Source: Nanobdellota archaeon
GTDB lineage: Archaea > Nanobdellota > Nanobdellia > Parvarchaeales > Parvarchaeaceae
Reading direction: 5' to 3'
DNA: 64,000 bases
NCBI GenBank assembly: GCA_021791655.1
Contig: JAJYWD010000002.1
Span: 2,128-66,127, forward strand
Shown here in pieces: positions 1 through 64,000 of the stretch. The notes under the pieces are model-generated. The model was not told where the DNA came from and did not search any database. It saw only the letters and a list, made by a program, of their open reading frames with translations. How positions within the stretch are numbered: position 1 is the first letter of the stretch; every line of letters starts with the position of its first letter. A program made the position numbers and the translations under genes.

Positions 1-61
1 CGCCGATAATAATCATAGAACCCGCAAGGAAAGTGAGCTGGGGCCTTTGACGTAAAAACTT

Positions 62-3000
62 GTGAATTTTACAGAAAAAACGCTTAAATACGAGTATCTT
101 CCTTCTTATAATATGCTACGACTTAAAAGTAATGAAATATTGATGGATTATGGCATAGCTAGAGTTGGACTATTTGCTGCATCGATAATTATACTGTTCC
201 TAGCGCTTTCACTGCTATCCGCACAAATGAACGCTCTGGGCGGAAATGTCAACCCGATTAGTTTACATTCTCCGCAGATCTCATTTAGTAGCTCCCCACC
301 CAAAATAAAATTGTCTATTTCGGGAAATAAGTCCTACGGCAACGTAATTAACATAATAGTAAATATCCCGAACACTTCAGATTATGTCGGCATAAAGATT
401 AGTAACAACGGCTACGATTTTGTAGTGCCTCTCAACAGGCCAATGGCCGCATATTCTGGATTGCTCCCGGTAGGTAAATATACGGTGATCGCATTTTCTA
501 ACAGCAGCGGGATTAAAGATATTACCAAACCCCTAAAAATAAAACAGGCAAAACCGAAGGTAAGTTGCACCCACACTCCCAAATCGAGTTTCGACTATAA
601 CGGTACACCGTTCCATTTGACATGCAATGTAAGCACAATCGATAATCAGCTTAATTATAATTTGTATATAAAATACACATCTAAGAACGGTGGAAAACCA
701 TGGGATAAATATATAGGAAATACAAACACATCGATTTCCTATTCAAATGCCTCGGCAGGCAAATATACATGGACATTCAACACTACTAGAAACCAAAATT
801 ACTCTACTACAAAAAAGGCGGGACACTTAACGGGATACTTATCTATAAAACCTGGAATCGCAATGGAACTAAATGGAGCAATGGATAAAAGACAGCAGAT
901 GGTATACGGCACGCCATCAAATTTCAGCGCCTCTATATCGCCATCCACTGACTTCATCAGCATTTATATAAATGGCACGCTTATGGCAGGACCACGAAGG
1001 GGGAACGTAACATACTCTACTTTGCTGGGTGCAGGCATGTATAAAATTACTGCAGCGACTAATGCTAGTCATATCATTAATGTCTCCTATTTTGAGAATG
1101 TCAGCAAGGCAACCCCGACCATAACCCTTACTGCGACAAGAGGCAACTTCACCTACAACGGCACGACTGAGAATATCAGCGGCTCCGTGTCCAGTGTCAA
1201 CAGCCAGGTCTCCGGTAGTCTATACATCAACGGCTTATTGGAGTCAAGCCTGTACAAGAACGCTACCGCTGGGATATGGAGCGCATGGTTCAACACCACT
1301 GCAAACCAGAACTATTCCGCAGCCCAGTCCCACATCGCAAGGCAGATCTACAAGGCAACGCTCACACAAACATTATCGTCAAGCCCTACGTCTCCTTTCA
1401 CCTACGACGGCAGCGCTCCGACGATAACCGACACTCTTTCAGGCACGCTGGTCAGCGGGCAGTCTGGGCTGTCTTTCGCTCTCGGTAACGATTCGCTCTC
1501 TACGGGGTCTACCGGCTCATCCACGCTTTCCTCTTCGTCTTTCACGTTCTCAGCCCTCGGCGGGAAGTACGCTTCGGCGGGTCCTTACAGTTACACCTCC
1601 ACGTCTAGCGGGGACCAGAACTACACTATTATGAATTCGCCTCCTTTGACAATCACGATAAGCAAGGCAACGCCAGCCATGTCATTGCTTTCTGCACCCG
1701 GCAACTTCACGTACAACGGGACGGAAGACGCTTTTACGGGGGCAGTGACCAGCGTGGATGACCAGCTTAGCGGCGAATTGTACGTGAATGGCACGCTGAA
1801 AACTGGCCCGTATTCGACCGCGACGGTCGGCGTTTACAAAGCCGTATTCAATACTTCTGGCAACCGGAATTACAGCGCGGCTTCTTCAAAAGTCTCGGTC
1901 AGCATCCTACTGGCGGTCCCGGCGCTTTTGTGCGCGTCTAAGCCGGGGAATTTCATAGAAAATGGCACGCAAGAAAACTTGACCTGTAAGATAGACACCG
2001 TAGACAACCAGCTAGCAGCCGATTTGTATATAAACTATTCAAATTCGCTTGGAAGTAGGTGGATGAAATACATAAACCAGACAAACAACGACATTTCGTA
2101 TTATAACTCATCATGGGGGGGATACACCGCGATATTCAATACGTCCGGTGACCAGAACTATACTGGTTTTTCCGTTAACCGAAGCTCTGTAATCAGGTTA
2201 GAGCGTGCGATCATTACAGTAACACCCCCACCGACCTCACAGCCGACTAACAACACGTTGAACTCTTCAAGTTCTGCCGCGAACAACTCGCATTTAGCCG
2301 GTACCAACCCTTCCGGCGTAAATACGCAGAAGGTCTTGACTAATCGAACTAACTTGAACGAGACCAACTTCGGCGACCACATCGTGGAAGTTTATCTCAA
2401 TACGAGCGTGCAAAACGATGCTGTTACTTTAGACTTATCCAAAGTCGTCCCGTCATCTAACTTTTATATACCTATAACTGGAAGCGGCGTAGGCGTGACG
2501 GGCCTGATTGGGATATCTATGGACGAGAATATTAACACTAGCAACGTAAAACTGAATGTAACTAAAGTATCTGACGCCACATGCTTCGGCGGCAATTTGC
2601 CTGCACCAGTCTCATTTGTAAACATAACAACACCATTCAACGAGAGCAAAATATCGCAAGTGATTTATTATTTTGAGGTAAGCAAACAGCAGCTAGCCGC
2701 AGCCAACTTGAGCGCATCGGAAATATCACGTTACAGATGCAACCCGGAAACGCACGAATGGCAGGAACTGCCGACCTATTTCGTATCACAGAATTCTACA
2801 ACAGTCATCTACAAGGCGATATCGCCAAGTTTCTCGCTGTACGGCAGCGCAAAGGGACAGACGATTATGCCGCAGAATACAAGCAGTGCAAACTCGCACA
2901 AAAAGAATGCGACATCGGGCAAACAGGCCCAATTGGTGGAAGTGCAGAGCCTTATTCCTACTAAGGCTTCGGATCCTGGATTTTTGTTCTCATTCATGGC

Positions 3001-3067
3001 GATAGGCGCCATCGCTCTGCCGCTGCTAAGCATGGTAGTATACAGAAAGATATGCACGGTGAGGTAA
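62..3067 (+). CDS. Large cell-surface glycoprotein: N-terminal signal-anchor, about six tandem Ig-like repeats, Thr/Pro/Ser linker, PGF-CTERM-like C-terminal anchor. The ORF opens at GTG 62; the first ATG is at 113 (MLRLKSNEIL...).
   Basis: 1001-aa ORF with a hydrophobic N-terminus (GLFAASIIILFLALSLL) and dozens of N-X-S/T sequons. A repeated module carries NFTYNGT...DNQL...LY(I/V)NG...NQNYS. The linker is TVTPPPTSQPTNNT. The C-terminus is DPGFLFSFMAIGAIALPLLSMVVYRKICTVR, i.e. PGF, a TM helix and a basic tail. Confidence 0.7.
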   Translation: MNFTEKTLKYEYLPSYNMLRLKSNEILMDYGIARVGLFAASIIILFLALSLLSAQMNALGGNVNPISLHSPQISFSSSPPKIKLSISGNKSYGNVINIIVNIPNTSDYVGIKISNNGYDFVVPLNRPMAAYSGLLPVGKYTVIAFSNSSGIKDITKPLKIKQAKPKVSCTHTPKSSFDYNGTPFHLTCNVSTIDNQLNYNLYIKYTSKNGGKPWDKYIGNTNTSISYSNASAGKYTWTFNTTRNQNYSTTKKAGHLTGYLSIKPGIAMELNGAMDKRQQMVYGTPSNFSASISPSTDFISIYINGTLMAGPRRGNVTYSTLLGAGMYKITAATNASHIINVSYFENVSKATPTITLTATRGNFTYNGTTENISGSVSSVNSQVSGSLYINGLLESSLYKNATAGIWSAWFNTTANQNYSAAQSHIARQIYKATLTQTLSSSPTSPFTYDGSAPTITDTLSGTLVSGQSGLSFALGNDSLSTGSTGSSTLSSSSFTFSALGGKYASAGPYSYTSTSSGDQNYTIMNSPPLTITISKATPAMSLLSAPGNFTYNGTEDAFTGAVTSVDDQLSGELYVNGTLKTGPYSTATVGVYKAVFNTSGNRNYSAASSKVSVSILLAVPALLCASKPGNFIENGTQENLTCKIDTVDNQLAADLYINYSNSLGSRWMKYINQTNNDISYYNSSWGGYTAIFNTSGDQNYTGFSVNRSSVIRLERAIITVTPPPTSQPTNNTLNSSSSAANNSHLAGTNPSGVNTQKVLTNRTNLNETNFGDHIVEVYLNTSVQNDAVTLDLSKVVPSSNFYIPITGSGVGVTGLIGISMDENINTSNVKLNVTKVSDATCFGGNLPAPVSFVNITTPFNESKISQVIYYFEVSKQQLAAANLSASEISRYRCNPETHEWQELPTYFVSQNSTTVIYKAISPSFSLYGSAKGQTIMPQNTSSANSHKKNATSGKQAQLVEVQSLIPTKASDPGFLFSFMAIGAIALPLLSMVVYRKICTVR
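548..2201 (+). repeat. Intragenic tandem repeats (about six copies of an 85-100-aa module) inside the surface glycoprotein gene.
   Basis: At protein level, KATPTITLTATRGNFTYNGTTENISGSVSSVNSQVSGSLYINGLL and KATPAMSLLSAPGNFTYNGTEDAFTGAVTSVDDQLSGELYVNGTL recur, as do KPGNFIENGT...DNQLAADLYINYS and FDYNGT...DNQLNYNLYIKY. Each copy ends in NQNYS or NRNYS. Confidence 0.6.
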
Positions 3068-3738
3068 GGAAAGTTATGGTATTAAAGAAGAAGATTAGAA
3101 GCACATTGAGTTATCTGCGTGGTGCGTCCTACCAGACTGCGTTTGCCACTGCAGCGCTAGTAGCAGACAAGATAACGACCTTCGAAGGAATAAAGTACAT
3201 AGAGAGCTTCGGGTATTCCCTGTCCAAGGCTGAGACCAGAGAAATGGACCCCGTAACACACGCGTTTATACAGCATCTTGGCCTAATTGATGGATTAGCG
3301 GCTGGAGTGCCTTTTTCCCTTGGCATGATTTATGGGCTCGGAGTCTTCCTGGACAAAGGACTTAAAAATGACAAGTTCAATCTACTTAACAGGTCAAAGT
3401 ACCTCAAGCTAGCGATGACATTTATGGGAGGTGTTGAAACCGCCATAGCAGCGCACAATTATGCCGAGCTCCAAGGTATTTACACGCCGCTGGACCCTTA
3501 CTTCCTCCCATTAATCGGTACTATAGAGGCGTGCGTGAGCGTGCCGTTCCTGTACCGGCACTTTAAAAACAGGGGAAAACAGACGCAGATAATAAATGAC
3601 AATAAAAAAATAAAGAAAAAGATGGGGGCCGACAAACTGCTGAGCAAAAGAGAGAAAGATTCTATACTTGAACTTTTATTATCAGAAACTAAGGATTTCT
3701 ATAATGATAGGGATTCGTTGCTGGTAAGAGACTCCTAA
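3052..3738 (+). CDS. Hypothetical membrane-associated protein that overlaps the end of the glycoprotein gene.
   Basis: 228-aa ORF with two or three hydrophobic segments and a K-rich C-terminus. No motif was recognised. Confidence 0.4.
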   Translation: MHGEVRKVMVLKKKIRSTLSYLRGASYQTAFATAALVADKITTFEGIKYIESFGYSLSKAETREMDPVTHAFIQHLGLIDGLAAGVPFSLGMIYGLGVFLDKGLKNDKFNLLNRSKYLKLAMTFMGGVETAIAAHNYAELQGIYTPLDPYFLPLIGTIEACVSVPFLYRHFKNRGKQTQIINDNKKIKKKMGADKLLSKREKDSILELLLSETKDFYNDRDSLLVRDS

Positions 3739-3748
3739 AGCGCGCACA

Positions 3749-4210
3749 TCAAGAAGCAGTGTAGTTAAATGAAGTGGATACGGACCCCACCTCAAATCCG
3801 AAAAGATCGGATTTCCCGCTCAGCGATATCCTGCCACTTTCGGAGGAGTTCAGGACCAGAACGCCGACCTTAGCTGGCGAGATGAGTACATTATCGTTAA
3901 GTATGCTCACGGGTTTACCGTTCAGGGTAGCAGAAAATGAGCCTATTGAGAACGTGTACGCATTGAACACTGCCACGTCTGTGGTATTTCCCGTGCCTTG
4001 GTTCGCACCAACTATATTGGGCCCAACGTTTATCGGCAGGCTGAAATTCGGTATAAAAGACAATGGCGAAGAATGGAACAGCAACGCACTGCCTATTATT
4101 ATCACAGCTATCACTACTACGCCCTCGAAAAGGGGTTTTATTATCCTTATCAGCGTGATGACACCGACTATTATTATGACGATTCCAAGGATAGTCTCTA
4201 TGTCGATCAT
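3749..4210 (-). CDS. Hypothetical small membrane-anchored protein.
   Basis: The N-terminus has two hydrophobic helices (ILGIVIIIVGVITLI, VVVIAVIIIGSALLF) followed by a Ser/Gly-rich domain. It is co-directional with L23 immediately upstream. Overlapping plus-strand ORFs look less protein-like. Confidence 0.35.
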   Translation of the reverse strand: MIDIETILGIVIIIVGVITLIRIIKPLFEGVVVIAVIIIGSALLFHSSPLSFIPNFSLPINVGPNIVGANQGTGNTTDVAVFNAYTFSIGSFSATLNGKPVSILNDNVLISPAKVGVLVLNSSESGRISLSGKSDLFGFEVGSVSTSFNYTAS

Positions 4211-4275
4211 GAAAGCACCACCATGAAAATTATTGGCATGCTAAGGTTATATTAGTTTGTATGCACTCGGCCGGC

Positions 4276-4551
4276 TCATATTATACCGAGCTTGGTCGCC
4301 AAGTCGGTCGCGTTATAACCCTTTCTAAGCTTTACTATGGCTACGCGGCTGCCGTCCTGCTTGTTCAGGATGTTGACTTTCTCCACCTTTACATCGAATA
4401 GCTTTTCCACTTCCTTCTTTATCTCGACCCGGTTTGACTTCTTACCGACTATGAACGGCACCTTGTTCTGGGTCTGCAGCATCAGGCTTGCCTTCTCGCC
4501 TCTCTCCACACTTATAAGAGTCTTAATCGTGCTTTCCATATACCTTGTCAA
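4276..4551 (-). CDS. rpl23: Ribosomal protein L23 (uL23).
   Basis: 91-aa protein with a KVNILN...VKLRKGY motif. It follows L4 in the L3-L4-L23 order. Confidence 0.9.
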   Translation of the reverse strand: MTRYMESTIKTLISVERGEKASLMLQTQNKVPFIVGKKSNRVEIKKEVEKLFDVKVEKVNILNKQDGSRVAIVKLRKGYNATDLATKLGII

Positions 4552-5338
4552 CTTCGTTTATCGCGCCCCTCGTCCATATCAGAAGCCTGCCGGCGAATCC
4601 ACCGTTGGTTACATCCGATAACTTAAGGTTATCGACATTCCTAACACTCATGTTAAGATTGCCGAACGCGCGCGTGACCGACGTGCCCTTACCTACGACC
4701 AGTACAGGTCCGAGCTTCCTCCTGTACCTTCTTCCGCGGAGTTTGCCCTTGCCTGCTCTTATGCTCCTGGCGCTTATCCTTTCCAGCTCATCGCCAAGGC
4801 CGATTGCTCTCAACTTTTCCGCGGCTTCTTTGGTTTTCTTGATCTTTTCTATATCGCCGGACACTATCAATGGCAAGGACTTAAGCTTTGATATCCTGTG
4901 AAACTTATCAACCAATTCCCTGTTCGCGGAAGCCGCTATGCCTACCCTTATGGCAAGCAGCCTCTCCTTTTTGTTTATCTTTTTGATCATTACTTTCTCT
5001 TTTTTGGGCGGATGGGCTTCCCTCCCACCAACGGTGTGCGGCGCGACTGCGCCCACGTAATAGAACGAGCTCCCCCCGGTGTGATAAAGCACTTTCCTTG
5101 GCGTCCTATTGAGGCCATGACCATAAGTTGTCTTGTATGCACGCCTCCTCTTTGTTAATTCAGCCGCCTTTCGCTTGCCAGCAAGTGGGTCCGTATATTT
5201 CAATTGAAAGCGCTCCGACTCCTCCGCAATGAAGGCCCTCTTGAGTACATACAGGTTAAGCTTCTCGGAGAATACCTGCGGCAACGGCACTTCAGCCTCT
5301 TTTTCTCCAGTCAACGAAACAACGTCTGCCATAATCAC
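4523..5338 (-). CDS. rpl4: Ribosomal protein L4 (uL4).
   Basis: 271 aa with a GHGLNRTPRKV...GGGR-type L4 core. It lies between L3 and L23. Confidence 0.9.
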   Translation of the reverse strand: MIMADVVSLTGEKEAEVPLPQVFSEKLNLYVLKRAFIAEESERFQLKYTDPLAGKRKAAELTKRRRAYKTTYGHGLNRTPRKVLYHTGGSSFYYVGAVAPHTVGGREAHPPKKEKVMIKKINKKERLLAIRVGIAASANRELVDKFHRISKLKSLPLIVSGDIEKIKKTKEAAEKLRAIGLGDELERISARSIRAGKGKLRGRRYRRKLGPVLVVGKGTSVTRAFGNLNMSVRNVDNLKLSDVTNGGFAGRLLIWTRGAINEVDKVYGKHD

Positions 5339-6285
5339 TTAATAAAATTCACCTTTACGGGTTCCGCTTTGCGCACCGGCCTCAACGCCTTCCTGAATAT
5401 TATCAATCTCCCAGCACTTCCGGGTACAGAGCCCCGGACTACGAGCGAGCTCGCTTTCAACTTTCCGTAATTCTTGTAGCCTTCTCCCCGGTTTATCTCA
5501 GCAGGGTCCTTTACGATTTTCAGTATGAATTTATTGTACTCAACTCGCGAGTTGAATCCTAAGCCACCGTGCTGTGGTACGGTAAACTGCACTTTTGCCA
5601 TTGATTCGGCACCAAGGTTACCAGCCTTCCTTCTTGATTTGCTCGCGTGCACGGGATACACTTTTACCCCGTAACGCTTTACGGATCCGGCAAAGCCTTT
5701 TCCTTTGGTTACGGCGGCTACGTCTATAAGCTCACCATCTCTGAGAACCGAGTTTATCTCCACCTGTTTTCCCAGCAGTTGATTAGTCAGCTCGGCCTTA
5801 GAATCCAGATTGCCGCCGATGCCCAACTCGAAAATTTCCGGCTTGTGCTTTAACCCTATCAGCCACGGTTGTGTAGAAACTATCAGCCTGACATCCTTTG
5901 CTATCTTCTTCAAGTCCTCGCTCTTTGCATTGTTCTCCTTGAATTTCACTTTTTTCAGCACGTTCTTGTGTATACCGGCGCCCCACACCTCGCCCACGCT
6001 GTTGGAATCGCCGTAGAACCTCGCACCGCACACCAAAAGCGGCGGGCACTCTATTATAGTCGCTGCAGTGACCACTTCGCTCTTGAAAGTCGGGGAATTC
6101 TTGTTCTCGTCTATGAATCCAAGATGTATCATCCCCACTTTGTATCCTGCGAAGCCGCCTATCTCTTTGTCATTCAAATTCGCGTAGTTCAAAGGATTGA
6201 CGTACGCGCGGCTATTTCTGACTATTGGATAATACTGGAGACTTCCACGTCGTGGATTGTGCTTTTTGGTTATCTGATGTGCCAT
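5335..6285 (-). CDS. rpl3: Ribosomal protein L3 (uL3).
   Basis: 316 aa with MAHQITKKHNPRRGSLQYYP, the typical archaeal L3 N-terminus. It overlaps L4 by ATGA. Confidence 0.9.
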   Translation of the reverse strand: MAHQITKKHNPRRGSLQYYPIVRNSRAYVNPLNYANLNDKEIGGFAGYKVGMIHLGFIDENKNSPTFKSEVVTAATIIECPPLLVCGARFYGDSNSVGEVWGAGIHKNVLKKVKFKENNAKSEDLKKIAKDVRLIVSTQPWLIGLKHKPEIFELGIGGNLDSKAELTNQLLGKQVEINSVLRDGELIDVAAVTKGKGFAGSVKRYGVKVYPVHASKSRRKAGNLGAESMAKVQFTVPQHGGLGFNSRVEYNKFILKIVKDPAEINRGEGYKNYGKLKASSLVVRGSVPGSAGRLIIFRKALRPVRKAEPVKVNFIK

Positions 6286-6329
6286 ACAGTGCCTTTAGCA
6301 AAGACTTATAGTTTATGCGTTAGAGCTAT

Positions 6330-7676
6330 TTAAATACTTACGAGTTCGAGCGAATTGATGTATTTACCATTCTTTGTGCTCCTTATTATTATTGCTGTCT
6401 TATTATGCTCTCCGCCGTTCCTAATATCCGACAGTAGCTGGATTATCCCAGAGTCCAAATCCTTAAAAAACATAGGTATAACGTCTCTGGTGAGGTTAAG
6501 CTTGTTCAGGACATACTTTTTGTCTGTAAGCGCGATTATCTTGGCATCTCTATGGTACCTTGAGAGGTTTACAACGCCGCTACCTTCCCCAGTAAGGATT
6601 ATCACTTCTCTTATCCCTAGTTTTGATATTATGTCCGCGGCTGCCGCAGTTATTGCGTCCTGGATGGTTACTACCTTGTACGTCGGCAGCTTCTCGCTCT
6701 TGAAATCAAAATTTGATATGACGCGCTTTAGCATCTTAAACGCACCTACGGGGTTTATGCTTATCGCGGTCTCCTCTGACAGCATTACGGCGTCTGCACC
6801 CTCGTACACCGAAGCAAATATATCGTTTACTTCCGCTCTTGTCGGCATAGGCCCCCTTGTCATGGACTCCAGCATCTGTGTGGCCACTATTACCGGTTTA
6901 CCTAACGCGTTAGACGAGGCTATCAGTCTTTTCTGTATCTCCGGTACTTTTGCAATGTCCATATTCAATCCGAGGTCACCACGCGCGATCATTATAGCAT
7001 CCGATGCGCGTGCTATATCATCAAAATTGTCAACCGCTTCCTTTCTCTCTATCTTCGACACAAGGATACTACTTTCACCCGTTAGCTTTCTTGCCATTTC
7101 TACATCTCTGGCAGATGAGACGAATGATAACGCAAACAAATCTATGCCGTTCTTTAGTCCGAACTTTATACCTTCTCTGTCGTGCATGGTTGGATAGGCG
7201 GATGAATAACTGAGATGAGCCGCGTTTACGCTCTGGTTACTCATAAGCACCCCAGAGTTGAGCGCTCTCGCTTCGACATATGATTTGGTTTTTCGTATTA
7301 TCTTTAACCCCAACTTGCCATCCGATAACTTAAGGATCCCGGTTTTCGGGATTGCCAGAAGGACATCGTGTGGAAGCGGTATCTCGTTACCGGGTCCGAG
7401 CCTGTAAACACAGCCTCTTGATAGCTCTACCCCACCGCTTACTTCCCCAGTCCTTAACTTAGGACCGGGAAGATCAAGCATTATGGATACTCCTGAGTCG
7501 AGCTTTTTACTCAGACTGCGTATAGTCTTAATGACATGACGGAAGTACTCTGGCGTATTGTGCGAGAAATTCAGCCTGAATACGTTTACACCCGCGTTAA
7601 TAAGTTCGGCTATCACGGCCGTCTTATCCGAGGCAGGCCCGATGGTCGCGATTGTCTTTATTTTGTAATTGTACAA
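6330..7676 (-). CDS. pyk: Pyruvate kinase.
   Basis: 448 aa with TIGPAS...NVFRLNFSHN...MLDLPGPKLRTG...MIARGDLG, the canonical PK motifs. Confidence 0.85.
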   Translation of the reverse strand: MYNYKIKTIATIGPASDKTAVIAELINAGVNVFRLNFSHNTPEYFRHVIKTIRSLSKKLDSGVSIMLDLPGPKLRTGEVSGGVELSRGCVYRLGPGNEIPLPHDVLLAIPKTGILKLSDGKLGLKIIRKTKSYVEARALNSGVLMSNQSVNAAHLSYSSAYPTMHDREGIKFGLKNGIDLFALSFVSSARDVEMARKLTGESSILVSKIERKEAVDNFDDIARASDAIMIARGDLGLNMDIAKVPEIQKRLIASSNALGKPVIVATQMLESMTRGPMPTRAEVNDIFASVYEGADAVMLSEETAISINPVGAFKMLKRVISNFDFKSEKLPTYKVVTIQDAITAAAADIISKLGIREVIILTGEGSGVVNLSRYHRDAKIIALTDKKYVLNKLNLTRDVIPMFFKDLDSGIIQLLSDIRNGGEHNKTAIIIRSTKNGKYINSLELVSI

Positions 7677-7784
7677 GTATCATCACCTTATTGTATATAT
7701 TTTATTGTGGTTCCGATAGTTGATATATCTACTGTTACGCAGTCTTATTTGCGTCCAAGTTAAGCGTTCTTATCCACTCGGGCT

Positions 7785-8477
7785 TCACAGAGGGGGCGCG
7801 CTTTCTTTATTCTTGCGATGCAGATAGAACAGAAAGACCGCCGCAACTATTAATGCTATGATCACGCCCCCGTAAATAACGATATACGTCCCGCTCTGGC
7901 TGGGCGCGCCGAACTGTCCGGGCGGTATGCTAAGATTGAAGATGTTACGGGAGAATTCCGACAGTGCAGTATAATATGGCACGTTCATACCGGGACTGTT
8001 ACCGAACACGTCGAGTTCTGCAGTGGAATCGTTTATGAGCAACAAAAACGATGCTGTATCGCCGGCTGGCGACACCAAGAGACCATAAGCATGGAAACCG
8101 ACAACCCCCGATAAACCGAAAGTCTGGCCGGAAAAATTAGTATATCCGCTCACCCGATACATGTATGCAAACGCTGCGGATGCGGATGAGAGATTAGCGT
8201 AGTTCACCAGTCTGTAAATTGGGGAAAAATTACCATACTCGGGGAGATTATATTCATACGCAGTAAGCACGCCCTTCCCTATGACCGGATAAGTAAGATA
8301 AACGCTCGTGATATTACTTATGCTGGAGTAGTTAGTAGGCATGATCGAATATGAAGTGGCAGACGAAACCGCTACTGCTACGGAAAGTAGCAATGGTATG
8401 ACTAATGCTCCCATCGCCGCGATCCTCACGAAGTCTAAGTCTCCCATACACCGTCCACCCACGTGTTCATTTTGCAC
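7785..8477 (-). CDS. Secreted N-glycosylated protein with a C-terminal TM anchor. The likely start is the internal Met of MGDLDF... or MGALVIPLL...
   Basis: Signal-like AAMGALVIPLLLSVAVAVSSA, many N-X-S/T sequons, and a C-terminal TM (VIIALIVAAVFLFYL) followed by HRKNK. Confidence 0.45.
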   Translation of the reverse strand: MQNEHVGGRCMGDLDFVRIAAMGALVIPLLLSVAVAVSSATSYSIMPTNYSSISNITSVYLTYPVIGKGVLTAYEYNLPEYGNFSPIYRLVNYANLSSASAAFAYMYRVSGYTNFSGQTFGLSGVVGFHAYGLLVSPAGDTASFLLLINDSTAELDVFGNSPGMNVPYYTALSEFSRNIFNLSIPPGQFGAPSQSGTYIVIYGGVIIALIVAAVFLFYLHRKNKESAPPL

Positions 8478-10462
8478 GCCATATTAGCAGTGTTGGAGTA
8501 CTGAGTCACATTGACGTACTTGTACGTGCCAAGAGTACTTATTGTTATCGGTGAGGACGCAGAACCGACGCCGCCAGCCGCAGTAAACGTGTGAGAGTAT
8601 ATGTTGGTCCATGTACTACCGTCGTTAGATACAGCCCATGTCAATGTTACATCAGTGCCATAAGAAGCACATCCTCCGTTTAGAGCATCATAAGCGTAAA
8701 ATCGAGCGTAGAACGTCCCGGTTAGTGAGGAAGAAAACGTCCATTCCCATTCTGCTTGTTCCCACTGGGCCGTCCAACCGTCATTTGTCGTAATATTACC
8801 GTAAACGCCGTCGGGGATAATTGTAGCACCCGGGTTTGTCTGAACGTTATTGGTGGTGGGATTCCAACTGCCAGAGGCGGTGAAAACCGGTGTGGAAGGG
8901 TAATTGATACAGGCCGTGGAAGCCGAGAACGTGATTGACTGCGACAGTCCTGAATAAAGGGAACCAGACGAAGGCGAAGGAGTGTAAGTTGTAGTACAAC
9001 CGCCAGACGAGTTGGACAGCGTATTGACCGAGTAAGAATAATTACCGTAGGACGTAGTGAACGTTGTAGAAGTGGTTGTTGGATTATTCTGTACACTGTC
9101 GTAAGTAACATGCCATGTATAACCCGATGGAAGACCGGATTCCGTGAATGTGGTGATTAGTGGAGCTATTAGTACAGAGGGCATCACATCATTGGGTGGT
9201 GCAGCCCTCACATCAGTCCAGTAAGCTAAATCTGGGTAATTGAACGTACTCGGGGCCTTCGGGGATGACGCACCCTGACAATAGTTGACAAACGCCGCGT
9301 AGTCTGTCATTGATGAGCCGTATCCCCCCCCTGAAGCTATGCTCTTGTAGTTTATAGAATAAGCCGAACTTCCGGCTGTCACAGATGCAGAAAGTATTAT
9401 ATTATTAGAATTCGGAACGGCGTATGTACCGGAGATACCGTACACTTGTGCACTCGTAGAATTCAAGTACGAGAAGAAGTGACCTGGACCAGGTGAACAA
9501 TACGGTCCCCAGCCAAAGTCGGTATACTGTATAGCCGCGCCGCTGGGTAATGAACCGAACAATGCATCAGTCGCGTAGCCTCCATTCGGCGTAGACGAAT
9601 TCGAAAATGTAAAACCAGGGGTGATTACAGACTCCGCCTCACCAGCAGACGAACTGACGAGAAGACCGTCGTTGGCGGTGACCGTGGAATTCCCTTTTAA
9701 TGTGAGAGAAGAGAGACTAGTGGAATTTTTAAAGTCGTCATAAAATGTGAACACATGGGCACCGTCATCGTACTCGCCGTATACGGGAGACAATTGCGGC
9801 GCTTCTCCGGTGGTCAGTGTATTTAAAACGTTGTCATTCGTAGGGAAGAAATCCATATATACGGTTATGCTAGATAGACCTGGTATCCCAGGCCCTATCT
9901 TTAGCCAGTATGTGCTATTGCCGCTTTTGTTGTCATATTCCATCCAGGAAGGCAAGACCGTGCCGTTAGTATAAGAAAATCGTATGTTGTCGAGATTACC
10001 AGCTTCGTATTGTGAGTATGTCTTAGAGTTGAACACTAACATTTGCTGGAATGGTGCCGCAGTGCCGGCGGTCTGCGAATTTGTAAAGGATATCGGCAAT
10101 TGCAGTACTGGCTGAGGGGGGATAAAACACGTGGCGCTTATCGCGTTAAAAAGCGGAACCGACACTGTCACTATGTAAAATGAAGAGGTGCCATTAAGGA
10201 TTATGTATCCAGACCAGCTACCAAAAGTAGTAGTGATGTTATTTTCGCGTCCAAGGGGCACTCCGGATGCGGACAGCACGGAGATGTTAAAGTTGGCGTA
10301 ATCCTCAGGCCCTCCACTAGAGCCCAGGAACTGAAGCGAATAGGTGAAGTTGATAGACCCATTCGATATAGAACTTGTCTTATACTGGCTGCGTACGGAC
10401 GAGAGGGGGAGATTAAACCGCATCAAGGCTTGGGCCTGCCCATTTACCACTTCTACTTCCAT
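8435..10462 (-). CDS. Large extracellular N-glycosylated protein (putative adhesin). It lies in frame with, and 9 nt downstream of, the pilin-like ORF.
   Basis: 675 aa, Ser/Thr/Asn/Gly/Tyr-rich with many sequons. The stop is TAG. Confidence 0.55.
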   Translation of the reverse strand: MEVEVVNGQAQALMRFNLPLSSVRSQYKTSSISNGSINFTYSLQFLGSSGGPEDYANFNISVLSASGVPLGRENNITTTFGSWSGYIILNGTSSFYIVTVSVPLFNAISATCFIPPQPVLQLPISFTNSQTAGTAAPFQQMLVFNSKTYSQYEAGNLDNIRFSYTNGTVLPSWMEYDNKSGNSTYWLKIGPGIPGLSSITVYMDFFPTNDNVLNTLTTGEAPQLSPVYGEYDDGAHVFTFYDDFKNSTSLSSLTLKGNSTVTANDGLLVSSSAGEAESVITPGFTFSNSSTPNGGYATDALFGSLPSGAAIQYTDFGWGPYCSPGPGHFFSYLNSTSAQVYGISGTYAVPNSNNIILSASVTAGSSAYSINYKSIASGGGYGSSMTDYAAFVNYCQGASSPKAPSTFNYPDLAYWTDVRAAPPNDVMPSVLIAPLITTFTESGLPSGYTWHVTYDSVQNNPTTTSTTFTTSYGNYSYSVNTLSNSSGGCTTTYTPSPSSGSLYSGLSQSITFSASTACINYPSTPVFTASGSWNPTTNNVQTNPGATIIPDGVYGNITTNDGWTAQWEQAEWEWTFSSSLTGTFYARFYAYDALNGGCASYGTDVTLTWAVSNDGSTWTNIYSHTFTAAGGVGSASSPITISTLGTYKYVNVTQYSNTANMACKMNTWVDGVWET

Positions 10463-10471
10463 GGAACCTGG

Positions 10472-10825
10472 CTACACGCCCGCACTTATGGGCAAAATGC
10501 CAGTAATCGGGAGTATAGTACTTTGAATGGACCTTGCATTCTGCGAGGTTACGTACATAAGATTATTGCAGAAAAATGTTTGCCCTGGGATTATGCCGGG
10601 GGAGTGTAGGGTAAAATCTACAACAGAGCCGGCCTGCTGGGTACTCACACTGTTCGCTGCGCTTATGATGTCTTCGGCGGCAAGGTTAAGATTGCTGGAT
10701 GACGCGGACAGAGATGCACCTGTGAAATACGTGAGCGAGTAAGATGTTATTATGGCGAATACCGCGATAGCGATACCTATTATTATAAGGTACTCCAGCG
10801 AGGCCTGCCCACTTCTTTTTATCAT
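10472..10825 (-). CDS. Archaeal type IV pilin-like protein (class III signal peptide, DUF361-like).
   Basis: The N-terminus MIKRSGQASLEYLIIIGIAIAVFAII is the classic prepilin-peptidase motif (K/R-x-G-Q-A-x-L-E-Y plus a hydrophobic helix). Confidence 0.7.
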   Translation of the reverse strand: MIKRSGQASLEYLIIIGIAIAVFAIITSYSLTYFTGASLSASSSNLNLAAEDIISAANSVSTQQAGSVVDFTLHSPGIIPGQTFFCNNLMYVTSQNARSIQSTILPITGILPISAGV

Positions 10826-10828
10826 AAA

Positions 10829-11425
10829 TCAAACATGAAGGAACTTGTCTACCAGAGAGTTTATCCTTTCACTGACCTGCATTATGCTTTTCTCGCCGTC
10901 GACCTTCTTGAGGTGAAATTCCTTGGCTATGGATAAGAAAGCCTGCCTAACCCTGCTGACAGTCTCCTGCCTCTCGAAAAGGTGGAGGTTTGAAGGTTCC
11001 TCGCCCAAACGCGAGATTGCGGTTTTCGGTTTGACATCTATTAGTATGCCTAGATCTGGGAGCCTGAATTTAAGGTTTATAGACCTAAGCCATTTGTAGT
11101 TAACGCCAGATGCGTAACCGTAGGCCAGCGTAGAAAACAAATACCTATCGCAAACAACCACTTTACCCTTGGCCAGATATGGTTCTATCTCGCTCGAGAG
11201 GTGATGTGCGCGGTCGGCACAAAACAGTAGCTGAAGGGCGTCCGGTGAGGTGCGCCACTCCTGGCTGAGTGCGGCCTTCGATATCCCTCCGATTAGGCTG
11301 TTAGTCGGCTCCTTTGTGACCAAAAAATGGATGCCATTGCTGTTTAGGTGCTCTCCCAGCAGCGCTACTTGTGTGGACAGGCCAGCACCGTCTAGTCCTT
11401 CAAGAACTATGAATTTTCCATTCAT
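10829..11425 (-). CDS. Thymidylate kinase paralog with a degenerate P-loop (GLDGAGLST: the Walker A Lys is replaced by Leu).
   Basis: 198 aa with a dTMP-kinase fold pattern (FIVLEGLDG...CDRY...). It is translationally coupled (ATGA overlap) to the upstream tmk. Confidence 0.65.
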   Translation of the reverse strand: MNGKFIVLEGLDGAGLSTQVALLGEHLNSNGIHFLVTKEPTNSLIGGISKAALSQEWRTSPDALQLLFCADRAHHLSSEIEPYLAKGKVVVCDRYLFSTLAYGYASGVNYKWLRSINLKFRLPDLGILIDVKPKTAISRLGEEPSNLHLFERQETVSRVRQAFLSIAKEFHLKKVDGEKSIMQVSERINSLVDKFLHV

Positions 11426-12030
11426 ACTACAGACATCACCTCTGTGAGAATCTCGCCTGATATTGAGTTTTTAGTACCGGAATCTAAAAATAGCTTCCAT
11501 CTTTCGGAAAAGAAAGAATTGCTGAACATACGCTCATACAAACCGCCGACTTTTTCCATAAGCCGGAGGTCATTTTCAAAAACGTCGCCACGACGAGATG
11601 CCCTCTTTCTCTCGAGTGTCTCCTTAACCTGCCCATGCAGAAGAATCGTAAGGGTCGGCTTCGGAAGATCCAGCATTTCGACAATAAGTTTCGCCTTGTC
11701 GTACGGTAGTCCCTGGGCACACTGATACGCTACAGATGAGAACACATACCTTTTGCTTATAACAAGATCGTTCTTGTTTAGAAGTTCCCTTATATTTCTT
11801 GAGTCTTTCGTTATGTCTGCCAGAAAAAGGAAGAACTGGGAATCCGGCCCGAGCTTTACCTTGGACGCAAGAAAATTTCTTATTATCCTGCCGAATTGGG
11901 AGCCGTAATCCGGGTACGAAAAATAGGCGGCCTTCAATCCCTGTTCCTTAAGATTCTTTTTCAGGAGATCGAATTGCGTGTCTTTACCCGAGCCGTCTAT
12001 ACCTTCCAAAACTATAAATTTCCCGGCCAT
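11422..12030 (-). CDS. tmk: Thymidylate kinase.
   Basis: 202 aa with FIVLEGIDGSGKDTQ (Walker A) and DRY-like SKRYVFSS. Typical tmk length. Confidence 0.8.
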   Translation of the reverse strand: MAGKFIVLEGIDGSGKDTQFDLLKKNLKEQGLKAAYFSYPDYGSQFGRIIRNFLASKVKLGPDSQFFLFLADITKDSRNIRELLNKNDLVISKRYVFSSVAYQCAQGLPYDKAKLIVEMLDLPKPTLTILLHGQVKETLERKRASRRGDVFENDLRLMEKVGGLYERMFSNSFFSERWKLFLDSGTKNSISGEILTEVMSVV

Positions 12031-12046
12031 ACGACTTTATCTAGGC

Positions 12047-13486
12047 CTAGGTTTTTATACCTTTTTTGAAAATCTGTACTTTGGCGCCGCCGAAGTCCAA
12101 CATCTGGAAACTTTTGTCCCGGAGGTTCACAACGGGTACCTTTGCGACTTCAGGGTCGACCCCGTATTTCTTTTGGTAGGACGTTTGGTACTGCCAGCAA
12201 GAGGCGTTAACTAGGACCACCCCGCGGTACATTGAAGCCGCAGCCTTATGTACATGGCCAGAGGCGAAGATGTCTGGCGTCTCGTCTATGACAAGAAAAT
12301 CGCGATGCAGAGGCACCAGTTGCGTCGACCCGTGGGTTGGGGCCAGATGTCTTGACCTAAGTTGTAGCTTCATTATCGACAGTATGCTTTCGTCGTCCAT
12401 CTTGTTGAATTTTGCGATGGAATTTACGTAATACATTATGCTGAAGCCGTGATACGACAGCAGTTTTCTCTTGGCGTCGCCGATCTTAAGGTTTACCTGA
12501 TAAGGATTGGAAAGGAAAACCGCGTTAGTGAGCTTGTACAGACTTTCGCCGAAGTATGGTTCCAGCTTAGGCTGCGGCTCGGCTATGTGCGTAGCGTCGT
12601 GGTTGCCCTGGGAAATAAGTATCGTTATGTGCTTCGGCACTCGGTCCAGAAGTTGATAAAGCGCATCGTACTGTGATCTTACATCTTTTATTTCGAGTTC
12701 TTTTTCTTGTTCAGGGTATACGCCAACACCATCCACCAAATCGCCCGCAACAACCAGAAATTTGACCTTTTCGGCGATGCTCTTGTATTCGTCAACTCCA
12801 CCGTTAAGCCAGTTTATGAAAAGCTCGAATTCCGTCGCAGCAAACAGCTTGGAGCCGACATGGATGTCTGACAAGAACACCGCGTACGTATCTCCTATAT
12901 CCAGGGTGTCCTTGTCAATTATCTGGACGTCGGGGAAAACCACGTCATTCACGAAGATCGCATCCTTGTATTTTTTCCCTTTTATCATCACGACATGGTC
13001 TTTTAGTAACTCATCGTTAACTACAGACAGTATGGCCTTGTATCGCGACGTGTTATCCTCGATTTCGAGTATCTGGTAGTGCTTAACGGGGCTTATCGAA
13101 ACCTCAGCAACCATGACTATAGACTTTACCTCTGCGCCGTTAGGCATGTTTTTTATGCCTTCTAATGACATGACTCCATTGGCGTCTACCCTCTTTAGAA
13201 GTATGTCTCTGAGGCGATTGAATCGATCATTGAAGTAATTTATCCAGTCGTTTGGCTTTGAATGCGACGTCTCTCCGCCGTAGTTCTTTACTACCTCGAT
13301 CGAGGAATTGCCTTCAGACGGCTTATCGTATACTAAATTGTAAAGCGTCTTAGTGTCCAGAAAGGTTATACTCTTTTCCTTCAATTTTTCGATGAGCTTG
13401 TTCATGTCCGGGACTTCGAAGTTCTTTATCCCGGCGTCTATAAGGATGCCATTGCCGAAAAGAAGATTCAACTGTTCTTGATTCAT
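12047..13486 (-). CDS. DNA polymerase II (PolD) small subunit DP1, a calcineurin-like phosphoesterase.
   Basis: 479 aa. The C-terminal half carries VVAGDLVDGVG, SQGNHD and ASGHVH metallophosphoesterase motifs in a DP1-like arrangement. The N-terminal region is OB/linker-like. Confidence 0.75.
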   Translation of the reverse strand: MNQEQLNLLFGNGILIDAGIKNFEVPDMNKLIEKLKEKSITFLDTKTLYNLVYDKPSEGNSSIEVVKNYGGETSHSKPNDWINYFNDRFNRLRDILLKRVDANGVMSLEGIKNMPNGAEVKSIVMVAEVSISPVKHYQILEIEDNTSRYKAILSVVNDELLKDHVVMIKGKKYKDAIFVNDVVFPDVQIIDKDTLDIGDTYAVFLSDIHVGSKLFAATEFELFINWLNGGVDEYKSIAEKVKFLVVAGDLVDGVGVYPEQEKELEIKDVRSQYDALYQLLDRVPKHITILISQGNHDATHIAEPQPKLEPYFGESLYKLTNAVFLSNPYQVNLKIGDAKRKLLSYHGFSIMYYVNSIAKFNKMDDESILSIMKLQLRSRHLAPTHGSTQLVPLHRDFLVIDETPDIFASGHVHKAAASMYRGVVLVNASCWQYQTSYQKKYGVDPEVAKVPVVNLRDKSFQMLDFGGAKVQIFKKGIKT

Positions 13487-13779
13487 CTCTATTTTACTTT
13501 ATTCTGGATTATATGTTTTCTGCTCATATAATGCTACGGTGTAATCAGTGTTCGAAGTCCGGCACGGAAGACCGGTACGATGGCAGTGAAAATGTGGAGG
13601 GAATAAAGATAGTGTATCTTCCGTTCTGGGAATGGGCCCTGACATAGAATGGATGATATGCTGAACCTTTTTACGAAAAACTTTACCAAAAAGTCTGGGT
13701 GCGCAAACCTTTTTAGAAATGTTGAGCCAAAACACTGGTATATTTATTCCTGTAGTGGCAAAATATACCTGGCATCTAT

Positions 13780-14052
13780 GTGGATCAAAAAGAGAATCCT
13801 AGAGAAGTCGTAATGGCTTATATCAAGGCCGTGGATAACAAGGACTATGACTCCATAAGAAGCTATCTAAGCGATAGCGTCTTCATTAAAGGCCTTGCTG
13901 GCGAAGCATTTCGCAGTCCCGATGAGTTTATTGGCATGATGAAGCAGCGGAATGGCAAGTATGCGATGAAGAAAGTATTTGTAGACGGAGATGATGTATG
14001 TCTGCTCTATGACTTCGTTACTCCGAAAGTTACTGCTTTCTTCTGCTCATAG
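13780..14052 (+). CDS. Small NTF2/SnoaL-like protein (hypothetical).
   Basis: 90 aa, EVVMAYIKAVDNKDYDSIRSYLSDSV, resembles the ketosteroid isomerase/SnoaL fold. Confidence 0.35.
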   Translation: MDQKENPREVVMAYIKAVDNKDYDSIRSYLSDSVFIKGLAGEAFRSPDEFIGMMKQRNGKYAMKKVFVDGDDVCLLYDFVTPKVTAFFCS

Positions 14053-14054
14053 TA

Positions 14055-14453
14055 TCAGGTTAAAGAAGGCAAAATAGCTTCGATACAGTCAATCTTTGAT
14101 CCGAAGGTATTTGCCCCGCCAGGAAAGTAGAACAGTAAATAAGCGTATGTTATTTTATAGCAGGATATAGCGTTAGCATGCATTAGCATATAAAAGCTAT
14201 CGGAGGGGACTGCACGAAAAGCCGCAGTCACGCCGAGTTTCCTTATTAGTCTATTCAAAGTCTTATCGATTCTGCCAAGATGGCGCACGCCAGTCTCCCA
14301 TACCTTCTTGTCCGCTATTGTTTTGTATTTCTCTACCATTTCCAGAATCCTGCAAATTACGCACTGCAACCGGAACTTACTGTATCGGGAGGACAAAAAG
14401 ATATAAGGATATAGACTATAACGCCTATTATAAAGATATGCCGCCCAAGTCAA
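14055..14453 (-). CDS. Hypothetical protein (doubtful ORF in an AT-rich spacer).
   Basis: 132-aa ORF. The C-terminal half reads like translated AT-rich noncoding DNA. Only the central segment MVEKYKTIADKKVWETGVRHLGRIDK looks protein-like. Confidence 0.2.
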   Translation of the reverse strand: MTWAAYLYNRRYSLYPYIFLSSRYSKFRLQCVICRILEMVEKYKTIADKKVWETGVRHLGRIDKTLNRLIRKLGVTAAFRAVPSDSFYMLMHANAISCYKITYAYLLFYFPGGANTFGSKIDCIEAILPSLT

Positions 14454-14479
14454 AACTCCTTATTTTGATGCGATAAACT

Positions 14480-15805
14480 ATGAGCAACGATAAAGATAAG
14501 ATAAGTGTTACAGTGGCTACGGCGGTGGGTCTCGGAGCCATTATAGGGGCTGGTATATACGTGCTAAGCGGTACCGCCATTGCATTGGCTGGGGCATATG
14601 CGCTCATAGCATTCGTTCTCGTAGGTATCGTGGCTTTCATAATAGCGCTCGAACTCGGCGAACTCGGGTCGCTCATGCCATACGTAAAGGGCGCCTCCTA
14701 TTCATACACGTATAAGGCGTTCGGAAGCGAACTCGGCTTTATAGCAGGTTTGCTCAGGTATTTTTCACTGGCAACAGCAATCTCAGTGATATCATTGGGT
14801 TTTGCGTCATACCTGTCCAACTTTTTGGGCGTCGCCGTGGGCACATACGCCATACCGTTCGCCATATTACTAATAACCGTGCTGTCCATTGTAAACTTAC
14901 TGGGGATAAAGAAAGCAGCTGAAGCGGATTTCGGTCTTGTCATTATAAAAATAGCAATCCTCCTGATTTTTGTAGCGTTTGCGGTGTTTGTGGCGGTTAC
15001 CGGCGTACGCGGAGGGATACCGCAGATATCATTCAGTGCACCAGGAAGTGCGGTCGGGGGGATATTCGCCGCTAGTGTAGTGGTGTTCTTCGCGTATTCC
15101 GGCTTCCAGGCCATATCTTCTATTACTGATAGGATAAAGGGCGGCTCTTCCGGATACGTAAAAGCTATACTTTCTGCAGTGACGATAAGCATTATACTTT
15201 ATCTACTAGTCGTATCCGCATTATTGCTGTTACTCCCTTCTTCAGCTTATAAAATATCTGCGGACCCATTGGCTTACGCACTAAAAGGCAGTGTAGCGCC
15301 GCCTTGGATTGGTATTTTAGTAGATTTTGGTGCGCTTGTAGCAACCGCTTCAGCAACTATAGCAATGATATTGGCCTCATCCAGAGCCCTGTACCAGATG
15401 AGTTCGGACCACCTATTGCCACGGTTCCTGAGAAAATTCAATAATAAGAGCGGAGTAGCAGAAAACGGCATACTCGTTTCCGCCGTGATAGGCGTATTGA
15501 TGCTGTTTACAGGCAACATCTACGTGATAGTGTCCATCGCAAACTTTGGACTTATGCTGAATTATCTGTTCGTTGGTTTCGATATCATTCATTTTAGAAG
15601 ATCGGGCGTAAAATCTGACTTCAGAATGCCGTTTTATCCATACTTACCGTTTATAGGTATTATACTGCTACTCGCGTTTTTCGCTGGCATGCCTAACGAA
15701 GCTTTGGTCGTAGGCGTGATACTCCTGATTGCTCTTTTGGTTACTTACTATTTCTTAAGGGAGGCGGATGAGAAGAAGGTGGTAAGGGTAAAGCTATTCA
15801 AATGA
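14480..15805 (+). CDS. Amino acid permease (APC superfamily).
   Basis: 441 aa with about 12 TM helices and an N-terminal GLGAIIGAGIYVLSG signature of APC transporters. Confidence 0.8.
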   Translation: MSNDKDKISVTVATAVGLGAIIGAGIYVLSGTAIALAGAYALIAFVLVGIVAFIIALELGELGSLMPYVKGASYSYTYKAFGSELGFIAGLLRYFSLATAISVISLGFASYLSNFLGVAVGTYAIPFAILLITVLSIVNLLGIKKAAEADFGLVIIKIAILLIFVAFAVFVAVTGVRGGIPQISFSAPGSAVGGIFAASVVVFFAYSGFQAISSITDRIKGGSSGYVKAILSAVTISIILYLLVVSALLLLLPSSAYKISADPLAYALKGSVAPPWIGILVDFGALVATASATIAMILASSRALYQMSSDHLLPRFLRKFNNKSGVAENGILVSAVIGVLMLFTGNIYVIVSIANFGLMLNYLFVGFDIIHFRRSGVKSDFRMPFYPYLPFIGIILLLAFFAGMPNEALVVGVILLIALLVTYYFLREADEKKVVRVKLFK

Positions 15806-15853
15806 AGAAAGATCTCGTTAAACACATGCAAATCGTGTAGTAGGCAGTCGAAA

Positions 15854-16384
15854 ATGGAAACAAAACACTACAATAAGAATCTGGCGTATGGCAACCAGGA
15901 TGATGAAGTATGTATCTCGCCCATTACAAAAATGGACGTGCCGGCAGTAGAGAAGCTTAGAGACGAATTTGAGGTGTATCTACAAGAGCTATCTAACAAA
16001 CCACGTGAGAAACAGCTCAAAAAAGAGCGTAAAGCCAGACTCCTTAGAGATGGTTTCGGTAAAAACCGCGCCTTTTATGGATTTGTCGCAAAATACGGCG
16101 ATAGAGCACTAGGCTACGCCTTCTATCATTTCGGCTACGATCCGGATGAGATGCAGGGACGAGTAATCTACGTGGTTGATCTTTTCGTTACAAAGAAAGC
16201 CAGGGGTCTCGGGATAGGCCGACAATTAATGTCGAGAATAGCCGATATATGCAAAGAGAACGGGGGAAAGGCGGTGTACTTCGCCGCATGGCGCAGGAAC
16301 AAAACTGCAATACGCTTTTACAAGGGGCTGGGTGCAGATTGGATCAAGGACGTGCCGTTTATGCGCTGGGATTTGGACTGGTGA
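15854..16384 (+). CDS. GNAT family N-acetyltransferase.
   Basis: 176 aa with VVDLFVTKKARGLGIGRQLM, the acetyl-CoA-binding motif A (Q/RxxGxG/A). Confidence 0.75.
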   Translation: METKHYNKNLAYGNQDDEVCISPITKMDVPAVEKLRDEFEVYLQELSNKPREKQLKKERKARLLRDGFGKNRAFYGFVAKYGDRALGYAFYHFGYDPDEMQGRVIYVVDLFVTKKARGLGIGRQLMSRIADICKENGGKAVYFAAWRRNKTAIRFYKGLGADWIKDVPFMRWDLDW

Positions 16385-16473
16385 GCCACCAAAGGTGGGT
16401 TGAAAGCGTAATCCGCCACCTACACCGCGCCCATAGCAAAGAAACATTTAAGGGACGGGGCTCATAAACTTTA

Positions 16474-17379
16474 ATGCGAAAGGTTTTTGTAGGTCTAACG
16501 CTCGCCTTCCTGTCCTCTATTGCGTGGATAGTTTGGTCGGTAATCGCGGACATACTGCTGATGGGGGGCAAGAAAGACTATGTCGCGTATCTGACCTTAA
16601 TCTACGTGATTGTACTGCTTTTTGCGACTGTGATAGCCGTCTTCTATATAAAGAAATCTGGTAACGGATTCAAAGGAAAAGAACTCAGATTGGTTCCTTA
16701 CGCGCTGTCGGCCGGGGTAATTTTCGCGGTTGGCACAATAATATTCTTCAGTCTCCTGGGAAACACTTCGTACCCATTTGTGGCAGCGGTGCAGGTAAGC
16801 GCCGTCGTTCCGTATGCGTTTTTCATAACACTTATCACCAAAGAGCGGCCAAAGGCTAATTACTATATCGGCACCCTTATTGTACTGTCCGGGTTTGTGC
16901 TGCAGGTGTTCGGTCTCTACGGAGATGATTTCTCGGCAGCAGCATCAACAATCCTTCTATCGGTGTCGGTTCTGGTGTTATACACAATCGGTTATATTCT
17001 TTCGTTTTACTTTGTATACAACGGCCTGCACCCCTTGAAAGCGTCGCCCGTTGTGATATTTACGAGTATGGTGACCGTACTGGCATACGGACTTATAACA
17101 AACGCATACGTACATGCGGGCCAGATAACCGGTTACGGCGTCATTCTTTCCGTGTTTATTGCAATCGCAGTTGTGGTGGGATACACCTTTGAGGAACTGC
17201 CCGTGAAAATGCTTAAACTAAGCGGCGTGAAGTATCTTAACCTGGCCAATCTCCTGTCCAGCTTTGAGACGCCGGGGATACTGGTATTCTCGGCCGTATT
17301 CCTGTCCCTTTTGTATCCGCCGCTGATTATCGGCCTGCTCCTGACATTCGCCGGCATAGTTTTGGTTGTCTATTCATGA
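16474..17379 (+). CDS. Polytopic membrane protein (DMT/EamA-like transporter candidate).
   Basis: 301 aa with about 10 hydrophobic helices. No catalytic motif was recognised. Confidence 0.5.
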   Translation: MRKVFVGLTLAFLSSIAWIVWSVIADILLMGGKKDYVAYLTLIYVIVLLFATVIAVFYIKKSGNGFKGKELRLVPYALSAGVIFAVGTIIFFSLLGNTSYPFVAAVQVSAVVPYAFFITLITKERPKANYYIGTLIVLSGFVLQVFGLYGDDFSAAASTILLSVSVLVLYTIGYILSFYFVYNGLHPLKASPVVIFTSMVTVLAYGLITNAYVHAGQITGYGVILSVFIAIAVVVGYTFEELPVKMLKLSGVKYLNLANLLSSFETPGILVFSAVFLSLLYPPLIIGLLLTFAGIVLVVYS

Positions 17380-18030
17380 AAACTGCGGCTGGCAAATTCC
17401 TTGAATAATGCTCGGCTGCTCACTTCTTACTGTTTAAGGTAGAAGACTGGAAACGCTTTCAGAAGAGCCCGTTTAATAATGTTTTTCCTCTTGAACGGCT
17501 TTTGGGGCGCCTTGTCAGGATGCCTTTGCGACCTAAGAACGTGCCCATAAAACGTGTCCATCGAACTCAGGAAATCGCTAAGACGTTCACTTTGATAGCC
17601 GACTCTCTTAAGTTCCCTGTAAACACTGTCCTTTATCATATTTATCTCCGATATGGTAACCTTTTCGTCTGTTAACAGCGTCTGGATATTATTGCGTTTA
17701 TCTTCGCTGCGGTCAGCCAGATCGTCAAGGAATGGAGGTACTCGCCGAGTCTATAAAGTGCGCCCCACCCCGGGCTCTGCTCGTCCATGTCTGGGTTCAG
17801 TGCCGAGGCGAAAAGCAGCATGACATAACCGCATTTTTTGAGCGTTACGTCCAGCAACGCATCATCGGTAAGAACCGTGGATTGCTGCTCCATAGACGCT
17901 ATCTACGATGCATGGAGTTTTCTAATGGTCTTATAAACCTTAAATTGTTAATACGTTACAATAGTGTTTTTTACTGTTGTTATGCAGGTAATTATGGCCC
18001 GCTTCAGCAGATTTTACCCCGTGAAGCCGA

Positions 18031-18104
18031 TGCCCCCGCCCGGATTTGAACCGGGGTGATCAGTTTAGGAAACTGAAGTTCTGTCCAAGCTAAACTACGG
18101 GAGC
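18031..18104 (-). tRNA. tRNA-Arg (anticodon CCT).
   Basis: On the reverse strand: GCTCCCG-TA-GTTT..GAAC-T-TCAGT-TTCCTAA-ACTGA-TCAC-CCCGG-TTCAAAT-CCGGG-CGGGGGC-A. The cloverleaf is complete and the anticodon loop is TTCCTAA. Confidence 0.8.
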
Positions 18105-18164
18105 ACACTAAAGAGATTAATAGGAAACTAAATATAAATAAAGTATCAAAGACAAAGTAAGTGT

Positions 18165-18827
18165 ATGTTAGCCGATAACCCGTTCATAACCATAGTAGCC
18201 TCCGATAAGGACAAAATCGAGGGTAGGATAAACGAGAAGGTAGAACTGCAGCTTCACCTAAACGAGATAATAAACAGGAACGGCATAGTTTTACTAAAAG
18301 GCGACCCAGGCATCGGGAAGAGCACCTTGGTTAACTGGGTGCTGGCAGACCTGAGGAAGAGGAAGAACCTGGAGATTGTAAAGGAAGAGTTCACGCCGTC
18401 CGTCTACAACAAGTTGAGAAATATCTCAATAATCCCCAACAAACAGATACTTGTTATACTCGATGACTTCAACAACTTGGAACTCCTTGACGCTAGAAGT
18501 CAGGATAAAGTACTTAACCTTGTGATAGACTTGTCTAAAAAACTGGGCCTCCTGCTCGTAGAGAACAGGAAAACTGGGGTAGAAAATGCACTTAAAGCAC
18601 ACGGGGCCGTAATGGAAAAATTCGAGCTGAAGGGCCTTAACAAGACGGATCTCCGAGCAGTGATAACCGACAGGCTTAACCTTATCAGAAAGGTGCCAAC
18701 GGAAGACTTGGAGCCGTTCACGGAAGAGGAGTTCGCAGAGATTTACAAAAAGACTGGCGGAAACGTAAGGGTCACACTCCTCATATGCGCACGCTTGTAC
18801 GACCAAAGAGAGAGTCCGATGATTTAG
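18165..18827 (+). CDS. P-loop NTPase (AAA/archaeal-ATPase-like).
   Basis: 220 aa with Walker A LLKGDPGIGKSTL and Walker B ILVILDDF. No further domain was identified. Confidence 0.6.
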   Translation: MLADNPFITIVASDKDKIEGRINEKVELQLHLNEIINRNGIVLLKGDPGIGKSTLVNWVLADLRKRKNLEIVKEEFTPSVYNKLRNISIIPNKQILVILDDFNNLELLDARSQDKVLNLVIDLSKKLGLLLVENRKTGVENALKAHGAVMEKFELKGLNKTDLRAVITDRLNLIRKVPTEDLEPFTEEEFAEIYKKTGGNVRVTLLICARLYDQRESPMI

Positions 18828-18840
18828 GTTTAGCCAGTGT

Positions 18841-19653
18841 ATGAAAGTTAGCGCGTTTAAGTTCGTTAAGGTCCTTTTGATAATGCTGATAACCATTTTA
18901 GGCACTGTTCTTTTCACGCTCTATACGCTCTCGCTTTACAGCTCACTCAACATAAGCACGTCACAGGTATACGTGATACCTTCATATCTTTATGTGATAT
19001 ACTTCATAGCGGGCCTGATCGGATTCACGGCCCTTATCCTACTTCTCATAAAACTAAAACTGGGCGGCGTGATCTTCTGGATGTTCGCAGTTATATTAAC
19101 CCTGATTTTGGTTGAGTTCTTTAGTTCCTTCATAGGTATTTTCGGCATCCCATTGGCCATTCTTGTTTCTTATTACTATTACAGGAAAGCGGGGAACACC
19201 GGCAGGAATATCGTTAATCTGGCCATATTCATAACGGTGGGATCTGTTCTGGCCCTGGCATTGGGAGTGACCTTTGCGCTAGTGCTAACTGCAGTTGTAG
19301 CGGTGTATGACTATATCGCTGTTTTCAGAACCAAGCACATGGTTACCCTAGCAAAGGGCATGCTAGATTACGGATTTTTCGCAGGGATGATATTGATGGC
19401 AAAGAGACTAAAGCTACCGAAAGATAAATTCGTTATAGGGGGTGGCGACCTGATATTCCCAGCGATGCTTTCGACCGCAGTATTCTTGTCCTATCCGCTG
19501 CCGGCTTTCTTACTTACAACTTTCGGGGCAACCCTTGGTTTAGCACTTCTATTATTGCTTGGCAGAAAAGGAAAAGCTTACCCGGCGATGGCAGCGATGG
19601 GACCGATGGAGATTCTATTTTTCGGTATTTATATACTTCTGAGCGTCATCTAA
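18841..19653 (+). CDS. GxGD-type intramembrane aspartyl protease, a presenilin/signal-peptide-peptidase homolog (A22-like).
   Basis: 270 aa with 8-9 TM helices. It has YD (VAVYDYIAVF), GGGD (VIGGGDLIFPAM) and a C-terminal PAL-like motif (AYPAMAAMGP), spaced as in archaeal PSH. Confidence 0.5.
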   Translation: MKVSAFKFVKVLLIMLITILGTVLFTLYTLSLYSSLNISTSQVYVIPSYLYVIYFIAGLIGFTALILLLIKLKLGGVIFWMFAVILTLILVEFFSSFIGIFGIPLAILVSYYYYRKAGNTGRNIVNLAIFITVGSVLALALGVTFALVLTAVVAVYDYIAVFRTKHMVTLAKGMLDYGFFAGMILMAKRLKLPKDKFVIGGGDLIFPAMLSTAVFLSYPLPAFLLTTFGATLGLALLLLLGRKGKAYPAMAAMGPMEILFFGIYILLSVI

Positions 19654-19659
19654 GCGATT

Positions 19660-19965
19660 ATGACGGATGAGATAAAGAGAGAGGAAGCGATAGAAGCGCT
19701 CAAGCAGTGTTACGACCCTGAGATCCCGGTGAACGTGTGGGACTTGGGTCTTGTGTACAAACTTGACATAACCGGCAGAAACGTGAAGATACTTATGTCA
19801 CTAACATCCGCCTTCTGTCCGGTAACTGACTACCTTGTAGAGGACATCAAAAACAGCCTAAAGGAGCGTTGCGGTGCCGAAAACGTGGACCTGGAGATAA
19901 CGTTCGACCCGCCTTGGAGCCAGAGCATGATGTCAGAGGAAGCGAAGGCGAAGCTAGGGCTTTGA
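19660..19965 (+). CDS. DUF59/MIP18-family Fe-S cluster assembly protein (SufT-like).
   Basis: 101 aa. YDPEIPVNVWDLGLVY...CPVTDYL matches the conserved DUF59 core. Confidence 0.7.
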   Translation: MTDEIKREEAIEALKQCYDPEIPVNVWDLGLVYKLDITGRNVKILMSLTSAFCPVTDYLVEDIKNSLKERCGAENVDLEITFDPPWSQSMMSEEAKAKLGL

Positions 19966-20008
19966 ACCGATTTCGCACTTTCATTACTAGCCGTGTAATT
20001 ACTCTTAT

Positions 20009-20245
20009 TCAGTGTTCGAAATTAGGAACTGAAGACTTATAGAGGCTAGTTATCGCTGTAGCAGAAAGTGAAACATTATAGATTCTGATATCTCCTATCT
20101 GGCCAGAAAAATAATAGGATCCACCATTAACATATCGCCCAAGATTCAATGATTTGTTAGTTGTTACGGGGCTGATATAAGAAGCCGTCCCTATAAAATC
20201 TCCACCTATATATAATTTGGCTGAATTTGTAGCGTAGTTGTCCAC
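20009..20245 (-). pseudogene. Fragment of a LamG/concanavalin-like domain (orphan C-terminal piece).
   Basis: The 78-aa ORF ends with LYIGG...YFSGQIGDIRIYNVSLSATAITSLY, the hallmark C-terminal strand pattern of LamG domains. There is no N-terminal domain or signal peptide. Confidence 0.4.
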
Positions 20246-20382
20246 AACTATTATATTATGCCAATTGGAATCTGCGGGACGGAGAGCTGCTCGGATGCCC
20301 TGCCCACAGCGTGCTATTTAACGCCCACCAGGAAGACCATATGCCAAACCGATTACGGAGGATGTTCGGAAGCAGGCAGCGC

Positions 20383-20731
20383 CTACCAGCCGCCGTAAGA
20401 CAGAGATTCGCTGGCGGGGGCTATGTACAAGGATATGCCTGGATGCGTATACAAGTATATCGCCATTTTTGGGGGGTCGTAACTCATGTTGCACGTGTAT
20501 GTGTAATTGTACAGATTGTTGCTGCCATTAACTGGGTTCGGAAAGTGGCTATTCGTTTTCGCGTACCCGCACATCCCCTCTGCTGCACCTAAAGGCACCT
20601 ATTTGGCGTCCTTTAATGCGGAGCTATGCGACAACAACGACTATTTCCTGATAACTGTGGGGAATTCGCCGTATGCCGGCACCGTGAGAATTCTACCCCA
20701 ACCGCTATTGCTGGTCCGACGCACAGTTTGA
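20383..20731. pseudogene. Decayed, internally inverted remnant of a paralog of the Cys-rich secreted protein at 23087..23782.
   Basis: The minus-strand ORF 20383..20598 (NNLYNYTYTCNMSYDPPKMAIYLYTHPGISLYIAP) matches the middle of the 23087 protein (FSYNYTCNTSYSPPKSVTLDLNTHPGITLGIIL). The plus-strand ORF 20507..20731 (APKGTYLASFNAELCDNNDYFLITVGNSPYAGTVRILPQPLL) matches its C-terminus (APEGTYLASFDPSSCGTYDYSLITIGNAPYNGTIRVPPEPLL). Confidence 0.45.
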
Positions 20732-20804
20732 TGCTCCCGCAATGATGCCGTGTGCTGCGGGGCGAGATTCAATGTTTAAAAGCATGATAGTGTCTTAAAA
20801 TAGT

Positions 20805-22091
20805 GTGGTGAAAATAAAGTTCTATGGCGGCACCGAAGAGGTGGGCAACGTAAGGATAACCATCGAGAACGCCGGTAAAACACTCTGTCTGGACTATGGA
20901 ACCAGACACGACGGCAAGGACGATGATGCGGCCTTTCCTAAAGTGGATTACGTAGCGGTTTCACACGGTCATCTTGATCACATAGGTAATCTAGCTTATG
21001 CGACAAAATTAAACAAGTGTACAAAGTTTATAGGCACAACCGTGACCAGGAAACTTAGCGAATACCAGCTAAATGACATATTAAAAATCGAGGAAAGGCG
21101 GCGCAGGGGAAACGAACCGGTACAACCAAACCCGAGAGACTTCGCCCTTGAGGATATACTCGATGTAGTAAAGAACTGGATTCCAACCGAGTACAACAAA
21201 CCAGTGACACTCGATGGATTCGAAGTAAAGCTTGCAAACGCGGGGCACATCCCAGGCTCGTCTATAATCGAGGTAAAGAGCGACAAAACTAGAATAGTTT
21301 ACACTGGCGACATAAATCTGGAGGGCAACCTGAACGGGGATTTTCCGGATCTTAACGCCATCGAAAAGAACCCGACCGCATTGATTATAGAATCAACCTA
21401 CGGGGGCGAGGAACGGGACACAATAAGCAAAGAAGAGGGGAAATTCATAGAATACGCAGAGGATGCCCTCAGGAAAGGCAAAAACCTGTTTGTGCCGGCC
21501 TTCGCAATAGAAAGGATACAGAGAGTGGGTTATCTGCTGAATAGGATACGTGACGCATTTCCAGAGTATGAATTCTACATTGTATCCCCTTCTTACATGA
21601 AGGTGAAGGACATAGCGTACGGGAATCTTGATTTATCAAAACTTACGGAAAGCGCCAGACCACCGAAGGATTATCGGTACAGGCAATCAGTCATGGTATC
21701 GACATCGGGTTTCTGCACGGGCGGCTGGAGTAAAAAGATACTCGAGGACGTGATTGACAACGAAAATTATACGGTTATACTGCCCAGCGGATTCCTTCCA
21801 GAGGGTTCACCGGTAAAAGACGCGGCGGAGAAGGGCTATATCGAGATAGCGTACAAGAATATAAGATACAAAAAGAAAGTAAGGGCTGATATAAAGCGGG
21901 TCAAGTTGAGCGCACACTCCGACATGAAAGGGCTGAGAAAGATTGTGGAAACAATAGCCCCAGCCAAGACAACAGAGATTTACTTAGTGCATGGAGAACC
22001 AGTTTCACAGCAGTGCCTAAAGACACATCTCGAGTCTCTCGGATACAAAGTTAAGATTCCCAAAAAGTACGAAGAAGTAGAATACAGATAG
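20805..22091 (+). CDS. Metallo-beta-lactamase/beta-CASP ribonuclease (archaeal RNase J-like), GTG start.
   Basis: 428 aa with KIKFYGGTEEVGN at the N-terminus and an HxHxDH motif (VSHGHLDHIG). The length fits archaeal RNase J. Confidence 0.65.
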   Translation: MVKIKFYGGTEEVGNVRITIENAGKTLCLDYGTRHDGKDDDAAFPKVDYVAVSHGHLDHIGNLAYATKLNKCTKFIGTTVTRKLSEYQLNDILKIEERRRRGNEPVQPNPRDFALEDILDVVKNWIPTEYNKPVTLDGFEVKLANAGHIPGSSIIEVKSDKTRIVYTGDINLEGNLNGDFPDLNAIEKNPTALIIESTYGGEERDTISKEEGKFIEYAEDALRKGKNLFVPAFAIERIQRVGYLLNRIRDAFPEYEFYIVSPSYMKVKDIAYGNLDLSKLTESARPPKDYRYRQSVMVSTSGFCTGGWSKKILEDVIDNENYTVILPSGFLPEGSPVKDAAEKGYIEIAYKNIRYKKKVRADIKRVKLSAHSDMKGLRKIVETIAPAKTTEIYLVHGEPVSQQCLKTHLESLGYKVKIPKKYEEVEYR

Positions 22092-22207
22092 CCAGAGAAA
22101 TGCGCCCATGGCCAAGCGCCGCTAATGCTACGACTCTTCCGTGGCGTAACACATAGCCGTTACTTCTCTATTTACCGCTTAAATTCCTGCTAATCCAGTA
22201 ATTTGTC

Positions 22208-22957
22208 ATGGAAGAAGATTCGCTTTCAAAGGCTACAGTGGCGGCACAACAGTTCGCCGGCGGGTACAAAAGAAAGGGAGTAGCGGGCATATTCTTCATG
22301 GGTGCGCTAGCCCGCGGATACTTCGATAAGTATGCAGACATTGACATCGTAATAGTGGCGAGGAAGAGTTCAAAGCTGAGGTTTGACTATCGCCTTCCGA
22401 TCCCGAAATACGAGGGATTCGAACTAGATGCATGGGTTGGCTGCTTGGAGGACATGAAGAAAAAATCATGGTCTATGGACAGGCGATGGTCGTTTTCGGA
22501 GGCTAAGATTTATTACGACCCTTATGGAGAGCTCAGAAGGTTACTGAAAGAAAAATGCAGGTACAGAAAACGTGAAAGAAGATGGCTTATTATGGAGGGC
22601 ACTGTTCAGTCCGAATGGTTTGCAAACAGACTGCCGAAAGTCTGGGTTTCCAGGGGGGACATGTTAAGCGCACATGCCATGTTTGGTTACGGCGTCTCGT
22701 ACTTGCTTCAGGCGGTGTTCGCAATAAACAAGCGGCTAATCCCGTACAAAAAATGGGACTTGAACTACTCTAGGAAACTGCCATGGTTGCCGGACAGGTT
22801 TCACGAGAAACTGGGAGAGATTTACACAATGCGAGACCTTACCAGAGAAGAAATAGACCGGCGCAGAAGAGCATTCATGTACATCTGGGGACCAGTACGC
22901 AAAAGGGCTGAAAAAGAAATCGGGATCAAGTTCGAAGTGTTCAAGAGGTTCGTTTGA
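22208..22957 (+). CDS. Nucleotidyltransferase (Pol-beta superfamily, KNTase/ANT(4')-like two-domain protein).
   Basis: 249 aa. GALARGYFDKYADIDIVIV matches the G[SA]xARGx(n)SDIDL minimal NTase motif. The C-terminal helical domain resembles kanamycin nucleotidyltransferase. Confidence 0.6.
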   Translation: MEEDSLSKATVAAQQFAGGYKRKGVAGIFFMGALARGYFDKYADIDIVIVARKSSKLRFDYRLPIPKYEGFELDAWVGCLEDMKKKSWSMDRRWSFSEAKIYYDPYGELRRLLKEKCRYRKRERRWLIMEGTVQSEWFANRLPKVWVSRGDMLSAHAMFGYGVSYLLQAVFAINKRLIPYKKWDLNYSRKLPWLPDRFHEKLGEIYTMRDLTREEIDRRRRAFMYIWGPVRKRAEKEIGIKFEVFKRFV

Positions 22958-23086
22958 GTAGCCGCGGTTAAAGCTGCGCTTATTGTGTCCAGTGTCTCTC
23001 GACATATCTTTAGTTATAAAGTGTATGATTGACAAAGGGGCATTTGGTGGTTTATTCGTCCAGAATGGGATGCTTGTTCCGTATTC

Positions 23087-23782
23087 TTGTATGGCGAGCA
23101 TCCATCCATAATAAATGAGTCAAACGCCTCGGTCTATAATGTATCGGGTTTCAGCGATTACGTTTTTCGCGCAGAGAGCAACGGCTCGCTGGGATTCAAC
23201 GTCTCAGATCCAAGAATCGCGGGGTTCAACGGTTCCACGCTGAAAATAAACAATTCTCTGGGTTTTTACCACACGAAAAACGGGACTCTCATAAATTATT
23301 CCAAAGGAAGCGCTTTCCAGTCGTGCAGCGGATACAGCAACGGAACGACGGTGTGCTTCGGTACGCTGCCGGTCGTATGCTATCTCGGTTCCTCGGGGGA
23401 AACCGCATGCCAAACCGAATACGGCGCGTGCTACGGTGGAGGCTATGCCTCTTCAAATAGTTCTATGCAAAGCGGATTGCTGTTCTCTTATAATTACACA
23501 TGCAACACTAGTTACTCTCCTCCTAAGAGCGTTACGCTCGACCTGAATACGCATCCTGGCATCACGCTCGGGATAATCCTGAAATGGGAGTTATTGACGT
23601 ACGGCAAGCGGAACACGAGTAAGATAGGTCTCTCCATATCTTCTGCAGCACCGGAAGGCACGTATCTCGCTTCGTTTGACCCTTCGTCTTGCGGTACGTA
23701 TGACTACTCCCTCATTACTATCGGAAACGCGCCGTATAACGGAACCATAAGAGTGCCGCCCGAACCGTTGCTGCGCGCATAA
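23087..23782 (+). CDS. Cys-rich N-glycosylated secreted protein, possibly 5'-truncated (no signal peptide in frame).
   Basis: 231 aa with many sequons and Cys pairs. An upstream ATG at 23025 is out of frame. The paralog remnant lies at 20383..20731. Confidence 0.45.
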   Translation: MYGEHPSIINESNASVYNVSGFSDYVFRAESNGSLGFNVSDPRIAGFNGSTLKINNSLGFYHTKNGTLINYSKGSAFQSCSGYSNGTTVCFGTLPVVCYLGSSGETACQTEYGACYGGGYASSNSSMQSGLLFSYNYTCNTSYSPPKSVTLDLNTHPGITLGIILKWELLTYGKRNTSKIGLSISSAAPEGTYLASFDPSSCGTYDYSLITIGNAPYNGTIRVPPEPLLRA

Positions 23783-23945
23783 CACGCCACTGCACGCACA
23801 TGGGGGGACAAAGAATCTCGTCTTAGAATCGACGCAGATACGGAAAATCCAACAGAAGACGACGCTTTATGGCCGCGAAAGCAAGAAATACAAGTGGATT
23901 CATCAAATTAGCATACACATAGTTGGGAATGGAGAACAGAAACGT

Positions 23946-24647
23946 ATGGATTCAGGAAAGACGGCTTTTGTACTGGCCGGGGGGATGGGCACCCGACTGA
24001 AGCCCATAACACAGAAGATACCAAAACCAATGGCCCCCATAAAAGGGAAGCCGCTTCTGGAACACACCATAGACAGCCTAAAGCGCGCGGATTTTACAAA
24101 TATAACGATTTCCGTAGGATACCTAAAAGAACAGATAATGAACTATTTTGGGAGCGGCGAGAAATTCCACGTAAACATAAAGTACGCCACGGAGGATACC
24201 CCATTGGGCACAGGGGGTGCGATAAAAAGACATGCTAGTGCTTTCAAGAGTGATTTTATAGTCGTCAACGGAGACAACGTTTTTGATTTTGACCTGCGCG
24301 AGATATACAAAGCACACAGAGAGTCGCGCCCTATGGCCACGGTAGGGCTGGGGTACGCCGAGGACGTTTCGCAGTTCGGCGTAGTAAAGATGGAAGGAAA
24401 CAGAATAACGCAGTTTGTGGAAAAGCCGGAAGGCAGTTCTCCACCTTCACACTTTGTCAGCACTGGCGTTTACGTTCTTAGCCCCGCTTTCTTGGGTCTA
24501 TTGCCAGACGGCGTGTCAAACGTCTCGCGCGTATTGGAAAAGGCAGTCGAGAAAAACACAATAAACGGCTTCGTCCAAAATGGCGATTGGTTCCCGTGCG
24601 ATAATATTTCACTGTATAAGAAAGCCGCAAGAGAATGGAAACGATAA
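23946..24647 (+). CDS. Sugar-phosphate nucleotidyltransferase (NDP-sugar pyrophosphorylase).
   Basis: 233 aa. The N-terminal FVLAGGMGTRLKPIT is the G-x-G-T-R-L signature of glucose-1-P thymidylyl/mannose-1-P guanylyl transferases. Confidence 0.75.
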   Translation: MDSGKTAFVLAGGMGTRLKPITQKIPKPMAPIKGKPLLEHTIDSLKRADFTNITISVGYLKEQIMNYFGSGEKFHVNIKYATEDTPLGTGGAIKRHASAFKSDFIVVNGDNVFDFDLREIYKAHRESRPMATVGLGYAEDVSQFGVVKMEGNRITQFVEKPEGSSPPSHFVSTGVYVLSPAFLGLLPDGVSNVSRVLEKAVEKNTINGFVQNGDWFPCDNISLYKKAAREWKR

Positions 24648-24649
24648 AT

Positions 24650-24997
24650 TCATAGGTTATGCTCTGATTTCTTGAGCAGAGCAAGAAATAAAGGTATTGT
24701 TACAAAAAGTACATTATTTGCTAACTCGGATTTGTCTTTAGTTAAAACAAGGCATTCTTGTACGTATTTAGATTCGTTGACATCCCGCATTGATATCTCG
24801 TTCTGATACTCTGCTACCACACCGATTATTCCTCCATTTACATTTTGATAAACAAAGTCTATCTCATCATTCTCATAGTAGAAACCGAGGTATGCGTCGT
24901 AAAGTATCATTGGTCCTCCCATCTTATCTTTGGTAGACCGTCGATATATTGTTATTTTATTTTCTATTTCATTTAATAGCGTACAATTCATCTCCAC
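24650..24997 (-). CDS. Hypothetical protein.
   Basis: 115-aa ORF with a hydrophobic C-terminus. No motif. It runs convergent with the NTase gene. Confidence 0.3.
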   Translation of the reverse strand: MEMNCTLLNEIENKITIYRRSTKDKMGGPMILYDAYLGFYYENDEIDFVYQNVNGGIIGVVAEYQNEISMRDVNESKYVQECLVLTKDKSELANNVLFVTIPLFLALLKKSEHNL

Positions 24998-25064
24998 CGT
25001 TCGGATGGAGCCTTATTGCAAACTAAAGATAAAGTTATTTAAACGTCTATTGACTAATCCCATA

Positions 25065-25241
25065 ATGCCACACGTATTAATAAGATCGACTAAAAACGGT
25101 CCCAATCTCGTAATGGTTGACGGCAAGACTGTGTACGCCTTCTGCAGGTGCGGACATTCCCAGAATAAGCCGTTCTGCGACGGCACGCACCGCAAAATCG
25201 GTTTCGAAGCGAAAGAGAAAGAAACCGTGGTACTCGAGTAG
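25065..25241 (+). CDS. CDGSH-type iron-sulfur domain protein (mitoNEET-like). It starts at the internal Met of the 24930 ORF.
   Basis: 58 aa with CRCGHSQNKPFCDGTH, i.e. the C-x-C-x2-S-x3-P-x-CDG-H CDGSH motif. The upstream part of the listed ORF overlaps the antisense gene. Confidence 0.6.
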   Translation: MPHVLIRSTKNGPNLVMVDGKTVYAFCRCGHSQNKPFCDGTHRKIGFEAKEKETVVLE

Positions 25242-25278
25242 TTTCGCGTGCACAACGAATCTGCATTATACTCACTGA

Positions 25279-25758
25279 TTATACGACGGTTATGGCCAGC
25301 GTATAATGAACTTTCGTTCTTGATGTTCTTTCTATCGCGAACCCGGATTTCTCTAAGACTCGTCGGGATGCGATATTGCTCTTTTCGGTTTCTGCTCTTA
25401 TTTCGCGTAAACCTAGCTTTGCAAACGCAAAGTAACTTGCGAGCTTGACTGCAGACGTTGCTATGCCCTTATTCCTGTACGATTTGGCCACCCAATACCC
25501 TATGCTCGCGCTCTTGTCTTGCGGATTTATTTTCTCAAGAGATAAAGTGCCCACTAGCTTTCCACTGGCCAAAATTGACAGCTCTTTGTAATGCTCTTTC
25601 TTAAGCTGAGCGCTCACGTACTTCTTTATATCGGTTAACGAGTACGGGGGCTTCGTGTCGCTTAACCTAAAAATGGTCTCTCTTTTTGCGATCAACCGCC
25701 TTAAGTCCGCCGCATCTTCCAGTTTAAGACGCCTTATTTTCACTTCCATACTAATCAA
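25279..25758 (-). CDS. GNAT family N-acetyltransferase (RimJ/RimL-like).
   Basis: 159 aa with IGYWVAKSYRNKGIATSAV, the GNAT motif A. Confidence 0.75.
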   Translation of the reverse strand: MISMEVKIRRLKLEDAADLRRLIAKRETIFRLSDTKPPYSLTDIKKYVSAQLKKEHYKELSILASGKLVGTLSLEKINPQDKSASIGYWVAKSYRNKGIATSAVKLASYFAFAKLGLREIRAETEKSNIASRRVLEKSGFAIERTSRTKVHYTLAITVV

Positions 25759-25786
25759 AACCAGCGAAAATTATTAAATATAGCGC

Positions 25787-26338
25787 TCAACTCAACCTTT
25801 CCAGTCTTATAGAACCGCCGTCTATAACGACATACCCTCTATCGGAATAAACGCCATTCAACTTGCTAACGGTCCCGCAACATACGGACTTTATCGACTT
25901 GAAATTTCTAAGTCCGTGAGAATGACCAACAAATAGATATTCGTCGTGCAACCCTAGCCGCAATCTGGCGTACAGGCAAAATGCGAACAACGGGAGGTCC
26001 CTGCTAAGAACTCCGAATAATCTCGCTATTTTGGCTGTGAACCCTTCCGGTCCAAGATTGAACTGGTGTCCGTGTACGAAGACCATTCTGATGCCGTCCG
26101 CCTTTAGTCTTACTATCTTATATTTACCGCGGACATCGTCTTCATCTCCTTCTATGAAATAAGTGTTTTTCTTAAGTCTCTTTGGTATAAGACCGAAGAA
26201 TTCCGAGCTGCTGGAGCGCTCGCCTATTACGTCTCCCGTCAGCATTAACTTATCTGGCGCTTCCTTCCCTATTATGCGTTTTATGTCGTCTCTGTCGCTG
26301 TACGGGTAGTGTACATCCGACATAACCAAGATTTTCAT
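25787..26338 (-). CDS. Calcineurin-like metallophosphoesterase (YfcE/MJ0936 family).
   Basis: 183 aa with MKILVMSDVHY, GDV and VHGH motifs. Confidence 0.75.
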   Translation of the reverse strand: MKILVMSDVHYPYSDRDDIKRIIGKEAPDKLMLTGDVIGERSSSSEFFGLIPKRLKKNTYFIEGDEDDVRGKYKIVRLKADGIRMVFVHGHQFNLGPEGFTAKIARLFGVLSRDLPLFAFCLYARLRLGLHDEYLFVGHSHGLRNFKSIKSVCCGTVSKLNGVYSDRGYVVIDGGSIRLERLS

Positions 26339-26350
26339 GAGTATTTCGTT

Positions 26351-28120
26351 TTACTCCAGCGTCTTCTTCAAACCATAGTCGTCCTTCAGTCTCTTTTCGC
26401 TTATCTCGGACGGAGAGCCGTCTATCGGCGATTCGAACGTCTTGGTCTTCGGAAACAGTATGAAATCGCGTATGTTATCGTTGTGCTTAAGCACGGCAAG
26501 CACTCTATCAAATCCGAGGGCAAAACCAACGTCTTCGGGCGCGCCGTACTTGAGCGCCTCTAGCAGGAAGCCAAAATCCTTTTCTACGCTCCTTTCGCTA
26601 ACGTTTATGATTTTGAATATTTTCCTCTGCAACTCATCGCTGTTTATCCTGACCGCTCCTCCGCCGATTTCGTTGCCGTTCAGCACCAAATCGAACTGCC
26701 TGGACAGTACCGTATGGGGAGAAGTCTCCAGCATCTTTATGTGGTTGTCCATTGGTGCGGTGAACGGGTTGTGTGACGGCTTCAATTTCCCAGTGACTTC
26801 GTCCTGCTCGAACAGCGGGAACTCATCCACCCACACGAATGCGTACTCCTCGCTGAACCTGCCTATAGCGTCGCCAACAATCTTTCTCAGTTTGCCCAGA
26901 ACGCCGTCAAGAACGCTTTCGGAGAGGTCCGCACCCATTATTATGACATATCCATCCTTGGCCTTCGTCTTGGCGACAATCTCGTCCGCTGCCTTGCCTA
27001 ATGACTCTGCTATGCTCTCCGGCGCGGAACGGAGCTTACCCTCTTCTACAAATAGCCATGTCAACCCCTTTAGACCAAGAGACTTTGCTTCTTCGACGAT
27101 GCCTAACATATATTTCCTGTTTATCTTGCCTCCCCCGAAACCTGCATCGAAGGCCACGCCTTTCGCCTTTCCGCCCGCTTGTAGGACCCTTGTTATCACG
27201 TTGTAGCCACAGTCCTTAAGTTCGCGCGTGAAATCGATTATTTTGTAGCCGTATCGTAGATCCGGCTTGTCGCTCCCATAGTCTTTCACGGCTTCCGCGT
27301 AGCTCATGCGGTGGAACTTCGGCGGTTGCTTTTTCAGTATTTCCTTGAATATTTTCTTAAACAAGCTTTCTATCAGTGCTTGGACGTAGGCTTCATCCTC
27401 GAAAGATATTTCCATGTCAATCTGAGTGAACTCGGGCTGCCTGTCCTCCCTTGCATCTTCGTCCCTGTATGCCTTGCACACCTGGAAATACTTGTCAAGG
27501 CCGGCAACCATACACAGCTGCTTGTAGAGTTGTGGTGACTGTGGCAGTGAATAGAACCTTCCCTTCCGGGTGCGCGATGGCACTAAAAAGGTGCGGGAAC
27601 CGGTCTCATAAGTGTCCCTCACAAGGGTCGGTGTCTCGAGTTCCAAAAATCCGTTTCGCCAGAAAAACTTCCTCATCAGCTTTGATACGGAATCCCGGAA
27701 TTCTATGTTGTCCACCATCTCCTTCCTTCTGAGATCCAGATACCTGTACTTCAATCTGATATCTTCGTTGGCCAAGAACTTTTCCTTCTCTTCTATAAGT
27801 TCGAACGGTGGAGTCTCGGATCGATTTATAACAGAAAACTCATCTACAGCCACTTCTATTTCGCCGGTGGGATTTGACTTGTCTATTGTATCCTTCTCGC
27901 GCTTCATCACGCAGCCGTGGACCCTAACAACAAATTCGCGCTTCAACTCCCCCGCCCCCTTATTTTTATCGCTATCAAAAACTATCTGGGTCACCCCATA
28001 CCTGTCTGCCAAGTCTATGAAGATTTTATCTTTGTGTCCACGCACGTATCTGCACCAACCGTTCAGCATTACCTCCTTATCTTCGTCCGTAGTACGCAAT
28101 TCCCCGCAGTTTACTTCCAT
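26351..28120 (-). CDS. aspS: Aspartyl-tRNA synthetase, bacterial-type (has the GAD insertion domain).
   Basis: 589 aa with an N-terminal OB fold. It carries the class II motifs FRDED and GFALGFDRV, and QSPQLYKQLCMVAGLDKYFQVCKAYRDED matches the bacterial AspRS QSPQ box. An insertion of about 100 aa sits between motifs 2 and 3. Confidence 0.85.
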   Translation of the reverse strand: MEVNCGELRTTDEDKEVMLNGWCRYVRGHKDKIFIDLADRYGVTQIVFDSDKNKGAGELKREFVVRVHGCVMKREKDTIDKSNPTGEIEVAVDEFSVINRSETPPFELIEEKEKFLANEDIRLKYRYLDLRRKEMVDNIEFRDSVSKLMRKFFWRNGFLELETPTLVRDTYETGSRTFLVPSRTRKGRFYSLPQSPQLYKQLCMVAGLDKYFQVCKAYRDEDAREDRQPEFTQIDMEISFEDEAYVQALIESLFKKIFKEILKKQPPKFHRMSYAEAVKDYGSDKPDLRYGYKIIDFTRELKDCGYNVITRVLQAGGKAKGVAFDAGFGGGKINRKYMLGIVEEAKSLGLKGLTWLFVEEGKLRSAPESIAESLGKAADEIVAKTKAKDGYVIIMGADLSESVLDGVLGKLRKIVGDAIGRFSEEYAFVWVDEFPLFEQDEVTGKLKPSHNPFTAPMDNHIKMLETSPHTVLSRQFDLVLNGNEIGGGAVRINSDELQRKIFKIINVSERSVEKDFGFLLEALKYGAPEDVGFALGFDRVLAVLKHNDNIRDFILFPKTKTFESPIDGSPSEISEKRLKDDYGLKKTLE

Positions 28121-28319
28121 GATACAGTTATTTTAATCCTTGTGTTATTTATGTTTTCAATTTTTGGGTTCGCTTTCACCCCCATGAATGACAGGTGTGT
28201 TCCTCCCACACTGATAACACGGGGATTTATAAACTACCCAAAACTTCCGGAAGGGGATTCTCGGCGGAACTGTTAAATAGACCCTGAAGTATGGAGGCCG
28301 TGCACCCTTAGAAAATCGG

Positions 28320-28937
28320 TCAGCCCACAAGCTTTGAAAGATATTTGCTTATTCTTTTTCTGAGGATAAACAGCACGACTATTAGCGCGCCGACCACAAC
28401 TAGAAAACTCGAATTGTATATAAGAGAGGCAATCATGTCCCAGTTCTTTGCCAGCAGATAACCAGAGTACATGAGCGCGGCGGACCATATTAAAACACCC
28501 CCCGCAGTATACGCTATGAAACCTTTTAAGTCCATCTCGAATGCACCGCAGATTATGCCGGAAACAGACCTTATGGCGGGAAGGAGTTTGGAAACGAACG
28601 CGAAGAAATTTCCGTATTTCTTTATCCACTTCTCGGCCTTTTCGTAGTCCCCGGCGCTTATCCTGAACAGCCTAGTGTGCTTCTTTACCACGTCTACGCC
28701 CAGCACGTACCCCAGCCAGAAACCTATAAGATTGCCTATGAGCGAGCCCACTACCGCCACGATGAAGGCCAGTACAGGATCCCGGATTGCCCCCTCATAG
28801 ACTAGAAAACCCGCGAACGGCAGAACGATTTCGCTGGGGATTGGAAGCACTATCGATTCCAGCATCATCAGGAAAAATATCGCAACGTAGCTGTATGAAA
28901 GCACCAGGCTCTCGAGCGAGCTCAGGTCTAGGAACAT
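28320..28937 (-). CDS. DedA/TVP38-family membrane protein.
   Basis: 205 aa with about 5 TM helices and the DedA-like re-entrant motifs (ESIVLPIPSEIVLPFAGFLV, LLPAIRSVSGIICGAF). Confidence 0.7.
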   Translation of the reverse strand: MFLDLSSLESLVLSYSYVAIFFLMMLESIVLPIPSEIVLPFAGFLVYEGAIRDPVLAFIVAVVGSLIGNLIGFWLGYVLGVDVVKKHTRLFRISAGDYEKAEKWIKKYGNFFAFVSKLLPAIRSVSGIICGAFEMDLKGFIAYTAGGVLIWSAALMYSGYLLAKNWDMIASLIYNSSFLVVVGALIVVLFILRKRISKYLSKLVG

Positions 28938-28938
28938 A

Positions 28939-29376
28939 TCACTTTTGGATTAGCTCTCTCGGGTCCTTGCCATCGACTTTCAAGCCGAGGCTCACGCACG
29001 AGCCGAGTACCTCATTTACCTGCGCCTTCTCGTCCCTTGCGAGTGAGTACTCAGAGTGCTCCTTGGCTATCTTCTTTATAGAGTCGAATGAAATAGAAGC
29101 GGACTCCTTCCTGTCGCCGTAGCCTTTTTCGAGCTTGGCCTCTTTTATCAGCAACTGGGACACTGACGGCGATAGCGCCTTCATTGAATATTCTTTGGTC
29201 TTCTTGTCGACTTCCAGTTCCACCGGGACTTTCATTCCCTCGAATTTCTTGGTCTTGTCATTTATCTCTTTTATTATTTCCGGGGCGCGAAGTCCTAGCA
29301 CAGTTATCTGCGGACCAAGGGGCGGCGCCGGCGTGGCCTTTCCGCCATCCACGACGAGCCTAACTTTTGTTTTCAT
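28939..29376 (-). CDS. rpl11: Ribosomal protein L11 (uL11).
   Basis: 145 aa. VVDGGKATPAPPLGPQ matches the L11 N-terminal PPxGP loop. It follows Spt5 as in archaeal operons. Confidence 0.85.
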   Translation of the reverse strand: MKTKVRLVVDGGKATPAPPLGPQITVLGLRAPEIIKEINDKTKKFEGMKVPVELEVDKKTKEYSMKALSPSVSQLLIKEAKLEKGYGDRKESASISFDSIKKIAKEHSEYSLARDEKAQVNEVLGSCVSLGLKVDGKDPRELIQK

Positions 29377-29872
29377 TTTTGCTTTCCTCTGTCTTTATCA
29401 GCATGACATCTGACATCTTTATATTAACGTTTATCGGCACGGTGGACTCCACAAATAGAACCGTTATCTCTCCCTTATCCTTGTCGACGCTCCTTACGGT
29501 CGCAGTCTCGCCCTTGAACGGGCCGGTCGTGACCTTAACGATATCGCCCACGTTTATCTCTATTACCTGCTGCTTCTTCTCCGTGGTCTTAAGGGCTTCC
29601 TCTGCGCTTATCTCTCTCCTTATGACGCCACGTACGTGCTTTATGTTGTAGGTCAGCTGCCCTATACTTTCCATAGAGTCGGACTCGACTATCAGATAGC
29701 CTTTAAGGGAGTACGGCTTTATTATCGCGTACACGCCCTTGGCCCTGTCAGCCTGGGACTCGAACCTTTCCATTACCTGCATCTCCCTGCCGATAGTCAC
29801 CCGGACTACAAAAAAATGAGATTTCTCGGGTTCCTGAACAGGGGCTATTTCGGACTGTTCCATATAATACAA
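29360..29872 (-). CDS. spt5: Transcription elongation factor Spt5 (NusG homolog).
   Basis: 170 aa with an N-terminal NGN domain (FFVVRVTIGRE...GYLIVE) and a C-terminal KOW motif (GDIVKVTTGPFKGETATV). Confidence 0.8.
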   Translation of the reverse strand: MYYMEQSEIAPVQEPEKSHFFVVRVTIGREMQVMERFESQADRAKGVYAIIKPYSLKGYLIVESDSMESIGQLTYNIKHVRGVIRREISAEEALKTTEKKQQVIEINVGDIVKVTTGPFKGETATVRSVDKDKGEITVLFVESTVPINVNIKMSDVMLIKTEESKNENKS

Positions 29873-29893
29873 TACATTCTAATGTCTTTAGGG

Positions 29894-29905
29894 TTATATA
29901 TAAAG
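29894..29905 (-). promoter_or_regulatory. TATA-box-like element upstream of spt5. The transcript is probably leaderless.
   Basis: tttatatataa on the minus strand lies about 22-33 nt upstream of the ATG at 29872. Confidence 0.4.
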
Positions 29906-30405
29906 CTATTCAAACCAGTTGTCAAAGAGTTCCGAATCCGTGCAAGGACATGAAAGCACCAAAAAGCCGGTATCTCCGCTACAACTCGATGAATCGGCGT
30001 TTTTCTCGACTATTGAGGGAAATATCATCTTATATGCAACAGATTAACAAACTTAATGTCAAAGGCATGGCGCTCTGACTGGAGGGTTCTCTGGGCGGTT
30101 TATATAATCCTGGCAGGCCGGGGATCCGCGTTTGGGCGGGTATAAAGCTTGTAGACGCCTTCTCAAACCCGTACATAGGTTACGGGGCGGGCTTATAGGT
30201 GGAGTCTGGGGATTCTTTGACGGCGCAATAGCTGGCGTAGTGATTGCACTGGTTTACAACCGCGTAACTGCGCAGAAAAAGACCAGAAAGTAACGCGTCG
30301 AAAACCCTGAAATTTATTTTCATACGAACCAAAAACTATTTACCGGTGTCACCGCCGGGCATGGCGGTATGAAGACTTTATATCGGAGAGAAAACCAAAT
30401 ACTAC

Positions 30406-30990
30406 ATGGCAGACAAAGGACAGGTTGCAGCTCAGACCGGTGAACCACTCCCATTCACACTTCAGGACGGAGAAAATATTATTTCAGAAGTGATACCGGA
30501 CAGGCGAGGGTTCATACTTTCTAGATCGTTCAGCGGTGTTATACCAGCGATCGTAATAGCACTCATCGGAATAGCGAGCAGCATAAACGCCGGTACTCTT
30601 GTTCTGGTATTGGTACCGACCATAACGTTTGTAATCGTAGAACTCATCGCGGTTGTCGTTGCACTGATCGCGTACAACAAATTCAAGTACTGGCTAACTA
30701 ACCATCGAGTCATAGGAAGACGCGGCATAATAGGCTACAGTATAAATTCTATTCCGCTTGAAAATGTAACAGACGTGGTCATAAACAGAGGCGTGATAGA
30801 CAGAATACTAACCTTATCGAGCATCACCATAGTGCCGATAGGCGGGATGCAGTTCGTGCCTAGAGGAAAATATGGCAGTGGCAACGTAAATTATTTTCCG
30901 GCGTTGAAACCGCAGCATGCTGTTGAATTGCAGGCGCTGATCTTTAAACTCAGGGATGAAAGAAAAAAAGAAACCGGCAGAGTGTTCTGA
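30406..30990 (+). CDS. Membrane protein with a bacterial-PH (bPH_2/DUF304, YdbS-like) domain.
   Basis: 194 aa with two adjacent TM helices followed by HRVIGRRGIIGYSINSIPLENVTDV, typical of bPH_2 membrane-flanked domains. Confidence 0.55.
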   Translation: MADKGQVAAQTGEPLPFTLQDGENIISEVIPDRRGFILSRSFSGVIPAIVIALIGIASSINAGTLVLVLVPTITFVIVELIAVVVALIAYNKFKYWLTNHRVIGRRGIIGYSINSIPLENVTDVVINRGVIDRILTLSSITIVPIGGMQFVPRGKYGSGNVNYFPALKPQHAVELQALIFKLRDERKKETGRVF

Positions 30991-31034
30991 ATTGAAGCAC
31001 GGGGATTATAAATCGACCGCACCGAATTGTCAAT

Positions 31035-31439
31035 ATGTCTGGAAAGAAAATAAAGGAACGCTGCATTCACGTGCTTGAAAACATCGTAGACAAATCTCGG
31101 GAGAACGTTCAGAACGGGAACTGGTTTCTTACGAATTCCAGCACGCTGTTTCTGGCCGATGACTTTTTGATAAAGAGATACAGAGTAGCGTACTGGCTGA
31201 GAAGCGACGGTACGGCACTTATGAGTGACATAAGCCGCAATACCTACAATACCTTTTTGAATATGCTACGCGATCCCGATTCAGAGTCTCCAACGGTGAA
31301 GGGTGCAAAAGAGTACTTTAAACACGGACTGGAGCACAATCTAATGGATAAAAATAGTTTTAATGAGGCTTATAGTTTCCTAAACGCATTGGAAAAAAGG
31401 CAGGATTACAGAATGTTAAGTCTACCAAAATTTGATTAA
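31035..31439 (+). CDS. Hypothetical protein.
   Basis: 134-aa ORF. No motif was recognised. Confidence 0.35.
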   Translation: MSGKKIKERCIHVLENIVDKSRENVQNGNWFLTNSSTLFLADDFLIKRYRVAYWLRSDGTALMSDISRNTYNTFLNMLRDPDSESPTVKGAKEYFKHGLEHNLMDKNSFNEAYSFLNALEKRQDYRMLSLPKFD

Positions 31440-31497
31440 GTAGCGTATTCTTTTTAGTGCGACAAACATGCCCCTCTGCAATAATTAATATAATGCA

Positions 31498-32907
31498 CTA
31501 AGGCAGACCCAAGACAATCACTTTACTCTGGTTGTATAGCCCAGCATACAAAAGCCCGTTGATAGGATCGTAGGTTAGTCGCAGCGGGTCTGCATTCGGG
31601 AATGGCATGCTGATGTTATTGATTATTACGTTGCTGTTAGAGATAACGAAAATAGAGTTAGTGCCCCACTCTGAAGTGTATATATTTCCATCGGAAGGAT
31701 CATAAGCGACGTTGGAAGCACAACACGGACCCAGTGAGATGTTGGCGATTGTACTGGAAGTAAGGGGATCTATCACAGCCGTTGAATTAAAGGCCCATGT
31801 AGCAAAGTAAACATAGCCGTTCTTTGGATCGTATACGCCATCGTTCCATCCCGCCCCCGTTATATTCTCTGTGGGAGTAACGCCCGAGATTACAGTGGTT
31901 ACCAGTTTATTGCCGATAGGCACGTAGATATCGCCGTTGGCGGGATCGTATGCGGCTGTGGACCACGTTCCTGACGTTAGGGCGGCCGGTAGCGCCGGCT
32001 CAGCAACTATTGCATTTGTTGATGTATTTATTATAAACACTTTACTGGAGTTCCTGCTACCGACATATAAAAGCTTGTTCTGAGAGTCCAACACCGCGCC
32101 CCACGTTTCTTCCCCCGTTTTAATGGTGGTTACAAGCGATCCAGAAGGCGTAATAACCGATATATTAGCGCCGGCGCTGTAAGTAACATAAAAGTCACGG
32201 TCGGTTGGAACGTAAACCGCGCTTATCGGGCTGGCATTGTAAACTTTTATGGTATTAACTACGGCATTTGTGAAGCTGGAAATTACTGAGATTGTACCGA
32301 TTCCGTTATTGACAATGTACAAGTTCCCGTTCACTGGGTAGTATGTAACGGTGTGTGGATGTGTGCCAACGCTGATATTAGCCAAGACTTGTACTGGTCG
32401 GTTAACGCCGGTGCCGCTGGCAACACCGGACGAAGAGTAGGGCCCGGCGAAGGCTACGCCTATCTCACTGTAATTCACAATTATATCGAGAGAATAATGA
32501 ACACCCGTAGATGGACACGCATTGCTTATGAAAACCGGAACCATCGATCCGGCGTTCACTATTATGCCAGCAGTTGGGACATCCGCAACCAATCTTGTTC
32601 CGTTTGAAGTCGTCACGATGACAGTACTTATATTTAGGGGAACACCAAGAGCATCTCCGAGTTTTAGCACAAGGCCATAATTTGAGATGCAACTGGCGGT
32701 AACGCTCCCAAGACCGCCGAAGCCGTTGACGGAAGCGAATATGGAAGCAGACGGATTGAATATCCCTAAGGAATATAGAACGGCAGCGACTATGACTATG
32801 ATGAGTATGGCCCAGCCGTAGGTCATCATGTACTCGAGGGCGGATTGGGATTTTTTGTCTGCTAGAATTTTTCTGTCTGTAATATATACGGAGGACTCCG
32901 GCTTCAT
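31498..32907 (-). CDS. Pilin-like surface protein: a class III signal peptide fused to a YVTN-type beta-propeller domain. The start is taken as ATG 32907; the listed ORF opens at GTG 32928.
   Basis: The N-terminus KKSQSALEYMMTYGWAILIIVIVAAVLY is a class III prepilin signal. The body has repeated about 40-aa units with a YVTN/YV..S pattern (NVAYDPSDGNIYTSEWGTNSIFVI, YDPANGDIYVPIG, YDPINGLLYAGL). Confidence 0.65.
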   Translation of the reverse strand: MKPESSVYITDRKILADKKSQSALEYMMTYGWAILIIVIVAAVLYSLGIFNPSASIFASVNGFGGLGSVTASCISNYGLVLKLGDALGVPLNISTVIVTTSNGTRLVADVPTAGIIVNAGSMVPVFISNACPSTGVHYSLDIIVNYSEIGVAFAGPYSSSGVASGTGVNRPVQVLANISVGTHPHTVTYYPVNGNLYIVNNGIGTISVISSFTNAVVNTIKVYNASPISAVYVPTDRDFYVTYSAGANISVITPSGSLVTTIKTGEETWGAVLDSQNKLLYVGSRNSSKVFIINTSTNAIVAEPALPAALTSGTWSTAAYDPANGDIYVPIGNKLVTTVISGVTPTENITGAGWNDGVYDPKNGYVYFATWAFNSTAVIDPLTSSTIANISLGPCCASNVAYDPSDGNIYTSEWGTNSIFVISNSNVIINNISMPFPNADPLRLTYDPINGLLYAGLYNQSKVIVLGLP

Positions 32908-32955
32908 ACCATCCCTATGTACTATCACGATTTAATACGTTTCTTTTTACTGTGA

Positions 32956-32971
32956 GCGGATCACGATCCGC
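32956..32971. promoter_or_regulatory. Perfect 7-bp inverted repeat (GCGGATC-ac-GATCCGC) in a divergent promoter region.
   Basis: A 16-nt palindrome sits between the divergently transcribed pilin-like gene (minus) and the MFS transporter gene (plus). Confidence 0.3.
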
Positions 32972-33099
32972 GGCTGCCTGCCGTACGGGGGATCGATGGG
33001 GGGCGAGTTATAGTTTGCTAATTTATTTGAGCGTTATGAATGGAAGCATTGACCATACAAAATAGAAAATAGTTTATAGTAATAACTACGTAAAAATAA

Positions 33100-34350
33100 A
33101 TGGGGAATCTGGGAAGAGGTTGGATATCCGTAATAATCCCACTGTCGGCTATAGGTAGTGGCTTTTCTGTTTTGATTCCGATATATATCCTCTCGCTGAA
33201 TGGTAACGTGTTTGATATCAGTATCGCCACGACGTTCTATGCTTTCGTGGGGATACCGGCATCCTTACTGTGGGGAGAGCTAATAAATAAAACAGAGAAG
33301 ATAAAACGCTTTGTTCTAGTTACAAGCATTGGCACATTCGCAATTCTTCTCTTGTTGTATGTTTACAAGACTGTATTATCTACCGAAATAATATACGGCA
33401 TTTTCGCATTAGTTGCTACTGCTGCTTCTCCCGCAATAGACATCCTCCTAATGGGCAGAAAACGTAACCCGTCCCTGCCACGTTTTCTTAGCATTTTCAG
33501 TCTTTTGAGTATTTCCGGAACGCTGATCGGGTATCTTGGAGGCGCGTTCTTAGATGGCGACCTGATAAAAATGTACATAATATTTCTAGCCGGGCTAAAT
33601 GCAATCGCGCTTCTTCTCACGTTTATCTTCGTTAAGGATCCGTACATAAAGACAAAAGAAATGAAAGCGATAAAGGAGGTAAATAAATCCTTCCCACTAC
33701 TAAACAGTATCAGTAGATTACCAAGCCTTCTCACCGGGTATAGATTGATACGGGCGATAAGTGCGAGCTTTAGAAGCAAAAGGAGCAGAGACATTTCCCT
33801 GCTGATAACTTCGATTTCCCTCTTCAACTTAGGCATGTATCTTTTCAACACTTCGTACGTGCCATATCTATCAAAGTATGGTGTGAGTTTTGGATCTATT
33901 TTTCTTATAAATGCGGTTAACAGCGTTGGGCAGATGCTTATATACGGCGTGTTCCTAGTTGCGATAAGCGGGATAGACCTATTTGTATTATACAGGTTCT
34001 CCACCTTCTTTAGAAGCGTATCGTATGTAGTAGCGATAGTACCTATCTTCGTCTTTACCTCAGACTTACTACAGATAAATATAGTTGTGTACATGCTTGC
34101 TGGGTTCGCTTATGCCATGTGGAACGTGGCTTCCTCTGTAATCCTTTATAATAGAATACCGAGGAGCAGCGCAGGCCACACTATCGGGATATGGCTTGCT
34201 ATAATGGGCACCTCTGCGGTAGCAGGCTCGTTGCTGTCCGGATTTATATCGAGTTCATTAGGTTACAGCTTTACATTCATGGCAGCCATAGCAATAAATC
34301 TTGCGTCACTGGCTGTGTTCAGTATAGCGGCCTCAGAACTTAAAACGTAA
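33100..34350 (+). CDS. Major facilitator superfamily transporter.
   Basis: 416 aa with about 12 TM helices and a cytoplasmic loop (MGRKRNPSLPRFLS) between halves. Confidence 0.65.
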   Translation: MGNLGRGWISVIIPLSAIGSGFSVLIPIYILSLNGNVFDISIATTFYAFVGIPASLLWGELINKTEKIKRFVLVTSIGTFAILLLLYVYKTVLSTEIIYGIFALVATAASPAIDILLMGRKRNPSLPRFLSIFSLLSISGTLIGYLGGAFLDGDLIKMYIIFLAGLNAIALLLTFIFVKDPYIKTKEMKAIKEVNKSFPLLNSISRLPSLLTGYRLIRAISASFRSKRSRDISLLITSISLFNLGMYLFNTSYVPYLSKYGVSFGSIFLINAVNSVGQMLIYGVFLVAISGIDLFVLYRFSTFFRSVSYVVAIVPIFVFTSDLLQINIVVYMLAGFAYAMWNVASSVILYNRIPRSSAGHTIGIWLAIMGTSAVAGSLLSGFISSSLGYSFTFMAAIAINLASLAVFSIAASELKT

Positions 34351-34385
34351 AGTCCGAGATTTTGCAACGAAATGCTGCTATTACA

Positions 34386-35540
34386 CTAATCCGTGACAGA
34401 TCCTATATCTGACATTTCTGCACGCACCAGACTTGTGCCACAAACGGGTTCAGAAGAATTTATAAGTGAACACAAAACGGCATCGACAAAACCAACACTA
34501 TCATTAAACGCGGTGCCGGCGACATTATCAGAGCGGATTGTACTTGCAATCTCCGAGAGATTTTCACCATTGAAAACGAATGGCCTAAGTATAGAAGACA
34601 CGGAAACGTACTTGCCACCGATGTCAAGGAGCGGCATAAAATTACCGTACGCGGAGTTTACGCTAGACAGTGCATTCTGGTCGTACTGGAACATCTGTCC
34701 TACCCCGAGTTGGCTATTACCGATGGAGTTTATGTCCTCTGCGTCCAGCGAAAAGTATCGGCTACTATAAGACATACTCGACAGATTGTAATAAATCTGG
34801 GGGCCCAATGACAACGACGAATTCCCGTTAAGTTTTATGGAGTACTGCGTTACTGGCACCGAGAAGTTACCGAATGCGCCGAGTGCGGACTCCAGTATGA
34901 CATCTTGTATAGCGCTGAACGGTGAATCGCTGGAAACGAACAGTATCGTGGTTTTGTTGCCGCTGCGTAGAAGCGTGGAATTCTCAAGCGATAGGAAAGG
35001 TACTGGATTAAGTAGATTGGACAGTGACGAGTTTATGGTGGTATTGAACATCTTCGTGAGGTTCATTATGTTTACAGACGTTATCGTCCTGTTTTGTATA
35101 AGGTCATAAAAAGTGACCGGTCCGTATATGGAGGCCAGGAACGGCGTGTTGAGAACAAATGCGTTCTGGTTAAAGGACAGCACATTGAGATACTCGAGCG
35201 TAACTATCTGATCCTGTATCTTGTAAATCGCACTGCTGGGCAGTATAACGGACGGCAACGCGGCTATTAGATTGCTCTTTACAGCGTTGTTACCATAAGT
35301 TGAAGCGTAAGAAAGATTGTTCTGGCCGGGGGAATAACCATAGCCTGAAAGAAACGAGTCGAAAGCGTTTATCGCGGCGTTAGAGCAGACACTGCAATCC
35401 GGATAGAATACTATCGTGTACGGCGTTGAGCCTATGATCGGAACGCTATATGAGTAATAGTTTATCAAAAAATCGGCAGTCGCTATTAAGCCTATCAGAA
35501 TCAGGATTATGAGAGCGTACACCGCGGCGTTTCTGCGCAT
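34386..35540 (-). CDS. Extracellular N-glycosylated protein with an N-terminal signal-anchor.
   Basis: 384 aa with N-terminal AVYALIILILIGLIATA and many N-X-S/T sequons. It sits downstream of surE in the same orientation. Confidence 0.45.
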   Translation of the reverse strand: MRRNAAVYALIILILIGLIATADFLINYYSYSVPIIGSTPYTIVFYPDCSVCSNAAINAFDSFLSGYGYSPGQNNLSYASTYGNNAVKSNLIAALPSVILPSSAIYKIQDQIVTLEYLNVLSFNQNAFVLNTPFLASIYGPVTFYDLIQNRTITSVNIMNLTKMFNTTINSSLSNLLNPVPFLSLENSTLLRSGNKTTILFVSSDSPFSAIQDVILESALGAFGNFSVPVTQYSIKLNGNSSLSLGPQIYYNLSSMSYSSRYFSLDAEDINSIGNSQLGVGQMFQYDQNALSSVNSAYGNFMPLLDIGGKYVSVSSILRPFVFNGENLSEIASTIRSDNVAGTAFNDSVGFVDAVLCSLINSSEPVCGTSLVRAEMSDIGSVTD

Positions 35541-35543
35541 AAT

Positions 35544-36320
35544 TCAGTCGAGCATTCTTTTAACGTCATATATCAGCTCGTCTTCCCCCACTGAGAGCTT
35601 AACCGGCGTAATGGTTATTTTTCCATGCTGAAGCTGGTACATATCGGATTCCCGTTCTTCTACTTGTTTTATGCTACCTGAAAGCCAGTAATAACTTCTC
35701 CCGTGCGGGTCTTTTCTGGTCGTGACTGCTTCGTTGAAAACGTTTCTGCTGGCTTTCACCGGCATTATCTCTGTCTTGCTGTTTACTTTCAGCGGAAAGT
35801 TAACGTTCAGCATATCAATGCCCTTACCTATGCCGTGCTCCTTAACTCTTTTTAGTATGTAACACATCGGATTGTAAAGCGCTTTCATATCCGATTTCAC
35901 CTTTTCTTCCGAGTGGTTGTCCGGCAACATCTTGGAAAACGCCATGCTCTTTACACGAAATATGGCGGAGTACAGAGCCGCGGATATCGTGCCAGAAGAA
36001 TATATAGTATCAAGTCCGGCATTTACACCGATGTTTACACCGGAGAGCACAAGGTCTATCTTTTTGTTCTTGAATATGTGGAACAGTGACACGAGAACGC
36101 AATCAGCCGGCGTGCCAGACACCGAAAAACACGGGAACCGCCAGTGATTTATATGGTCTATCCTCAACGGTTTGTGAAAGGTAAAACTCATGCCGCTCGC
36201 GCTCTGCGGACCCTCTGGGGCCACAGCAACCACTTCCTTTCCAAAAACGGAGCTTGCCGCCCTGTAAAGAACTTCAAGGCCCGGGCTCCTGTAACCGTCA
36301 TCGTTTGTAAGCAGTATCAT
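35544..36320 (-). CDS. surE: 5'/3'-nucleotidase SurE.
   Basis: 258 aa with ILLTNDDGYRSPGL, VAPEGPQSA, SGTPADCV and LVLSGVNIGVN signature motifs. Confidence 0.85.
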   Translation of the reverse strand: MILLTNDDGYRSPGLEVLYRAASSVFGKEVVAVAPEGPQSASGMSFTFHKPLRIDHINHWRFPCFSVSGTPADCVLVSLFHIFKNKKIDLVLSGVNIGVNAGLDTIYSSGTISAALYSAIFRVKSMAFSKMLPDNHSEEKVKSDMKALYNPMCYILKRVKEHGIGKGIDMLNVNFPLKVNSKTEIMPVKASRNVFNEAVTTRKDPHGRSYYWLSGSIKQVEERESDMYQLQHGKITITPVKLSVGEDELIYDVKRMLD

Positions 36321-36400
36321 ATCCTTGTTTAATCCAAGTATCTAACTTATGTCTTTTATACTTTAAAACAGACTCGGTGCTATGGATAGACGACTCAAAT

Positions 36401-36700
36401 CTAACCGAAAAGACTGCTAAGACCTGCTGCGGCTTCCTCAGGTTTAACTTCCTCTTTGTGCTTTTCTTCTTTCTTAGTTTCCGCCTGTGCCCCAGCTTGG
36501 GCACCCGGTGCTGCAACCTGCGCGACCTGCGCTTCGCTTATTACTTTGTCTATATCCACTCCCTTGAGAGCAGAGACCACAGCCTTTATCTGACCGTCAT
36601 CTGGCTGCACGCCAAGAGACGATATAACGCTCTTCATAGAATCTTCATTTATCTCCTTACCAAAACTGTGCAAAAGCATAGCAGCGTAGACGTATTCCAT
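36401..36700 (-). CDS. rpl12: Ribosomal stalk protein P1 (aL12).
   Basis: 99 aa: [11 protein letters not shown]...[34 protein letters not shown], with an Ala-rich hinge and acidic tail. Confidence 0.85.
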
Positions 36701-36706
36701 CGTTCA

Positions 36707-37549
36707 TCATCCTCCTAACTTCTTACTAAGTGAATTCTCCTGTAGATGAGCTTTCAAGAGCAACTCTTTTATAGTCGCGCTTGATACTATTCCTACATCT
36801 AGGGATAGATATTTTACTCCTATATAAATCTTTTGTATTATCGGCTTTACCGAGTACCGGTTTAGTATCCCTCTTGCCATCGACAGCGACAGAGAGGAGG
36901 AGAAAACCCTGACAACGTCTTTCCGATACTCTTCAATGGGCCGATAAAGAACATCGTGCTTGAAGATGATTCCGCCGTTCCAAGCCACGTCTATACTCAA
37001 CATCAATTCGTTTGGCGTTATATCCATGCTTGATAATATCGTAGCTATCTTTTCGCTCACCGGCTCGCCCTTCTTTACGACCGTCGTATCGGACACTATG
37101 CTTATCTTACCACCCTCATTTTTCGTCTTTACGCCTACCGAAGAGAACTGCGAAAGCATTGGACCCGGGGGAAAGGGCGTTGGACCGCTCGGCAGAGTTA
37201 TGTCTTCCGATGCGGTCTGGCCCGCCTTTATAGTCGTATAAGTCTTGTTCGCCATTATGGTCTTGCTTATCTCGAATGGGTCCTGGTCTGACAACAGAAG
37301 TACCGGCATCCTAACGGATGCGGCGCTGTCAGCCAGAGGAGATTTGGCGAGTTTAAGGGCATTTTGCACAATGACCTTATTAGTGTAAATTATGTCCGCT
37401 TTGCCCCTGAATGATTTCTTTATCTGTTCGTAACTGTCAGAATCGAAACCGTGTGCCTCAGCCAGGCATACGGTCTTGTAGCCAGATATCTTTTTTGACA
37501 GCTGCTCGGACTGTTTCTGCTTGCTAAGCGCGCCATTGGATTTCTTCAT
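36707..37549 (-). CDS. rpl10: Ribosomal stalk protein P0 (uL10).
   Basis: 280 aa with LPSGPTPFPPGPMLSQF and the P0 core. It lies between L1 and P1. Confidence 0.8.
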   Translation of the reverse strand: MKKSNGALSKQKQSEQLSKKISGYKTVCLAEAHGFDSDSYEQIKKSFRGKADIIYTNKVIVQNALKLAKSPLADSAASVRMPVLLLSDQDPFEISKTIMANKTYTTIKAGQTASEDITLPSGPTPFPPGPMLSQFSSVGVKTKNEGGKISIVSDTTVVKKGEPVSEKIATILSSMDITPNELMLSIDVAWNGGIIFKHDVLYRPIEEYRKDVVRVFSSSLSLSMARGILNRYSVKPIIQKIYIGVKYLSLDVGIVSSATIKELLLKAHLQENSLSKKLGG

Positions 37550-38190
37550 ATCGCCACCGGCTTGCCCATCGTAAGCTTTAGATAGGTGTGCTTTATCCTC
37601 TGCTCTCCCTCCGGCAGGGCAGACTTTACACTGGAGTATACTACATTAACGTTCTCTACGAGCTTTGATTCATCCCAGTCCTGAGAACCTACTTTAACCA
37701 GTACGGCATTGTTTTTTGCTGTGTTTACCCTTATCAGGGATCCCACGTTCTTGGCGGCGGCACCTAGGTTTGATGTTGGGTTTATTATCGTGCCGGTCTT
37801 CGGGTTCGGCATCTTGTTCGCAGCGGTGAGCTGCTTGCCGAACTTTGCGGCCATCTGGGGCATTATAGTCGCTTCAGCAAAGAAATAATCAGTCCCTTTT
37901 ATGAGTTTCCTTATGGTCTTCTTGTCGTACTTAGGGAAGTCGTCCTTGAGTATGACCTTTGAGAAACTCTGCGCCGACTGGACGGACATATCCTTGTCGA
38001 CGAATGCGCACGTACTGACTTCTCTCACTTTGTTAGGGAGAGAGACAACTAAATCTACAGGCGCTTTGGCCTTTGCAGTGCTCGGCCTTAATACGATGAC
38101 CAGATCTACAGCTTGAGAAAACTTTCTCTTCTTAGATTCTATTTGTGCCTTGAGCTCGCTTATGGCCTTCTTTATAGTGTCATTGTCCAT
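37546..38190 (-). CDS. rpl1: Ribosomal protein L1 (uL1).
   Basis: 214 aa with an L1 fold pattern (SQAVDLVIVL...GKQLTAANKMP). It overlaps P0 by ATGA. Confidence 0.85.
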   Translation of the reverse strand: MDNDTIKKAISELKAQIESKKRKFSQAVDLVIVLRPSTAKAKAPVDLVVSLPNKVREVSTCAFVDKDMSVQSAQSFSKVILKDDFPKYDKKTIRKLIKGTDYFFAEATIMPQMAAKFGKQLTAANKMPNPKTGTIINPTSNLGAAAKNVGSLIRVNTAKNNAVLVKVGSQDWDESKLVENVNVVYSSVKSALPEGEQRIKHTYLKLTMGKPVAI

Positions 38191-38305
38191 AGACTAAATA
38201 TCAAGATTCCGATGCTTTTAAAGCTTTAAGCTCTGCGTGCAATAAAAGCTTATAAATCGCGAAAGGCAAAATACTTGATTAAGTAAATGATGGAGGTTAG
38301 CTGAT

Positions 38306-38656
38306 ATGGCAGATGAAGCTGGTGAAAAGAAGGATTTAGACACGCAAGTATTCTCCGTTTTGGAGAAGATAAGGGCAAAAGGCGGCGCCATAAGAAAGGG
38401 TGTGAATGAGGCCACAAAGGCACTTGAACGATCACAGGCAAAGCTCGTGGTGGCGGCTAGTGATGTATCCCCGAAGGAGATAATAATGCACCTAAGTCCG
38501 TTATCCAAAGACAAGAGCGTACCTTACGTTGAAGTAAAGAGCAGGAGCGAGTTGGGAAAGGCGGTCGGCCTAAGTGTCCCTACCTCAGCCATTGCAGTTA
38601 TAAATGCGGGCGAAGAGATGCATGCACTCGAGGATCTCGTAAGAAAACTCAAATGA
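38306..38656 (+). CDS. rpl7ae: Ribosomal protein L7Ae (K-turn binding).
   Basis: 116 aa. KGVNEATKALERSQAKLVVAASDVSPKEIIMHL...VPYVEVKSRSELGKAVG matches the L7Ae core. Confidence 0.85.
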   Translation: MADEAGEKKDLDTQVFSVLEKIRAKGGAIRKGVNEATKALERSQAKLVVAASDVSPKEIIMHLSPLSKDKSVPYVEVKSRSELGKAVGLSVPTSAIAVINAGEEMHALEDLVRKLK

Positions 38657-38659
38657 GTT

Positions 38660-38926
38660 ATGAAAACTACCCCAAAAAGGCCGGAAAGAAAAGAGGAGTT
38701 TAAGACGGGCGGTGGGCCCATACCTCTCAGAGAATCTTTTCCTGCAGAGGTGGTGGAAATAGTCGGCAGGCACGGCGTAGCCGGGGAGGTTACGCAGGTA
38801 AGATGCAAGGTGCTGACTGGTATGGATAAAGACAAGGTAATAAGGAGAAACGTTAGGGGCCCAGTTATAGTCGGTGATGTTTTGATGCTAAAAGAAACCG
38901 AAATGGAGGCGTTGCCCATAAGGTAG
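38660..38926 (+). CDS. rps28e: Ribosomal protein S28e.
   Basis: 88 aa. [51 protein letters not shown] is the S28e signature. Confidence 0.85.
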
Positions 38927-38930
38927 TAAT

Positions 38931-39092
38931 ATGAAGTGCACATTCTGCGGTTCTGATATAAAGAAGGGTACTGGCATAATGTACGCAAGCATAGACGGCA
39001 ACGTATCAAATTTCTGCAGCAGGCGCTGCATGAAGTATTTCATTATGGGAAAGGACCACAGAAAGTACAAATGGTCCTCGCAAAAAAAGTAA
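38931..39092 (+). CDS. rpl24e: Ribosomal protein L24e (not in the ORF track; shorter than 60 aa).
   Basis: MKCTFCGSDIKKGTGIMYASIDGNVSNFCSRRCMKYFIMGKDHRKYKWSSQKK is the C4 zinc-ribbon L24e. It sits in the canonical L7Ae-S28e-L24e position. Confidence 0.7.
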   Translation: MKCTFCGSDIKKGTGIMYASIDGNVSNFCSRRCMKYFIMGKDHRKYKWSSQKK

Positions 39093-39118
39093 ATAAACTT
39101 CGAGATTCTCTCTATCTT

Positions 39119-39982
39119 GTGGGTAACAAAAAGGGAGTCATAAGTACCGTGTCTATCGTTATATCGATAATAGTACTCATTCCGATAGTCATCTTTGTGG
39201 GATTCATATTCATTTCCGGGATAGCCGGCATAAGGACGCAGATACAATCAATCTCAGGTTACGTTTCGGACACGCAAACGGCGCTGTATAGCGGCACATC
39301 GGTCATCGTTGGTACACTCTCCCCCGTCTTCAGCGGGAACCAGTTCATGGCACAATTCTACGGCGGCCCGGCCTGCATGACACTGATAGACGAACTAGCC
39401 AGGACTAGTATACTAACCGAGCCGAACGACCCATCCACACTAAGTGGCAAATTCTTCGTCTGCGCCGGCACGTTTTCTAACTTCTCCTCCTCACCAAATG
39501 TGAACGAATTTTGGGATTATTTACCGATACCGCCGGGAAACGCGCAGAGCATACTGCCATCATGGACATTGGATGGCGGTTACAACCTAACCAACTTGAT
39601 CGTAGGGGAGGTAAACGGCTCGCATGGGTCGCTTAGCTTTGCCAATTACACGGGCCGACCCTCATCGCTTGCAAAGGTTGAAACGCAGCTATCAACAGCG
39701 TGTGAGAGTTTCCTGAATTCCACAGTATATTCTTCCAGTAGCGGAACAGAATATAATGTACCTTCCGCTTACATATCAGCGATAACATGTGCGCCTCTGG
39801 CGGTGCAGAACAGCCAACCGGTTTTCATAAGTCTGCGTCGGGGCAACTGCGCGGCTAACTCCCCGGAGTGCAGCTACAATCCGTTGTTGTTTATGCACGG
39901 AGAGCCGGCTTCGATACAGATACAGACCTGCAATTATCTATCAGGAGCGCCATCGCTCACATGCGAAATAGAAATGAGTTGA
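39119..39982 (+). CDS. Pilin-like secreted glycoprotein (class III signal peptide). GTG start; the listed ORF opens at 39071.
   Basis: With the GTG start the N-terminus is (M)GNKKG|VISTVSIVISIIVLIPIVIFV, a short basic leader plus hydrophobic helix typical of archaeal prepilins. The body is Ser/Thr/Asn-rich. Confidence 0.5.
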   Translation: MGNKKGVISTVSIVISIIVLIPIVIFVGFIFISGIAGIRTQIQSISGYVSDTQTALYSGTSVIVGTLSPVFSGNQFMAQFYGGPACMTLIDELARTSILTEPNDPSTLSGKFFVCAGTFSNFSSSPNVNEFWDYLPIPPGNAQSILPSWTLDGGYNLTNLIVGEVNGSHGSLSFANYTGRPSSLAKVETQLSTACESFLNSTVYSSSSGTEYNVPSAYISAITCAPLAVQNSQPVFISLRRGNCAANSPECSYNPLLFMHGEPASIQIQTCNYLSGAPSLTCEIEMS

Positions 39983-39986
39983 AAAT

Positions 39987-41105
39987 ATGAGAGGACAGAT
40001 ACAGTACGAAGGGATAATAATGTTCGTCCTTATGGCGATAATAATCATTTTCCTGGTCTTCGCATTCGCTGGTTTCTTCACGCCAGTAAATTCGCAACAC
40101 TACTACAATGAAATCAACAGCATGATAAGCCAGGCATGTTACTCTACTCAGTCAGCTAGCAGCATCCAGCTAAACAACCCTAAGGCGGTCGTGTTCCAGA
40201 TTTACGACAACCCCGTCTGTAATACGACCCTGTCTAGCAGTCACGCGTTCCAAAACAGCTCGCCATACAACAGCAAGCTATTAAGCAGAAACTTCGACCT
40301 CTGCTATGGAGAACTGGGAAAAAGTGACACGTTCGGCGCGTACAGCACGAAAGTATCCGGCCCGGCCCAATACTACCTTACCGCCGGCAGCGCCCCCCTT
40401 ACATACCTTAGCGTTGTTACACCGGATTCCAACTTGGGACAGCCAACCCCGACTACAGTCTCCTCCTCGTCCAGCGAATTATCAGAATACGGGCTTGCCG
40501 CGGCAAGTGTAGACCAGACGGGGCCGGCGCCAACCTTCAATTCTTACCAAATAGATTGGAACGATCCGATTTACGCGAAGAACAATTACGTGTACACACT
40601 GTACGCTTATTCCAACGTTTCCGGATTGCTGGGTGTGACTATAAGTGAAAGCGGCTGCAATATAGCACCATTTGCGATACAGCTCGCGGCCGGTCACATA
40701 AAGATATCGACGCTAAATCTGGGCTGTAACAGCACAGGCACCATATATACGAACTTCCCTTACGGAGGGATGAACGGAAAATACGTCCCGGTAAAACTGC
40801 AGGAGAACATGAGCGCACAGAAACACGAACTGCCAAACTACTACCAGAACACGCTAGCACAACAGTGCTCCAATCTCGTAACCGACATAAACAATAACGC
40901 AATAGAAAACGGCACGCTAGTGTGCGCACCCATAAACTGCGGTAGCAACAATGCCAATTTCGTGCTTTCCGACGAGCAGAGCAGGCCGCTCCTAGCCATG
41001 TTTCAGGAGAGTTTCCCGTACTTTGCGGTTTCATCCGGCCTGTTTTCAAGCCTCGCCATAACCAATCCCAATGTCGAGGTAGAAAAGAACGAATCGCTCG
41101 TATAG
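39987..41105 (+). CDS. Pilin-like secreted glycoprotein (class III signal peptide).
   Basis: The N-terminus MRGQIQYEGIIMFVLMAIIIIFLVFA matches the RGQ...EY plus hydrophobic-helix motif. It is 372 aa with many sequons and Cys residues. Confidence 0.5.
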   Translation: MRGQIQYEGIIMFVLMAIIIIFLVFAFAGFFTPVNSQHYYNEINSMISQACYSTQSASSIQLNNPKAVVFQIYDNPVCNTTLSSSHAFQNSSPYNSKLLSRNFDLCYGELGKSDTFGAYSTKVSGPAQYYLTAGSAPLTYLSVVTPDSNLGQPTPTTVSSSSSELSEYGLAAASVDQTGPAPTFNSYQIDWNDPIYAKNNYVYTLYAYSNVSGLLGVTISESGCNIAPFAIQLAAGHIKISTLNLGCNSTGTIYTNFPYGGMNGKYVPVKLQENMSAQKHELPNYYQNTLAQQCSNLVTDINNNAIENGTLVCAPINCGSNNANFVLSDEQSRPLLAMFQESFPYFAVSSGLFSSLAITNPNVEVEKNESLV

Positions 41106-41196
41106 GGGAAAAGTTAAATACGCGGCGGGTTAGATAATAATAAGAATGGCTAATGGCATAGCCCCTCCAAATGGAGAAAAATGCCGCTGGTGAATT

Positions 41197-41475
41197 ATGG
41201 CAAAGGTTACCGTAACAATCTGTGACACGTGCAAGCAGAGGATAGCCACGAAGACCTGTCCGGTGTGCAACAGAGACTTGTGCGAAGCAGATACGAAAAG
41301 CTTCTCTGTGGACGTTGGACTCAGGTTCGGTCCGCGCATACCGATATACCACGGGTACATGTGCGAAGAGGACTACAAGAAACTCGAAACGAACATGGGG
41401 CAGACTCTGACTAAGATAAGCGAGAACGTAAAGAGCAACGTAGACGGGATAATAAAACAGAGCGTGAACGCGTAA
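41197..41475 (+). CDS. Small zinc-ribbon protein (hypothetical).
   Basis: 92 aa with CDTC...CPVC and further Cys pairs. The antisense 281-aa ORF is Arg/Cys-rich junk. Confidence 0.4.
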   Translation: MAKVTVTICDTCKQRIATKTCPVCNRDLCEADTKSFSVDVGLRFGPRIPIYHGYMCEEDYKKLETNMGQTLTKISENVKSNVDGIIKQSVNA

Positions 41476-41571
41476 GACGCGCATAAAACTCGGTACTTCG
41501 TAAAATGGCCTTAGCCGGTTTTATAGCCGAAATGAGAAGATATTAATTAGTAGAACAGCAAGAATAAATGT

Positions 41572-41695
41572 CCGCCCATAGCTCAATGGCAGAGCGACCG
41601 GCTGTAGAATAACCGAGTGCTACTTTGTAGTGCTATGAAGGGTTTCAGTCGATATAGAAACCGGTAGGTTGCAGGTTCAACTCTTGCTGGGCGGA
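41572..41695 (+). tRNA. tRNA-Tyr (anticodon GTA) with a roughly 52-nt intron after position 37.
   Basis: The cloverleaf has a CCGCCCA/TGGGCGG acceptor stem (C1:G72, as in archaeal tRNA-Tyr), discriminator A, GCTC/GAGC D-stem and GCAGG-TTCAACT-CTTGC T-arm. The ACCGG...CCGGT anticodon stem encloses loop CTGTAG|intron|A. Confidence 0.7.
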
Positions 41696-41784
41696 TCCTA
41701 TTCCTTACTAGAATACACGGACATACACTTTACGTTAACTCAGCACTTCTACAAAATCTCTTGAATATAAAGGATTATTGCACA

Positions 41785-42579
41785 GTTGTCTCCATGAAAC
41801 TGGTTTCTCTTAACCTATGGCATGGTAAAAATAGAGGGGAGCTGCTAAGCTTCATAAGCAAAGAAGCCAAAAGTACGGATGTGTTCGCTTTCCAGTAGAT
41901 GGACGGCTGGATGACTCAAAGACTTCTTAACAGAGCTAAAAACAGCGCCGAGCTTCTAAATAAATTTGGCAGTAAAGCAGTTTACTCTGCCATAAGATCC
42001 GTGCTATCCGAGTTTACAGCATACAAATCCGAGCCATACATTTCATTGGGGGACTTTACTCACCATATTTGTAAAGAAAGCCATAAAAGTGGCTGATGTA
42101 AAACAAACAAATCTGACTAAATATGTCAAGCTTTTTGGCATAGACGTAAAATCTAAGCCTCTATGCGTGAAGTTAGAAACAGCGCAGGGCCCCTTTGGAT
42201 TTGTGACACCCACGACATTCTTGCGGAAGGAAGGTGGCGAGAAGACACTTCAGAACGCATACTACAGTCGCGAAAAACACTTAGATTCTTATCAACGCTG
42301 ACGGGTGAAAAGATACTCTGTGGAGATCTAAACATGCCGCCGAATACAAAAACGATCGGGATGCTGGGTAAAAAGTTAAATAATCTGGTAATTAGACACG
42401 GGATAACTAACACGCGTAGTGAATCGTACCTAAAGCACGCGGCCTATGCGAATGGGAACGAGATAACCGATTACGCGTTCGTCTCTCGAGGAATAAATGT
42501 CACGAACCTAAAATTCGAGCGTAGCGAAGCCTCGGATCATCTTCCGCGGGTTTTGGAATGCGATTTAACGCGTGCATAA
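41785..42579 (+). pseudogene. Endonuclease/exonuclease/phosphatase (EEP) family gene, disrupted.
   Basis: The N-terminal MKLVSLNLWHGKN...DVFAFQ is followed by in-frame TAG (41896), TGA (42094) and two TAA stops. The same frame resumes into the C-terminal EEP motifs CGDLNMPPNT and SDHLPRV. Confidence 0.5.
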
Positions 42580-42611
42580 AAACTACGGGCGACAGAGAAT
42601 ATCTAGATGCT

Positions 42612-43694
42612 CTATGTTGGTGATTTAATCCTGGGTGTGGCAAAGATTACCCAAGGAGTCTGACCTAGGAAACCAATTCTGAAACTAATTATTGAGTGAG
42701 CCGGAAAATTCGCCCTAACGTGTTTTACAAGCAACTCTGGCTTTGTTCCCAACAAGACTATGCTTCCGTCTTTTTTTAGTATCCTTGCGTATTCTGCGAT
42801 AGATCTCGAATACAATTTAATTATACTATTCAGAGTTACCTGCTTTCCCCACGGATAATTTGATATCGCATAATCAAAATATTTGCTGGGCCATTTGGAT
42901 GATTCAGCATCTAGCAACCGGACATTCTTTATAGAAGAATTGGGAATGGATCCTAAATTTAGACGCGCGCACAAAAGGCTGTCTTCTGCAATGTCTCCGC
43001 CGTACGGCTCTAACCCCTGCAGAAGTCCTTCGCAAAGAATCGTTCCGCTACCGCAGAAATTATCCACTAATTTTCCCCTCTCCCGCGGATTCACAAGCAT
43101 GCATAGCGCTGCTGCAATTGGGGATTTCAGAGAGCCTTTCCTTTTGCATTTCCTGTAAGGCCTGGCATAAGAACTTAGTTTCCCGAGCCTGCAGGAGAAG
43201 ACCAAACTGGTGGTTTCTATACTTACTCGAATGTCAAAATTTGCATGGTCTCGTTCCGTATATTCCATGCTTAATGCTGAGCGCATAATTTCACTTAATT
43301 TCAGTCGTAGAGCAGTCAAATTTACTATGTCATTTTTGTACTTAGAAACAGTAATCGAAAATGTATTCTTAACTTTACGGAATTTCTGTATAAAGGACCG
43401 CGCTCCGTCAATTGCAGCAATCGGCAGGTTTTTTGTAATATAGTGCTCATCGATTATAACGTCTGTGTCAGCATGCTGTGACAGTAACAAATGGACATCA
43501 TCAACAGTCATAAGCCGGAGAACATCCCTTATGTTAGCATCCTTTAGTGAGAATATTATACGCTTATCGATCGTACTGATTATAACCGCACCAGGAAGCT
43601 TATTTTTTATCTCTCTTTCTGTTATGAATTCCAGTCCCTTTGTGACGAATGCTATAAACTTCGTCTCCTCACCAAAGACACCATTTTTCTGCAT
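42612..43694 (-). CDS. THUMP-domain SAM-dependent methyltransferase (tRNA m2G methyltransferase, Trm14-like).
   Basis: 360 aa with an N-terminal THUMP-like region, LVDNFCGSGTILCE (motif I) and ISNYPWG (the N/D-PP-Y/W motif IV of N2-G/N6-A MTases). Confidence 0.75.
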   Translation of the reverse strand: MQKNGVFGEETKFIAFVTKGLEFITEREIKNKLPGAVIISTIDKRIIFSLKDANIRDVLRLMTVDDVHLLLSQHADTDVIIDEHYITKNLPIAAIDGARSFIQKFRKVKNTFSITVSKYKNDIVNLTALRLKLSEIMRSALSMEYTERDHANFDIRVSIETTSLVFSCRLGKLSSYARPYRKCKRKGSLKSPIAAALCMLVNPRERGKLVDNFCGSGTILCEGLLQGLEPYGGDIAEDSLLCARLNLGSIPNSSIKNVRLLDAESSKWPSKYFDYAISNYPWGKQVTLNSIIKLYSRSIAEYARILKKDGSIVLLGTKPELLVKHVRANFPAHSIISFRIGFLGQTPWVIFATPRIKSPT

Positions 43695-43731
43695 AAAGGG
43701 GAATTACACAGTAAAAGTATTAAATAAAGAC

Positions 43732-44619
43732 TTAGTGCCTTAACTTGAAATAAAGCGACAAAAGTCGACCGAAACTGCTATTCAAGGATTTTACGCCACC
43801 CTCGGCGAATAGCTTATCAATAAAGTCTATATCTGATTTCTTAAGTTTCCAGCCTAGTGCGCCGAGATTTTCAAGCAGGTGTTCTTTCGAGTCTGTCTTC
43901 GGAATTGGGATTACCCTGCTTTTTTCTGTAAGCCAGTTAAGAGCTATCTGACTCAGAGATTTACCGTACTTCTTTGACAGCGCCCCAAGTTTTTTCATGC
44001 TCCCCGAGTCTATCGAAGAAAACAGCCTGCCGTGCGCCAGAGGACTGTACGCGATTACGGTTATCTTAGCCTTAGAGCAGAACGGCAGCAAGTCCTTCTC
44101 TATTCCCCTCACTAACAGACTATACTCAACCTGATTTGAGGTTATGTTATACCTTTTCATCGCCTTTTGAGCTTCGATCAACTGATCCAATGAGAAATTG
44201 CTAACGCCTATGTACCGGATCTTACCGCGATACACCAGTTCCTCCATTGCTTTCATGGTCTCGGTCAAAGGTATAGAAGGATTCGGAAAGTGTAGCTGAT
44301 ACAGGTCTATCTGTTTTACACCCAGTTTTCTGGTGCTACGCTCGCACGCCTTTATAACGTCATCATAATGAAAATTGGTCGGCCACACCTTAGTCGCGAT
44401 GAATACGTTTGAGTCCTTTATAGCCTTACCCACGAATTCTTCATTGTTGTAAAACTCTGCAGTGTCCACAAAATTTATCCCCGCTGCTACACCCGCCTTG
44501 ATGGTACGTAGCGTAGCCGAGTCCTTTTTCAGCTGCCACGTCCCTATTCCCAAAGCCGATAACTTAACATGAGTTTCGTCTAGTTGCTTAAATTCCATGC
44601 GTATAAGATAATTCGGCAA
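43732..44619 (-). CDS. Aldo/keto reductase.
   Basis: 295 aa with GIGTWQL, INFVDTAEFY and IGVSNF motifs. Confidence 0.8.
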   Translation of the reverse strand: MPNYLIRMEFKQLDETHVKLSALGIGTWQLKKDSATLRTIKAGVAAGINFVDTAEFYNNEEFVGKAIKDSNVFIATKVWPTNFHYDDVIKACERSTRKLGVKQIDLYQLHFPNPSIPLTETMKAMEELVYRGKIRYIGVSNFSLDQLIEAQKAMKRYNITSNQVEYSLLVRGIEKDLLPFCSKAKITVIAYSPLAHGRLFSSIDSGSMKKLGALSKKYGKSLSQIALNWLTEKSRVIPIPKTDSKEHLLENLGALGWKLKKSDIDFIDKLFAEGGVKSLNSSFGRLLSLYFKLRH

Positions 44620-44748
44620 CCTGGTAATAATAGTCTTACTATGTCATACTTGTGAAAATTACGCTACATGACGTTCGCGCAGCTTACATATAGTGCGGCA
44701 CGAAAAGCTTTTATACTAGTGTAATTATATATAATTATAAGTAATTAT

Positions 44749-45288
44749 ATGAAATATATGAAGGTACTGACAAGCGGCTCATACAAAGGGCTTGGCAAAC
44801 TTGAAAGTTATATCCTAACGGCAGAGAAGTCTGGTGTGCCCGCACAGGTCTTAAGAAAGTATTATGTGGTATTAAGATCCGACACGGTTAACCTCAGAAA
44901 AGAGCTAAAAACACTGTACGAGGAGAGCCTCACGTATCAGGAAAGCGGAGACCGTGCACATCTAGAGCAAGCCATTGAGAGCCACACTAAGCTGGCAGGG
45001 CTTGTTGATTCATACAATAAGAATACGCACACCTTGGTGGAGGAGATAGAATGGCTAAGGAAAAGGGGAGGTGTGTTCTCAAGCTTCGGGATACGGTCGT
45101 ACATGATAAAAAGAAGGTTAAAGCAGATACCAACAAAGATTATAGACGAGTGGTCGCAGCGACTTAAAAAGTGCGGAAAGACCCCACAGATGATTGAATT
45201 TATGTATGGTGCAGAAATACCGATAACAGAAAGCAAGCCGTATTTCGAGTATACGGCCGAACGAATTGCGAAAGCTTACCTGTCCTAG
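44749..45288 (+). CDS. Hypothetical protein.
   Basis: 179-aa ORF preceded by an AT-rich promoter with repeated taattata units. No motif. Confidence 0.4.
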   Translation: MKYMKVLTSGSYKGLGKLESYILTAEKSGVPAQVLRKYYVVLRSDTVNLRKELKTLYEESLTYQESGDRAHLEQAIESHTKLAGLVDSYNKNTHTLVEEIEWLRKRGGVFSSFGIRSYMIKRRLKQIPTKIIDEWSQRLKKCGKTPQMIEFMYGAEIPITESKPYFEYTAERIAKAYLS

Positions 45289-45297
45289 ATAATAAAA

Positions 45298-46320
45298 CTA
45301 AGATGAGGGCAGGAACTCCTTACCTAGACGCTGAAGGAAATCCGTGTTCTTTTCGAAGTAAGACCTTGCGTCCTTAAACCTCTCTATAAGAAAGTCTGCG
45401 ACCGCAGTTTTCAGGTCTTTTGGATGGAGCCGCTTGCTGACGAACGCGCCCTCCAATTCTCCATACGATTTGAACTCAACGTCCCCGCCGAACCTGTTCT
45501 CCCTCTCGATCTTTAACGAAGGAGAGTTGGTGAAAATCAAGAACTTCGTCAGTTGCAGAATGAAGTTATCCTTTGCTACTCCTTCAGGGCAGTAGGCACG
45601 ATCTATCTTTCTCCTTGTAGATTCCACCGAATCATAGATTTTGATGTTGCTCTCCGGGATGGAGGAACTCATCTTCGTTCCCGGCCCAAGTAGAGACGAT
45701 ATCAGGGGCGTCATTATTTCTATTCGCTTCCTATAACCCAGCATCGGAAGGTATTCCCTTGCGAAAACAAGTATATGCCGCTGGTCCAGCCCCCCGAGCT
45801 GTATGTCAACATCAAGATACTGCTCATCAAGAGCCTGAAATATCGGATAGATAAGCTCGCTCACTTTGGGGTTTTTCATCCTTGTGACTTCAGAGGCCGC
45901 CCTTGTCGCCCTTTCCACCGTAGAGACAGACGCTATTTTAAGCGCGTCAAGGACATAATCGCTTTTCAGCTGGAAATCGGATCCTTTTACGAAAGTAGGT
46001 TTCTCTTTCCATTTGAGTGCTAGTTCTACACACTTCTGCGTGTATGCTGCTCTTTGGCTTAGTTCTTCCCACTTCGCCTTTTGGTCGTCTAGCGCAGCGT
46101 GTATATCGGCAAGAAGTACCTTCGCTTCCACGCCCGCATTCTGGAAATCCAACATTTTGCCGATTGCTATCAAGTGGCCGATGTGAAAGGGCCCGGTAGT
46201 TGCGCGCCCTATGTACGCGGACAACTTGTCGTTTTCGTTAAGCCTAGCTATAAGCTCTTCCCTGCTTATGATTTCTTCCGTGTTCCTTGTTATCAAGTCC
46301 AATCTGGCTTCAGCGTCCAT
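45298..46320 (-). CDS. tyrS: Tyrosyl-tRNA synthetase (archaeal type).
   Basis: 340 aa with GPFHIGHL (HIGH) and KMSSS motifs. Confidence 0.85.
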   Translation of the reverse strand: MDAEARLDLITRNTEEIISREELIARLNENDKLSAYIGRATTGPFHIGHLIAIGKMLDFQNAGVEAKVLLADIHAALDDQKAKWEELSQRAAYTQKCVELALKWKEKPTFVKGSDFQLKSDYVLDALKIASVSTVERATRAASEVTRMKNPKVSELIYPIFQALDEQYLDVDIQLGGLDQRHILVFAREYLPMLGYRKRIEIMTPLISSLLGPGTKMSSSIPESNIKIYDSVESTRRKIDRAYCPEGVAKDNFILQLTKFLIFTNSPSLKIERENRFGGDVEFKSYGELEGAFVSKRLHPKDLKTAVADFLIERFKDARSYFEKNTDFLQRLGKEFLPSS

Positions 46321-46403
46321 AATCTCATAGGGCTAAAATGATATTTATACACAACACACGTCTTGCGTGCATACGGATTCGCTTAAACAAAGGCTTGGAG
46401 CAC

Positions 46404-48059
46404 TTACATCTCCCCGTAAGAATAGGTAAATTGATTCCTGTCGCTAAGTGTAAGGAGCGCTTTAATCTTGCTTATCTTCGCGGTTATATTTTCCTTGTCT
46501 GGGAATTGAAGCTCTATGAAATCGCCGAGGTTTTTAGTGGCTCCGTCCTTCTCCTTCGTTACGTCCGCATCGACACACACCAAGGCGTCCTCAACCATGT
46601 AAACGGCTCTGCGCTTGGAGATCTTCATGAATTCCGATCCGTAAATCTGCGATAGGTATCCACCGAACGCGGCGTCCACCTCTAGATCAAATATGTACCT
46701 CCTGCTATGGGTCGATTCCGTTTTTGGGCCTTTATACGTTATGAAATAGCGCCCGGATTCTTCTCTCAGTCTCAGTATCTCGTCTTCGAACGAGGTCATC
46801 CTGCCACGCTGTCCATAAAATCGGTCTGTTTGAGTAGATACCGATATCAATTTCCCGCCGCCCTTGCGTATGCTCTCGTGGTATTGGACAAGGTTATCGG
46901 ACTTAAACTTAAGCTGGTATTCTTGAGATTCCAATTTCGTGCTTTCGACATAAGGATCGTACTCGTTGCTTATTATCATGGTTGCGTTCTTCTTGGTGGG
47001 AAGAATGTACTTGGCGTACATCGGCTCTACCACGGTTATTCCGTACTTCAATGACTTAGACGGGGGCCATGAAGTTCTGGCTACGTCTCTGAATAACTTC
47101 CGTATTAGTCTGCTGTGGGCGCTCGCATCTACAAATATCCTTATGTCGCCCAGCGTGCTGAGTTCATCGCTGAGTGCAAATAGTCCTTCTAAAATAACGA
47201 ATCTGACCGGCGCTATCCTCTCCGTTTCCTTCAGTCTCTCTCCCGTCTTGAAACTGTACACGGGCTTGTCTACCATCTTGCCGTTTTTAAGATCTTCGAG
47301 GTTTTTGTGAAGCAGATCCATGTCTATAACCTCTGGCTGGTCAAAGTTCAGGTCCATTCCCTTCTCTTTCTGCTCTTTCATGTAACTGACACCGCGATAA
47401 TAATCGTCCATAGAAATCGTCACCGCATCATTTCCAAGCTTTTGCTGCAACATTTTCGCCAGCGAGGTTTTACCGGATGCTGAGCCACCAGATATTTCTA
47501 TGGTGACCGGTCTGTCCGACCCGCTACGCTTCTCATCCAACATTTCCATTATTTTGTCTAGATTTGCGCTCAGCTTGGAGTACGATTTCCTCGCCGAAAT
47601 CTGCAGGTCGGGAGGCATTCCATTGACTGCAAGGCTGAATCCGTTGTATCTCTGGTCTTCCGTGACTTCCTTGCCTATCCAAGGCGGTGGAACAAAATGC
47701 GTGCTGTCTTCTTTCGATTTGAACTCCACTTCCGCAAGCATAAGGCCACTCAGTTCATCGTTAAAGACATTCAATTCTATTTTATCCGCGCCATCGTTTA
47801 TTATATAACGTGCCTTGTCCAGCATTCCGATAGAGGTCGTAGCAAGCGCATCAAAAATGTCTTTGCTTACCGGCAGCTCATTTTCTTCCCTAGAAAGGCC
47901 TTTGCCAGCTTTGACTGTCAAGTAAAAGTTCTTGTCTATGGAACGGACCCTAGATTCTTCTGTCCCGCCGCTTATGTAGTATTGCTTTATGTTTTGCTTT
48001 GCGGAGACATCTACACCGGTAGGAAATTTATCGACTAGAAAACGCCTCTCTATTTCCAT
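46404..48059 (-). CDS. CYTH (triphosphate tunnel) domain - uridine-kinase-like P-loop kinase - CYTH domain fusion protein.
   Basis: 551 aa. The N-terminus MEIERRFLV...ESRVR is CYTH. The middle IEISGGSASGKTSLA...ISMDDYYR is a PRK/uridine kinase core. The C-terminal 170 aa (EYQLKFK...YIFDLEVD...DFIELQF) is a second CYTH-like beta-barrel. Confidence 0.65.
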   Translation of the reverse strand: MEIERRFLVDKFPTGVDVSAKQNIKQYYISGGTEESRVRSIDKNFYLTVKAGKGLSREENELPVSKDIFDALATTSIGMLDKARYIINDGADKIELNVFNDELSGLMLAEVEFKSKEDSTHFVPPPWIGKEVTEDQRYNGFSLAVNGMPPDLQISARKSYSKLSANLDKIMEMLDEKRSGSDRPVTIEISGGSASGKTSLAKMLQQKLGNDAVTISMDDYYRGVSYMKEQKEKGMDLNFDQPEVIDMDLLHKNLEDLKNGKMVDKPVYSFKTGERLKETERIAPVRFVILEGLFALSDELSTLGDIRIFVDASAHSRLIRKLFRDVARTSWPPSKSLKYGITVVEPMYAKYILPTKKNATMIISNEYDPYVESTKLESQEYQLKFKSDNLVQYHESIRKGGGKLISVSTQTDRFYGQRGRMTSFEDEILRLREESGRYFITYKGPKTESTHSRRYIFDLEVDAAFGGYLSQIYGSEFMKISKRRAVYMVEDALVCVDADVTKEKDGATKNLGDFIELQFPDKENITAKISKIKALLTLSDRNQFTYSYGEM

Positions 48060-48191
48060 GGGTATTTCTGCGTTGTATTACAAGTTATAAAGAGAGCGAT
48101 ACGTATTAAACCTTTAAACCCATTATCAGCAGTCTCTTTATCATCCCGAATGGATTATCGGGCGAAAGCGAAACGCGCATACGATCTATCC

Positions 48192-48626
48192 TTATTTTCG
48201 CTGTACTACGGAGATTGCCTTAACCGGACACACGTTAACGCACGCCATGCAGTATATGCAGTCGCTCTCGCGTATAGGATCGCTCTTGTCCGTCCTGTAC
48301 TTCTTCCACTCGTCCGAGTCTTTCGCTATTTTCTTGTCCTTCCCGGTCCCTATCTGACCCGGATTAAGAAGCCACTCGAACACGCTGACGGGGCACACAT
48401 CCAGGCACCCGCCGTCCGCTATGCACGAATCAAAGTCAACCGCAACATTAGTGCCGTGTATTCCAAGCGTAGTAGGATATGCTGTAGTGTTGTCAGCCTG
48501 CACCCTTGCCTTCCCATCAGCCCAAACATCGTGATTATTGTGCGAACCCGTCTGTGGGAACGCATCTTTCTTGGTAAAAAAGTCTCCGTCGATTGGCGCC
48601 GATTTGTAGTCTACTTCTGCCATCAC
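48192..48626 (-). CDS. fdx: Zinc-containing dicluster ferredoxin (Sulfolobus/Thermoplasma type).
   Basis: 144 aa. The N-terminal extension has His/Asp Zn ligands (GSHNNHDVW...LGIHGT). Two cluster motifs follow ([26 protein letters not shown]). Confidence 0.8.
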
Positions 48627-48699
48627 TACCTAAGGGAACTATCATTTATAAGTTTTACCAAAAAGGTGCAAGGCAGACGGGTCTAGAAAAGAGCACATC

Positions 48700-48870
48700 C
48701 TACGGAAGGGTTATATTAGTATTAGTCTGATTCGTAATCTGCTTGAGGTGCAGGATGTTCGCCAACAGCCCGGTGTTTATCAGATATATTATGATTATCA
48801 AGAGGGCCAGCGCTATTATGATAAGCACTATGACCTCAAGACCAAGCGATATTGCCCCCTTTCTTTCCAT
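48700..48870 (-). CDS. Small pilin-like protein (class III signal peptide). It starts at the internal Met of the listed ORF.
   Basis: MERKGA|ISLGLEVIVLIIIALALLIIIIYL is a short basic leader plus hydrophobic helix. It is 56 aa. Confidence 0.4.
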   Translation of the reverse strand: MERKGAISLGLEVIVLIIIALALLIIIIYLINTGLLANILHLKQITNQTNTNITLP

Positions 48871-48931
48871 TGTTAGATATATGAATTTTTGCAGACGCAG
48901 GAATATAAGCTTTACACGGATGGCCACGGTT

Positions 48932-50014
48932 TTATTTGAATCTATCCTCGGCTTCTTTCATTATGGCTTTGTACCCATTGTTGTATTCAAGCTCGTCCGG
49001 AATTAGCGTTGCCGGGTGGACGAAGCCCTGTTCCCTTATGGCTTCCACTTTCTTCACGGCTTTGGTCCTGTAGTAATCCCAATCGGGCGTGGCGAACGCG
49101 TCCACGAAGGCCGTGAACTTGCCGTTGTGCATGGAGAAGAGTACCGCACTTACTATGGGTATGCACATGTTGCTGCTTGCCTGTGTCATGACCTTAACAG
49201 GCATCAAAGGCATGTGGTGACTGCCCCGCGTATCTCCAGCAACGTAGTGCACGGTCTTGAATACCGAGCACGCTTCCTCCGTCGCCGGGAACGCTTTCTG
49301 GAGGCGCATTATCGCAGCAGGATCGTCTTTTCCCACGTAAGTTCCGGCTATGTTGTGCAGTCTGTCAGTGGTTATAGAAAGCATTGGACCGGATTTGTTC
49401 GATGTCGATTCGATCACGAAACGACCGGGATACATTAAGGCCGCCGCTATCAGGAAATTATCCTCTGGAATCTTGAAGACTGCTTTCTTGTTCTCAACAA
49501 CGTCCATTATGGTCATCTCTACGCCATGAGACAACTCCGGGTTCAGTATCAGGCCCGTATTAGCCGAAGGTTCACAAAATAACCTATAAAGAGGATAATT
49601 GAATGCGCCAGGCTCCGTTTTGTCCATAGTAAAAATGACAAAGGCTTCATTCTCCCGTTCCTCGAACTCAAGCTCGGCAACTCCCGGACCCATCCCTTTC
49701 ACGTTGCCGGAAAAAGAATCCTTTAGCAGGTCCTGTCCGGCCCCGTAAAGTCCCTGCCCCTTTGCCGTATCGGCGCCAGCCTTGAAAGCCTTCCATGCGA
49801 GTTCGTGCACCCTTCTTGCGGCCAGACCGTTCTTGTGCGACATCAGTATATGGATATCGTCGCCAGTAAAGCCTATGTAAAAATCGAGTATACCGGCACC
49901 GACTTTTCCGCTTTCAATAACTGATTTAACTTTGCTTAGCAATTCTTCGCTGGGTCTGGTGTGCCCGCCTATGGAACCAACATCGGCTTTTATGAGAGAT
50001 AGTGTCAGCTTCAT
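48932..50014 (-). CDS. fbp: Fructose-1,6-bisphosphate aldolase/phosphatase (class V FBPase).
   Basis: From the internal start, MKLTLSLIKADVGSIGGHTRPSE matches the conserved FBPase V N-terminus. Length is about 360 aa. Confidence 0.85.
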   Translation of the reverse strand: MKLTLSLIKADVGSIGGHTRPSEELLSKVKSVIESGKVGAGILDFYIGFTGDDIHILMSHKNGLAARRVHELAWKAFKAGADTAKGQGLYGAGQDLLKDSFSGNVKGMGPGVAELEFEERENEAFVIFTMDKTEPGAFNYPLYRLFCEPSANTGLILNPELSHGVEMTIMDVVENKKAVFKIPEDNFLIAAALMYPGRFVIESTSNKSGPMLSITTDRLHNIAGTYVGKDDPAAIMRLQKAFPATEEACSVFKTVHYVAGDTRGSHHMPLMPVKVMTQASSNMCIPIVSAVLFSMHNGKFTAFVDAFATPDWDYYRTKAVKKVEAIREQGFVHPATLIPDELEYNNGYKAIMKEAEDRFK

Positions 50015-50110
50015 ATTGTAATACACATAAACAAATCTTAGAAAGTTCATAGTATAAAAAGCAACGCTGCGATAAAAATCGGCCCGCCCTTCTTGCGATT
50101 ACTGCATTTA

Positions 50111-50950
50111 CTACTTCTTTAGTTTGTAAGTCCAGAACAAATCGGGCTTTCCTAAGATGTCGTAGTCCGGCACGAGTCTACCGTGTTTCATGCCGCTCTC
50201 CGACAAATATTCTGGGTACCAATTAGCATCGCGTGGCGTCCTTCCGCTCATTACGGCACCGGCACGTAGTTGCGATGGTTTTCTGTCAGCGACGAAACTA
50301 AGAACACTTAGGAGGCTCTTCCCGCTCATTACAACGTCTTCAACAACGAACACGTTTTTGCCTTCGATTTTCTCCTTCAGATAGTCCTCGGGCATATTGT
50401 ATGGCACTTTCACATCAGTATCAGTATGCCTGAACGTAGAAAATCTTATTGGAACGATGTCGTTTACGTTGAGTGCGCACGAGATCAGCAAGGCCGGTTC
50501 AAGCGCGCCGGTCGCTACATAGACGATGGTCTCTGGGGGATCGGCCTTGAGTCTTTTCTTCATCGACTTCAAAAACCAGTTAACGGATTTTTCCTTCCCG
50601 GCAAGATGTCTTGCGAACAATAGGGTATCGCGGGGATACCCTCCTTTTATTACAGACTCTGTTATGTTCTTCAATTCTGCTCGCAACTTCTCTGTTTTAA
50701 CGCCGGTTTTTACGTCCTTGTAATAATTTGAGGGAAAGTCTTTGTAAGCGGTTCTCACTACCGTTTTGCCCGTATCGAACAGCTTATTTAGATTTTCGTG
50801 CGTGTGCTTCCACGTGCCCTCGCGGTAAGACGCATCTCCACAAAGTGCGTCCACGTACACCTGTGCAACGTCTAGAACATTGTCTAGCATGATCTTATTG
50901 TTCACGCCTTTGCACTTCATGTCCACTAGGACGTCTTCCAGCACTTTCAT
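50111..50950 (-). CDS. Protein with a C-terminal phosphoribosyltransferase (type I PRTase) domain. The N-terminal domain is of unknown function.
   Basis: 279 aa. VFVVEDVVMSGKSLLSV is the PRPP-binding motif. The N-terminal roughly 130 aa carries no recognised motif. Confidence 0.55.
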   Translation of the reverse strand: MKVLEDVLVDMKCKGVNNKIMLDNVLDVAQVYVDALCGDASYREGTWKHTHENLNKLFDTGKTVVRTAYKDFPSNYYKDVKTGVKTEKLRAELKNITESVIKGGYPRDTLLFARHLAGKEKSVNWFLKSMKKRLKADPPETIVYVATGALEPALLISCALNVNDIVPIRFSTFRHTDTDVKVPYNMPEDYLKEKIEGKNVFVVEDVVMSGKSLLSVLSFVADRKPSQLRAGAVMSGRTPRDANWYPEYLSESGMKHGRLVPDYDILGKPDLFWTYKLKK

Positions 50951-51064
50951 ACTTTAGAGATGACGCGCCTAGCTATAAATACTTTTGAGTACTAAGTAAT
51001 AGGTATTTATATGTGATATGGTTTACGATAAACTATTAATATAAGTTTTGGTTTAGTATAAACC

Positions 51065-51574
51065 ATGTTAACCAACATAATAGAAGAGATTCCAGAAACC
51101 GTAAGAAACGACATATTCGACATAGTCACGAAGGACGACAAGCTTTACGTCATACTTAAGGAGGACAAGAAGGACTGCGAAATGGCGATAAGCAAGATCT
51201 TCTCAAACGAGGACATGGAATTCCTAGACCTGTTTGAACTAATGAAGAACCGGCTGCTGAAGGACTTGTCCGACAGCGTCAGCCTGCTGGACAACGAACC
51301 GCTCGTCGACAGGATGGGCCTCCAGCAGATGACCGAGATTTTCTACGATTTGACTAACCTGCAGCAGAGCAAAAAGATGCTTTTCAATTACGCGCTTTTG
51401 GGCAGGAGGGGAGTCGAGGGGCTGCTGCAGAGACTTGGCGGCGGCAGGCTCACGAAAAGCGCGGTTTTCGTTCCATCAAACAAGGAGGATGAAGTGGAAG
51501 ACTTTATCAAAGGATGGGATGTAGAATATACGAAGAGAAGCATTCTGATCTTCGAAGAGGGAGGAAAATTATGA
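51065..51574 (+). CDS. Hypothetical protein, translationally coupled to VAT/CDC48.
   Basis: 169-aa acidic ORF. Its stop overlaps the VAT start (ATGA), which is preceded by a ggagg SD-like sequence. Confidence 0.4.
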   Translation: MLTNIIEEIPETVRNDIFDIVTKDDKLYVILKEDKKDCEMAISKIFSNEDMEFLDLFELMKNRLLKDLSDSVSLLDNEPLVDRMGLQQMTEIFYDLTNLQQSKKMLFNYALLGRRGVEGLLQRLGGGRLTKSAVFVPSNKEDEVEDFIKGWDVEYTKRSILIFEEGGKL

Positions 51575-53868
51575 ATGAAGAAAGAAATGAAGGTATAAGC
51601 TTGAAGGTGGCCGAAGCCCATCAGGATGACATAGGGAGCAATGTCGTGAGGATGGACAGGAATTCCGTGCATCAAATCGGAGCGAGATTCGGGGACTTTG
51701 TAGAGATAGAAGGAAACAGAAAAACCGTGGCCAAGGTGGACGGAGCTTATCCCGCTGACATAAATCTCAAACTTATAAGGATGGACGGGACAACCAGAAA
51801 GAACGCAAAAGCTGCGATAGGTGAAAACATTTACGTCAGGAAGGCCGAAGTAAGCGACGCGGACAGCGTCACTCTGGCACCGACATCCAAGATGACAATA
51901 AAGGGGGCTGAAGAACTCATAGGTCGGATGCTGAATGACCGCGTAGTCTCTAAGGGAGACACGCTGACCGTGGGGGGCAATAACACCCGCGGAGGGATGA
52001 ACGTCTTCGGTGATGATATCTTCAATGTTTTCTTTGAGGGTTTCCCGAGCACAGTATTCGGATTCGGAGAGTTCAGGTTCGCGGTCACATCAACCATGCC
52101 AAAAGGTTACGTTGTCATAACGCCTAACACCGACGTCGTAATATCGAATGAACCGATAAGCACGGCGGAAGAGAGAGTAAAGCACGTTAGCTACGAGGAC
52201 GTTGGGGGATTGAGTGACGCTGTATCAAAAATAAGGGAGATGGTCGAGATACCGTTGAAGCACCCGGAGATATTCATGAAACTCGGCATAAGTCCGCCGA
52301 AGGGCGTGTTGCTATACGGCCCGCCAGGAACGGGTAAAACGCTGTTGGCCAGGGCTGTAGCGGACGAGAGCGACGCGCATTTCATATCGATCAACGGTCC
52401 CGAGGTCATGAGCAAGTGGGTCGGGGACGCGGAGAAAAAACTCAGGGAACTATTCGATGAGGCAGAAAAGAATGCGCCCTCCATAATATTCATAGACGAG
52501 ATAGACGCAATAGCGACGAAGCGTGAAGAAAGCGTCGGTGAAGTAGAGCACAGGGTGGTCTCGCAGCTGCTCACACTCATGGACGGCCTGAAAAGCCGCG
52601 GTAAAGTGATCGTCATCGCCGCCACCAACAGGCCCAATGCAATAGACCCGGCGCTCAGAAGACCCGGAAGATTCGACAGGGAAGTGATAATAGGAGTACC
52701 TGACGAGAACGGACGGCTCGAGATACTTAAGATACATACTAGGAACATGCCGTTCGACAAGTCGTTCGATAGGGACAAGGATATAAAGTACCTTGCACAG
52801 GTTACCCATGGTTTCGTGGGTGCGGACATAGAGTCGCTCGTCAAAGAGGCAGCTATGAACGTCGTGAGAAGAAACCTGAACGAGCTCAACCTGAAAGAGA
52901 GCGAGAACATCCCGAAGACCGTACTTGACAAACTTATGGTTCATCTGGACGATTTCCGCGAAGCCCTTAGGTTCGTCAGGCCGAGCGCTATGAGGGAAGT
53001 GCTCATAGAACGACCCAACGTACACTGGGCGGATGTCGGCGGACTTGACCGGGTAAAGAGCCAGCTGAAAGAGGCGATAGACTGGCCGCTCAAGCACCCA
53101 GAAGCTTTCAAGAAGGTGGGGATAGTGCCGCCGAAGGGCATACTGCTATACGGCCCGCCAGGAACGGGTAAGACCATGCTTGCCAAAGCGATAGCAACGG
53201 AAACCGAATCGAACTTCATAGCCATAAAAGGACCTGAGATCTACAACAAATTTGTAGGCGAGAGCGAGAAAAGGATACGTGACATATTCGACAAAGCAAG
53301 GCAGGTCTCGCCGGCGATAGTGTTCATAGATGAGATAGACAGCATCGCAGCGACCAGGACTTCCCTAGGTGCGGAAAACTTCGCAGAACAGTCGGTGGTG
53401 AACCAGCTACTCGCGGAACTGGACGGCATAGAGCCGCTGAAGAACGTCGTCGTAATCGCTGCTACGAACAGGATAGACAAGATAGACCCCGCGATACTCA
53501 GGGCCGGCCGATTCGACAGCGTCGTGTTCGTCCCCCCTCCGACAGAAGAAGAGAGAAAGGCTATACTCAAGGTGTATGCCGACAAGATGCCTATCGAAGG
53601 AAACAAGGAGCAACTTATAGAGGCGCTCCTTAAAAAGACAGAAGGCTACGTAGGTGCGGATTTGGAGAGGCTGACCAAGGAAGCGGGCATGATGGCGCTG
53701 AGAGGCGACATAAGCGCCGACAAAGTCACTGCGGATGACTTCGAAAAAGCGCTGGCAATAGTGAGACCAAGCCTGTCGCCGGAAGAGGCGAAGGAGTACG
53801 AAGAAAGGGCCAGCAAAATATACGCGAAGAGGATCGCCGGGAAGAGCGGACTTTCATACTTTGGCTGA
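51571..53868 (+). CDS. vat: AAA+ ATPase CDC48/VAT (VCP-like ATPase).
   Basis: 765 aa from MNEERNEG. It has an N-terminal double-psi barrel domain followed by two AAA modules, each with GPPGTGKT Walker A, IIFIDEID Walker B, and SRH. Confidence 0.9.
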
Positions 53869-53870
53869 AG

Positions 53871-54536
53871 ATGGAGTACGAAGACCTGTATAAGCTGATA
53901 CTGAACGATGAACTTGGCTGGGAGCACCTTATAACAGCCATAGTCAGGGAGGAGAACATGGACCCTCTCGACATAGACTTGATAAAAATCACGGATAAGT
54001 TCACGTCCACGCTTTTCAGGCTTAAGAGCGTAGACTTCATTTTCGGCGGGAAGTTTGTCTACACAGCGGCGATACTCCTAAAGATGAAATCCGACGTCGT
54101 CGTGGACGAGATCCTGAACAGGAACCTGGAGAAAGAGGATGACAATGAGGAGACCTCGTACGTAAAGGCCATACCATCACCGATAACGGTCGTGCCTAAG
54201 TTACCGATAGTAAGGGAGCGCAAGCTTACGCTGACCGAGCTGATAGACGCGATAAGGACCGGCATGCGCTTCTACGCCAAGGGCAAAATAAACTTCGACC
54301 TGAAACTCAAGGAAGTCAGGATGGAAGACATGATCACGAGGCTGCTGTCGAAGCTCATGAAGCTGTTCGAGGACGACGACACAGTAAAATTCTCTTCTCT
54401 ACTTTCAAAGGGCGACAGGAAAGACGTGATATACACTTTCCTACCCCTGCTGTTCATAGCAAACCAGAGCAGGGTGAGCCTGTTGCAGGAGGAACCGTTC
54501 GCGGAGATATATGTCAAAAATCTCGCAGCTAGTTGA
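53871..54536 (+). CDS. scpA: Segregation and condensation protein A (ScpA, kleisin).
   Basis: 221 aa. The N-terminus is LILNDELGWEHLITAIVREENMDPLDIDLIKITDKF. The C-terminus has a winged-helix pattern. It immediately precedes ScpB. Confidence 0.7.
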   Translation: MEYEDLYKLILNDELGWEHLITAIVREENMDPLDIDLIKITDKFTSTLFRLKSVDFIFGGKFVYTAAILLKMKSDVVVDEILNRNLEKEDDNEETSYVKAIPSPITVVPKLPIVRERKLTLTELIDAIRTGMRFYAKGKINFDLKLKEVRMEDMITRLLSKLMKLFEDDDTVKFSSLLSKGDRKDVIYTFLPLLFIANQSRVSLLQEEPFAEIYVKNLAAS

Positions 54537-55044
54537 AGCCCTGATCTTCTCGTTCGGAGAAGGCATATCCATGGACGATCTGGCAAGAAGGACCAAAGGG
54601 GACAAACTACTGATAAAGCGCACGATAAACGAACTCAACAGGTCGTACGATGAAAGAAAAAGCGCCTTCGTGATAGAGACGGAAGGAAACCTTTATCGCA
54701 TGCGGCTGAGGAACGAGTTATCATACGTGGTCGAAGACCTGTTGAAGACCGACATGAGAAAAGGCGTGCTTATGACCCTCAGCATAATAGCCTCAAAAGG
54801 CAAGATAAAGCAGGCAGAGCTAAAAAACATGAGGGGCAGCGTCGTGTACAGGCACGTGAAGGAACTGTCGCAGCGCGGACTTATACTGGTGCAGAAGGAA
54901 GGAAATTCCAAAGTAATAAAGATAGCCCCGACGTTCTTCGATTACTTCGATATAAATTCCAAGGAGTTCAAAGAGTTGTACAACGGCGTAAAGGAAGAAG
55001 TGGAAAAGGAATCCGAACAATCCGTAGAGTACCGGGGCAATTGA
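54511..55044 (+). CDS. scpB: Segregation and condensation protein B (ScpB).
   Basis: 177 aa with LVEALIFSFGEGISMDDLA, the typical first winged helix of ScpB. It overlaps scpA. Confidence 0.7.
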   Translation: MSKISQLVEALIFSFGEGISMDDLARRTKGDKLLIKRTINELNRSYDERKSAFVIETEGNLYRMRLRNELSYVVEDLLKTDMRKGVLMTLSIIASKGKIKQAELKNMRGSVVYRHVKELSQRGLILVQKEGNSKVIKIAPTFFDYFDINSKEFKELYNGVKEEVEKESEQSVEYRGN

Positions 55045-55053
55045 TGCTACCGG

Positions 55054-55623
55054 TCATATTATAACGACCCTTTTCTTGAGTTCTATAGGTTTTTCTTCCG
55101 GCTTCTCCTGCTTTGGCTGCGGGGGTTGCTGAGCTGCGCTTTTGGGGCCAGCGCTGACCGGAGCAGAGGGTGTTAGCGCAACCGGTTTGGCGTTGCCGCT
55201 GTTTATATTGTTTAGCGTATCCCTGATCTTTTCGCCGACCTCTGCAAGTTCCTGCGGGGATATTGTCTGTTTCTGCCAGACGTAGTTTACAGTGTCGTCG
55301 TTGTATCTCGGTATTATGTGCAGGAGTACGTGGGGCGTCATGTTCCCCTTTGTGAGCTCTTTTGTGTACAATATATCTGCGCTGCTAGCACTTTCCGCAA
55401 GCATCAAAGAGTATCCGATGGAAGTGGCGACCATGAAGAGCGCACCAGACCTCTCGGGCGGCAGCTCGTACAGGCTGTTGAAGTGTTCCTTCGGCATTAA
55501 AATGACGTGGCCTATCGTCGCAGGGTTTATGTCCAGTGCACCCAGAACAAGGTCATCTTCGTAAACAATCACCGCCGGTATCTGCTTCTGTGCTATCGAG
55601 CAGAATATGCAACCGTTTTCCAT
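55054..55623 (-). CDS. HIT-family hydrolase with a low-complexity Pro/Gln/Lys C-terminal tail.
   Basis: 189 aa with CIFCSI...HVILMPKEH and HVLLHIIP (histidine triad). Confidence 0.7.
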   Translation of the reverse strand: MENGCIFCSIAQKQIPAVIVYEDDLVLGALDINPATIGHVILMPKEHFNSLYELPPERSGALFMVATSIGYSLMLAESASSADILYTKELTKGNMTPHVLLHIIPRYNDDTVNYVWQKQTISPQELAEVGEKIRDTLNNINSGNAKPVALTPSAPVSAGPKSAAQQPPQPKQEKPEEKPIELKKRVVII

Positions 55624-55635
55624 TTGCTGTGTATC

Positions 55636-56022
55636 TCACTGTTTGCTTACTTTCGCAAGAGACACCTGTCCGTCGCTCCCAGGCCTGTTGACGACGATGG
55701 CTTGTCCTTCGGAGGTCTCCACTATACTGCCTTTCGTTATAACGTTCTGCCTGGCGAAGGTCCTATTGGCCTTGTTTTCGACAACCCTGAAAAGCTCGAC
55801 CTTTGAAGTCTTCTTAGAAGTGGGGTCGTAAAGATTGCCGAATTTTGTCCTCAGGAGCCTGACCCTCTGGGTACCGCCCCTGGTACCAAGCCTCTCCATC
55901 CTGTTGTCCCCTACCTGCAGAAGGGGGGATGGCGCTATCAGTGCGCTCTTTCTCTTGTCCCTGAACTTGCCTTTGATGCCGCCACCTTTTTTCCTTAGGG
56001 TAGGCGCCGTAGTCTTTGACAT
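55636..56022 (-). CDS. rps8e: Ribosomal protein S8e.
   Basis: 128 aa with a basic N-terminus (KKGGGIKGKFRDKRK) and RLGTRGGTQRVRLLR, the S8e pattern. Confidence 0.8.
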   Translation of the reverse strand: MSKTTAPTLRKKGGGIKGKFRDKRKSALIAPSPLLQVGDNRMERLGTRGGTQRVRLLRTKFGNLYDPTSKKTSKVELFRVVENKANRTFARQNVITKGSIVETSEGQAIVVNRPGSDGQVSLAKVSKQ

Positions 56023-56061
56023 ATCTTTATTGATTTATGCCTCTTGCTTATAAACGTTCTC

Positions 56062-56721
56062 TCACTCGATCGAGTCCAGTATTTCCACCCGCATTCCCTT
56101 GGGAACCAATTTGCTGAACTTCCTTGCTTCTTCTACCGTGCCTATGCCGGACCCGTAGTGCATCGGGATAGTCAACTCTGCTTTTATTGTCTTTGCCGCT
56201 TCTGCAGCTTCTTCCGGCGTCATGACGTAGGTACCGCTGACGGGCAACAGCGCGACATCCGCTTTTATGCGTGACATCTCTGGTATGAAATCGGTATCTC
56301 CGGTTATGTAGAATTTTACGTTGCCTACCATAAACACATAACCGACGTTGCCCTTCTCCTTTGGGTGGAAGACTTCCCCCTGCGCCCTGAATTTGTTCGT
56401 GTTGTAGGACATTACCGTGCGGATCGTCACGTTCCTTATTATCTTAACCTCGTCCGGTTTTACGGGGATAGTTTCCATTCCCAGGCCGGAAAGTTTCTCG
56501 GCGCAGTCCCTTGGCGCGACTAGTACTGTCGATTTCTTCGCCACTTTCTTTATGCTGTCCACGTCAAGATGATCGTAGTGATCGTGCGTAACCAGTACCA
56601 TATCCGCAGAATTGTACTTTTCCTTGACCATGTACGGGTCGGTAAAAATGGTAACTCCGGCGCCTTTTATCACGAAGCAGTCGTGATGCAGCCATTCTAT
56701 AGAGATTCCTTTGTATTCCAT
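56062..56721 (-). CDS. Metallo-beta-lactamase-fold metal-dependent hydrolase (UPF0173-like).
   Basis: 219 aa with VLVTHDHYDHLD (HxHxDH). Confidence 0.7.
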   Translation of the reverse strand: MEYKGISIEWLHHDCFVIKGAGVTIFTDPYMVKEKYNSADMVLVTHDHYDHLDVDSIKKVAKKSTVLVAPRDCAEKLSGLGMETIPVKPDEVKIIRNVTIRTVMSYNTNKFRAQGEVFHPKEKGNVGYVFMVGNVKFYITGDTDFIPEMSRIKADVALLPVSGTYVMTPEEAAEAAKTIKAELTIPMHYGSGIGTVEEARKFSKLVPKGMRVEILDSIE

Positions 56722-56776
56722 CCAGTACGAGACACATAATAATATGGAGGGTTGGCTTTAAATTTTTAAAACGGGC

Positions 56777-57306
56777 ATGCCATTTAATGATATGGTACTG
56801 GCGGACGTTGACATAAGAAGGATGCTGGGCGAGGGCAGGATAAGGATAACGCCCATATCCGAGCCTACCATAAGGGAAAATGGCGTAGACCTCACGATAG
56901 GCGACGAGATAAGCAGATTCTCGGCAGGCCCGACAGTCGACATAGATGACAAGGACGCCGTAAACGCCATTTACGTGAAGGAAAACGCAAAGGAGTTCGT
57001 TCTGAACCCCGGCGAGAAGATACTCGTGAAGACCGGCGAGGATATAGCGCTTCCGAACGACATAATAGGCACTTGCAGCATAAGGTCGACGTTCGCGAGA
57101 CTGGGCGTGCTGGTGCCCCCATCGATAATAGACGCGGGATTCGAAGGCAACCTGACCATCCTTATGGTGGGCGGGGCAACGCCGATAAAGCTGCGGTGCG
57201 GACCAGGTTTTTACACGTCGTTTTCATGAGGACAGAATCGCCGGTAAGCAAGCCATACGAGGGAAAGTACAAGCGCAAGAAAGGCATCACCGGCGCAATC
57301 TTTTAA
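56777..57306 (+). CDS. dcd: dCTP deaminase (Dcd), with a single-nucleotide frameshift near 57195-57200.
   Basis: ORF 56777..57229 carries the Dcd N-terminus and core (MVLADVDI...GEKILVKT). The conserved C-terminus ([31 protein letters not shown]) lies in the -1 frame (ORF 57073..57306). The switch occurs at a T5 run (ggtttttac). Confidence 0.6.
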
Positions 57307-57493
57307 ACCCAGAGTTTTATATCTTTAGATGAAAAGGAGCTCCAAGAACTGGAAGAAATACCACAAAGACAGGTGGAAGACCAGAAAGAAGAAGATGCTA
57401 GAGAGGAAGAGAAAGAGACGATTATTACGCGAACGAAGCGCGTAAACCACTGACATTCTAAGACATAAATCATTTCAGCGTATCTTATGGTTA

Positions 57494-57592
57494 GCGGGGA
57501 TAGCGAAGCTTGGCCCAACGCGCAGGACTTAAGATTCTTATAGGAAATCCTGTGGCTTAGCGCCCTCGTGGGTTCAAATCCCACTCCCCGCA
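57494..57592 (+). tRNA. tRNA-Leu (anticodon TAA), class II with a long variable arm and a roughly 13-nt intron.
   Basis: Acceptor GCGGGGA/TCCCCGC plus discriminator A, D-arm GCG...CGC, T-arm GTGGG-TTCAAAT-CCCAC. Anticodon stem CAGGA/TCCTG encloses CTTAAG|ATTCTTATAGGAA|A. Confidence 0.7.
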
Positions 57593-57948
57593 AACGAATT
57601 AATACTTGCACAACAAAGTATTTGGCTATCAGCACTGAAACTGTTTATCCTCAGAATGGTTGAAAAAGCAACGAAAACGGCGAGGTACACTGCTCAAATG
57701 CGTTTATTCAAACTACAGCGGGGGACAAAGTAAAATACTTTAAGATAGAGGGCAGAATCAATGGATTTTGGCGTCCAGACTAAATAAATAAAATTCAGTT
57801 GCGGTCTTATGTTTCGTTCTAGGAAAATATCTTTTTGCGATTAAGAAAAATATCGAATAAATGGCGGCTAATACCACTATGGCTTACTCAACGGAGATAC
57901 GGAAGTTAAGCGTCTCAGTATTTATACAAGTTTTGCAAATAGTAATGT

Positions 57949-58185
57949 ATGGAAAGGGACGACATGTTCGTTGGTCTGCCGCCGTATTTCAAGGCAAGGC
58001 TGGACGAGATAGCTTCAATGGCACCCAAGATAGATGAGACCAGTCAGAATCTATTGACAGCATCGAGTGGAATAAAGCAGGAGTTTCAGAAATTTGAAGA
58101 GGGCTTGAAGTCCATAGACGGCTTGTTGCATGAAGTGTTCGAGATGTTAAATATCAGTTCGCTTGAAAAGCTCGACAAGGTCTGA
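57949..58185 (+). CDS. Hypothetical small helical protein between the two tRNA-Leu genes.
   Basis: 78-aa ORF with a plausible amphipathic composition. No motif. Confidence 0.3.
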   Translation: MERDDMFVGLPPYFKARLDEIASMAPKIDETSQNLLTASSGIKQEFQKFEEGLKSIDGLLHEVFEMLNISSLEKLDKV

Positions 58186-58281
58186 GAATCGACGCCGATA
58201 ATATGCGCAAAGGGCCCCTAAATTTTAAATGACCCGTACGGGTTATAAATTCAAATACGACATCTTCCTGATTATTGGAAT

Positions 58282-58378
58282 GCAGGGGTAGCGAAGTGGT
58301 CAAACGCAACAGCCTCAAGAAAAACTTGAGCAAGCTGTTCCCTTTGTGGGTTCGGGGGTTCAAATCCCTCTCCCTGCA
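58282..58378 (+). tRNA. tRNA-Leu (anticodon CAA), class II with a roughly 13-nt intron.
   Basis: Acceptor GCAGGGG/TCCCTGC plus discriminator A, D-arm GCG...CGC, T-arm GGGGG-TTCAAAT-CCCTC. Anticodon stem ACAGC/GCTGT encloses CTCAAG|AAAAACTTGAGCA|A. The intron is complementary to the anticodon region. Confidence 0.7.
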
Positions 58379-58389
58379 TATAGGCATAT

Positions 58390-59226
58390 ATGATAAAAGC
58401 TAAAAAGGCACACGATGAAATAGCCGAGTACTATTCAAGACGGGTTCTAAAGGAATGGAAAAGATTACAAAGTGATCCTACGAACAGTCTAGAATTCTCT
58501 ACGACAATGTATTTCATAGACAAATTTTTGCCTAAAAGAGGACTAGTTCTAGACGGCGGTAGCGGTCCTGGCAAGTACACCGTAGAACTGACGAAACGGG
58601 GAAACACAGTAATAGCGCTAGACCCTGTGGAGAAAAGCTTGAGATTTCTCAGAAAGGCGGTGGAAATGCACGGCGCTGCGGGGAGACTAAAGGGTGTTGT
58701 GAACGGCAGACTAGAGGACCTATCTAGGTTCAAAGATAACACATTCGACGGCGTAATCTCGCTCGGAGGGCCCATGTCGCACATAATGGACGAGCGCCTG
58801 AGGAAAAGAGCCGCTGCTGAGATACTAAGGGTCGCCAAACCGAGAGCTAGGATTTTCGTCTCAGTGATGAGCAGGATGTCTATGATTGATGGCTTCGTTA
58901 CGGATTTCCAGAAAGATTTGGATAGCCCGTATTCTAAGGCGTGGGTAAAAACGGGAGATTATTTCGGGGGCTACGGGTTTACTGCTTTCCACGGATTCCT
59001 GCCAGGTGAACTCTCGGACCTGTTCGACGCAAAGACCTTCAAGAAGATAACTATGGTGGGTATAGAAGGATTCGGTTCGCGCTCTGAAAAGAAACTTGCG
59101 AGACTGCAGAAAAACAAAAGCCGCTGGAAAGGATGGCTTAAGATGCATCTGGAAACTGCTGAAGAGCCATCAATAATCGGTGTAAGTGAGCATATAATGC
59201 TGATCGGAGAAAAGAAAGCACATTGA
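58390..59226 (+). CDS. Class I SAM-dependent methyltransferase.
   Basis: 278 aa with VLDGGSGPGKYTVEL (motif I) and FDGVISLGGP (post I/II). Confidence 0.7.
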   Translation: MIKAKKAHDEIAEYYSRRVLKEWKRLQSDPTNSLEFSTTMYFIDKFLPKRGLVLDGGSGPGKYTVELTKRGNTVIALDPVEKSLRFLRKAVEMHGAAGRLKGVVNGRLEDLSRFKDNTFDGVISLGGPMSHIMDERLRKRAAAEILRVAKPRARIFVSVMSRMSMIDGFVTDFQKDLDSPYSKAWVKTGDYFGGYGFTAFHGFLPGELSDLFDAKTFKKITMVGIEGFGSRSEKKLARLQKNKSRWKGWLKMHLETAEEPSIIGVSEHIMLIGEKKAH

Positions 59227-59255
59227 TTAAAATAATTAACGCCGCCAGGAGTCTT

Positions 59256-61649
59256 TCAATAAGTTATCTTTGACTCGTTCAATTCCTTCCTGACAGAAAT
59301 CAGCCTATCCGCTATGTTTTTCATGTTATCCTCGTGCGTAACAAGAAGTATCTGTCTTATGTCGGTTATTTTTACTATAGCCTCTGAAAGGGCGGTTATG
59401 TCCTCTCTGTCCAGGCCCACCGTTGGCTCATCCATTATCAGCATCTCGTTCTTTCCCACCCCGCCGAGCATTGCAGCGACCGACGAGAGAGCTATCCGAT
59501 AAGCGAGTGCTACCGATGTCTTCTCGCCGCCGGAGAGTGTTTTAGCGTCTAGCAGCTCGTTCTCAACTACGACTTTGACATTGTAGTTGTTGTCTATGTC
59601 TATCAGGTAATCCGCCTCGCTCCTTATCTCCTTGAACTTCGTCATCAAAAACGCCCTGAAATCGTCCAAAAACTTGTTCCTAACGTATTCCCGTATGCCC
59701 CTTATGTCCTCGCGCAGGTTCGAAATAAGCTCGTACAGCTTCTTCTCGTTCTCGAGCTTCTTCGCCACTTTCTCGCGTCTCTCCAGGCGCTCCTCAAGGC
59801 TTTTGAGCCTTACGTTTTCGTCAGACAGCTCAGAGCGCCTAACCTCAAGCTCTCTTCGTTTCTCCGTGATCTCCCCATGCAGCTTCTGATTCTCCCGTAT
59901 CAGCGCCTTGTAAGCACTATCCATGGCGGTAAGCGCGTCATAATCGAAATCCTTTAGCACCTTGTCCAGGCTGGCAATTTCTTGCTGCACGTTATCAGAA
60001 TCCCTACTAGCACTGTCTATTCTCCCCTTGAATACCTCCAAATCCCTCAAAACCGACTTGACCTCGTCCGCCATATTTATCTTTTTGTCCAGTTCTGATA
60101 TCTCGTCCGTGACCGCTTTGACCCCTTCCTCCTGTTGTTCGTATGACCTCTGCGATTCGTAAAGGCCTGCCCTCAACTTTTCAAGATCCGCGCCAGCTAG
60201 CACTTTGTTGCAGCGCTCTTTTTCTTCTCTTAACTGCGATGCTTTAAGAAGCGTGACCTTGTACTCTGATTCCAGCTCGTGTTTAGTCCTCTCGGATGCT
60301 TTCTTGTTTCTGGATTCGGAATACGCCTTAGCGATGTCATTGTATTCTTTCAGCCTTCTGTCGTACTCGGAGTTTATGTGCCTTAGGTCTTCCGCCTTAG
60401 ACCCACATATCTGGCACACACCCGTCTTTATCGCTTTCTCACGCTCGTTCTCTATTTCGGATATTAGATCGGAGACCTGTTTAATCCTCCCGTCCAACTC
60501 CTCTGGCGGAACGGAATTTTTCATGCCGTCGATAAGCATGAGAAGGTTCTTTTCGTCTGCGGATAGCTTGTCCAGCGCGGGAGAAATCTCGAGCAGTCTT
60601 TTCTCCGCCTCCCTTATCTCTTTTTCCATGCGTTCCAGGTCGTTTTTCTTTGAGTACACGGACGTGTGCAGCGCCATAAGGCGCGAATTCAGCTCTTTCA
60701 GGCGGATTTCCAGATCGTGCCTGTTCTGTTTTATCTCGCGTTCTTTTAGTTCATCGATCTTCAGGTCCTTCTTTTTTATCTCCGCGGAGCGGTTCTCCAA
60801 GTCTTCTATGTCGGCTTTTAGCTTGTTCAGCAGTTTCTCCTTTTCGCGCTTCTCGGCTACCAGACGCTCGTGGCCCTCCTTCTCGGACCTGAGCTTGTCA
60901 AGTGATGTACTGGTTTCACGGAACTTCTCGTCCTTCTCCCGCATAGTGCGCTCGAGTCCTTCCAGTTCGGACGAGAGTTTCTTTATCGTGTTGTCTATGT
61001 CGCCGATCCTTAACTTTACGCGCACAGCTTCGTCTTCGTCCTTTATGGTCTCTATCTCTCTTTTGTCGGTTTCTATCTCCAGCTGCATCTTCATGATCAG
61101 GTCCCTGGTCCTCTCATACGTGTCGGCGTATTTGTTCAGTTGCAGCAACCGGTCTATGTACTCCTGCTTGCTCTGCGTGTCATCGAATATCAGGGTCTTC
61201 AGCTCGTCCTGTTTTATGTATGTTATAGCCTCGAACGTCTTTACCGGCGCATCCGACTCTATCTTTAGTAGGTTCGCCACGAATCTGTTCAAATCGTTTG
61301 CGCGGTTCTGAAGCTCTATGCGTGCGCCGTCTTTCTCTACGCTGTTGTTCAAATCGTCGTTCCTCACGCTTTCCCCCACACGCTTGAGCCCGCGCGTTAT
61401 TCTGTAAAGTGACCCTTCGTCTTCCAGCTCCACCGAGACGCTGCCGGCCTTGACACCACGCCTAAGGAGTATGCTGCCCTCTCTCGCGCCTTCGTTGATC
61501 TTCCCGAACAGAGCGTATTCTATCGACATGAGGATCGAGGACTTCCCGCTACCGGTGCTTCCGGATATGACATTTATCCCGTCAGTAAGTTCTGCAAGGG
61601 AATCGATGTGACTTCTTATGTTGTTAAGAGTGATGTTCCTTATTATCAT
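59256..61649 (-). CDS. rad50: DNA double-strand break repair ATPase Rad50.
   Basis: About 797 aa from MIIRNITLNNIRSH. It has an N-terminal Walker A (GSTGSGKSS), a long coiled coil with a CQICGS zinc hook, and a C-terminal signature (LSGGEKTSVALA) and D-loop (LIMDEPTVGLD). Confidence 0.85.
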   Translation of the reverse strand: MIIRNITLNNIRSHIDSLAELTDGINVISGSTGSGKSSILMSIEYALFGKINEGAREGSILLRRGVKAGSVSVELEDEGSLYRITRGLKRVGESVRNDDLNNSVEKDGARIELQNRANDLNRFVANLLKIESDAPVKTFEAITYIKQDELKTLIFDDTQSKQEYIDRLLQLNKYADTYERTRDLIMKMQLEIETDKREIETIKDEDEAVRVKLRIGDIDNTIKKLSSELEGLERTMREKDEKFRETSTSLDKLRSEKEGHERLVAEKREKEKLLNKLKADIEDLENRSAEIKKKDLKIDELKEREIKQNRHDLEIRLKELNSRLMALHTSVYSKKNDLERMEKEIREAEKRLLEISPALDKLSADEKNLLMLIDGMKNSVPPEELDGRIKQVSDLISEIENEREKAIKTGVCQICGSKAEDLRHINSEYDRRLKEYNDIAKAYSESRNKKASERTKHELESEYKVTLLKASQLREEKERCNKVLAGADLEKLRAGLYESQRSYEQQEEGVKAVTDEISELDKKINMADEVKSVLRDLEVFKGRIDSASRDSDNVQQEIASLDKVLKDFDYDALTAMDSAYKALIRENQKLHGEITEKRRELEVRRSELSDENVRLKSLEERLERREKVAKKLENEKKLYELISNLREDIRGIREYVRNKFLDDFRAFLMTKFKEIRSEADYLIDIDNNYNVKVVVENELLDAKTLSGGEKTSVALAYRIALSSVAAMLGGVGKNEMLIMDEPTVGLDREDITALSEAIVKITDIRQILLVTHEDNMKNIADRLISVRKELNESKITY

Positions 61650-62809
61650 AGCTGCCCGTAAATCTTTTCTATTCCTTTCCTCATCTCGTCCACGCCCATT
61701 TTTTCCTGCGCGCATGATATCATGAACTTGGCTATCGCTATCTCGTTTGAATTGTAGCCCTTTCCTTCCAGGAGCTCGTTTTCTACGCTGTCCAAATCCT
61801 TGCTCTTTATCTCTACTTTCTTCTGCCTAACGTCGAACAGTTTTGAGACGTTGACACTTACGTACGAGTAACCCAGTGTCCTTGCTTTGTCTTTTATCGA
61901 CTCGCTGTTGAGTTCCCCGCGGTTTTCCATCTCCCCTTCCAATTTTACAACGAGGAGCTTTCCGTCGTTTCTGGACAGCTTGGACCCGACTTCGTCGTAT
62001 ATGTCCTTTGCGCTCTTCTTACTCGCGTCTATAGACACCACGTCCTTTCCGCGCGTCTTTATTATGACCCTCTCGATCGCATTTATTCCGTTGGCGTCAT
62101 AGTTTACCACGTAGAAGCCGCGGTTCGGATTGGACACGATCTCGCTCTCATCGCAGTACTCAAGCGATCCCGGATACTGTATTACGCCTTTCCCGTACGG
62201 TATATTGTCCTTGTTGCCGTGCCAATGGCCCGCAGCGTAATAATCGAATCCTAGTGGAAGGCTGGATGTGTCAAGGTCCTTGAACTGCAATCCTAAATCG
62301 GATATGGTATGATGAAAGACAAAAACGTACACCCATGCGCCATCTGGGCGGACTATGCTGAGCCGCTTGAAGATCTCGTCTTCCACCCTGCTCCTCTTGC
62401 CCCTTACCCCCGTCAAGAACACGTTCCTGTAAAGTTCTCCACTCAGGATCACCTTGCCGTCCTGTTCCTCGATATAGCGCGTGGAGTTGAGATTTGTCAG
62501 CAAGCCGTTCCTGTCAAAAAGCTCTATTATGCTGTCCGACTCCCCCATTCCAACGTCGTGCGAGCCGGGGACTATGAATATCCGTATGCCGCTGTCCTTT
62601 AGTCGCTTAAGCTGGTCCGTGACGAACAGCAGGTCGCTAAGGGCGGGTATGCCCTCGTTGAACAGGTCTCCCGAGTGCACGACCATGTCCACGTTTTCCT
62701 TTATCGCGTAGTCTACCACCTGGACGAACGCCGCTCTTACATCGGCGTTCCTCTGCTCGTCTTTGTATACCCTGCCTATGTGCGTGTCACCGACGTGGAG
62801 AAATTTCAT
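61646..62809 (-). CDS. mre11: DNA double-strand break repair nuclease Mre11.
   Basis: 387 aa with HVGDTHIG, HSGDLFN, GSHD and GHWH phosphoesterase motifs. The ATGA overlap with rad50 places it upstream. Confidence 0.85.
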   Translation of the reverse strand: MKFLHVGDTHIGRVYKDEQRNADVRAAFVQVVDYAIKENVDMVVHSGDLFNEGIPALSDLLFVTDQLKRLKDSGIRIFIVPGSHDVGMGESDSIIELFDRNGLLTNLNSTRYIEEQDGKVILSGELYRNVFLTGVRGKRSRVEDEIFKRLSIVRPDGAWVYVFVFHHTISDLGLQFKDLDTSSLPLGFDYYAAGHWHGNKDNIPYGKGVIQYPGSLEYCDESEIVSNPNRGFYVVNYDANGINAIERVIIKTRGKDVVSIDASKKSAKDIYDEVGSKLSRNDGKLLVVKLEGEMENRGELNSESIKDKARTLGYSYVSVNVSKLFDVRQKKVEIKSKDLDSVENELLEGKGYNSNEIAIAKFMISCAQEKMGVDEMRKGIEKIYGQL

Positions 62810-62853
62810 ACCAAGTACTATATTTTATATACGCAAACTTATAAATTATAGTT

Positions 62854-63261
62854 ATGGACGGGGACTTCGAATTCAAGGAGACGGTAAGGATATACGACAC
62901 CGACGCAGAAGGCGTGGTTAACTACGCCGGTTACTATCGTTTCTTCTCGGATGCCTTGGAACAATTCGCATACGAGAAGCTGGGCAAGGCATTCCCCATA
63001 ATGAACGACAGGTTTTTCTTTGTCGTAGTGGAATCGCACGCTAGGTACTACAAATCTGCCAGGTTAGGCGACGTTCTTAACATAAGCATATCCCCGGAAC
63101 TGCTGTCAGAAAAGGCGGTCAAGTTCAATTTCCTGATAAAACGCGATGCGGAGCTGATATGTGAGGGATACATAACCCAAGTAATGATAGACAAAAACAA
63201 ATGGAAAACCGTGGAACTGCCGCAGGAAGTCAAAAATAAGATATTTCACGCGAAATCCTGA
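62854..63261 (+). CDS. Hotdog-fold acyl-CoA thioesterase (4HBT/YbgC-like).
   Basis: 135 aa. The N-terminal IYDTDAEGVVNYAGYYRFF is characteristic of the 4-hydroxybenzoyl-CoA thioesterase family. Confidence 0.7.
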   Translation: MDGDFEFKETVRIYDTDAEGVVNYAGYYRFFSDALEQFAYEKLGKAFPIMNDRFFFVVVESHARYYKSARLGDVLNISISPELLSEKAVKFNFLIKRDAELICEGYITQVMIDKNKWKTVELPQEVKNKIFHAKS

Positions 63262-63899
63262 AGATTCCTTGAGTTCTCGGGCCTGAGGGTCATCCAGGTC
63301 TTCCTGAGGTGCTTGTCCACCGCAGCTTTCAAGCCCAGATCCGACTTTATAAGTTCCAGGAATTCCTTGGTCTTGGGATCGGACGGGTAACCGCTGCCAA
63401 AGTCATACCCAACTTCTCCCTTTATCTTTTTGACCTGCCTTTCCCTTTCTGCCTTGGCTAATATCGATGCCGCGCTTACTTCGACATAATTTGCGTCTGC
63501 GTAATTCTCGGCGACTATCTCTTTTCCTCGTATACCGACCTCGAGATATTTCTTTATCTTTTTGGTGTTCGCACTCGGCGAGTCGACTATCACTCTTTCC
63601 CCGCGCAGAGCATTGGCTATCTCTATCATGTGATCGAGCTCAAGGTAGTTTAGATTCGTCTTATTGGAGAACCTTGCGTCTATCTCAGCCGGCTTCAGGA
63701 GTATGACCTTGTAGCAGTCAGCGGTTTCCTTTATCACCTTTTCCAATAACACTATGCGGCGTATGGAAAGAAGCTTTGAGTCCTTTACGCCAAGAAGGCG
63801 GTATTTCTTCCCGGTCTCCTCGTCTATGGATACACCAGCAACCGATAAAGGCCCTATGACCGGCCCCCTGCCCGCCTCATCTATGCCTATCGTTAACAT
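63246..63899 (-). CDS. rnhB: Ribonuclease HII.
   Basis: 217 aa. MLTIGIDEAGRGPVIGPLSVAGV (DEAGRG), DSK and DS motifs fit the RNase HII catalytic tetrad. Confidence 0.85.
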   Translation of the reverse strand: MLTIGIDEAGRGPVIGPLSVAGVSIDEETGKKYRLLGVKDSKLLSIRRIVLLEKVIKETADCYKVILLKPAEIDARFSNKTNLNYLELDHMIEIANALRGERVIVDSPSANTKKIKKYLEVGIRGKEIVAENYADANYVEVSAASILAKAERERQVKKIKGEVGYDFGSGYPSDPKTKEFLELIKSDLGLKAAVDKHLRKTWMTLRPENSRNLQDFA

Positions 63900-64000
63900 C
63901 CTTTATCTCTGTCGGTTTCTTCAGCTCGTCGGCCCTGAACATCGCATGCCCAAATTGTATCAGCATCTTTATGCCGGCCTTTTCCAAGCCTATCGGCACA
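63879..64000 (-). CDS. 3' end of an unidentified upstream ORF that runs off the window.
   Basis: The open minus-strand frame (…VPIGLEKAGIKMLIQFGHAMFRADELKKPTEIKDVNDRHR*) ends in TGA overlapping the rnhB start. Confidence 0.2.

Follow-up and report, generated by a model that had tools for sequence, protein, structure and literature searches.

A gene close to the beginning of the window, that is, of the whole 64,000-nucleotide stretch of Nanobdellota archaeon DNA that was analysed, encodes a large repeat-rich protein that ends in a Pro-Gly-Phe tripeptide followed by a hydrophobic helix and basic residues. The preliminary description of this DNA took it for a surface glycoprotein that may be the dedicated cargo of archaeosortase A (ArtA), and possibly for the S-layer protein, or major envelope protein, of a wall-less acidophile. 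The locus thus raises the question of what kind of surface protein is encoded and how it is held at the cell. On balance, we favour a strain-variable, N-glycosylated, adhesin-like surface protein of a DPANN archaeon, with a GAIN_B/ZU5-like stalk and a C-terminal transmembrane (TM) anchor. The ORF, the repeats, the folds, the sequon excess, the domain family, the host taxonomy and the strain variability were obtained with computational tools, and we infer surface display, glycosylation and an adhesive or host-contact role. The earlier interpretation as a whole is partly supported.

Gene structure and domain organization

The reading frame is open from position 62 to 3067 on the + strand, as had been claimed, and a start at GTG 62 would yield 1001 aa. 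The NCBI annotation starts at ATG 113 (P0018, 984 aa), and this codon is likely the start of the surface protein. The spacing of an upstream TTAAATA element agrees with it, and a distance of about 26 nt would imply a leaderless mRNA.

84-90 (+): TTAAATA, a putative archaeal TATA box, its promoter role suggested by the sequence; ATG 113 follows after about 26 nt
113-3067 (+): surface-protein gene, 984 aa from ATG 113; exact product P0018 in NCBI assemblies

Residues are numbered in the 1001-aa frame, with the exception of the helix positions in AF2 models, which refer to the 984-aa form. Six other assemblies carry 100% identical DNA across the portions that they cover, and among these L001 covers the entire gene. 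From the N- to the C-terminus, the protein consists of a signal/anchor helix, seven Ig-like modules, an S/T/P linker, a C-terminal domain of about 170 aa, a stalk of about 40 aa, DPGF, 21 hydrophobic residues and RKICTVR.

N-terminal segment and tandem modules

113-235 (+): signal peptide or signal-anchor, with Arg34 in the n-region and the hydrophobic stretch VGLFAASIIILFLALSLLSA (aa 35-54; hydropathy)
284-556 (+): type-B beta-sandwich module 1 (aa ~75-165); 31% identity to aa 282-366, E 8e-8 (self-alignment)
557-826 (+): type-A module 1 (aa ~166-255), SFDYNGT...IDNQL...LYIKY...RNQNYS; 47-51% identity to aa 615-701, E 6e-18 (self-alignment)
905-1108 (+): type-B module 2 (aa ~282-349; self-alignment; AF2 strands with pLDDT 70-86)
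1109-2206 (+): type-A modules 2-5 (aa ~350-435, 436-535, 536-620 and 621-715); up to 51% identity, E 4e-24 (self-alignment)
2207-2338 (+): low-complexity S/T/P/N linker that includes TVTPPPTSQPT (aa 728-738) (sequence; pLDDT below 35)

The signal-anchor proposed in the preliminary description was recovered as the hydrophobic segment at aa 35-54, and AF2 places an N-terminal helix at residues 6-41. Tandem modules had likewise been recognized, but their number, given as about six, has to be raised to seven, five of type A and two of type B. Their periodicity holds under proper self-alignment: the type-A modules are 31-55% identical to one another (best E 4e-24) and the type-B modules 31-35% (E 8e-8). 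In the AF2 model, type-A modules 2-4 (to aa ~617) form a row of beta-sandwich beads with pLDDT values of 70-87, and module 5 remains below 50. A Foldseek search with the model of the repeat region matched tandem Ig/Fn3 arrays, for example, GhpA (9flp, E 6e-10), in keeping with the Ig/PKD fold that had been suggested for the repeats. The TVTPPPTSQPT linker is also present as described.

N-x-S/T sequons number 51, compared with 20.7 +/- 3.8 in 2000 shuffles of the sequence (an excess of about 2.5-fold, z about 8). The picture of a large, repeat-built surface protein, of the secreted type and rich in sequons, stands, and the protein may well be glycosylated and displayed on the cell surface.

Strain variability and host organism

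The gene region is variable between strains. Contigs of five assemblies end within the gene, each at a different point, the allele P0001 has a different N-terminal half, and paralogues carry beta-propeller or DUF2341 inserts, all of which is typical of fast-evolving adhesins. Unlike its relatives, the protein lacks an extra 'ESGLPSGY' domain before the anchor. A species-representative genome collection yielded just one relative, 35% identical.

The aspartyl-tRNA synthetase (AspRS) encoded in the window is nearest to those of Parvarchaeum, Parvarchaeota and Micrarchaeota MAGs, with identities of 54-62%. By its sequence, the host is an uncultivated archaeon of the tiny, symbiotic DPANN type, Micrarchaeota/'Parvarchaeota'-like, and the wall-less acidophile envisaged earlier has to be given up, as the AspRS relatives are all DPANN MAGs. 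A Thermoplasma-like host was rejected for the same reason; in addition, L3-L4-L23 form an isolated cluster, and three of the tRNAs are unusually long.

The juxtamembrane domain

2339-2854 (+): C-terminal juxtamembrane domain (aa 760-931), TIGR04213 'PGF-pre-PGF', GAIN_B/ZU5-like beta-sandwich, candidate MAIN domain
2828-2836 (+): S923-F924-S925, placed in the turn that connects the last two beta-strands (DSSP on the model; flanking strands at residues 155-162 and 167-172 of the model)
2855-2971 (+): linker that forms the stalk, about 40 aa long, with two sequons and many S/T/N/K/Q residues (sequence; sequon scan)

The domain that precedes the stalk belongs to the TIGR04213 family: against a cut-off of 28 bits, the whole protein scores 32 bits and its C-terminal fragments reach 36.3-36.5 bits (aa 816-927), and JGI has named the allele P0001 after the TIGR04213 PGF-pre-PGF domain. 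The domain was modelled confidently, and two independent methods returned GAIN_B and ZU5 as the closest solved folds, so that the predicted fold is a GAIN_B-like beta-sandwich. At the sequence level, Pfam gave no GPS or ZU5 match, and the search for a link to solved structures gave just chance-level actinoporin matches. This GAIN/ZU5-like domain was absent from the preliminary description.

The closest solved structures to the model are the GAIN domains of adhesion GPCRs (BAI3, 4dlo; CD97, 9mqr) and the ZU5/FIIND domains of ankyrin, UNC5B, NLRP1 and CARD8. As in these proteins, the domain of the surface protein lies just before the membrane anchor. Its last beta-turn has S-F-S, a tripeptide that resembles the SF|S self-cleavage site reported for the FIIND of NLRP1 and CARD8. 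It should be noted that the identity is just 6-10% with TM-scores of about 0.4, so that the likeness does not establish common ancestry. The GAIN_A subdomain, the Cys/Trp GPS signature and the 7TM signalling unit of the adhesion-GPCR proteins are all missing from the surface protein.

In the model, the S923-F924-S925 turn would be the topological equivalent of the H-X-(S/T) self-cleavage site of GAIN and MAIN domains, which makes F924|S925 a candidate cleavage bond. The corresponding turn of the TIGR04213 family follows the motif [ST]-P-G-[FLM]-S-x-[FY]-A-[IV]. Among 92 motif-bearing members, the +1 position is Ser in 91 (the regular expression permitted S/T/A/Y) and the -1 position is F, L or M in 87; none has His at -2, where Gly or Ser is found instead, and the family has no other conserved His. 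This conserved [FLM]-Ser turn might allow cleavage of the ectodomain and its release when force is applied.

The MAIN (Microbial Autoproteolysis INducing) domains are GAIN-like domains of surface proteins, for example, of Bacillus subtilis YfkN (Brogan & Rudner, bioRxiv 10.64898/2026.05.12.724683). According to that preprint, MAIN proteins have the same order of parts as the surface protein, that is, signal peptide, Ig-like adhesion domains, GAIN_B/ZU5-like sandwich and surface anchor, and both appear to carry a conserved hydrophobic-Ser pair in the turn that leads into the last strand. They differ in the -2 position, at which MAIN domains have the catalytic His of HX(S/T) and the archaeal TIGR04213 family has Gly or Ser, and in the anchor, which is described there as a sortase, SLH or cell-wall-binding module and is a TM helix in the surface protein. 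The entries of the study's table that were covered include archaeal 'PKD...ZU5(+TM helix)' members, in which the 'ZU5' domain is C-terminal and one of which has a TM helix, and no DPANN archaea, and the cleavage assays of the preprint include no archaeal member (bioRxiv 10.64898/2026.05.12.724683).

The C-terminal tail

2975-2983 (+): Pro972-Gly973-Phe974 tripeptide, abutting the hydrophobic helix (sequence; unrecognised by TIGR04126)
2981-3043 (+): C-terminal hydrophobic helix FLFSFMAIGAIALPLLSMVVY (21 aa) (hydropathy; AF2 helix 957-983)
3044-3064 (+): basic tail RKICTVR (sequence), followed by the stop codon TAA at 3065-3067

The protein ends in DPGFLFSFMAIGAIALPLLSMVVYRKICTVR, which comprises 31 residues and not the 32 given earlier; the PGF, the TM helix and the basic tail that had been described are all there. 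The layout is the tripartite one of PGF-CTERM proteins, with DPGF, 21 hydrophobic residues and RKICTVR before the stop codon, and the tail is unique, as had been claimed, among all ORFs with 100 aa or more in the 64-kb window. The proposed match to the PGF-CTERM model TIGR04126 (curated cut-off 24.5 bits) did not materialize, since neither the last 32, 40, 60, 242 or 267 aa nor the whole protein gave a match at E<=10 or E<=1, in comparison with 50.5 bits for a synthetic control tail and 28.8 bits for that of Natribaculum luteum. The sensitivity of TIGR04126 is imperfect: the genuine-looking tail of the haloarchaeon Halorientalis litorea reached 12.7 bits. No other C-terminal sorting-signal model matched the tail, even at E<=10, and with an HMM of PGF tails built by ourselves it scored 0.1 bit, equal to ordinary TM tails.

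Among the homologues, PGF is found just in the near-identical allele P0001, the C-terminal 267 residues of which are identical. The close DPANN-type relatives (P0002-P0015, P0026-P0031 and the locus L006) all have a plain TM helix and basic tail without PGF. In the TIGR04213-domain family as a whole, 84 of 102 representatives place a hydrophobic helix within their last 50 residues and PGF occurs there in just 10, nine of them with canonical tails. PGF adjoining a helix, even in company with a 'PGF-pre-PGF' domain, is therefore not enough by itself to identify an archaeosortase substrate. In the surface protein, PGF lies 47 aa from Ser925, compared with 32-55 aa in the six canonical PGF members in which the tail directly follows the domain.

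Two haloarchaeal 'PKD domain-containing proteins' with TIGR04213 and PGF-CTERM, WP_246975478.1 from N. luteum and WP_247010766.1 from H. litorea, have the same juxtamembrane domain (69.6 and 45 bits versus 36.5 here) and share the layout of domain, linker, PGF, helix and basic residues at similar spacing. However, their tails consist of PGFG, an Ala/Leu/Val-rich helix and RR(R), and one passes TIGR04126 (28.8 bits), whereas PGFLFSFMAIG...RKICTVR of the surface protein scores nothing. It is the haloarchaeal lineage in which ArtA has been characterised (review PMC6098224).

By our reading, the PGF tripeptide most probably belongs to an ordinary type-I anchor and is not a working archaeosortase signal. 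Against a plain anchor counts that PGF would rarely fall exactly at a helix start by chance, which we estimate, without a formal computation, at about 0.1-0.3% per TM-anchored protein.

Alternative interpretations

The protein might be a genuine archaeosortase cargo, and a divergent ArtA/exosortase-family enzyme encoded elsewhere in the genome would then read DPGF, helix and RKICTVR, cut off the helix and attach an archaeal lipid. This would be in line with the canonical distance between PGF and the TIGR04213 domain, with the nine canonical PGF-CTERM tails in the same domain family and with the under-scoring of the H. litorea tail by TIGR04126. Moreover, Candidatus Micrarchaeum harzensis, from a related lineage, encodes one exosortase-family protein, Micr_00378 (PF09721, 1.6e-19); gene order is not conserved between M. 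harzensis and the window. These points have to be weighed against the failure of TIGR04126 and of all other C-terminal sorting models at E<=10, the 0.1 bit on our own HMM, the lack of conservation of PGF beyond the near-identical allele, and the lack of a second PGF-type tail in the 64 kb. Furthermore, neither the window nor the next ~8.5 kb contains an exosortase-like multi-TM ORF, and the M. harzensis table entries that were covered include no canonical PGF-CTERM or TIGR04213 annotation. With the look for an enzyme covering the 64 kb and the adjoining ~8.5 kb of the genome, the ArtA idea is weakened but not refuted, and we regard it as unlikely, if far from negligible.

An S-layer or major envelope protein is much less probable. 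In its favour, the protein is large, of the secreted type, sequon-rich and membrane-anchored, and PGF-CTERM proteins composed of Ig-like domains are known among archaeal S-layer glycoproteins (PMC6098224). The surface protein shares with SLP_Mh (Micr_00292) of M. harzensis a mass of about 100 kDa, the richness in sequons, an N-terminal hydrophobic segment and an acidophilic DPANN origin. No protein of M. harzensis is more abundant than SLP_Mh, and experiments support SLP_Mh as a micrarchaeal S-layer protein (Gfrerer et al., bioRxiv 10.1101/2021.04.28.441871). However, SLP_Mh carries S_layer_N (PF05123/TIGR01564), which Pfam and NCBIfam searches at E<=10 did not find in the surface protein, and a multi-paralogue, domain-shuffled, strain-variable family fits adhesins and not a lattice-forming protein. 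Least probable of all is an assembly chimera or decaying gene, with the PGF tail as a meaningless by-product of rearrangement. The contig breaks within the gene in five assemblies, the differing N-terminal half of P0001 and the missing 'ESGLPSGY' domain could be read in this way, but the 3-kb ORF is intact, the overlapping DNA of six assemblies is 100% identical with L001 spanning the gene, no remnants of the missing domain lie downstream, and the domains are predicted to fold confidently. The notion that the tail is a frameshifted remnant of the relatives' 'ESGLPSGY' domain was likewise rejected, as tblastn revealed no trace downstream.

A model for the surface protein

DPANN archaea are found attached to the cells of their hosts and, to our knowledge, very little is known about the molecules of this contact. 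A variable, repeat-built adhesin family on a GAIN-like stalk, which is the reading that we favour, is a concrete candidate for attachment or detachment. The protein would be exported via Sec through its N-terminal signal/anchor, and a rod of seven Ig-like beta-sandwich modules would extend outward from the cell. It would be held in the membrane by a C-terminal module composed of the GAIN_B/ZU5-like domain (TIGR04213), the ~40-aa stalk, and one TM helix with a short basic cytoplasmic tail. The TIGR04213 domain is here taken as the archaeal counterpart of the MAIN domains (Brogan & Rudner 2026), which would extend the MAIN architecture to DPANN archaea and add a motif variant without the catalytic histidine.

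A more speculative reading, which we think improbable as a whole, combines the two possible processing events. TIGR04213 would be a His-less archaeal branch of the GAIN/MAIN domains that cuts at [FLM]|Ser, here F924|S925, after which the glycosylated Ig-rod of about 880 residues would stay non-covalently on a membrane stub of 77 residues and be let go under mechanical load where the DPANN symbiont meets its host cell; the stub might also serve as substrate for a divergent exosortase-family enzyme of DPANN archaea, with PGF as a non-canonical signal.

The downstream open reading frame

3076-3738 (+): ORFan membrane protein, 220 aa from ATG 3076 (NCBI call) or 228 aa from ATG 3052, with about four hydrophobic segments ahead of a charged C-terminal tail

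The preliminary description had this ORF, in its 228-aa form, overlap the 3' end of the surface-protein gene and found no recognisable function. The latter stands, with no Pfam or NCBIfam match, and among 5.8 billion protein clusters the ORF matched itself alone. The overlap depends on the start chosen, and the NCBI start at ATG 3076, which lies 9 nt after the stop codon of the surface-protein gene and is preceded by GGTGAGG at 3058-3064, makes it a start-codon artefact. A role as a conserved partner or hidden sortase was discarded, because the ORF has no homologue and no family match and is missing downstream of the L006 relative. The two genes are probably co-transcribed, and the ORF is present, in identical form, in other assemblies of the same species.

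Architecture and variability of the surface protein

The gene at 62-3067 probably encodes, in our guarded judgement, a glycosylated adhesin of a DPANN archaeon, built from Ig repeats, variable between strains and tethered by a GAIN_B/ZU5-like stalk and a C-terminal transmembrane (TM) helix. The surface protein belongs to already known kinds of system.

Features of the gene and its product (nucleotides, window positions; residues, 1001-aa frame from GTG 62)
62-3067 (+), surface-protein ORF, read from the window sequence
84-90 (+), TTAAATA box, about 26 nt upstream of ATG 113
525 (L009), 1211 (L007/L002), 1322 (two contigs, L003/L004) and 2149 (L008), ends of contigs from other assemblies
aa 35-54, hydrophobic N-terminal stretch, present in the translation
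aa ~75-165 and ~282-349, type-B modules (n = 2; self-alignment, 31-35% identity, E 8e-8)
aa ~166-255, 350-435, 436-535, 536-620 and 621-715, type-A modules (n = 5; self-alignment, 31-55% identity, E down to 4e-24)
aa 728-738, TVTPPPTSQPT linker, present in the translation

NCBI places the start at ATG 113, yielding 984 aa, and the spacing between the TTAAATA box and this codon suggests that the mRNA may be leaderless. The N-terminal hydrophobic segment, the linker and the tail announced in the preliminary description are all present, the tail (DPGFLFSFMAIGAIALPLLSMVVYRKICTVR) being 31 rather than 32 residues long, and window ORFs of at least 100 aa indeed hold no second combination of PGF, helix and basic tail. 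Sequons (N-x-S/T) number 51, compared with 20.7 +/- 3.8 in shuffled sequences.

The repeat periodicity persists under self-alignment. The full-length AF2 model (mean pLDDT 52; 70-87 across aa ~267-617 and ~817-932) takes the form of beta-sandwich beads in a row, and Foldseek against the PDB retrieved tandem Ig/Fn3 arrays, that is, the grappling-hook protein GhpA (E 6e-10), cytokine receptors and contactins; therefore, the fold test proposed for the repeats turned out positive.

Five contigs from independent assemblies of the same species end within the gene, at different repeat modules. The JGI allele P0001 has an N-terminal part from the paralogue P0003 and follows the surface-protein sequence of the window from ~aa 353 on, and in paralogues beta-propeller or DUF2341 inserts sit between the same modules. 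Judging from these sequences, the protein appears to behave as a member of a modular, recombining adhesin family.

The stalk domain

An alignment of 29 sequences served to model the C-terminal domain (aa 760-931; pLDDT 86.4, pTM 0.80), for which Foldseek ranked the GAIN domain of BAI3 first (E 5e-4, probability 1.0, TM-score 0.42), followed by BAI2, CD97, GPR110 and CELSR1. The model thus points to a GAIN-like stalk, which had previously escaped notice. A recent preprint describes microbial GAIN_B-like (MAIN) domains of bacteria and archaea that cleave themselves within the last beta-turn, at H-X-(S/T), in proteins ordered as signal peptide, adhesion or enzymatic domains, MAIN and surface anchor (Brogan & Rudner, May 2026, 10.64898/2026.05.12.724683); the surface protein has the same N-to-C architecture. 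The structure-based table in that preprint places 'ZU5'-ending archaeal proteins (one includes a TM helix) in Methanosarcina, Methanoregula, Methanomassiliicoccus, haloarchaea and Bathyarchaeota, and the cleavage tests reported there included no archaeal member.

In our alignment, the last beta-turn of the TIGR04213-domain family reads [ST]-P-G-[FLM]-S-x-[FY]-A-[IV], corresponding to S923-F924-S925 between model strands 155-162 and 167-172. Among 92 motif-bearing members, Ser occupies +1 in 91 (the search pattern permitted S, T, A or Y), F, L or M occupies -1 in 87, and -2 is mostly Gly (74 members) or Ser (15) and never His, in contrast to the His of MAIN proteins, so a nucleophile-like Ser seems to be kept, whereas the canonical base is not. 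It is conceivable, if doubtful, that a His-independent self-cleavage at the candidate bond F924|S925 allows force-dependent adhesin release at the host interface.

An exhaustive search of the C-terminal 267 aa against 1.84 billion representatives gave 103 relatives, and counts refer to the 102 others. A hydrophobic helix lies within the last 50 residues of 84, and PGF within the last 50 of only 10, nine of which have a canonical tail. The domain-to-PGF distance is 47 aa in the surface protein and 32-55 aa in six canonical members with the tail directly after the domain; in non-PGF relatives, the TM start follows at a median of 55 aa. Because PGF is a minority feature and the spacing is alike in both groups, the 'PGF-pre-PGF' domain (TIGR04213) is a general juxtamembrane stalk with which PGF-CTERM is one among several anchors paired, and its presence does not imply archaeosortase A.

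Anchoring and alternative explanations

In the favoured reading, the adhesin would be tethered via a TIGR04213, MAIN-type (GAIN_B/ZU5-like) stalk domain, the C-terminal helix acting as the membrane tether. The main alternative, that an archaeosortase-type enzyme processes a non-canonical PGF signal, is less probable. The PGF-CTERM signal of the preliminary description was not borne out by TIGR04126 (cut-off 24.5 bits), which matched neither the whole protein nor its last 32, 40, 60, 242 or 267 residues, although a synthetic canonical tail (50.5 bits) and a real tail of Natribaculum luteum (28.8 bits) demonstrate that the search detects such short signals. On an HMM built from nine canonical tails, the protein reaches 0.1 bit, inside the ordinary TM-tail range, and near-canonical variants 10-18 bits. 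Nevertheless, TIGR04126 under-calls some I/V/F-rich tails: the apparently genuine tail ASGPGFGVLVLIGAFLIVIVFFRRRS of a Halorientalis litorea plasmid protein (NZ_CP095485.1, WP_247010766.1 C-terminus) scores only 12.7 bits, and the failure is therefore moderate, not decisive, evidence. The tripeptide is not conserved in the family beyond P0001, which has it because its C-terminal 267 residues are identical (90% identity overall); the other homologues (P0002-P0015, P0026-P0031 and the locus L006) end in a plain TM helix and a basic tail, in several much longer, and in most the anchor is preceded by an additional domain, 'ESGLPSGY...'. No exosortase-like protein was found among the multi-TM ORFs of the window (an amino-acid permease, an EamA-like protein, a presenilin-type protease, a DedA/UptA-like protein and an MFS transporter) or in the 8.5 kb past its end. 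The archaeosortase hypothesis keeps some plausibility, since the exosortase family is represented in Ca. Micrarchaeum harzensis by a single gene, Micr_00378 (540 aa; PF09721 at 1.6e-19, TIGR03109 at 2.2e-14), and such enzymes thus exist in ARMAN-type DPANN; the portion of its annotation table that the analysis covered lists neither TIGR04126 nor TIGR04213 (Krause et al. 2022, PMC8975820, supplementary file 8).

The suggested role as S-layer or major envelope protein is improbable: Micr_00292, the S-layer protein of the sole cultivated acidophilic micrarchaeon, carries PF05123/TIGR01564, whereas the surface protein has no such domain. That the gene is an artefact of assembly or decay is more improbable still, as six other assemblies are 100% identical over the overlapping DNA and tblastn recovered no remnant of the 'ESGLPSGY...' domain 3' of the gene.

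Two genes of the window bear on envelope and glycan-carrier biology:
18841-19653 (+), presenilin-type intramembrane aspartyl protease (SPP/PSH; YD...GGGD motifs, PF06550 39 bits)
28320-28937 (-), DedA/UptA-like polyprenyl-phosphate transporter homologue (VTT domain, 76 bits)

Downstream and other ORFs

The 228-aa downstream ORF is, as described before, membrane-associated (about four hydrophobic segments and a charged tail) and matches nothing in Pfam or NCBIfam; the homologue search recovered it alone. Its overlap with the surface gene probably does not exist, since ATG 3076 lies 9 nt past the stop codon and is preceded by a GGTGAGG box (3058-3064), so that the true product is probably a non-overlapping 220 aa. 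All assemblies of this species contain it; as a conserved family partner it was rejected, being absent beside L006.

Other ORFs
7785-10462 (-), second pair of surface proteins: a DUF2341 protein of 675 aa (PF10102, 28.9 bits) with an 'ESGLPSGYTW' domain, whose gene overlaps the beginning of that for a 230-aa protein with signal peptide, C-terminal TM and basic tail
10829-12030 (-), two tandem thymidylate-kinase paralogues (198 and 202 aa) adjoining the PolD small subunit
31498-32928 (-), protein of 476 aa whose class-III (pilin-like) signal, KSQSALEYMMTYGWAILIIVIV..., precedes weak, sub-threshold SGL-type (beta-propeller) Pfam matches
39071-39982 and 39987-41105, ORFs each beginning with a single N-terminal helix

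The length of the DUF2341 gene product varies across same-species assemblies (663, 796 or 472+291 aa). The 476-aa protein looks, from its sequence, like a pilin-fused adhesin.

The host

The host, formerly taken for a wall-less acidophile, is a DPANN archaeon. The best named relatives of its AspRS (26351-28120, -) are Ca. Parvarchaeum, Parvarchaeota and Micrarchaeota MAGs (54-62% identity), all named best matches being DPANN, and the surface-protein homologues derive from 'Parvarchaeota' MAGs. Together with the isolated L3-L4-L23 cluster and long tRNAs, this rules out a wall-less Thermoplasma. The AspRS has 589 aa, which we take to be bacterial length, and the GAD insertion domain PF02938 is found in its relatives, suggesting that the lineage has an old bacterial-type enzyme and that the genome is distant from all named species.

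Rfam finds four tRNAs, of which three (41572-41695, 57494-57592 and 58282-58378, +) measure 97-124 nt and presumably contain introns; ARAGORN overlooks two of the three and wrongly assigns the other a 4-base anticodon. Ribosomal genes lie at 4276-6285 (-) and 36707-38190 (-). L3-L4-L23 is separated from the remaining operon and has a 153-aa membrane ORFan and pyruvate kinase as neighbours in place of L2-S19-L22; L1 and L10 lie 30 kb away, and the ribosomal operon is scrambled.

Follow-up and report, generated by a model that had tools for sequence, protein, structure and literature searches.

The question raised by this locus was whether two open reading frames (ORFs) that share a reading frame and are separated by a single TAG codon correspond to two genes or to one interrupted gene. 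Both ORFs lie in a stretch of 64,000 nucleotides (the window) whose source is a tiny DPANN archaeon related to Parvarchaeota/Micrarchaeota. The shorter one, of 117 aa (10825..10472, minus strand), begins MIKRSGQASLEYLIIIGIAIAV... and ends with the TAG at 10474-10472; the codons that follow are CCA GGT TCC ATG (P G S M), and the ATG at 10462 starts a 675-aa ORF (10462..8435, minus strand) 9 nt past the TAG and in the same frame. The codon layout described in an earlier note, with a pilin-like ORF and a large ORF in one frame and a single TAG between them, was therefore confirmed, as was the 9-nt spacing. Public annotation of the assembly contained two separate calls in this region (117 aa and 663 aa).

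The adjacency of the two ORFs in the same frame was not due to chance, because one restored base gave an ORF of 796 aa that is recorded residue for residue elsewhere. With a probability of about 0.9, we concluded that positions 8435..10825 of the minus strand constitute a single 796-codon gene, coding for a DUF2341 modular surface protein with a class III (type IV pilin-like) signal and interrupted in the window at codon 118 by a T-to-G change at 10472 (Tyr to TAG), and that they are neither two genes nor a recoding site.

The TAG codon in near-identical assemblies

Over 4-17 kb including the gene, the window was matched by six further public assemblies of what is essentially one genome, and all six differed from it at base 10472, reading TAT (Tyr) in place of the premature TAG (10472..10474, minus strand); the minus-strand base was G in the window and T in all the others. 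For five of the six this was the sole difference. The five contigs (L002-L006), which came from other samples (Logan SRR22746127 and SRR22746122, ENA ERZ27237177 and ERZ27237183, and JGI 3300039716), carried the intact 796-aa gene and were identical to the window, save for base 10472, over spans of 4.0-11.3 kb, the longer versions of two of them extending to 12.4 kb. Over ~14 kb around the gene, the nonsense change was the only difference from other samples. The metagenome-assembled genome (MAG) GCA_027335275.1 also had TAT at codon 118 and GCT where the window had GCG at Ala115, a synonymous change (10481..10481, minus strand); the sole break in its gene was a scaffold gap of 10 N. The 472-aa and 291-aa calls of this MAG were considered as a second independent inactivation, which was rejected on account of that gap and a 2-nt length error.

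The protein databases gave the same picture. The 796-aa protein P0121, of the same 90%-identity cluster, consisted of the 117-aa ORF, a Tyr, PGS and the 675-aa ORF, and a partial variant ~87% identical (P0124) read V-Y-PGSMEVEV with no stop; residues 105-130 of the intact protein include …LPITGILPISAGVYPGSMEVEVVNGQAQALMR. The name given by JGI to the intact protein was 'uncharacterized protein (UPF0333 family)'. No record matched the 675-aa ORF, P0001 or a Cdc48-like ORF exactly, and scans with DNA patterns around codon 118 in genome and metagenome contig collections gave no match, the sequence of JGI 3300039716 evidently being outside those collections. No paper was found under the run and assembly accessions.

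A further run, SRR13203224, had been assembled by Logan into contigs that were 100% identical to the window except that one ended at 10474 and the next started at 10471. These breaks suggest an unresolved variant bubble, with both alleles coexisting in that sample. The left contig stopped one base short of the simple SNP-bubble expectation. Elsewhere, these assemblies were also separated by real strain-level SNPs, and four G<->T transversions between the window and the other assemblies were clustered in 11 nt (28194-28204).

Homologues and the pilin-like module

The syntenic Parvarchaeota locus (GCA_023474765.1) contained at the corresponding position one unsplit gene of 927 aa with the same N-terminus; the gene order there was PolD small subunit, tmk, tmk, 927-aa gene, pyruvate kinase and L3-L4-L23. 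Together with the near-identical copies carrying TAT and 796 aa, this showed that orthologous loci are fused; the split was present in no ortholog or near-identical copy, contrary to what two separate genes would lead one to expect. Alignment with distant homologues was collinear through the stop, the column of which was occupied by Y or F in 13 of 13 sequences, and the residues G109, P112 and G116 upstream of it, as well as G129, Y162 and F166 downstream, were invariant.

The class III signal (10721..10825, minus strand; Pfam PF04021, alignment and AF2) consisted of the leader MIKRSG, a predicted cleavage site before Q7 and a hydrophobic alpha-1 helix (residues 7-35). In the sequence, MIKRSG followed by QASLEYLIIIGIAIAVFAIITSY, we recognised the short charged leader ending in Gly, the Q(+1), the E(+5) and the hydrophobic helix that define such signals; Q7, E11, Y12 and G17 were invariant in 14 aligned sequences, and AF2 placed a helix over residues 5-61. 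This signal helix was the sole hydrophobic segment of the 796-aa protein. Against PF04021, a 27-position model, the 117-aa piece scored 21.5 bits (E=2.2e-4) and the 796-aa protein 18.2 bits, a near miss under the gathering threshold of 23.7 bits.

The signal forms part of an N-terminal pilin-like module (residues 1-235; 10121..10825, minus strand) composed of a long helix and a beta-sandwich, in which the conserved Cys86 and Cys233 flank the stop on opposite sides. In the AF2 model of residues 1-251 (pLDDT 89) the stop fell inside the strand 116-127. A phmmer search of 1.84 billion representatives with the 117-aa piece found 38 relatives, of either 223-238 aa or 353-1401 aa, bar three short entries (71, 136 and 177 aa), at least two of which were probably fragments; a length of 117 aa was unique to the cluster of the window itself. 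The free-standing relatives of ~228 aa aligned to residues 1-235 and ended just past Cys233, and the module was found both free-standing and fused ahead of DUF2341 and further domains. Its family was narrow (39 representative clusters), and the named relatives belonged to Parvarchaeota or Micrarchaeia; the 796-aa protein found no relative when scanned against the GTDB representative genomes. Since the stop lies mid-way in a conserved module of ~235 aa that also occurs as free-standing proteins of ~228 aa, the 117-aa "pilin" is half a domain, the first half of this module. The earlier note was thus right about the class III signal of the 117-aa product (PF04021 match, invariant Q(+1) and E(+5)) and wrong in taking it for a complete pilin.

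Its observation that the downstream protein does not start with a Sec signal, which favoured a fusion, also held, as neither a signal peptide nor a hydrophobic segment was found in the 675-aa product. Homologues of the 675-aa part normally had their own N-terminal class III signal (52 of 119 according to a strict motif) or else a Sec signal, and no complete homologue began like MEVEVVNG.

Alternative explanations for the stop codon

A stable split, giving a small pilin of 117 aa and a secreted adhesin of 675 aa as separate products, would agree with the public annotation and with the ATG available 9 nt past the stop, but the split is kept in no other copy, the 117-aa product would be half of a domain nearly all of whose relatives are longer, and the 675-aa product would be without the class III or Sec signal of its homologues, so we regard two genuine genes as very improbable. 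Even less credit can be given to decoding of the stop, by programmed readthrough, an amber suppressor tRNA or pyrrolysine, to yield the full-length protein. The stop is in frame within a conserved domain, the original codon was Tyr and the window includes a tRNA-Tyr(GUA) gene; near-cognate misreading of UAG by tRNA-Tyr is known from other systems. However, TAG ended 14 of the 64 long ORFs of the window, conserved housekeeping genes such as that for the PolD small subunit and the present gene itself (8437-8435) among them, the tRNAs found in the window had the anticodons CCU, GUA, UAA and CAA with no CUA, and all other copies had TAT, or Y/F in homologues, leaving nothing conserved to be 'programmed'. 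Pyrrolysine incorporation and amber suppression were consequently rejected on stop-codon usage and on the tRNA content of the window. The suggestion of the earlier note that the two ORFs form one fusion of ~790 aa with an interrupting stop was borne out by the 796-aa copies and the 927-aa ortholog, whereas leaky termination, which it had offered as one cause, found no support in TAG usage or in the tRNAs.

Given a single gene, the TAG allele is most likely a loss-of-function variant present in part of the population, because the stop halves the pilin-like module and parts the only signal/anchor from everything downstream. It is possible, though less likely, that the TAG is not biological and arose in this assembly alone through wrong base calling or consensus building, the organism having the intact 796-aa gene. 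In favour of an error are the TAG seen in this assembly only, against TAT in six others, and the TAT of MAG GCA_027335275.1, which otherwise matched the window; the transversion cluster at 28194-28204 could also point to local consensus problems. On the other hand, the breaks of the independent Logan assembly SRR13203224 on both sides of the codon suggest at least two well-supported k-mer paths, and with true strain-level SNPs elsewhere one more real SNP would be unremarkable. It is more doubtful that the TAG is a real allele under selection, by which a surface protein for host attachment, or one used as a virus receptor, would be off in some cells and on in others. The probable coexistence of both alleles in one sample (SRR13203224) would fit such heterogeneity, as would a nonsense change being the only difference in ~14 kb when nonsense changes make up 3.8% of the possible substitutions in the gene; furthermore, non-synonymous variation is raised in the surface proteins of a different DPANN group (PMC6142677). 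Nevertheless, this was a single observation picked for being a stop, and hence subject to ascertainment bias, no switching mechanism such as a repeat tract was found in the sequence at the TAG site, and no second independent disruptive allele was found. An extended form of this idea, which we consider improbable, is that the TAG is held at intermediate frequency, turning the pilin-adhesin off in part of an episymbiont population and letting cells escape a virus or host defence, while rare misreading of UAG by tRNA-Tyr restores the wild-type protein at low level; if true, an ultrasmall archaeon that has not been cultivated would have a simple means of switching a symbiosis factor on and off at the level of the population.

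Turning back to the loss-of-function variant, a one-base premature stop in one assembly with all other copies intact resembles the nonsense polymorphisms and pseudogenes ordinarily seen in MAGs and does not differ from them in kind; its one noteworthy aspect is that the archaeon depends on a host and the affected protein probably serves in host contact. The allele is best taken as ordinary variation, which would be of interest only if reads showed its maintenance in the population. For annotation, a single gene marked as interrupted should replace the 117-aa and 663-aa calls, with the intact 796-aa form as reference.

Domain composition and likely function of the intact protein

Behind the pilin-like module, a DUF2341 domain was located at residues ~241-340 (9806..10105, minus strand), with a match to PF10102 at residues 279-325 above the gathering threshold of 23.4 bits (28.9 bits with the 675-aa ORF as query, 27.8 bits with the 796-aa protein). 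The match was partial (model positions 3-49 of 84), and the region was the best-conserved block in homologues (PFQQ, NxxF, SW, GEAPQLS and EYDDG), with an AF2 pLDDT of ~90. Residues ~355-553 (9167..9763, minus strand), which end in a conserved RAxPPNxVMPS motif, form a putative concanavalin A-like/LamG-like jelly-roll region. Pfam gave no match over these residues in the window protein; PF13385 matched in the homologues P0017 (1.5e-12) and P0037 (3.2e-14), in inserts partly absent from the window protein, and Foldseek, run with a full-length model of pLDDT 62, gave weak matches to the ConA-like domains of trans-sialidases and of GH43 and GH16 enzymes. There followed a beta-sandwich domain with the 'TESGLPSGYTWHVTYD' motif ('ESGLP') at residues 557-640 (8906..9157, minus strand; AF2 pLDDT 70-85), repeated in P0007, P0014 and P0017, and a Trp-rich C-terminal region at residues 641-796 (8438..8905, minus strand; AF2 pLDDT <40) with no family match.

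By analogy with two described groups of proteins, the 796-aa protein is probably an adhesin. Large archaeal proteins with a class III signal and DUF2341 (arCOG03508 and relatives) are predicted type IV pilus tip adhesins, for which a PilY1-like role has been proposed (Makarova, Koonin and Albers 2016, PMC4858521). The window protein resembles them in its DUF2341 above the Pfam cut-off, its class III-type N-terminus, its large size and its predicted extracellular location, and differs in that its N-terminal module of ~235 aa comes from a narrow family. The arCOG03508-type proteins are encoded within type IV pilus loci, in Methanococci among others, whereas the window gene lies between thymidylate kinase and pyruvate kinase genes, and among the window ORFs scanned no pilus genes were found, with none for peptidase A24, a VirB11-type ATPase or a TadC/FlaJ-like platform.

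The second group comprises the modular type IV pilins of Streptococcus sanguinis, PilB (pilin + vWA) and PilC (pilin + ConA-like lectin) (Raynaud et al. 2021, PMC8179133). As defined in that study, a modular type IV pilin has a pilin-like module with further modules behind it, and the window protein shows this architecture, its pilin-like module being followed by DUF2341 and further non-pilus domains; both are built on one plan, with functional binding modules appended to an N-terminal pilin module, and a ConA/LamG-type module (PF13385) was found in close homologues of the window protein. In contrast to PilB and PilC, the window protein has a signal of the archaeal Q(+1)/E(+5) type (PF04021/UPF0333) where theirs follows the bacterial IPR012902 motif, and its far larger pilin module is followed by several additional domains. 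The signal is that of the euryarchaeal PF04021/UPF0333 (DUF361) proteins, EppA-type substrates with the motif [KR]xG/QxSxE[YF] and then a hydrophobic helix, although typical members of this family are small pilins and the window protein is a multidomain protein of ~800 aa with a score under the threshold.

In the intact protein, a prepilin peptidase would remove the leader and the hydrophobic helix would either insert the protein into a pilus, probably at the tip given its bulk, or anchor it in the membrane; for incorporation into a pilus, we infer it from the N-terminal architecture only. The DUF2341 and lectin-like modules may then recognise a ligand, for which glycans of a host cell or of a surface are plausible. 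The adhesin half of the earlier description, an adhesin-like glycoprotein, could be retained by domain analogy, while 'glycoprotein' can only be surmised, since 16 N-X-S/T sequons were seen against ~14 expected from composition.

The protein is one of many giant surface proteins with a class III signal and DUF2341 in Parvarchaeota and Micrarchaeota. These archaea depend on a host and so need to attach to other cells, which makes such modular pilin-adhesins good candidates for a role in host contact. The N-terminal module of ~235 aa, with its confidently predicted fold and its free-standing and fused forms, offers a usable handle for finding these proteins.

Downstream of the 796-codon gene lies a gene for a membrane protein of 220 aa with hydrophobic segments at its N- and C-terminus (7785..8447, minus strand). 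This protein gave no match in Pfam or NCBIfam, and its gene was missing at the syntenic Parvarchaeota locus. The large ORF had been said to end in TAG and to overlap a gene at 7785..8477; terminator and overlap both stood, the latter extent corresponding to a protein of 230 aa started at GTG 8477, whereas the six assemblies with the 220-aa call start at ATG 8447. With that start the overlap is 13 nt, and the 220-aa gene is probably co-translated with the 796-aa gene.

A single gene interrupted by a TAG codon

The ORF with the class III-type signal, which begins MIKRSGQASLEYLIIIGIAIAV, started at position 10825 on the minus strand and ended with the TAG at 10474-10472. The codons CCA GGT TCC ATG followed directly, in frame with both ORFs, and the 675-codon ORF ran in the same frame on the minus strand from the ATG at 10462 to the TAG at 8437-8435, confirming from the codons the layout described in the earlier note (a pilin-like ORF, a TAG and a large ORF in one frame). 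The reported overlap with the next gene was also found: other assemblies start the downstream gene at the ATG at 8447, which gives a product of 220 aa and an overlap of 13 nt. The public record of the 93-kb contig lists proteins of 117 aa and 663 aa separately. A thymidylate kinase gene ended 3 nt ahead of the pilin-adhesin gene, the surroundings consisted of housekeeping genes, and no pilus assembly genes were found among the window ORFs scanned.

A 796-aa protein (P0121), belonging to the 90%-identity cluster of the 663-aa protein, corresponded exactly to the 117-aa ORF, Tyr, Pro-Gly-Ser and the 675-aa ORF. It was encoded by five contigs from other data sets (Logan SRR22746127 and SRR22746122, ENA ERZ27237177 and ERZ27237183, and JGI 3300039716), which in a base-by-base comparison showed one differing position from the window across 4.0 to 11.3 kb, or up to 12.4 kb using longer versions of two of them. 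At base 10472 (minus strand) these contigs had T (TAT, Tyr) and the window G (TAG). TAT was also present in a sixth assembly, the NCBI MAG GCA_027335275.1 (contig DAHWOI010000010.1), whose otherwise identical 26 kb had a synonymous difference (GCT for GCG) 9 nt upstream of base 10472; its gene calls of 472 and 291 aa were rejected as a true split, being caused only by a 10-N scaffold gap. A partial variant about 87% identical (P0124) read ...AGV-Y-PGSMEVEV across the junction with no stop. The TAG is a one-base nonsense change unique to the window's assembly.

The best homologs of the 675-aa part came from Parvarchaeota and Micrarchaeota metagenome bins. Examined for N-terminal class III signals of their own, 52 of the 119 homologs carried a Q(+1)/E-D(+5) signal by a strict motif, the remainder having mostly Sec-type signals, variant pilin-like N-termini or visibly truncated gene calls, and none of the 119 had a start resembling MEVEVVNG. 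When thirteen homologs with the window-type N-terminus were aligned through the stop, the alignment was collinear across it and the stop column was Tyr or Phe in all thirteen, with G109, L111, P112 and G116 invariant ahead of it and G129, Y162 and F166 past it. The comparison with orthologs, fused or split, on which the earlier note would have given up the fusion favoured it: the positional ortholog in Candidatus Parvarchaeota GCA_023474765.1 (P0017, 927 aa) is one fused gene, in the same order as in the window (DNA polymerase II small subunit, two thymidylate kinases, fused gene, pyruvate kinase, L3-L4-L23). The fusion that the note had preferred is thus supported, near-identical assemblies encoding a single 796-aa protein. 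The two ORFs are a single gene for a candidate modular pilin-like adhesin, carrying a nonsense change. The phenomenon is ordinary and nothing new in kind; in practice the analysis corrects the gene model and delimits the N-terminal module of a DPANN protein family.

The two thymidylate kinase paralogs immediately upstream (10829..11425 and 11422..12030, minus) are tandem and overlapping; this pair and the neighbouring gene order are kept in the Parvarchaeota genome, where the pilin-adhesin ortholog is only ~36% identical.

Decoding and origin of the TAG

TAG terminated 14 of the 64 long non-overlapping window ORFs, those for the DNA polymerase small subunit and the pilin-adhesin among them. 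The tRNAs found within the 64-kb window were Arg(CCU), Tyr(GUA) (41572-41695, plus, ~50-nt intron), Leu(UAA) (57494-57592, plus, long variable arm) and Leu(CAA) (58282-58378, plus, with an intron), none with a CUA anticodon; ARAGORN overlooked or misread the last three, giving Leu(UAA) a 4-base anticodon and leaving its type undetermined, whereas Rfam recovered all of them. The codon-118 stop was missing from every other copy of the gene. Given this TAG usage, these tRNAs and a stop in this copy only, nothing supports programmed readthrough, suppression or pyrrolysine, or the leaky termination that the earlier note had offered as an option.

The stop could be an allele of the population or a consensus error in the window's assembly. 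Contigs from an independent Logan assembly of run SRR13203224 were 100% identical to the window across 18 kb and were interrupted at codon 118: one contig stopped at 10474, on the T of that codon, and its successor began just past the variant base, at 10471. Unresolved variant bubbles yield contig breaks on both sides of the variant, and the ends flanking codon 118 look like such a bubble, which argues against a consensus error, although the fit is imperfect: a simple SNP bubble would put the end of the left contig one base further on. On this indirect evidence a real, polymorphic site is the likelier reading, and we put the odds at roughly two to one for a real allele over an error. A real allele should be a loss-of-function one, because the 117-aa product is an incomplete domain and the 675-aa remainder lacks both a signal and a hydrophobic segment, whether or not translation restarts at the ATG 9 nt past the stop. 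Nonsense changes make up about 3.8% of the possible point substitutions in the gene, and one such event is not statistically remarkable, especially since the site was noticed for being a stop.

Elsewhere, the window differed from five other assemblies by a cluster of four G<->T transversions that span 11 nt of intergenic sequence (28194-28204), on the upstream side of the aspartyl-tRNA synthetase gene (26351..28120). The SRR13203224 and GCA_027335275.1 contigs both end at 28193, one base short of this cluster, a break that also resembles the effect of a variant bubble. The cluster may reflect either local hypervariability or a consensus problem.

Domains and likely role of the intact protein

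The N-terminus matched PF04021, the Pfam class III signal model, with E=2.2e-4 and 21.5 bits, slightly below the 23.7-bit cut-off. An exhaustive phmmer search with the 117-aa query over 1.84 billion representative proteins matched only 39 clusters, and residues ~1-116 were matched in every relative, at the N-terminus. The matches were 223-238 aa or 353-1401 aa long, except for the window's own cluster and three short ones of 71, 136 and 177 aa, of which at least two are probably fragments. The ~228-aa relatives aligned to residues 1-235 of the 796-aa protein, stopping a few residues past the cysteine equivalent to Cys233; Cys86 was conserved too. These lengths and alignments indicate a pilin-like unit of about 235 residues, halved by the TAG, so that of the 117-aa pilin proposed earlier the class III-type N-terminus stands and the complete pilin does not. 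The TAG places Cys86 and Cys233, which presumably form a disulfide, on separate fragments.

In the 796-aa protein, the class III-type N-terminus and the ~235-aa pilin-like module are followed in the 675-aa part by a DUF2341 domain (PF10102; 28.9 bits, above the 23.4-bit cut-off), with pLDDT ~90 in the full-length model. Region 355-553, of lower model confidence, closes with a conserved RAxPPNxVMPS motif; residues 557-640 form a 'ESGLPSGYTWHV' beta-sandwich repeated in relatives, and the Trp-rich C-terminal region has no assigned fold. There are eight cysteines and 16 N-X-S/T sequons. PF13385 ConA-like/LamG domains were found in close homologs, and the full-length model weakly resembled ConA-like lectin domains.

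A role as PilY1-like tip adhesins has been proposed for large DUF2341 proteins encoded in type IV pilus loci of archaea (PMC4858521), and PilB and PilC of S. sanguinis are bacterial modular pilins whose pilin module presents binding modules (PMC8179133). By analogy with both, a prepilin peptidase would take off the leader, the helix would serve as an anchor, either in a pilus, where the tip is the probable site, or in the membrane, and ligand would be bound by the distal modules. Those DUF2341 proteins, however, sit in type IV pilus loci, whereas the window gene lies among housekeeping genes, with no pilus genes among the window ORFs scanned. Since Parvarchaeales depend on hosts and have pilin genes (PMC10134863), host-cell attachment would be a reasonable role.

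Other proteins in the window

Two further proteins had class III-type signals, one at 31498..32928 (minus; KKSQSALEYMMTYGWAILIIVIVA..., about 450 aa mature) and one at 39987..41105 (plus; MRGQIQYEGIIMFVLMAIIIIF..., 372 aa), and their bodies showed no similarity to the 796-aa protein. The gene at 18841..19653 (plus) encodes a presenilin/SPP-type signal peptide peptidase homolog (PF06550, from the Pfam lists of matching loci); this GxGD aspartyl protease is outside the prepilin peptidase family and was not counted as pilus machinery. A putatively S-layer-like, Ser/Thr/Asn-rich protein of 1001 aa (62..3067, plus), with no significant Pfam match, contained repeated units of ~190 aa, together with a hydrophobic segment at the N-terminus and a transmembrane anchor at the C-terminus; the Logan contigs of two runs both end within its gene, at 1322. 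Strain SNPs at 32818-33003 lay at or just upstream of the 31498..32928 gene, and synteny with a contig of another assembly (L007) was lost past 33016.
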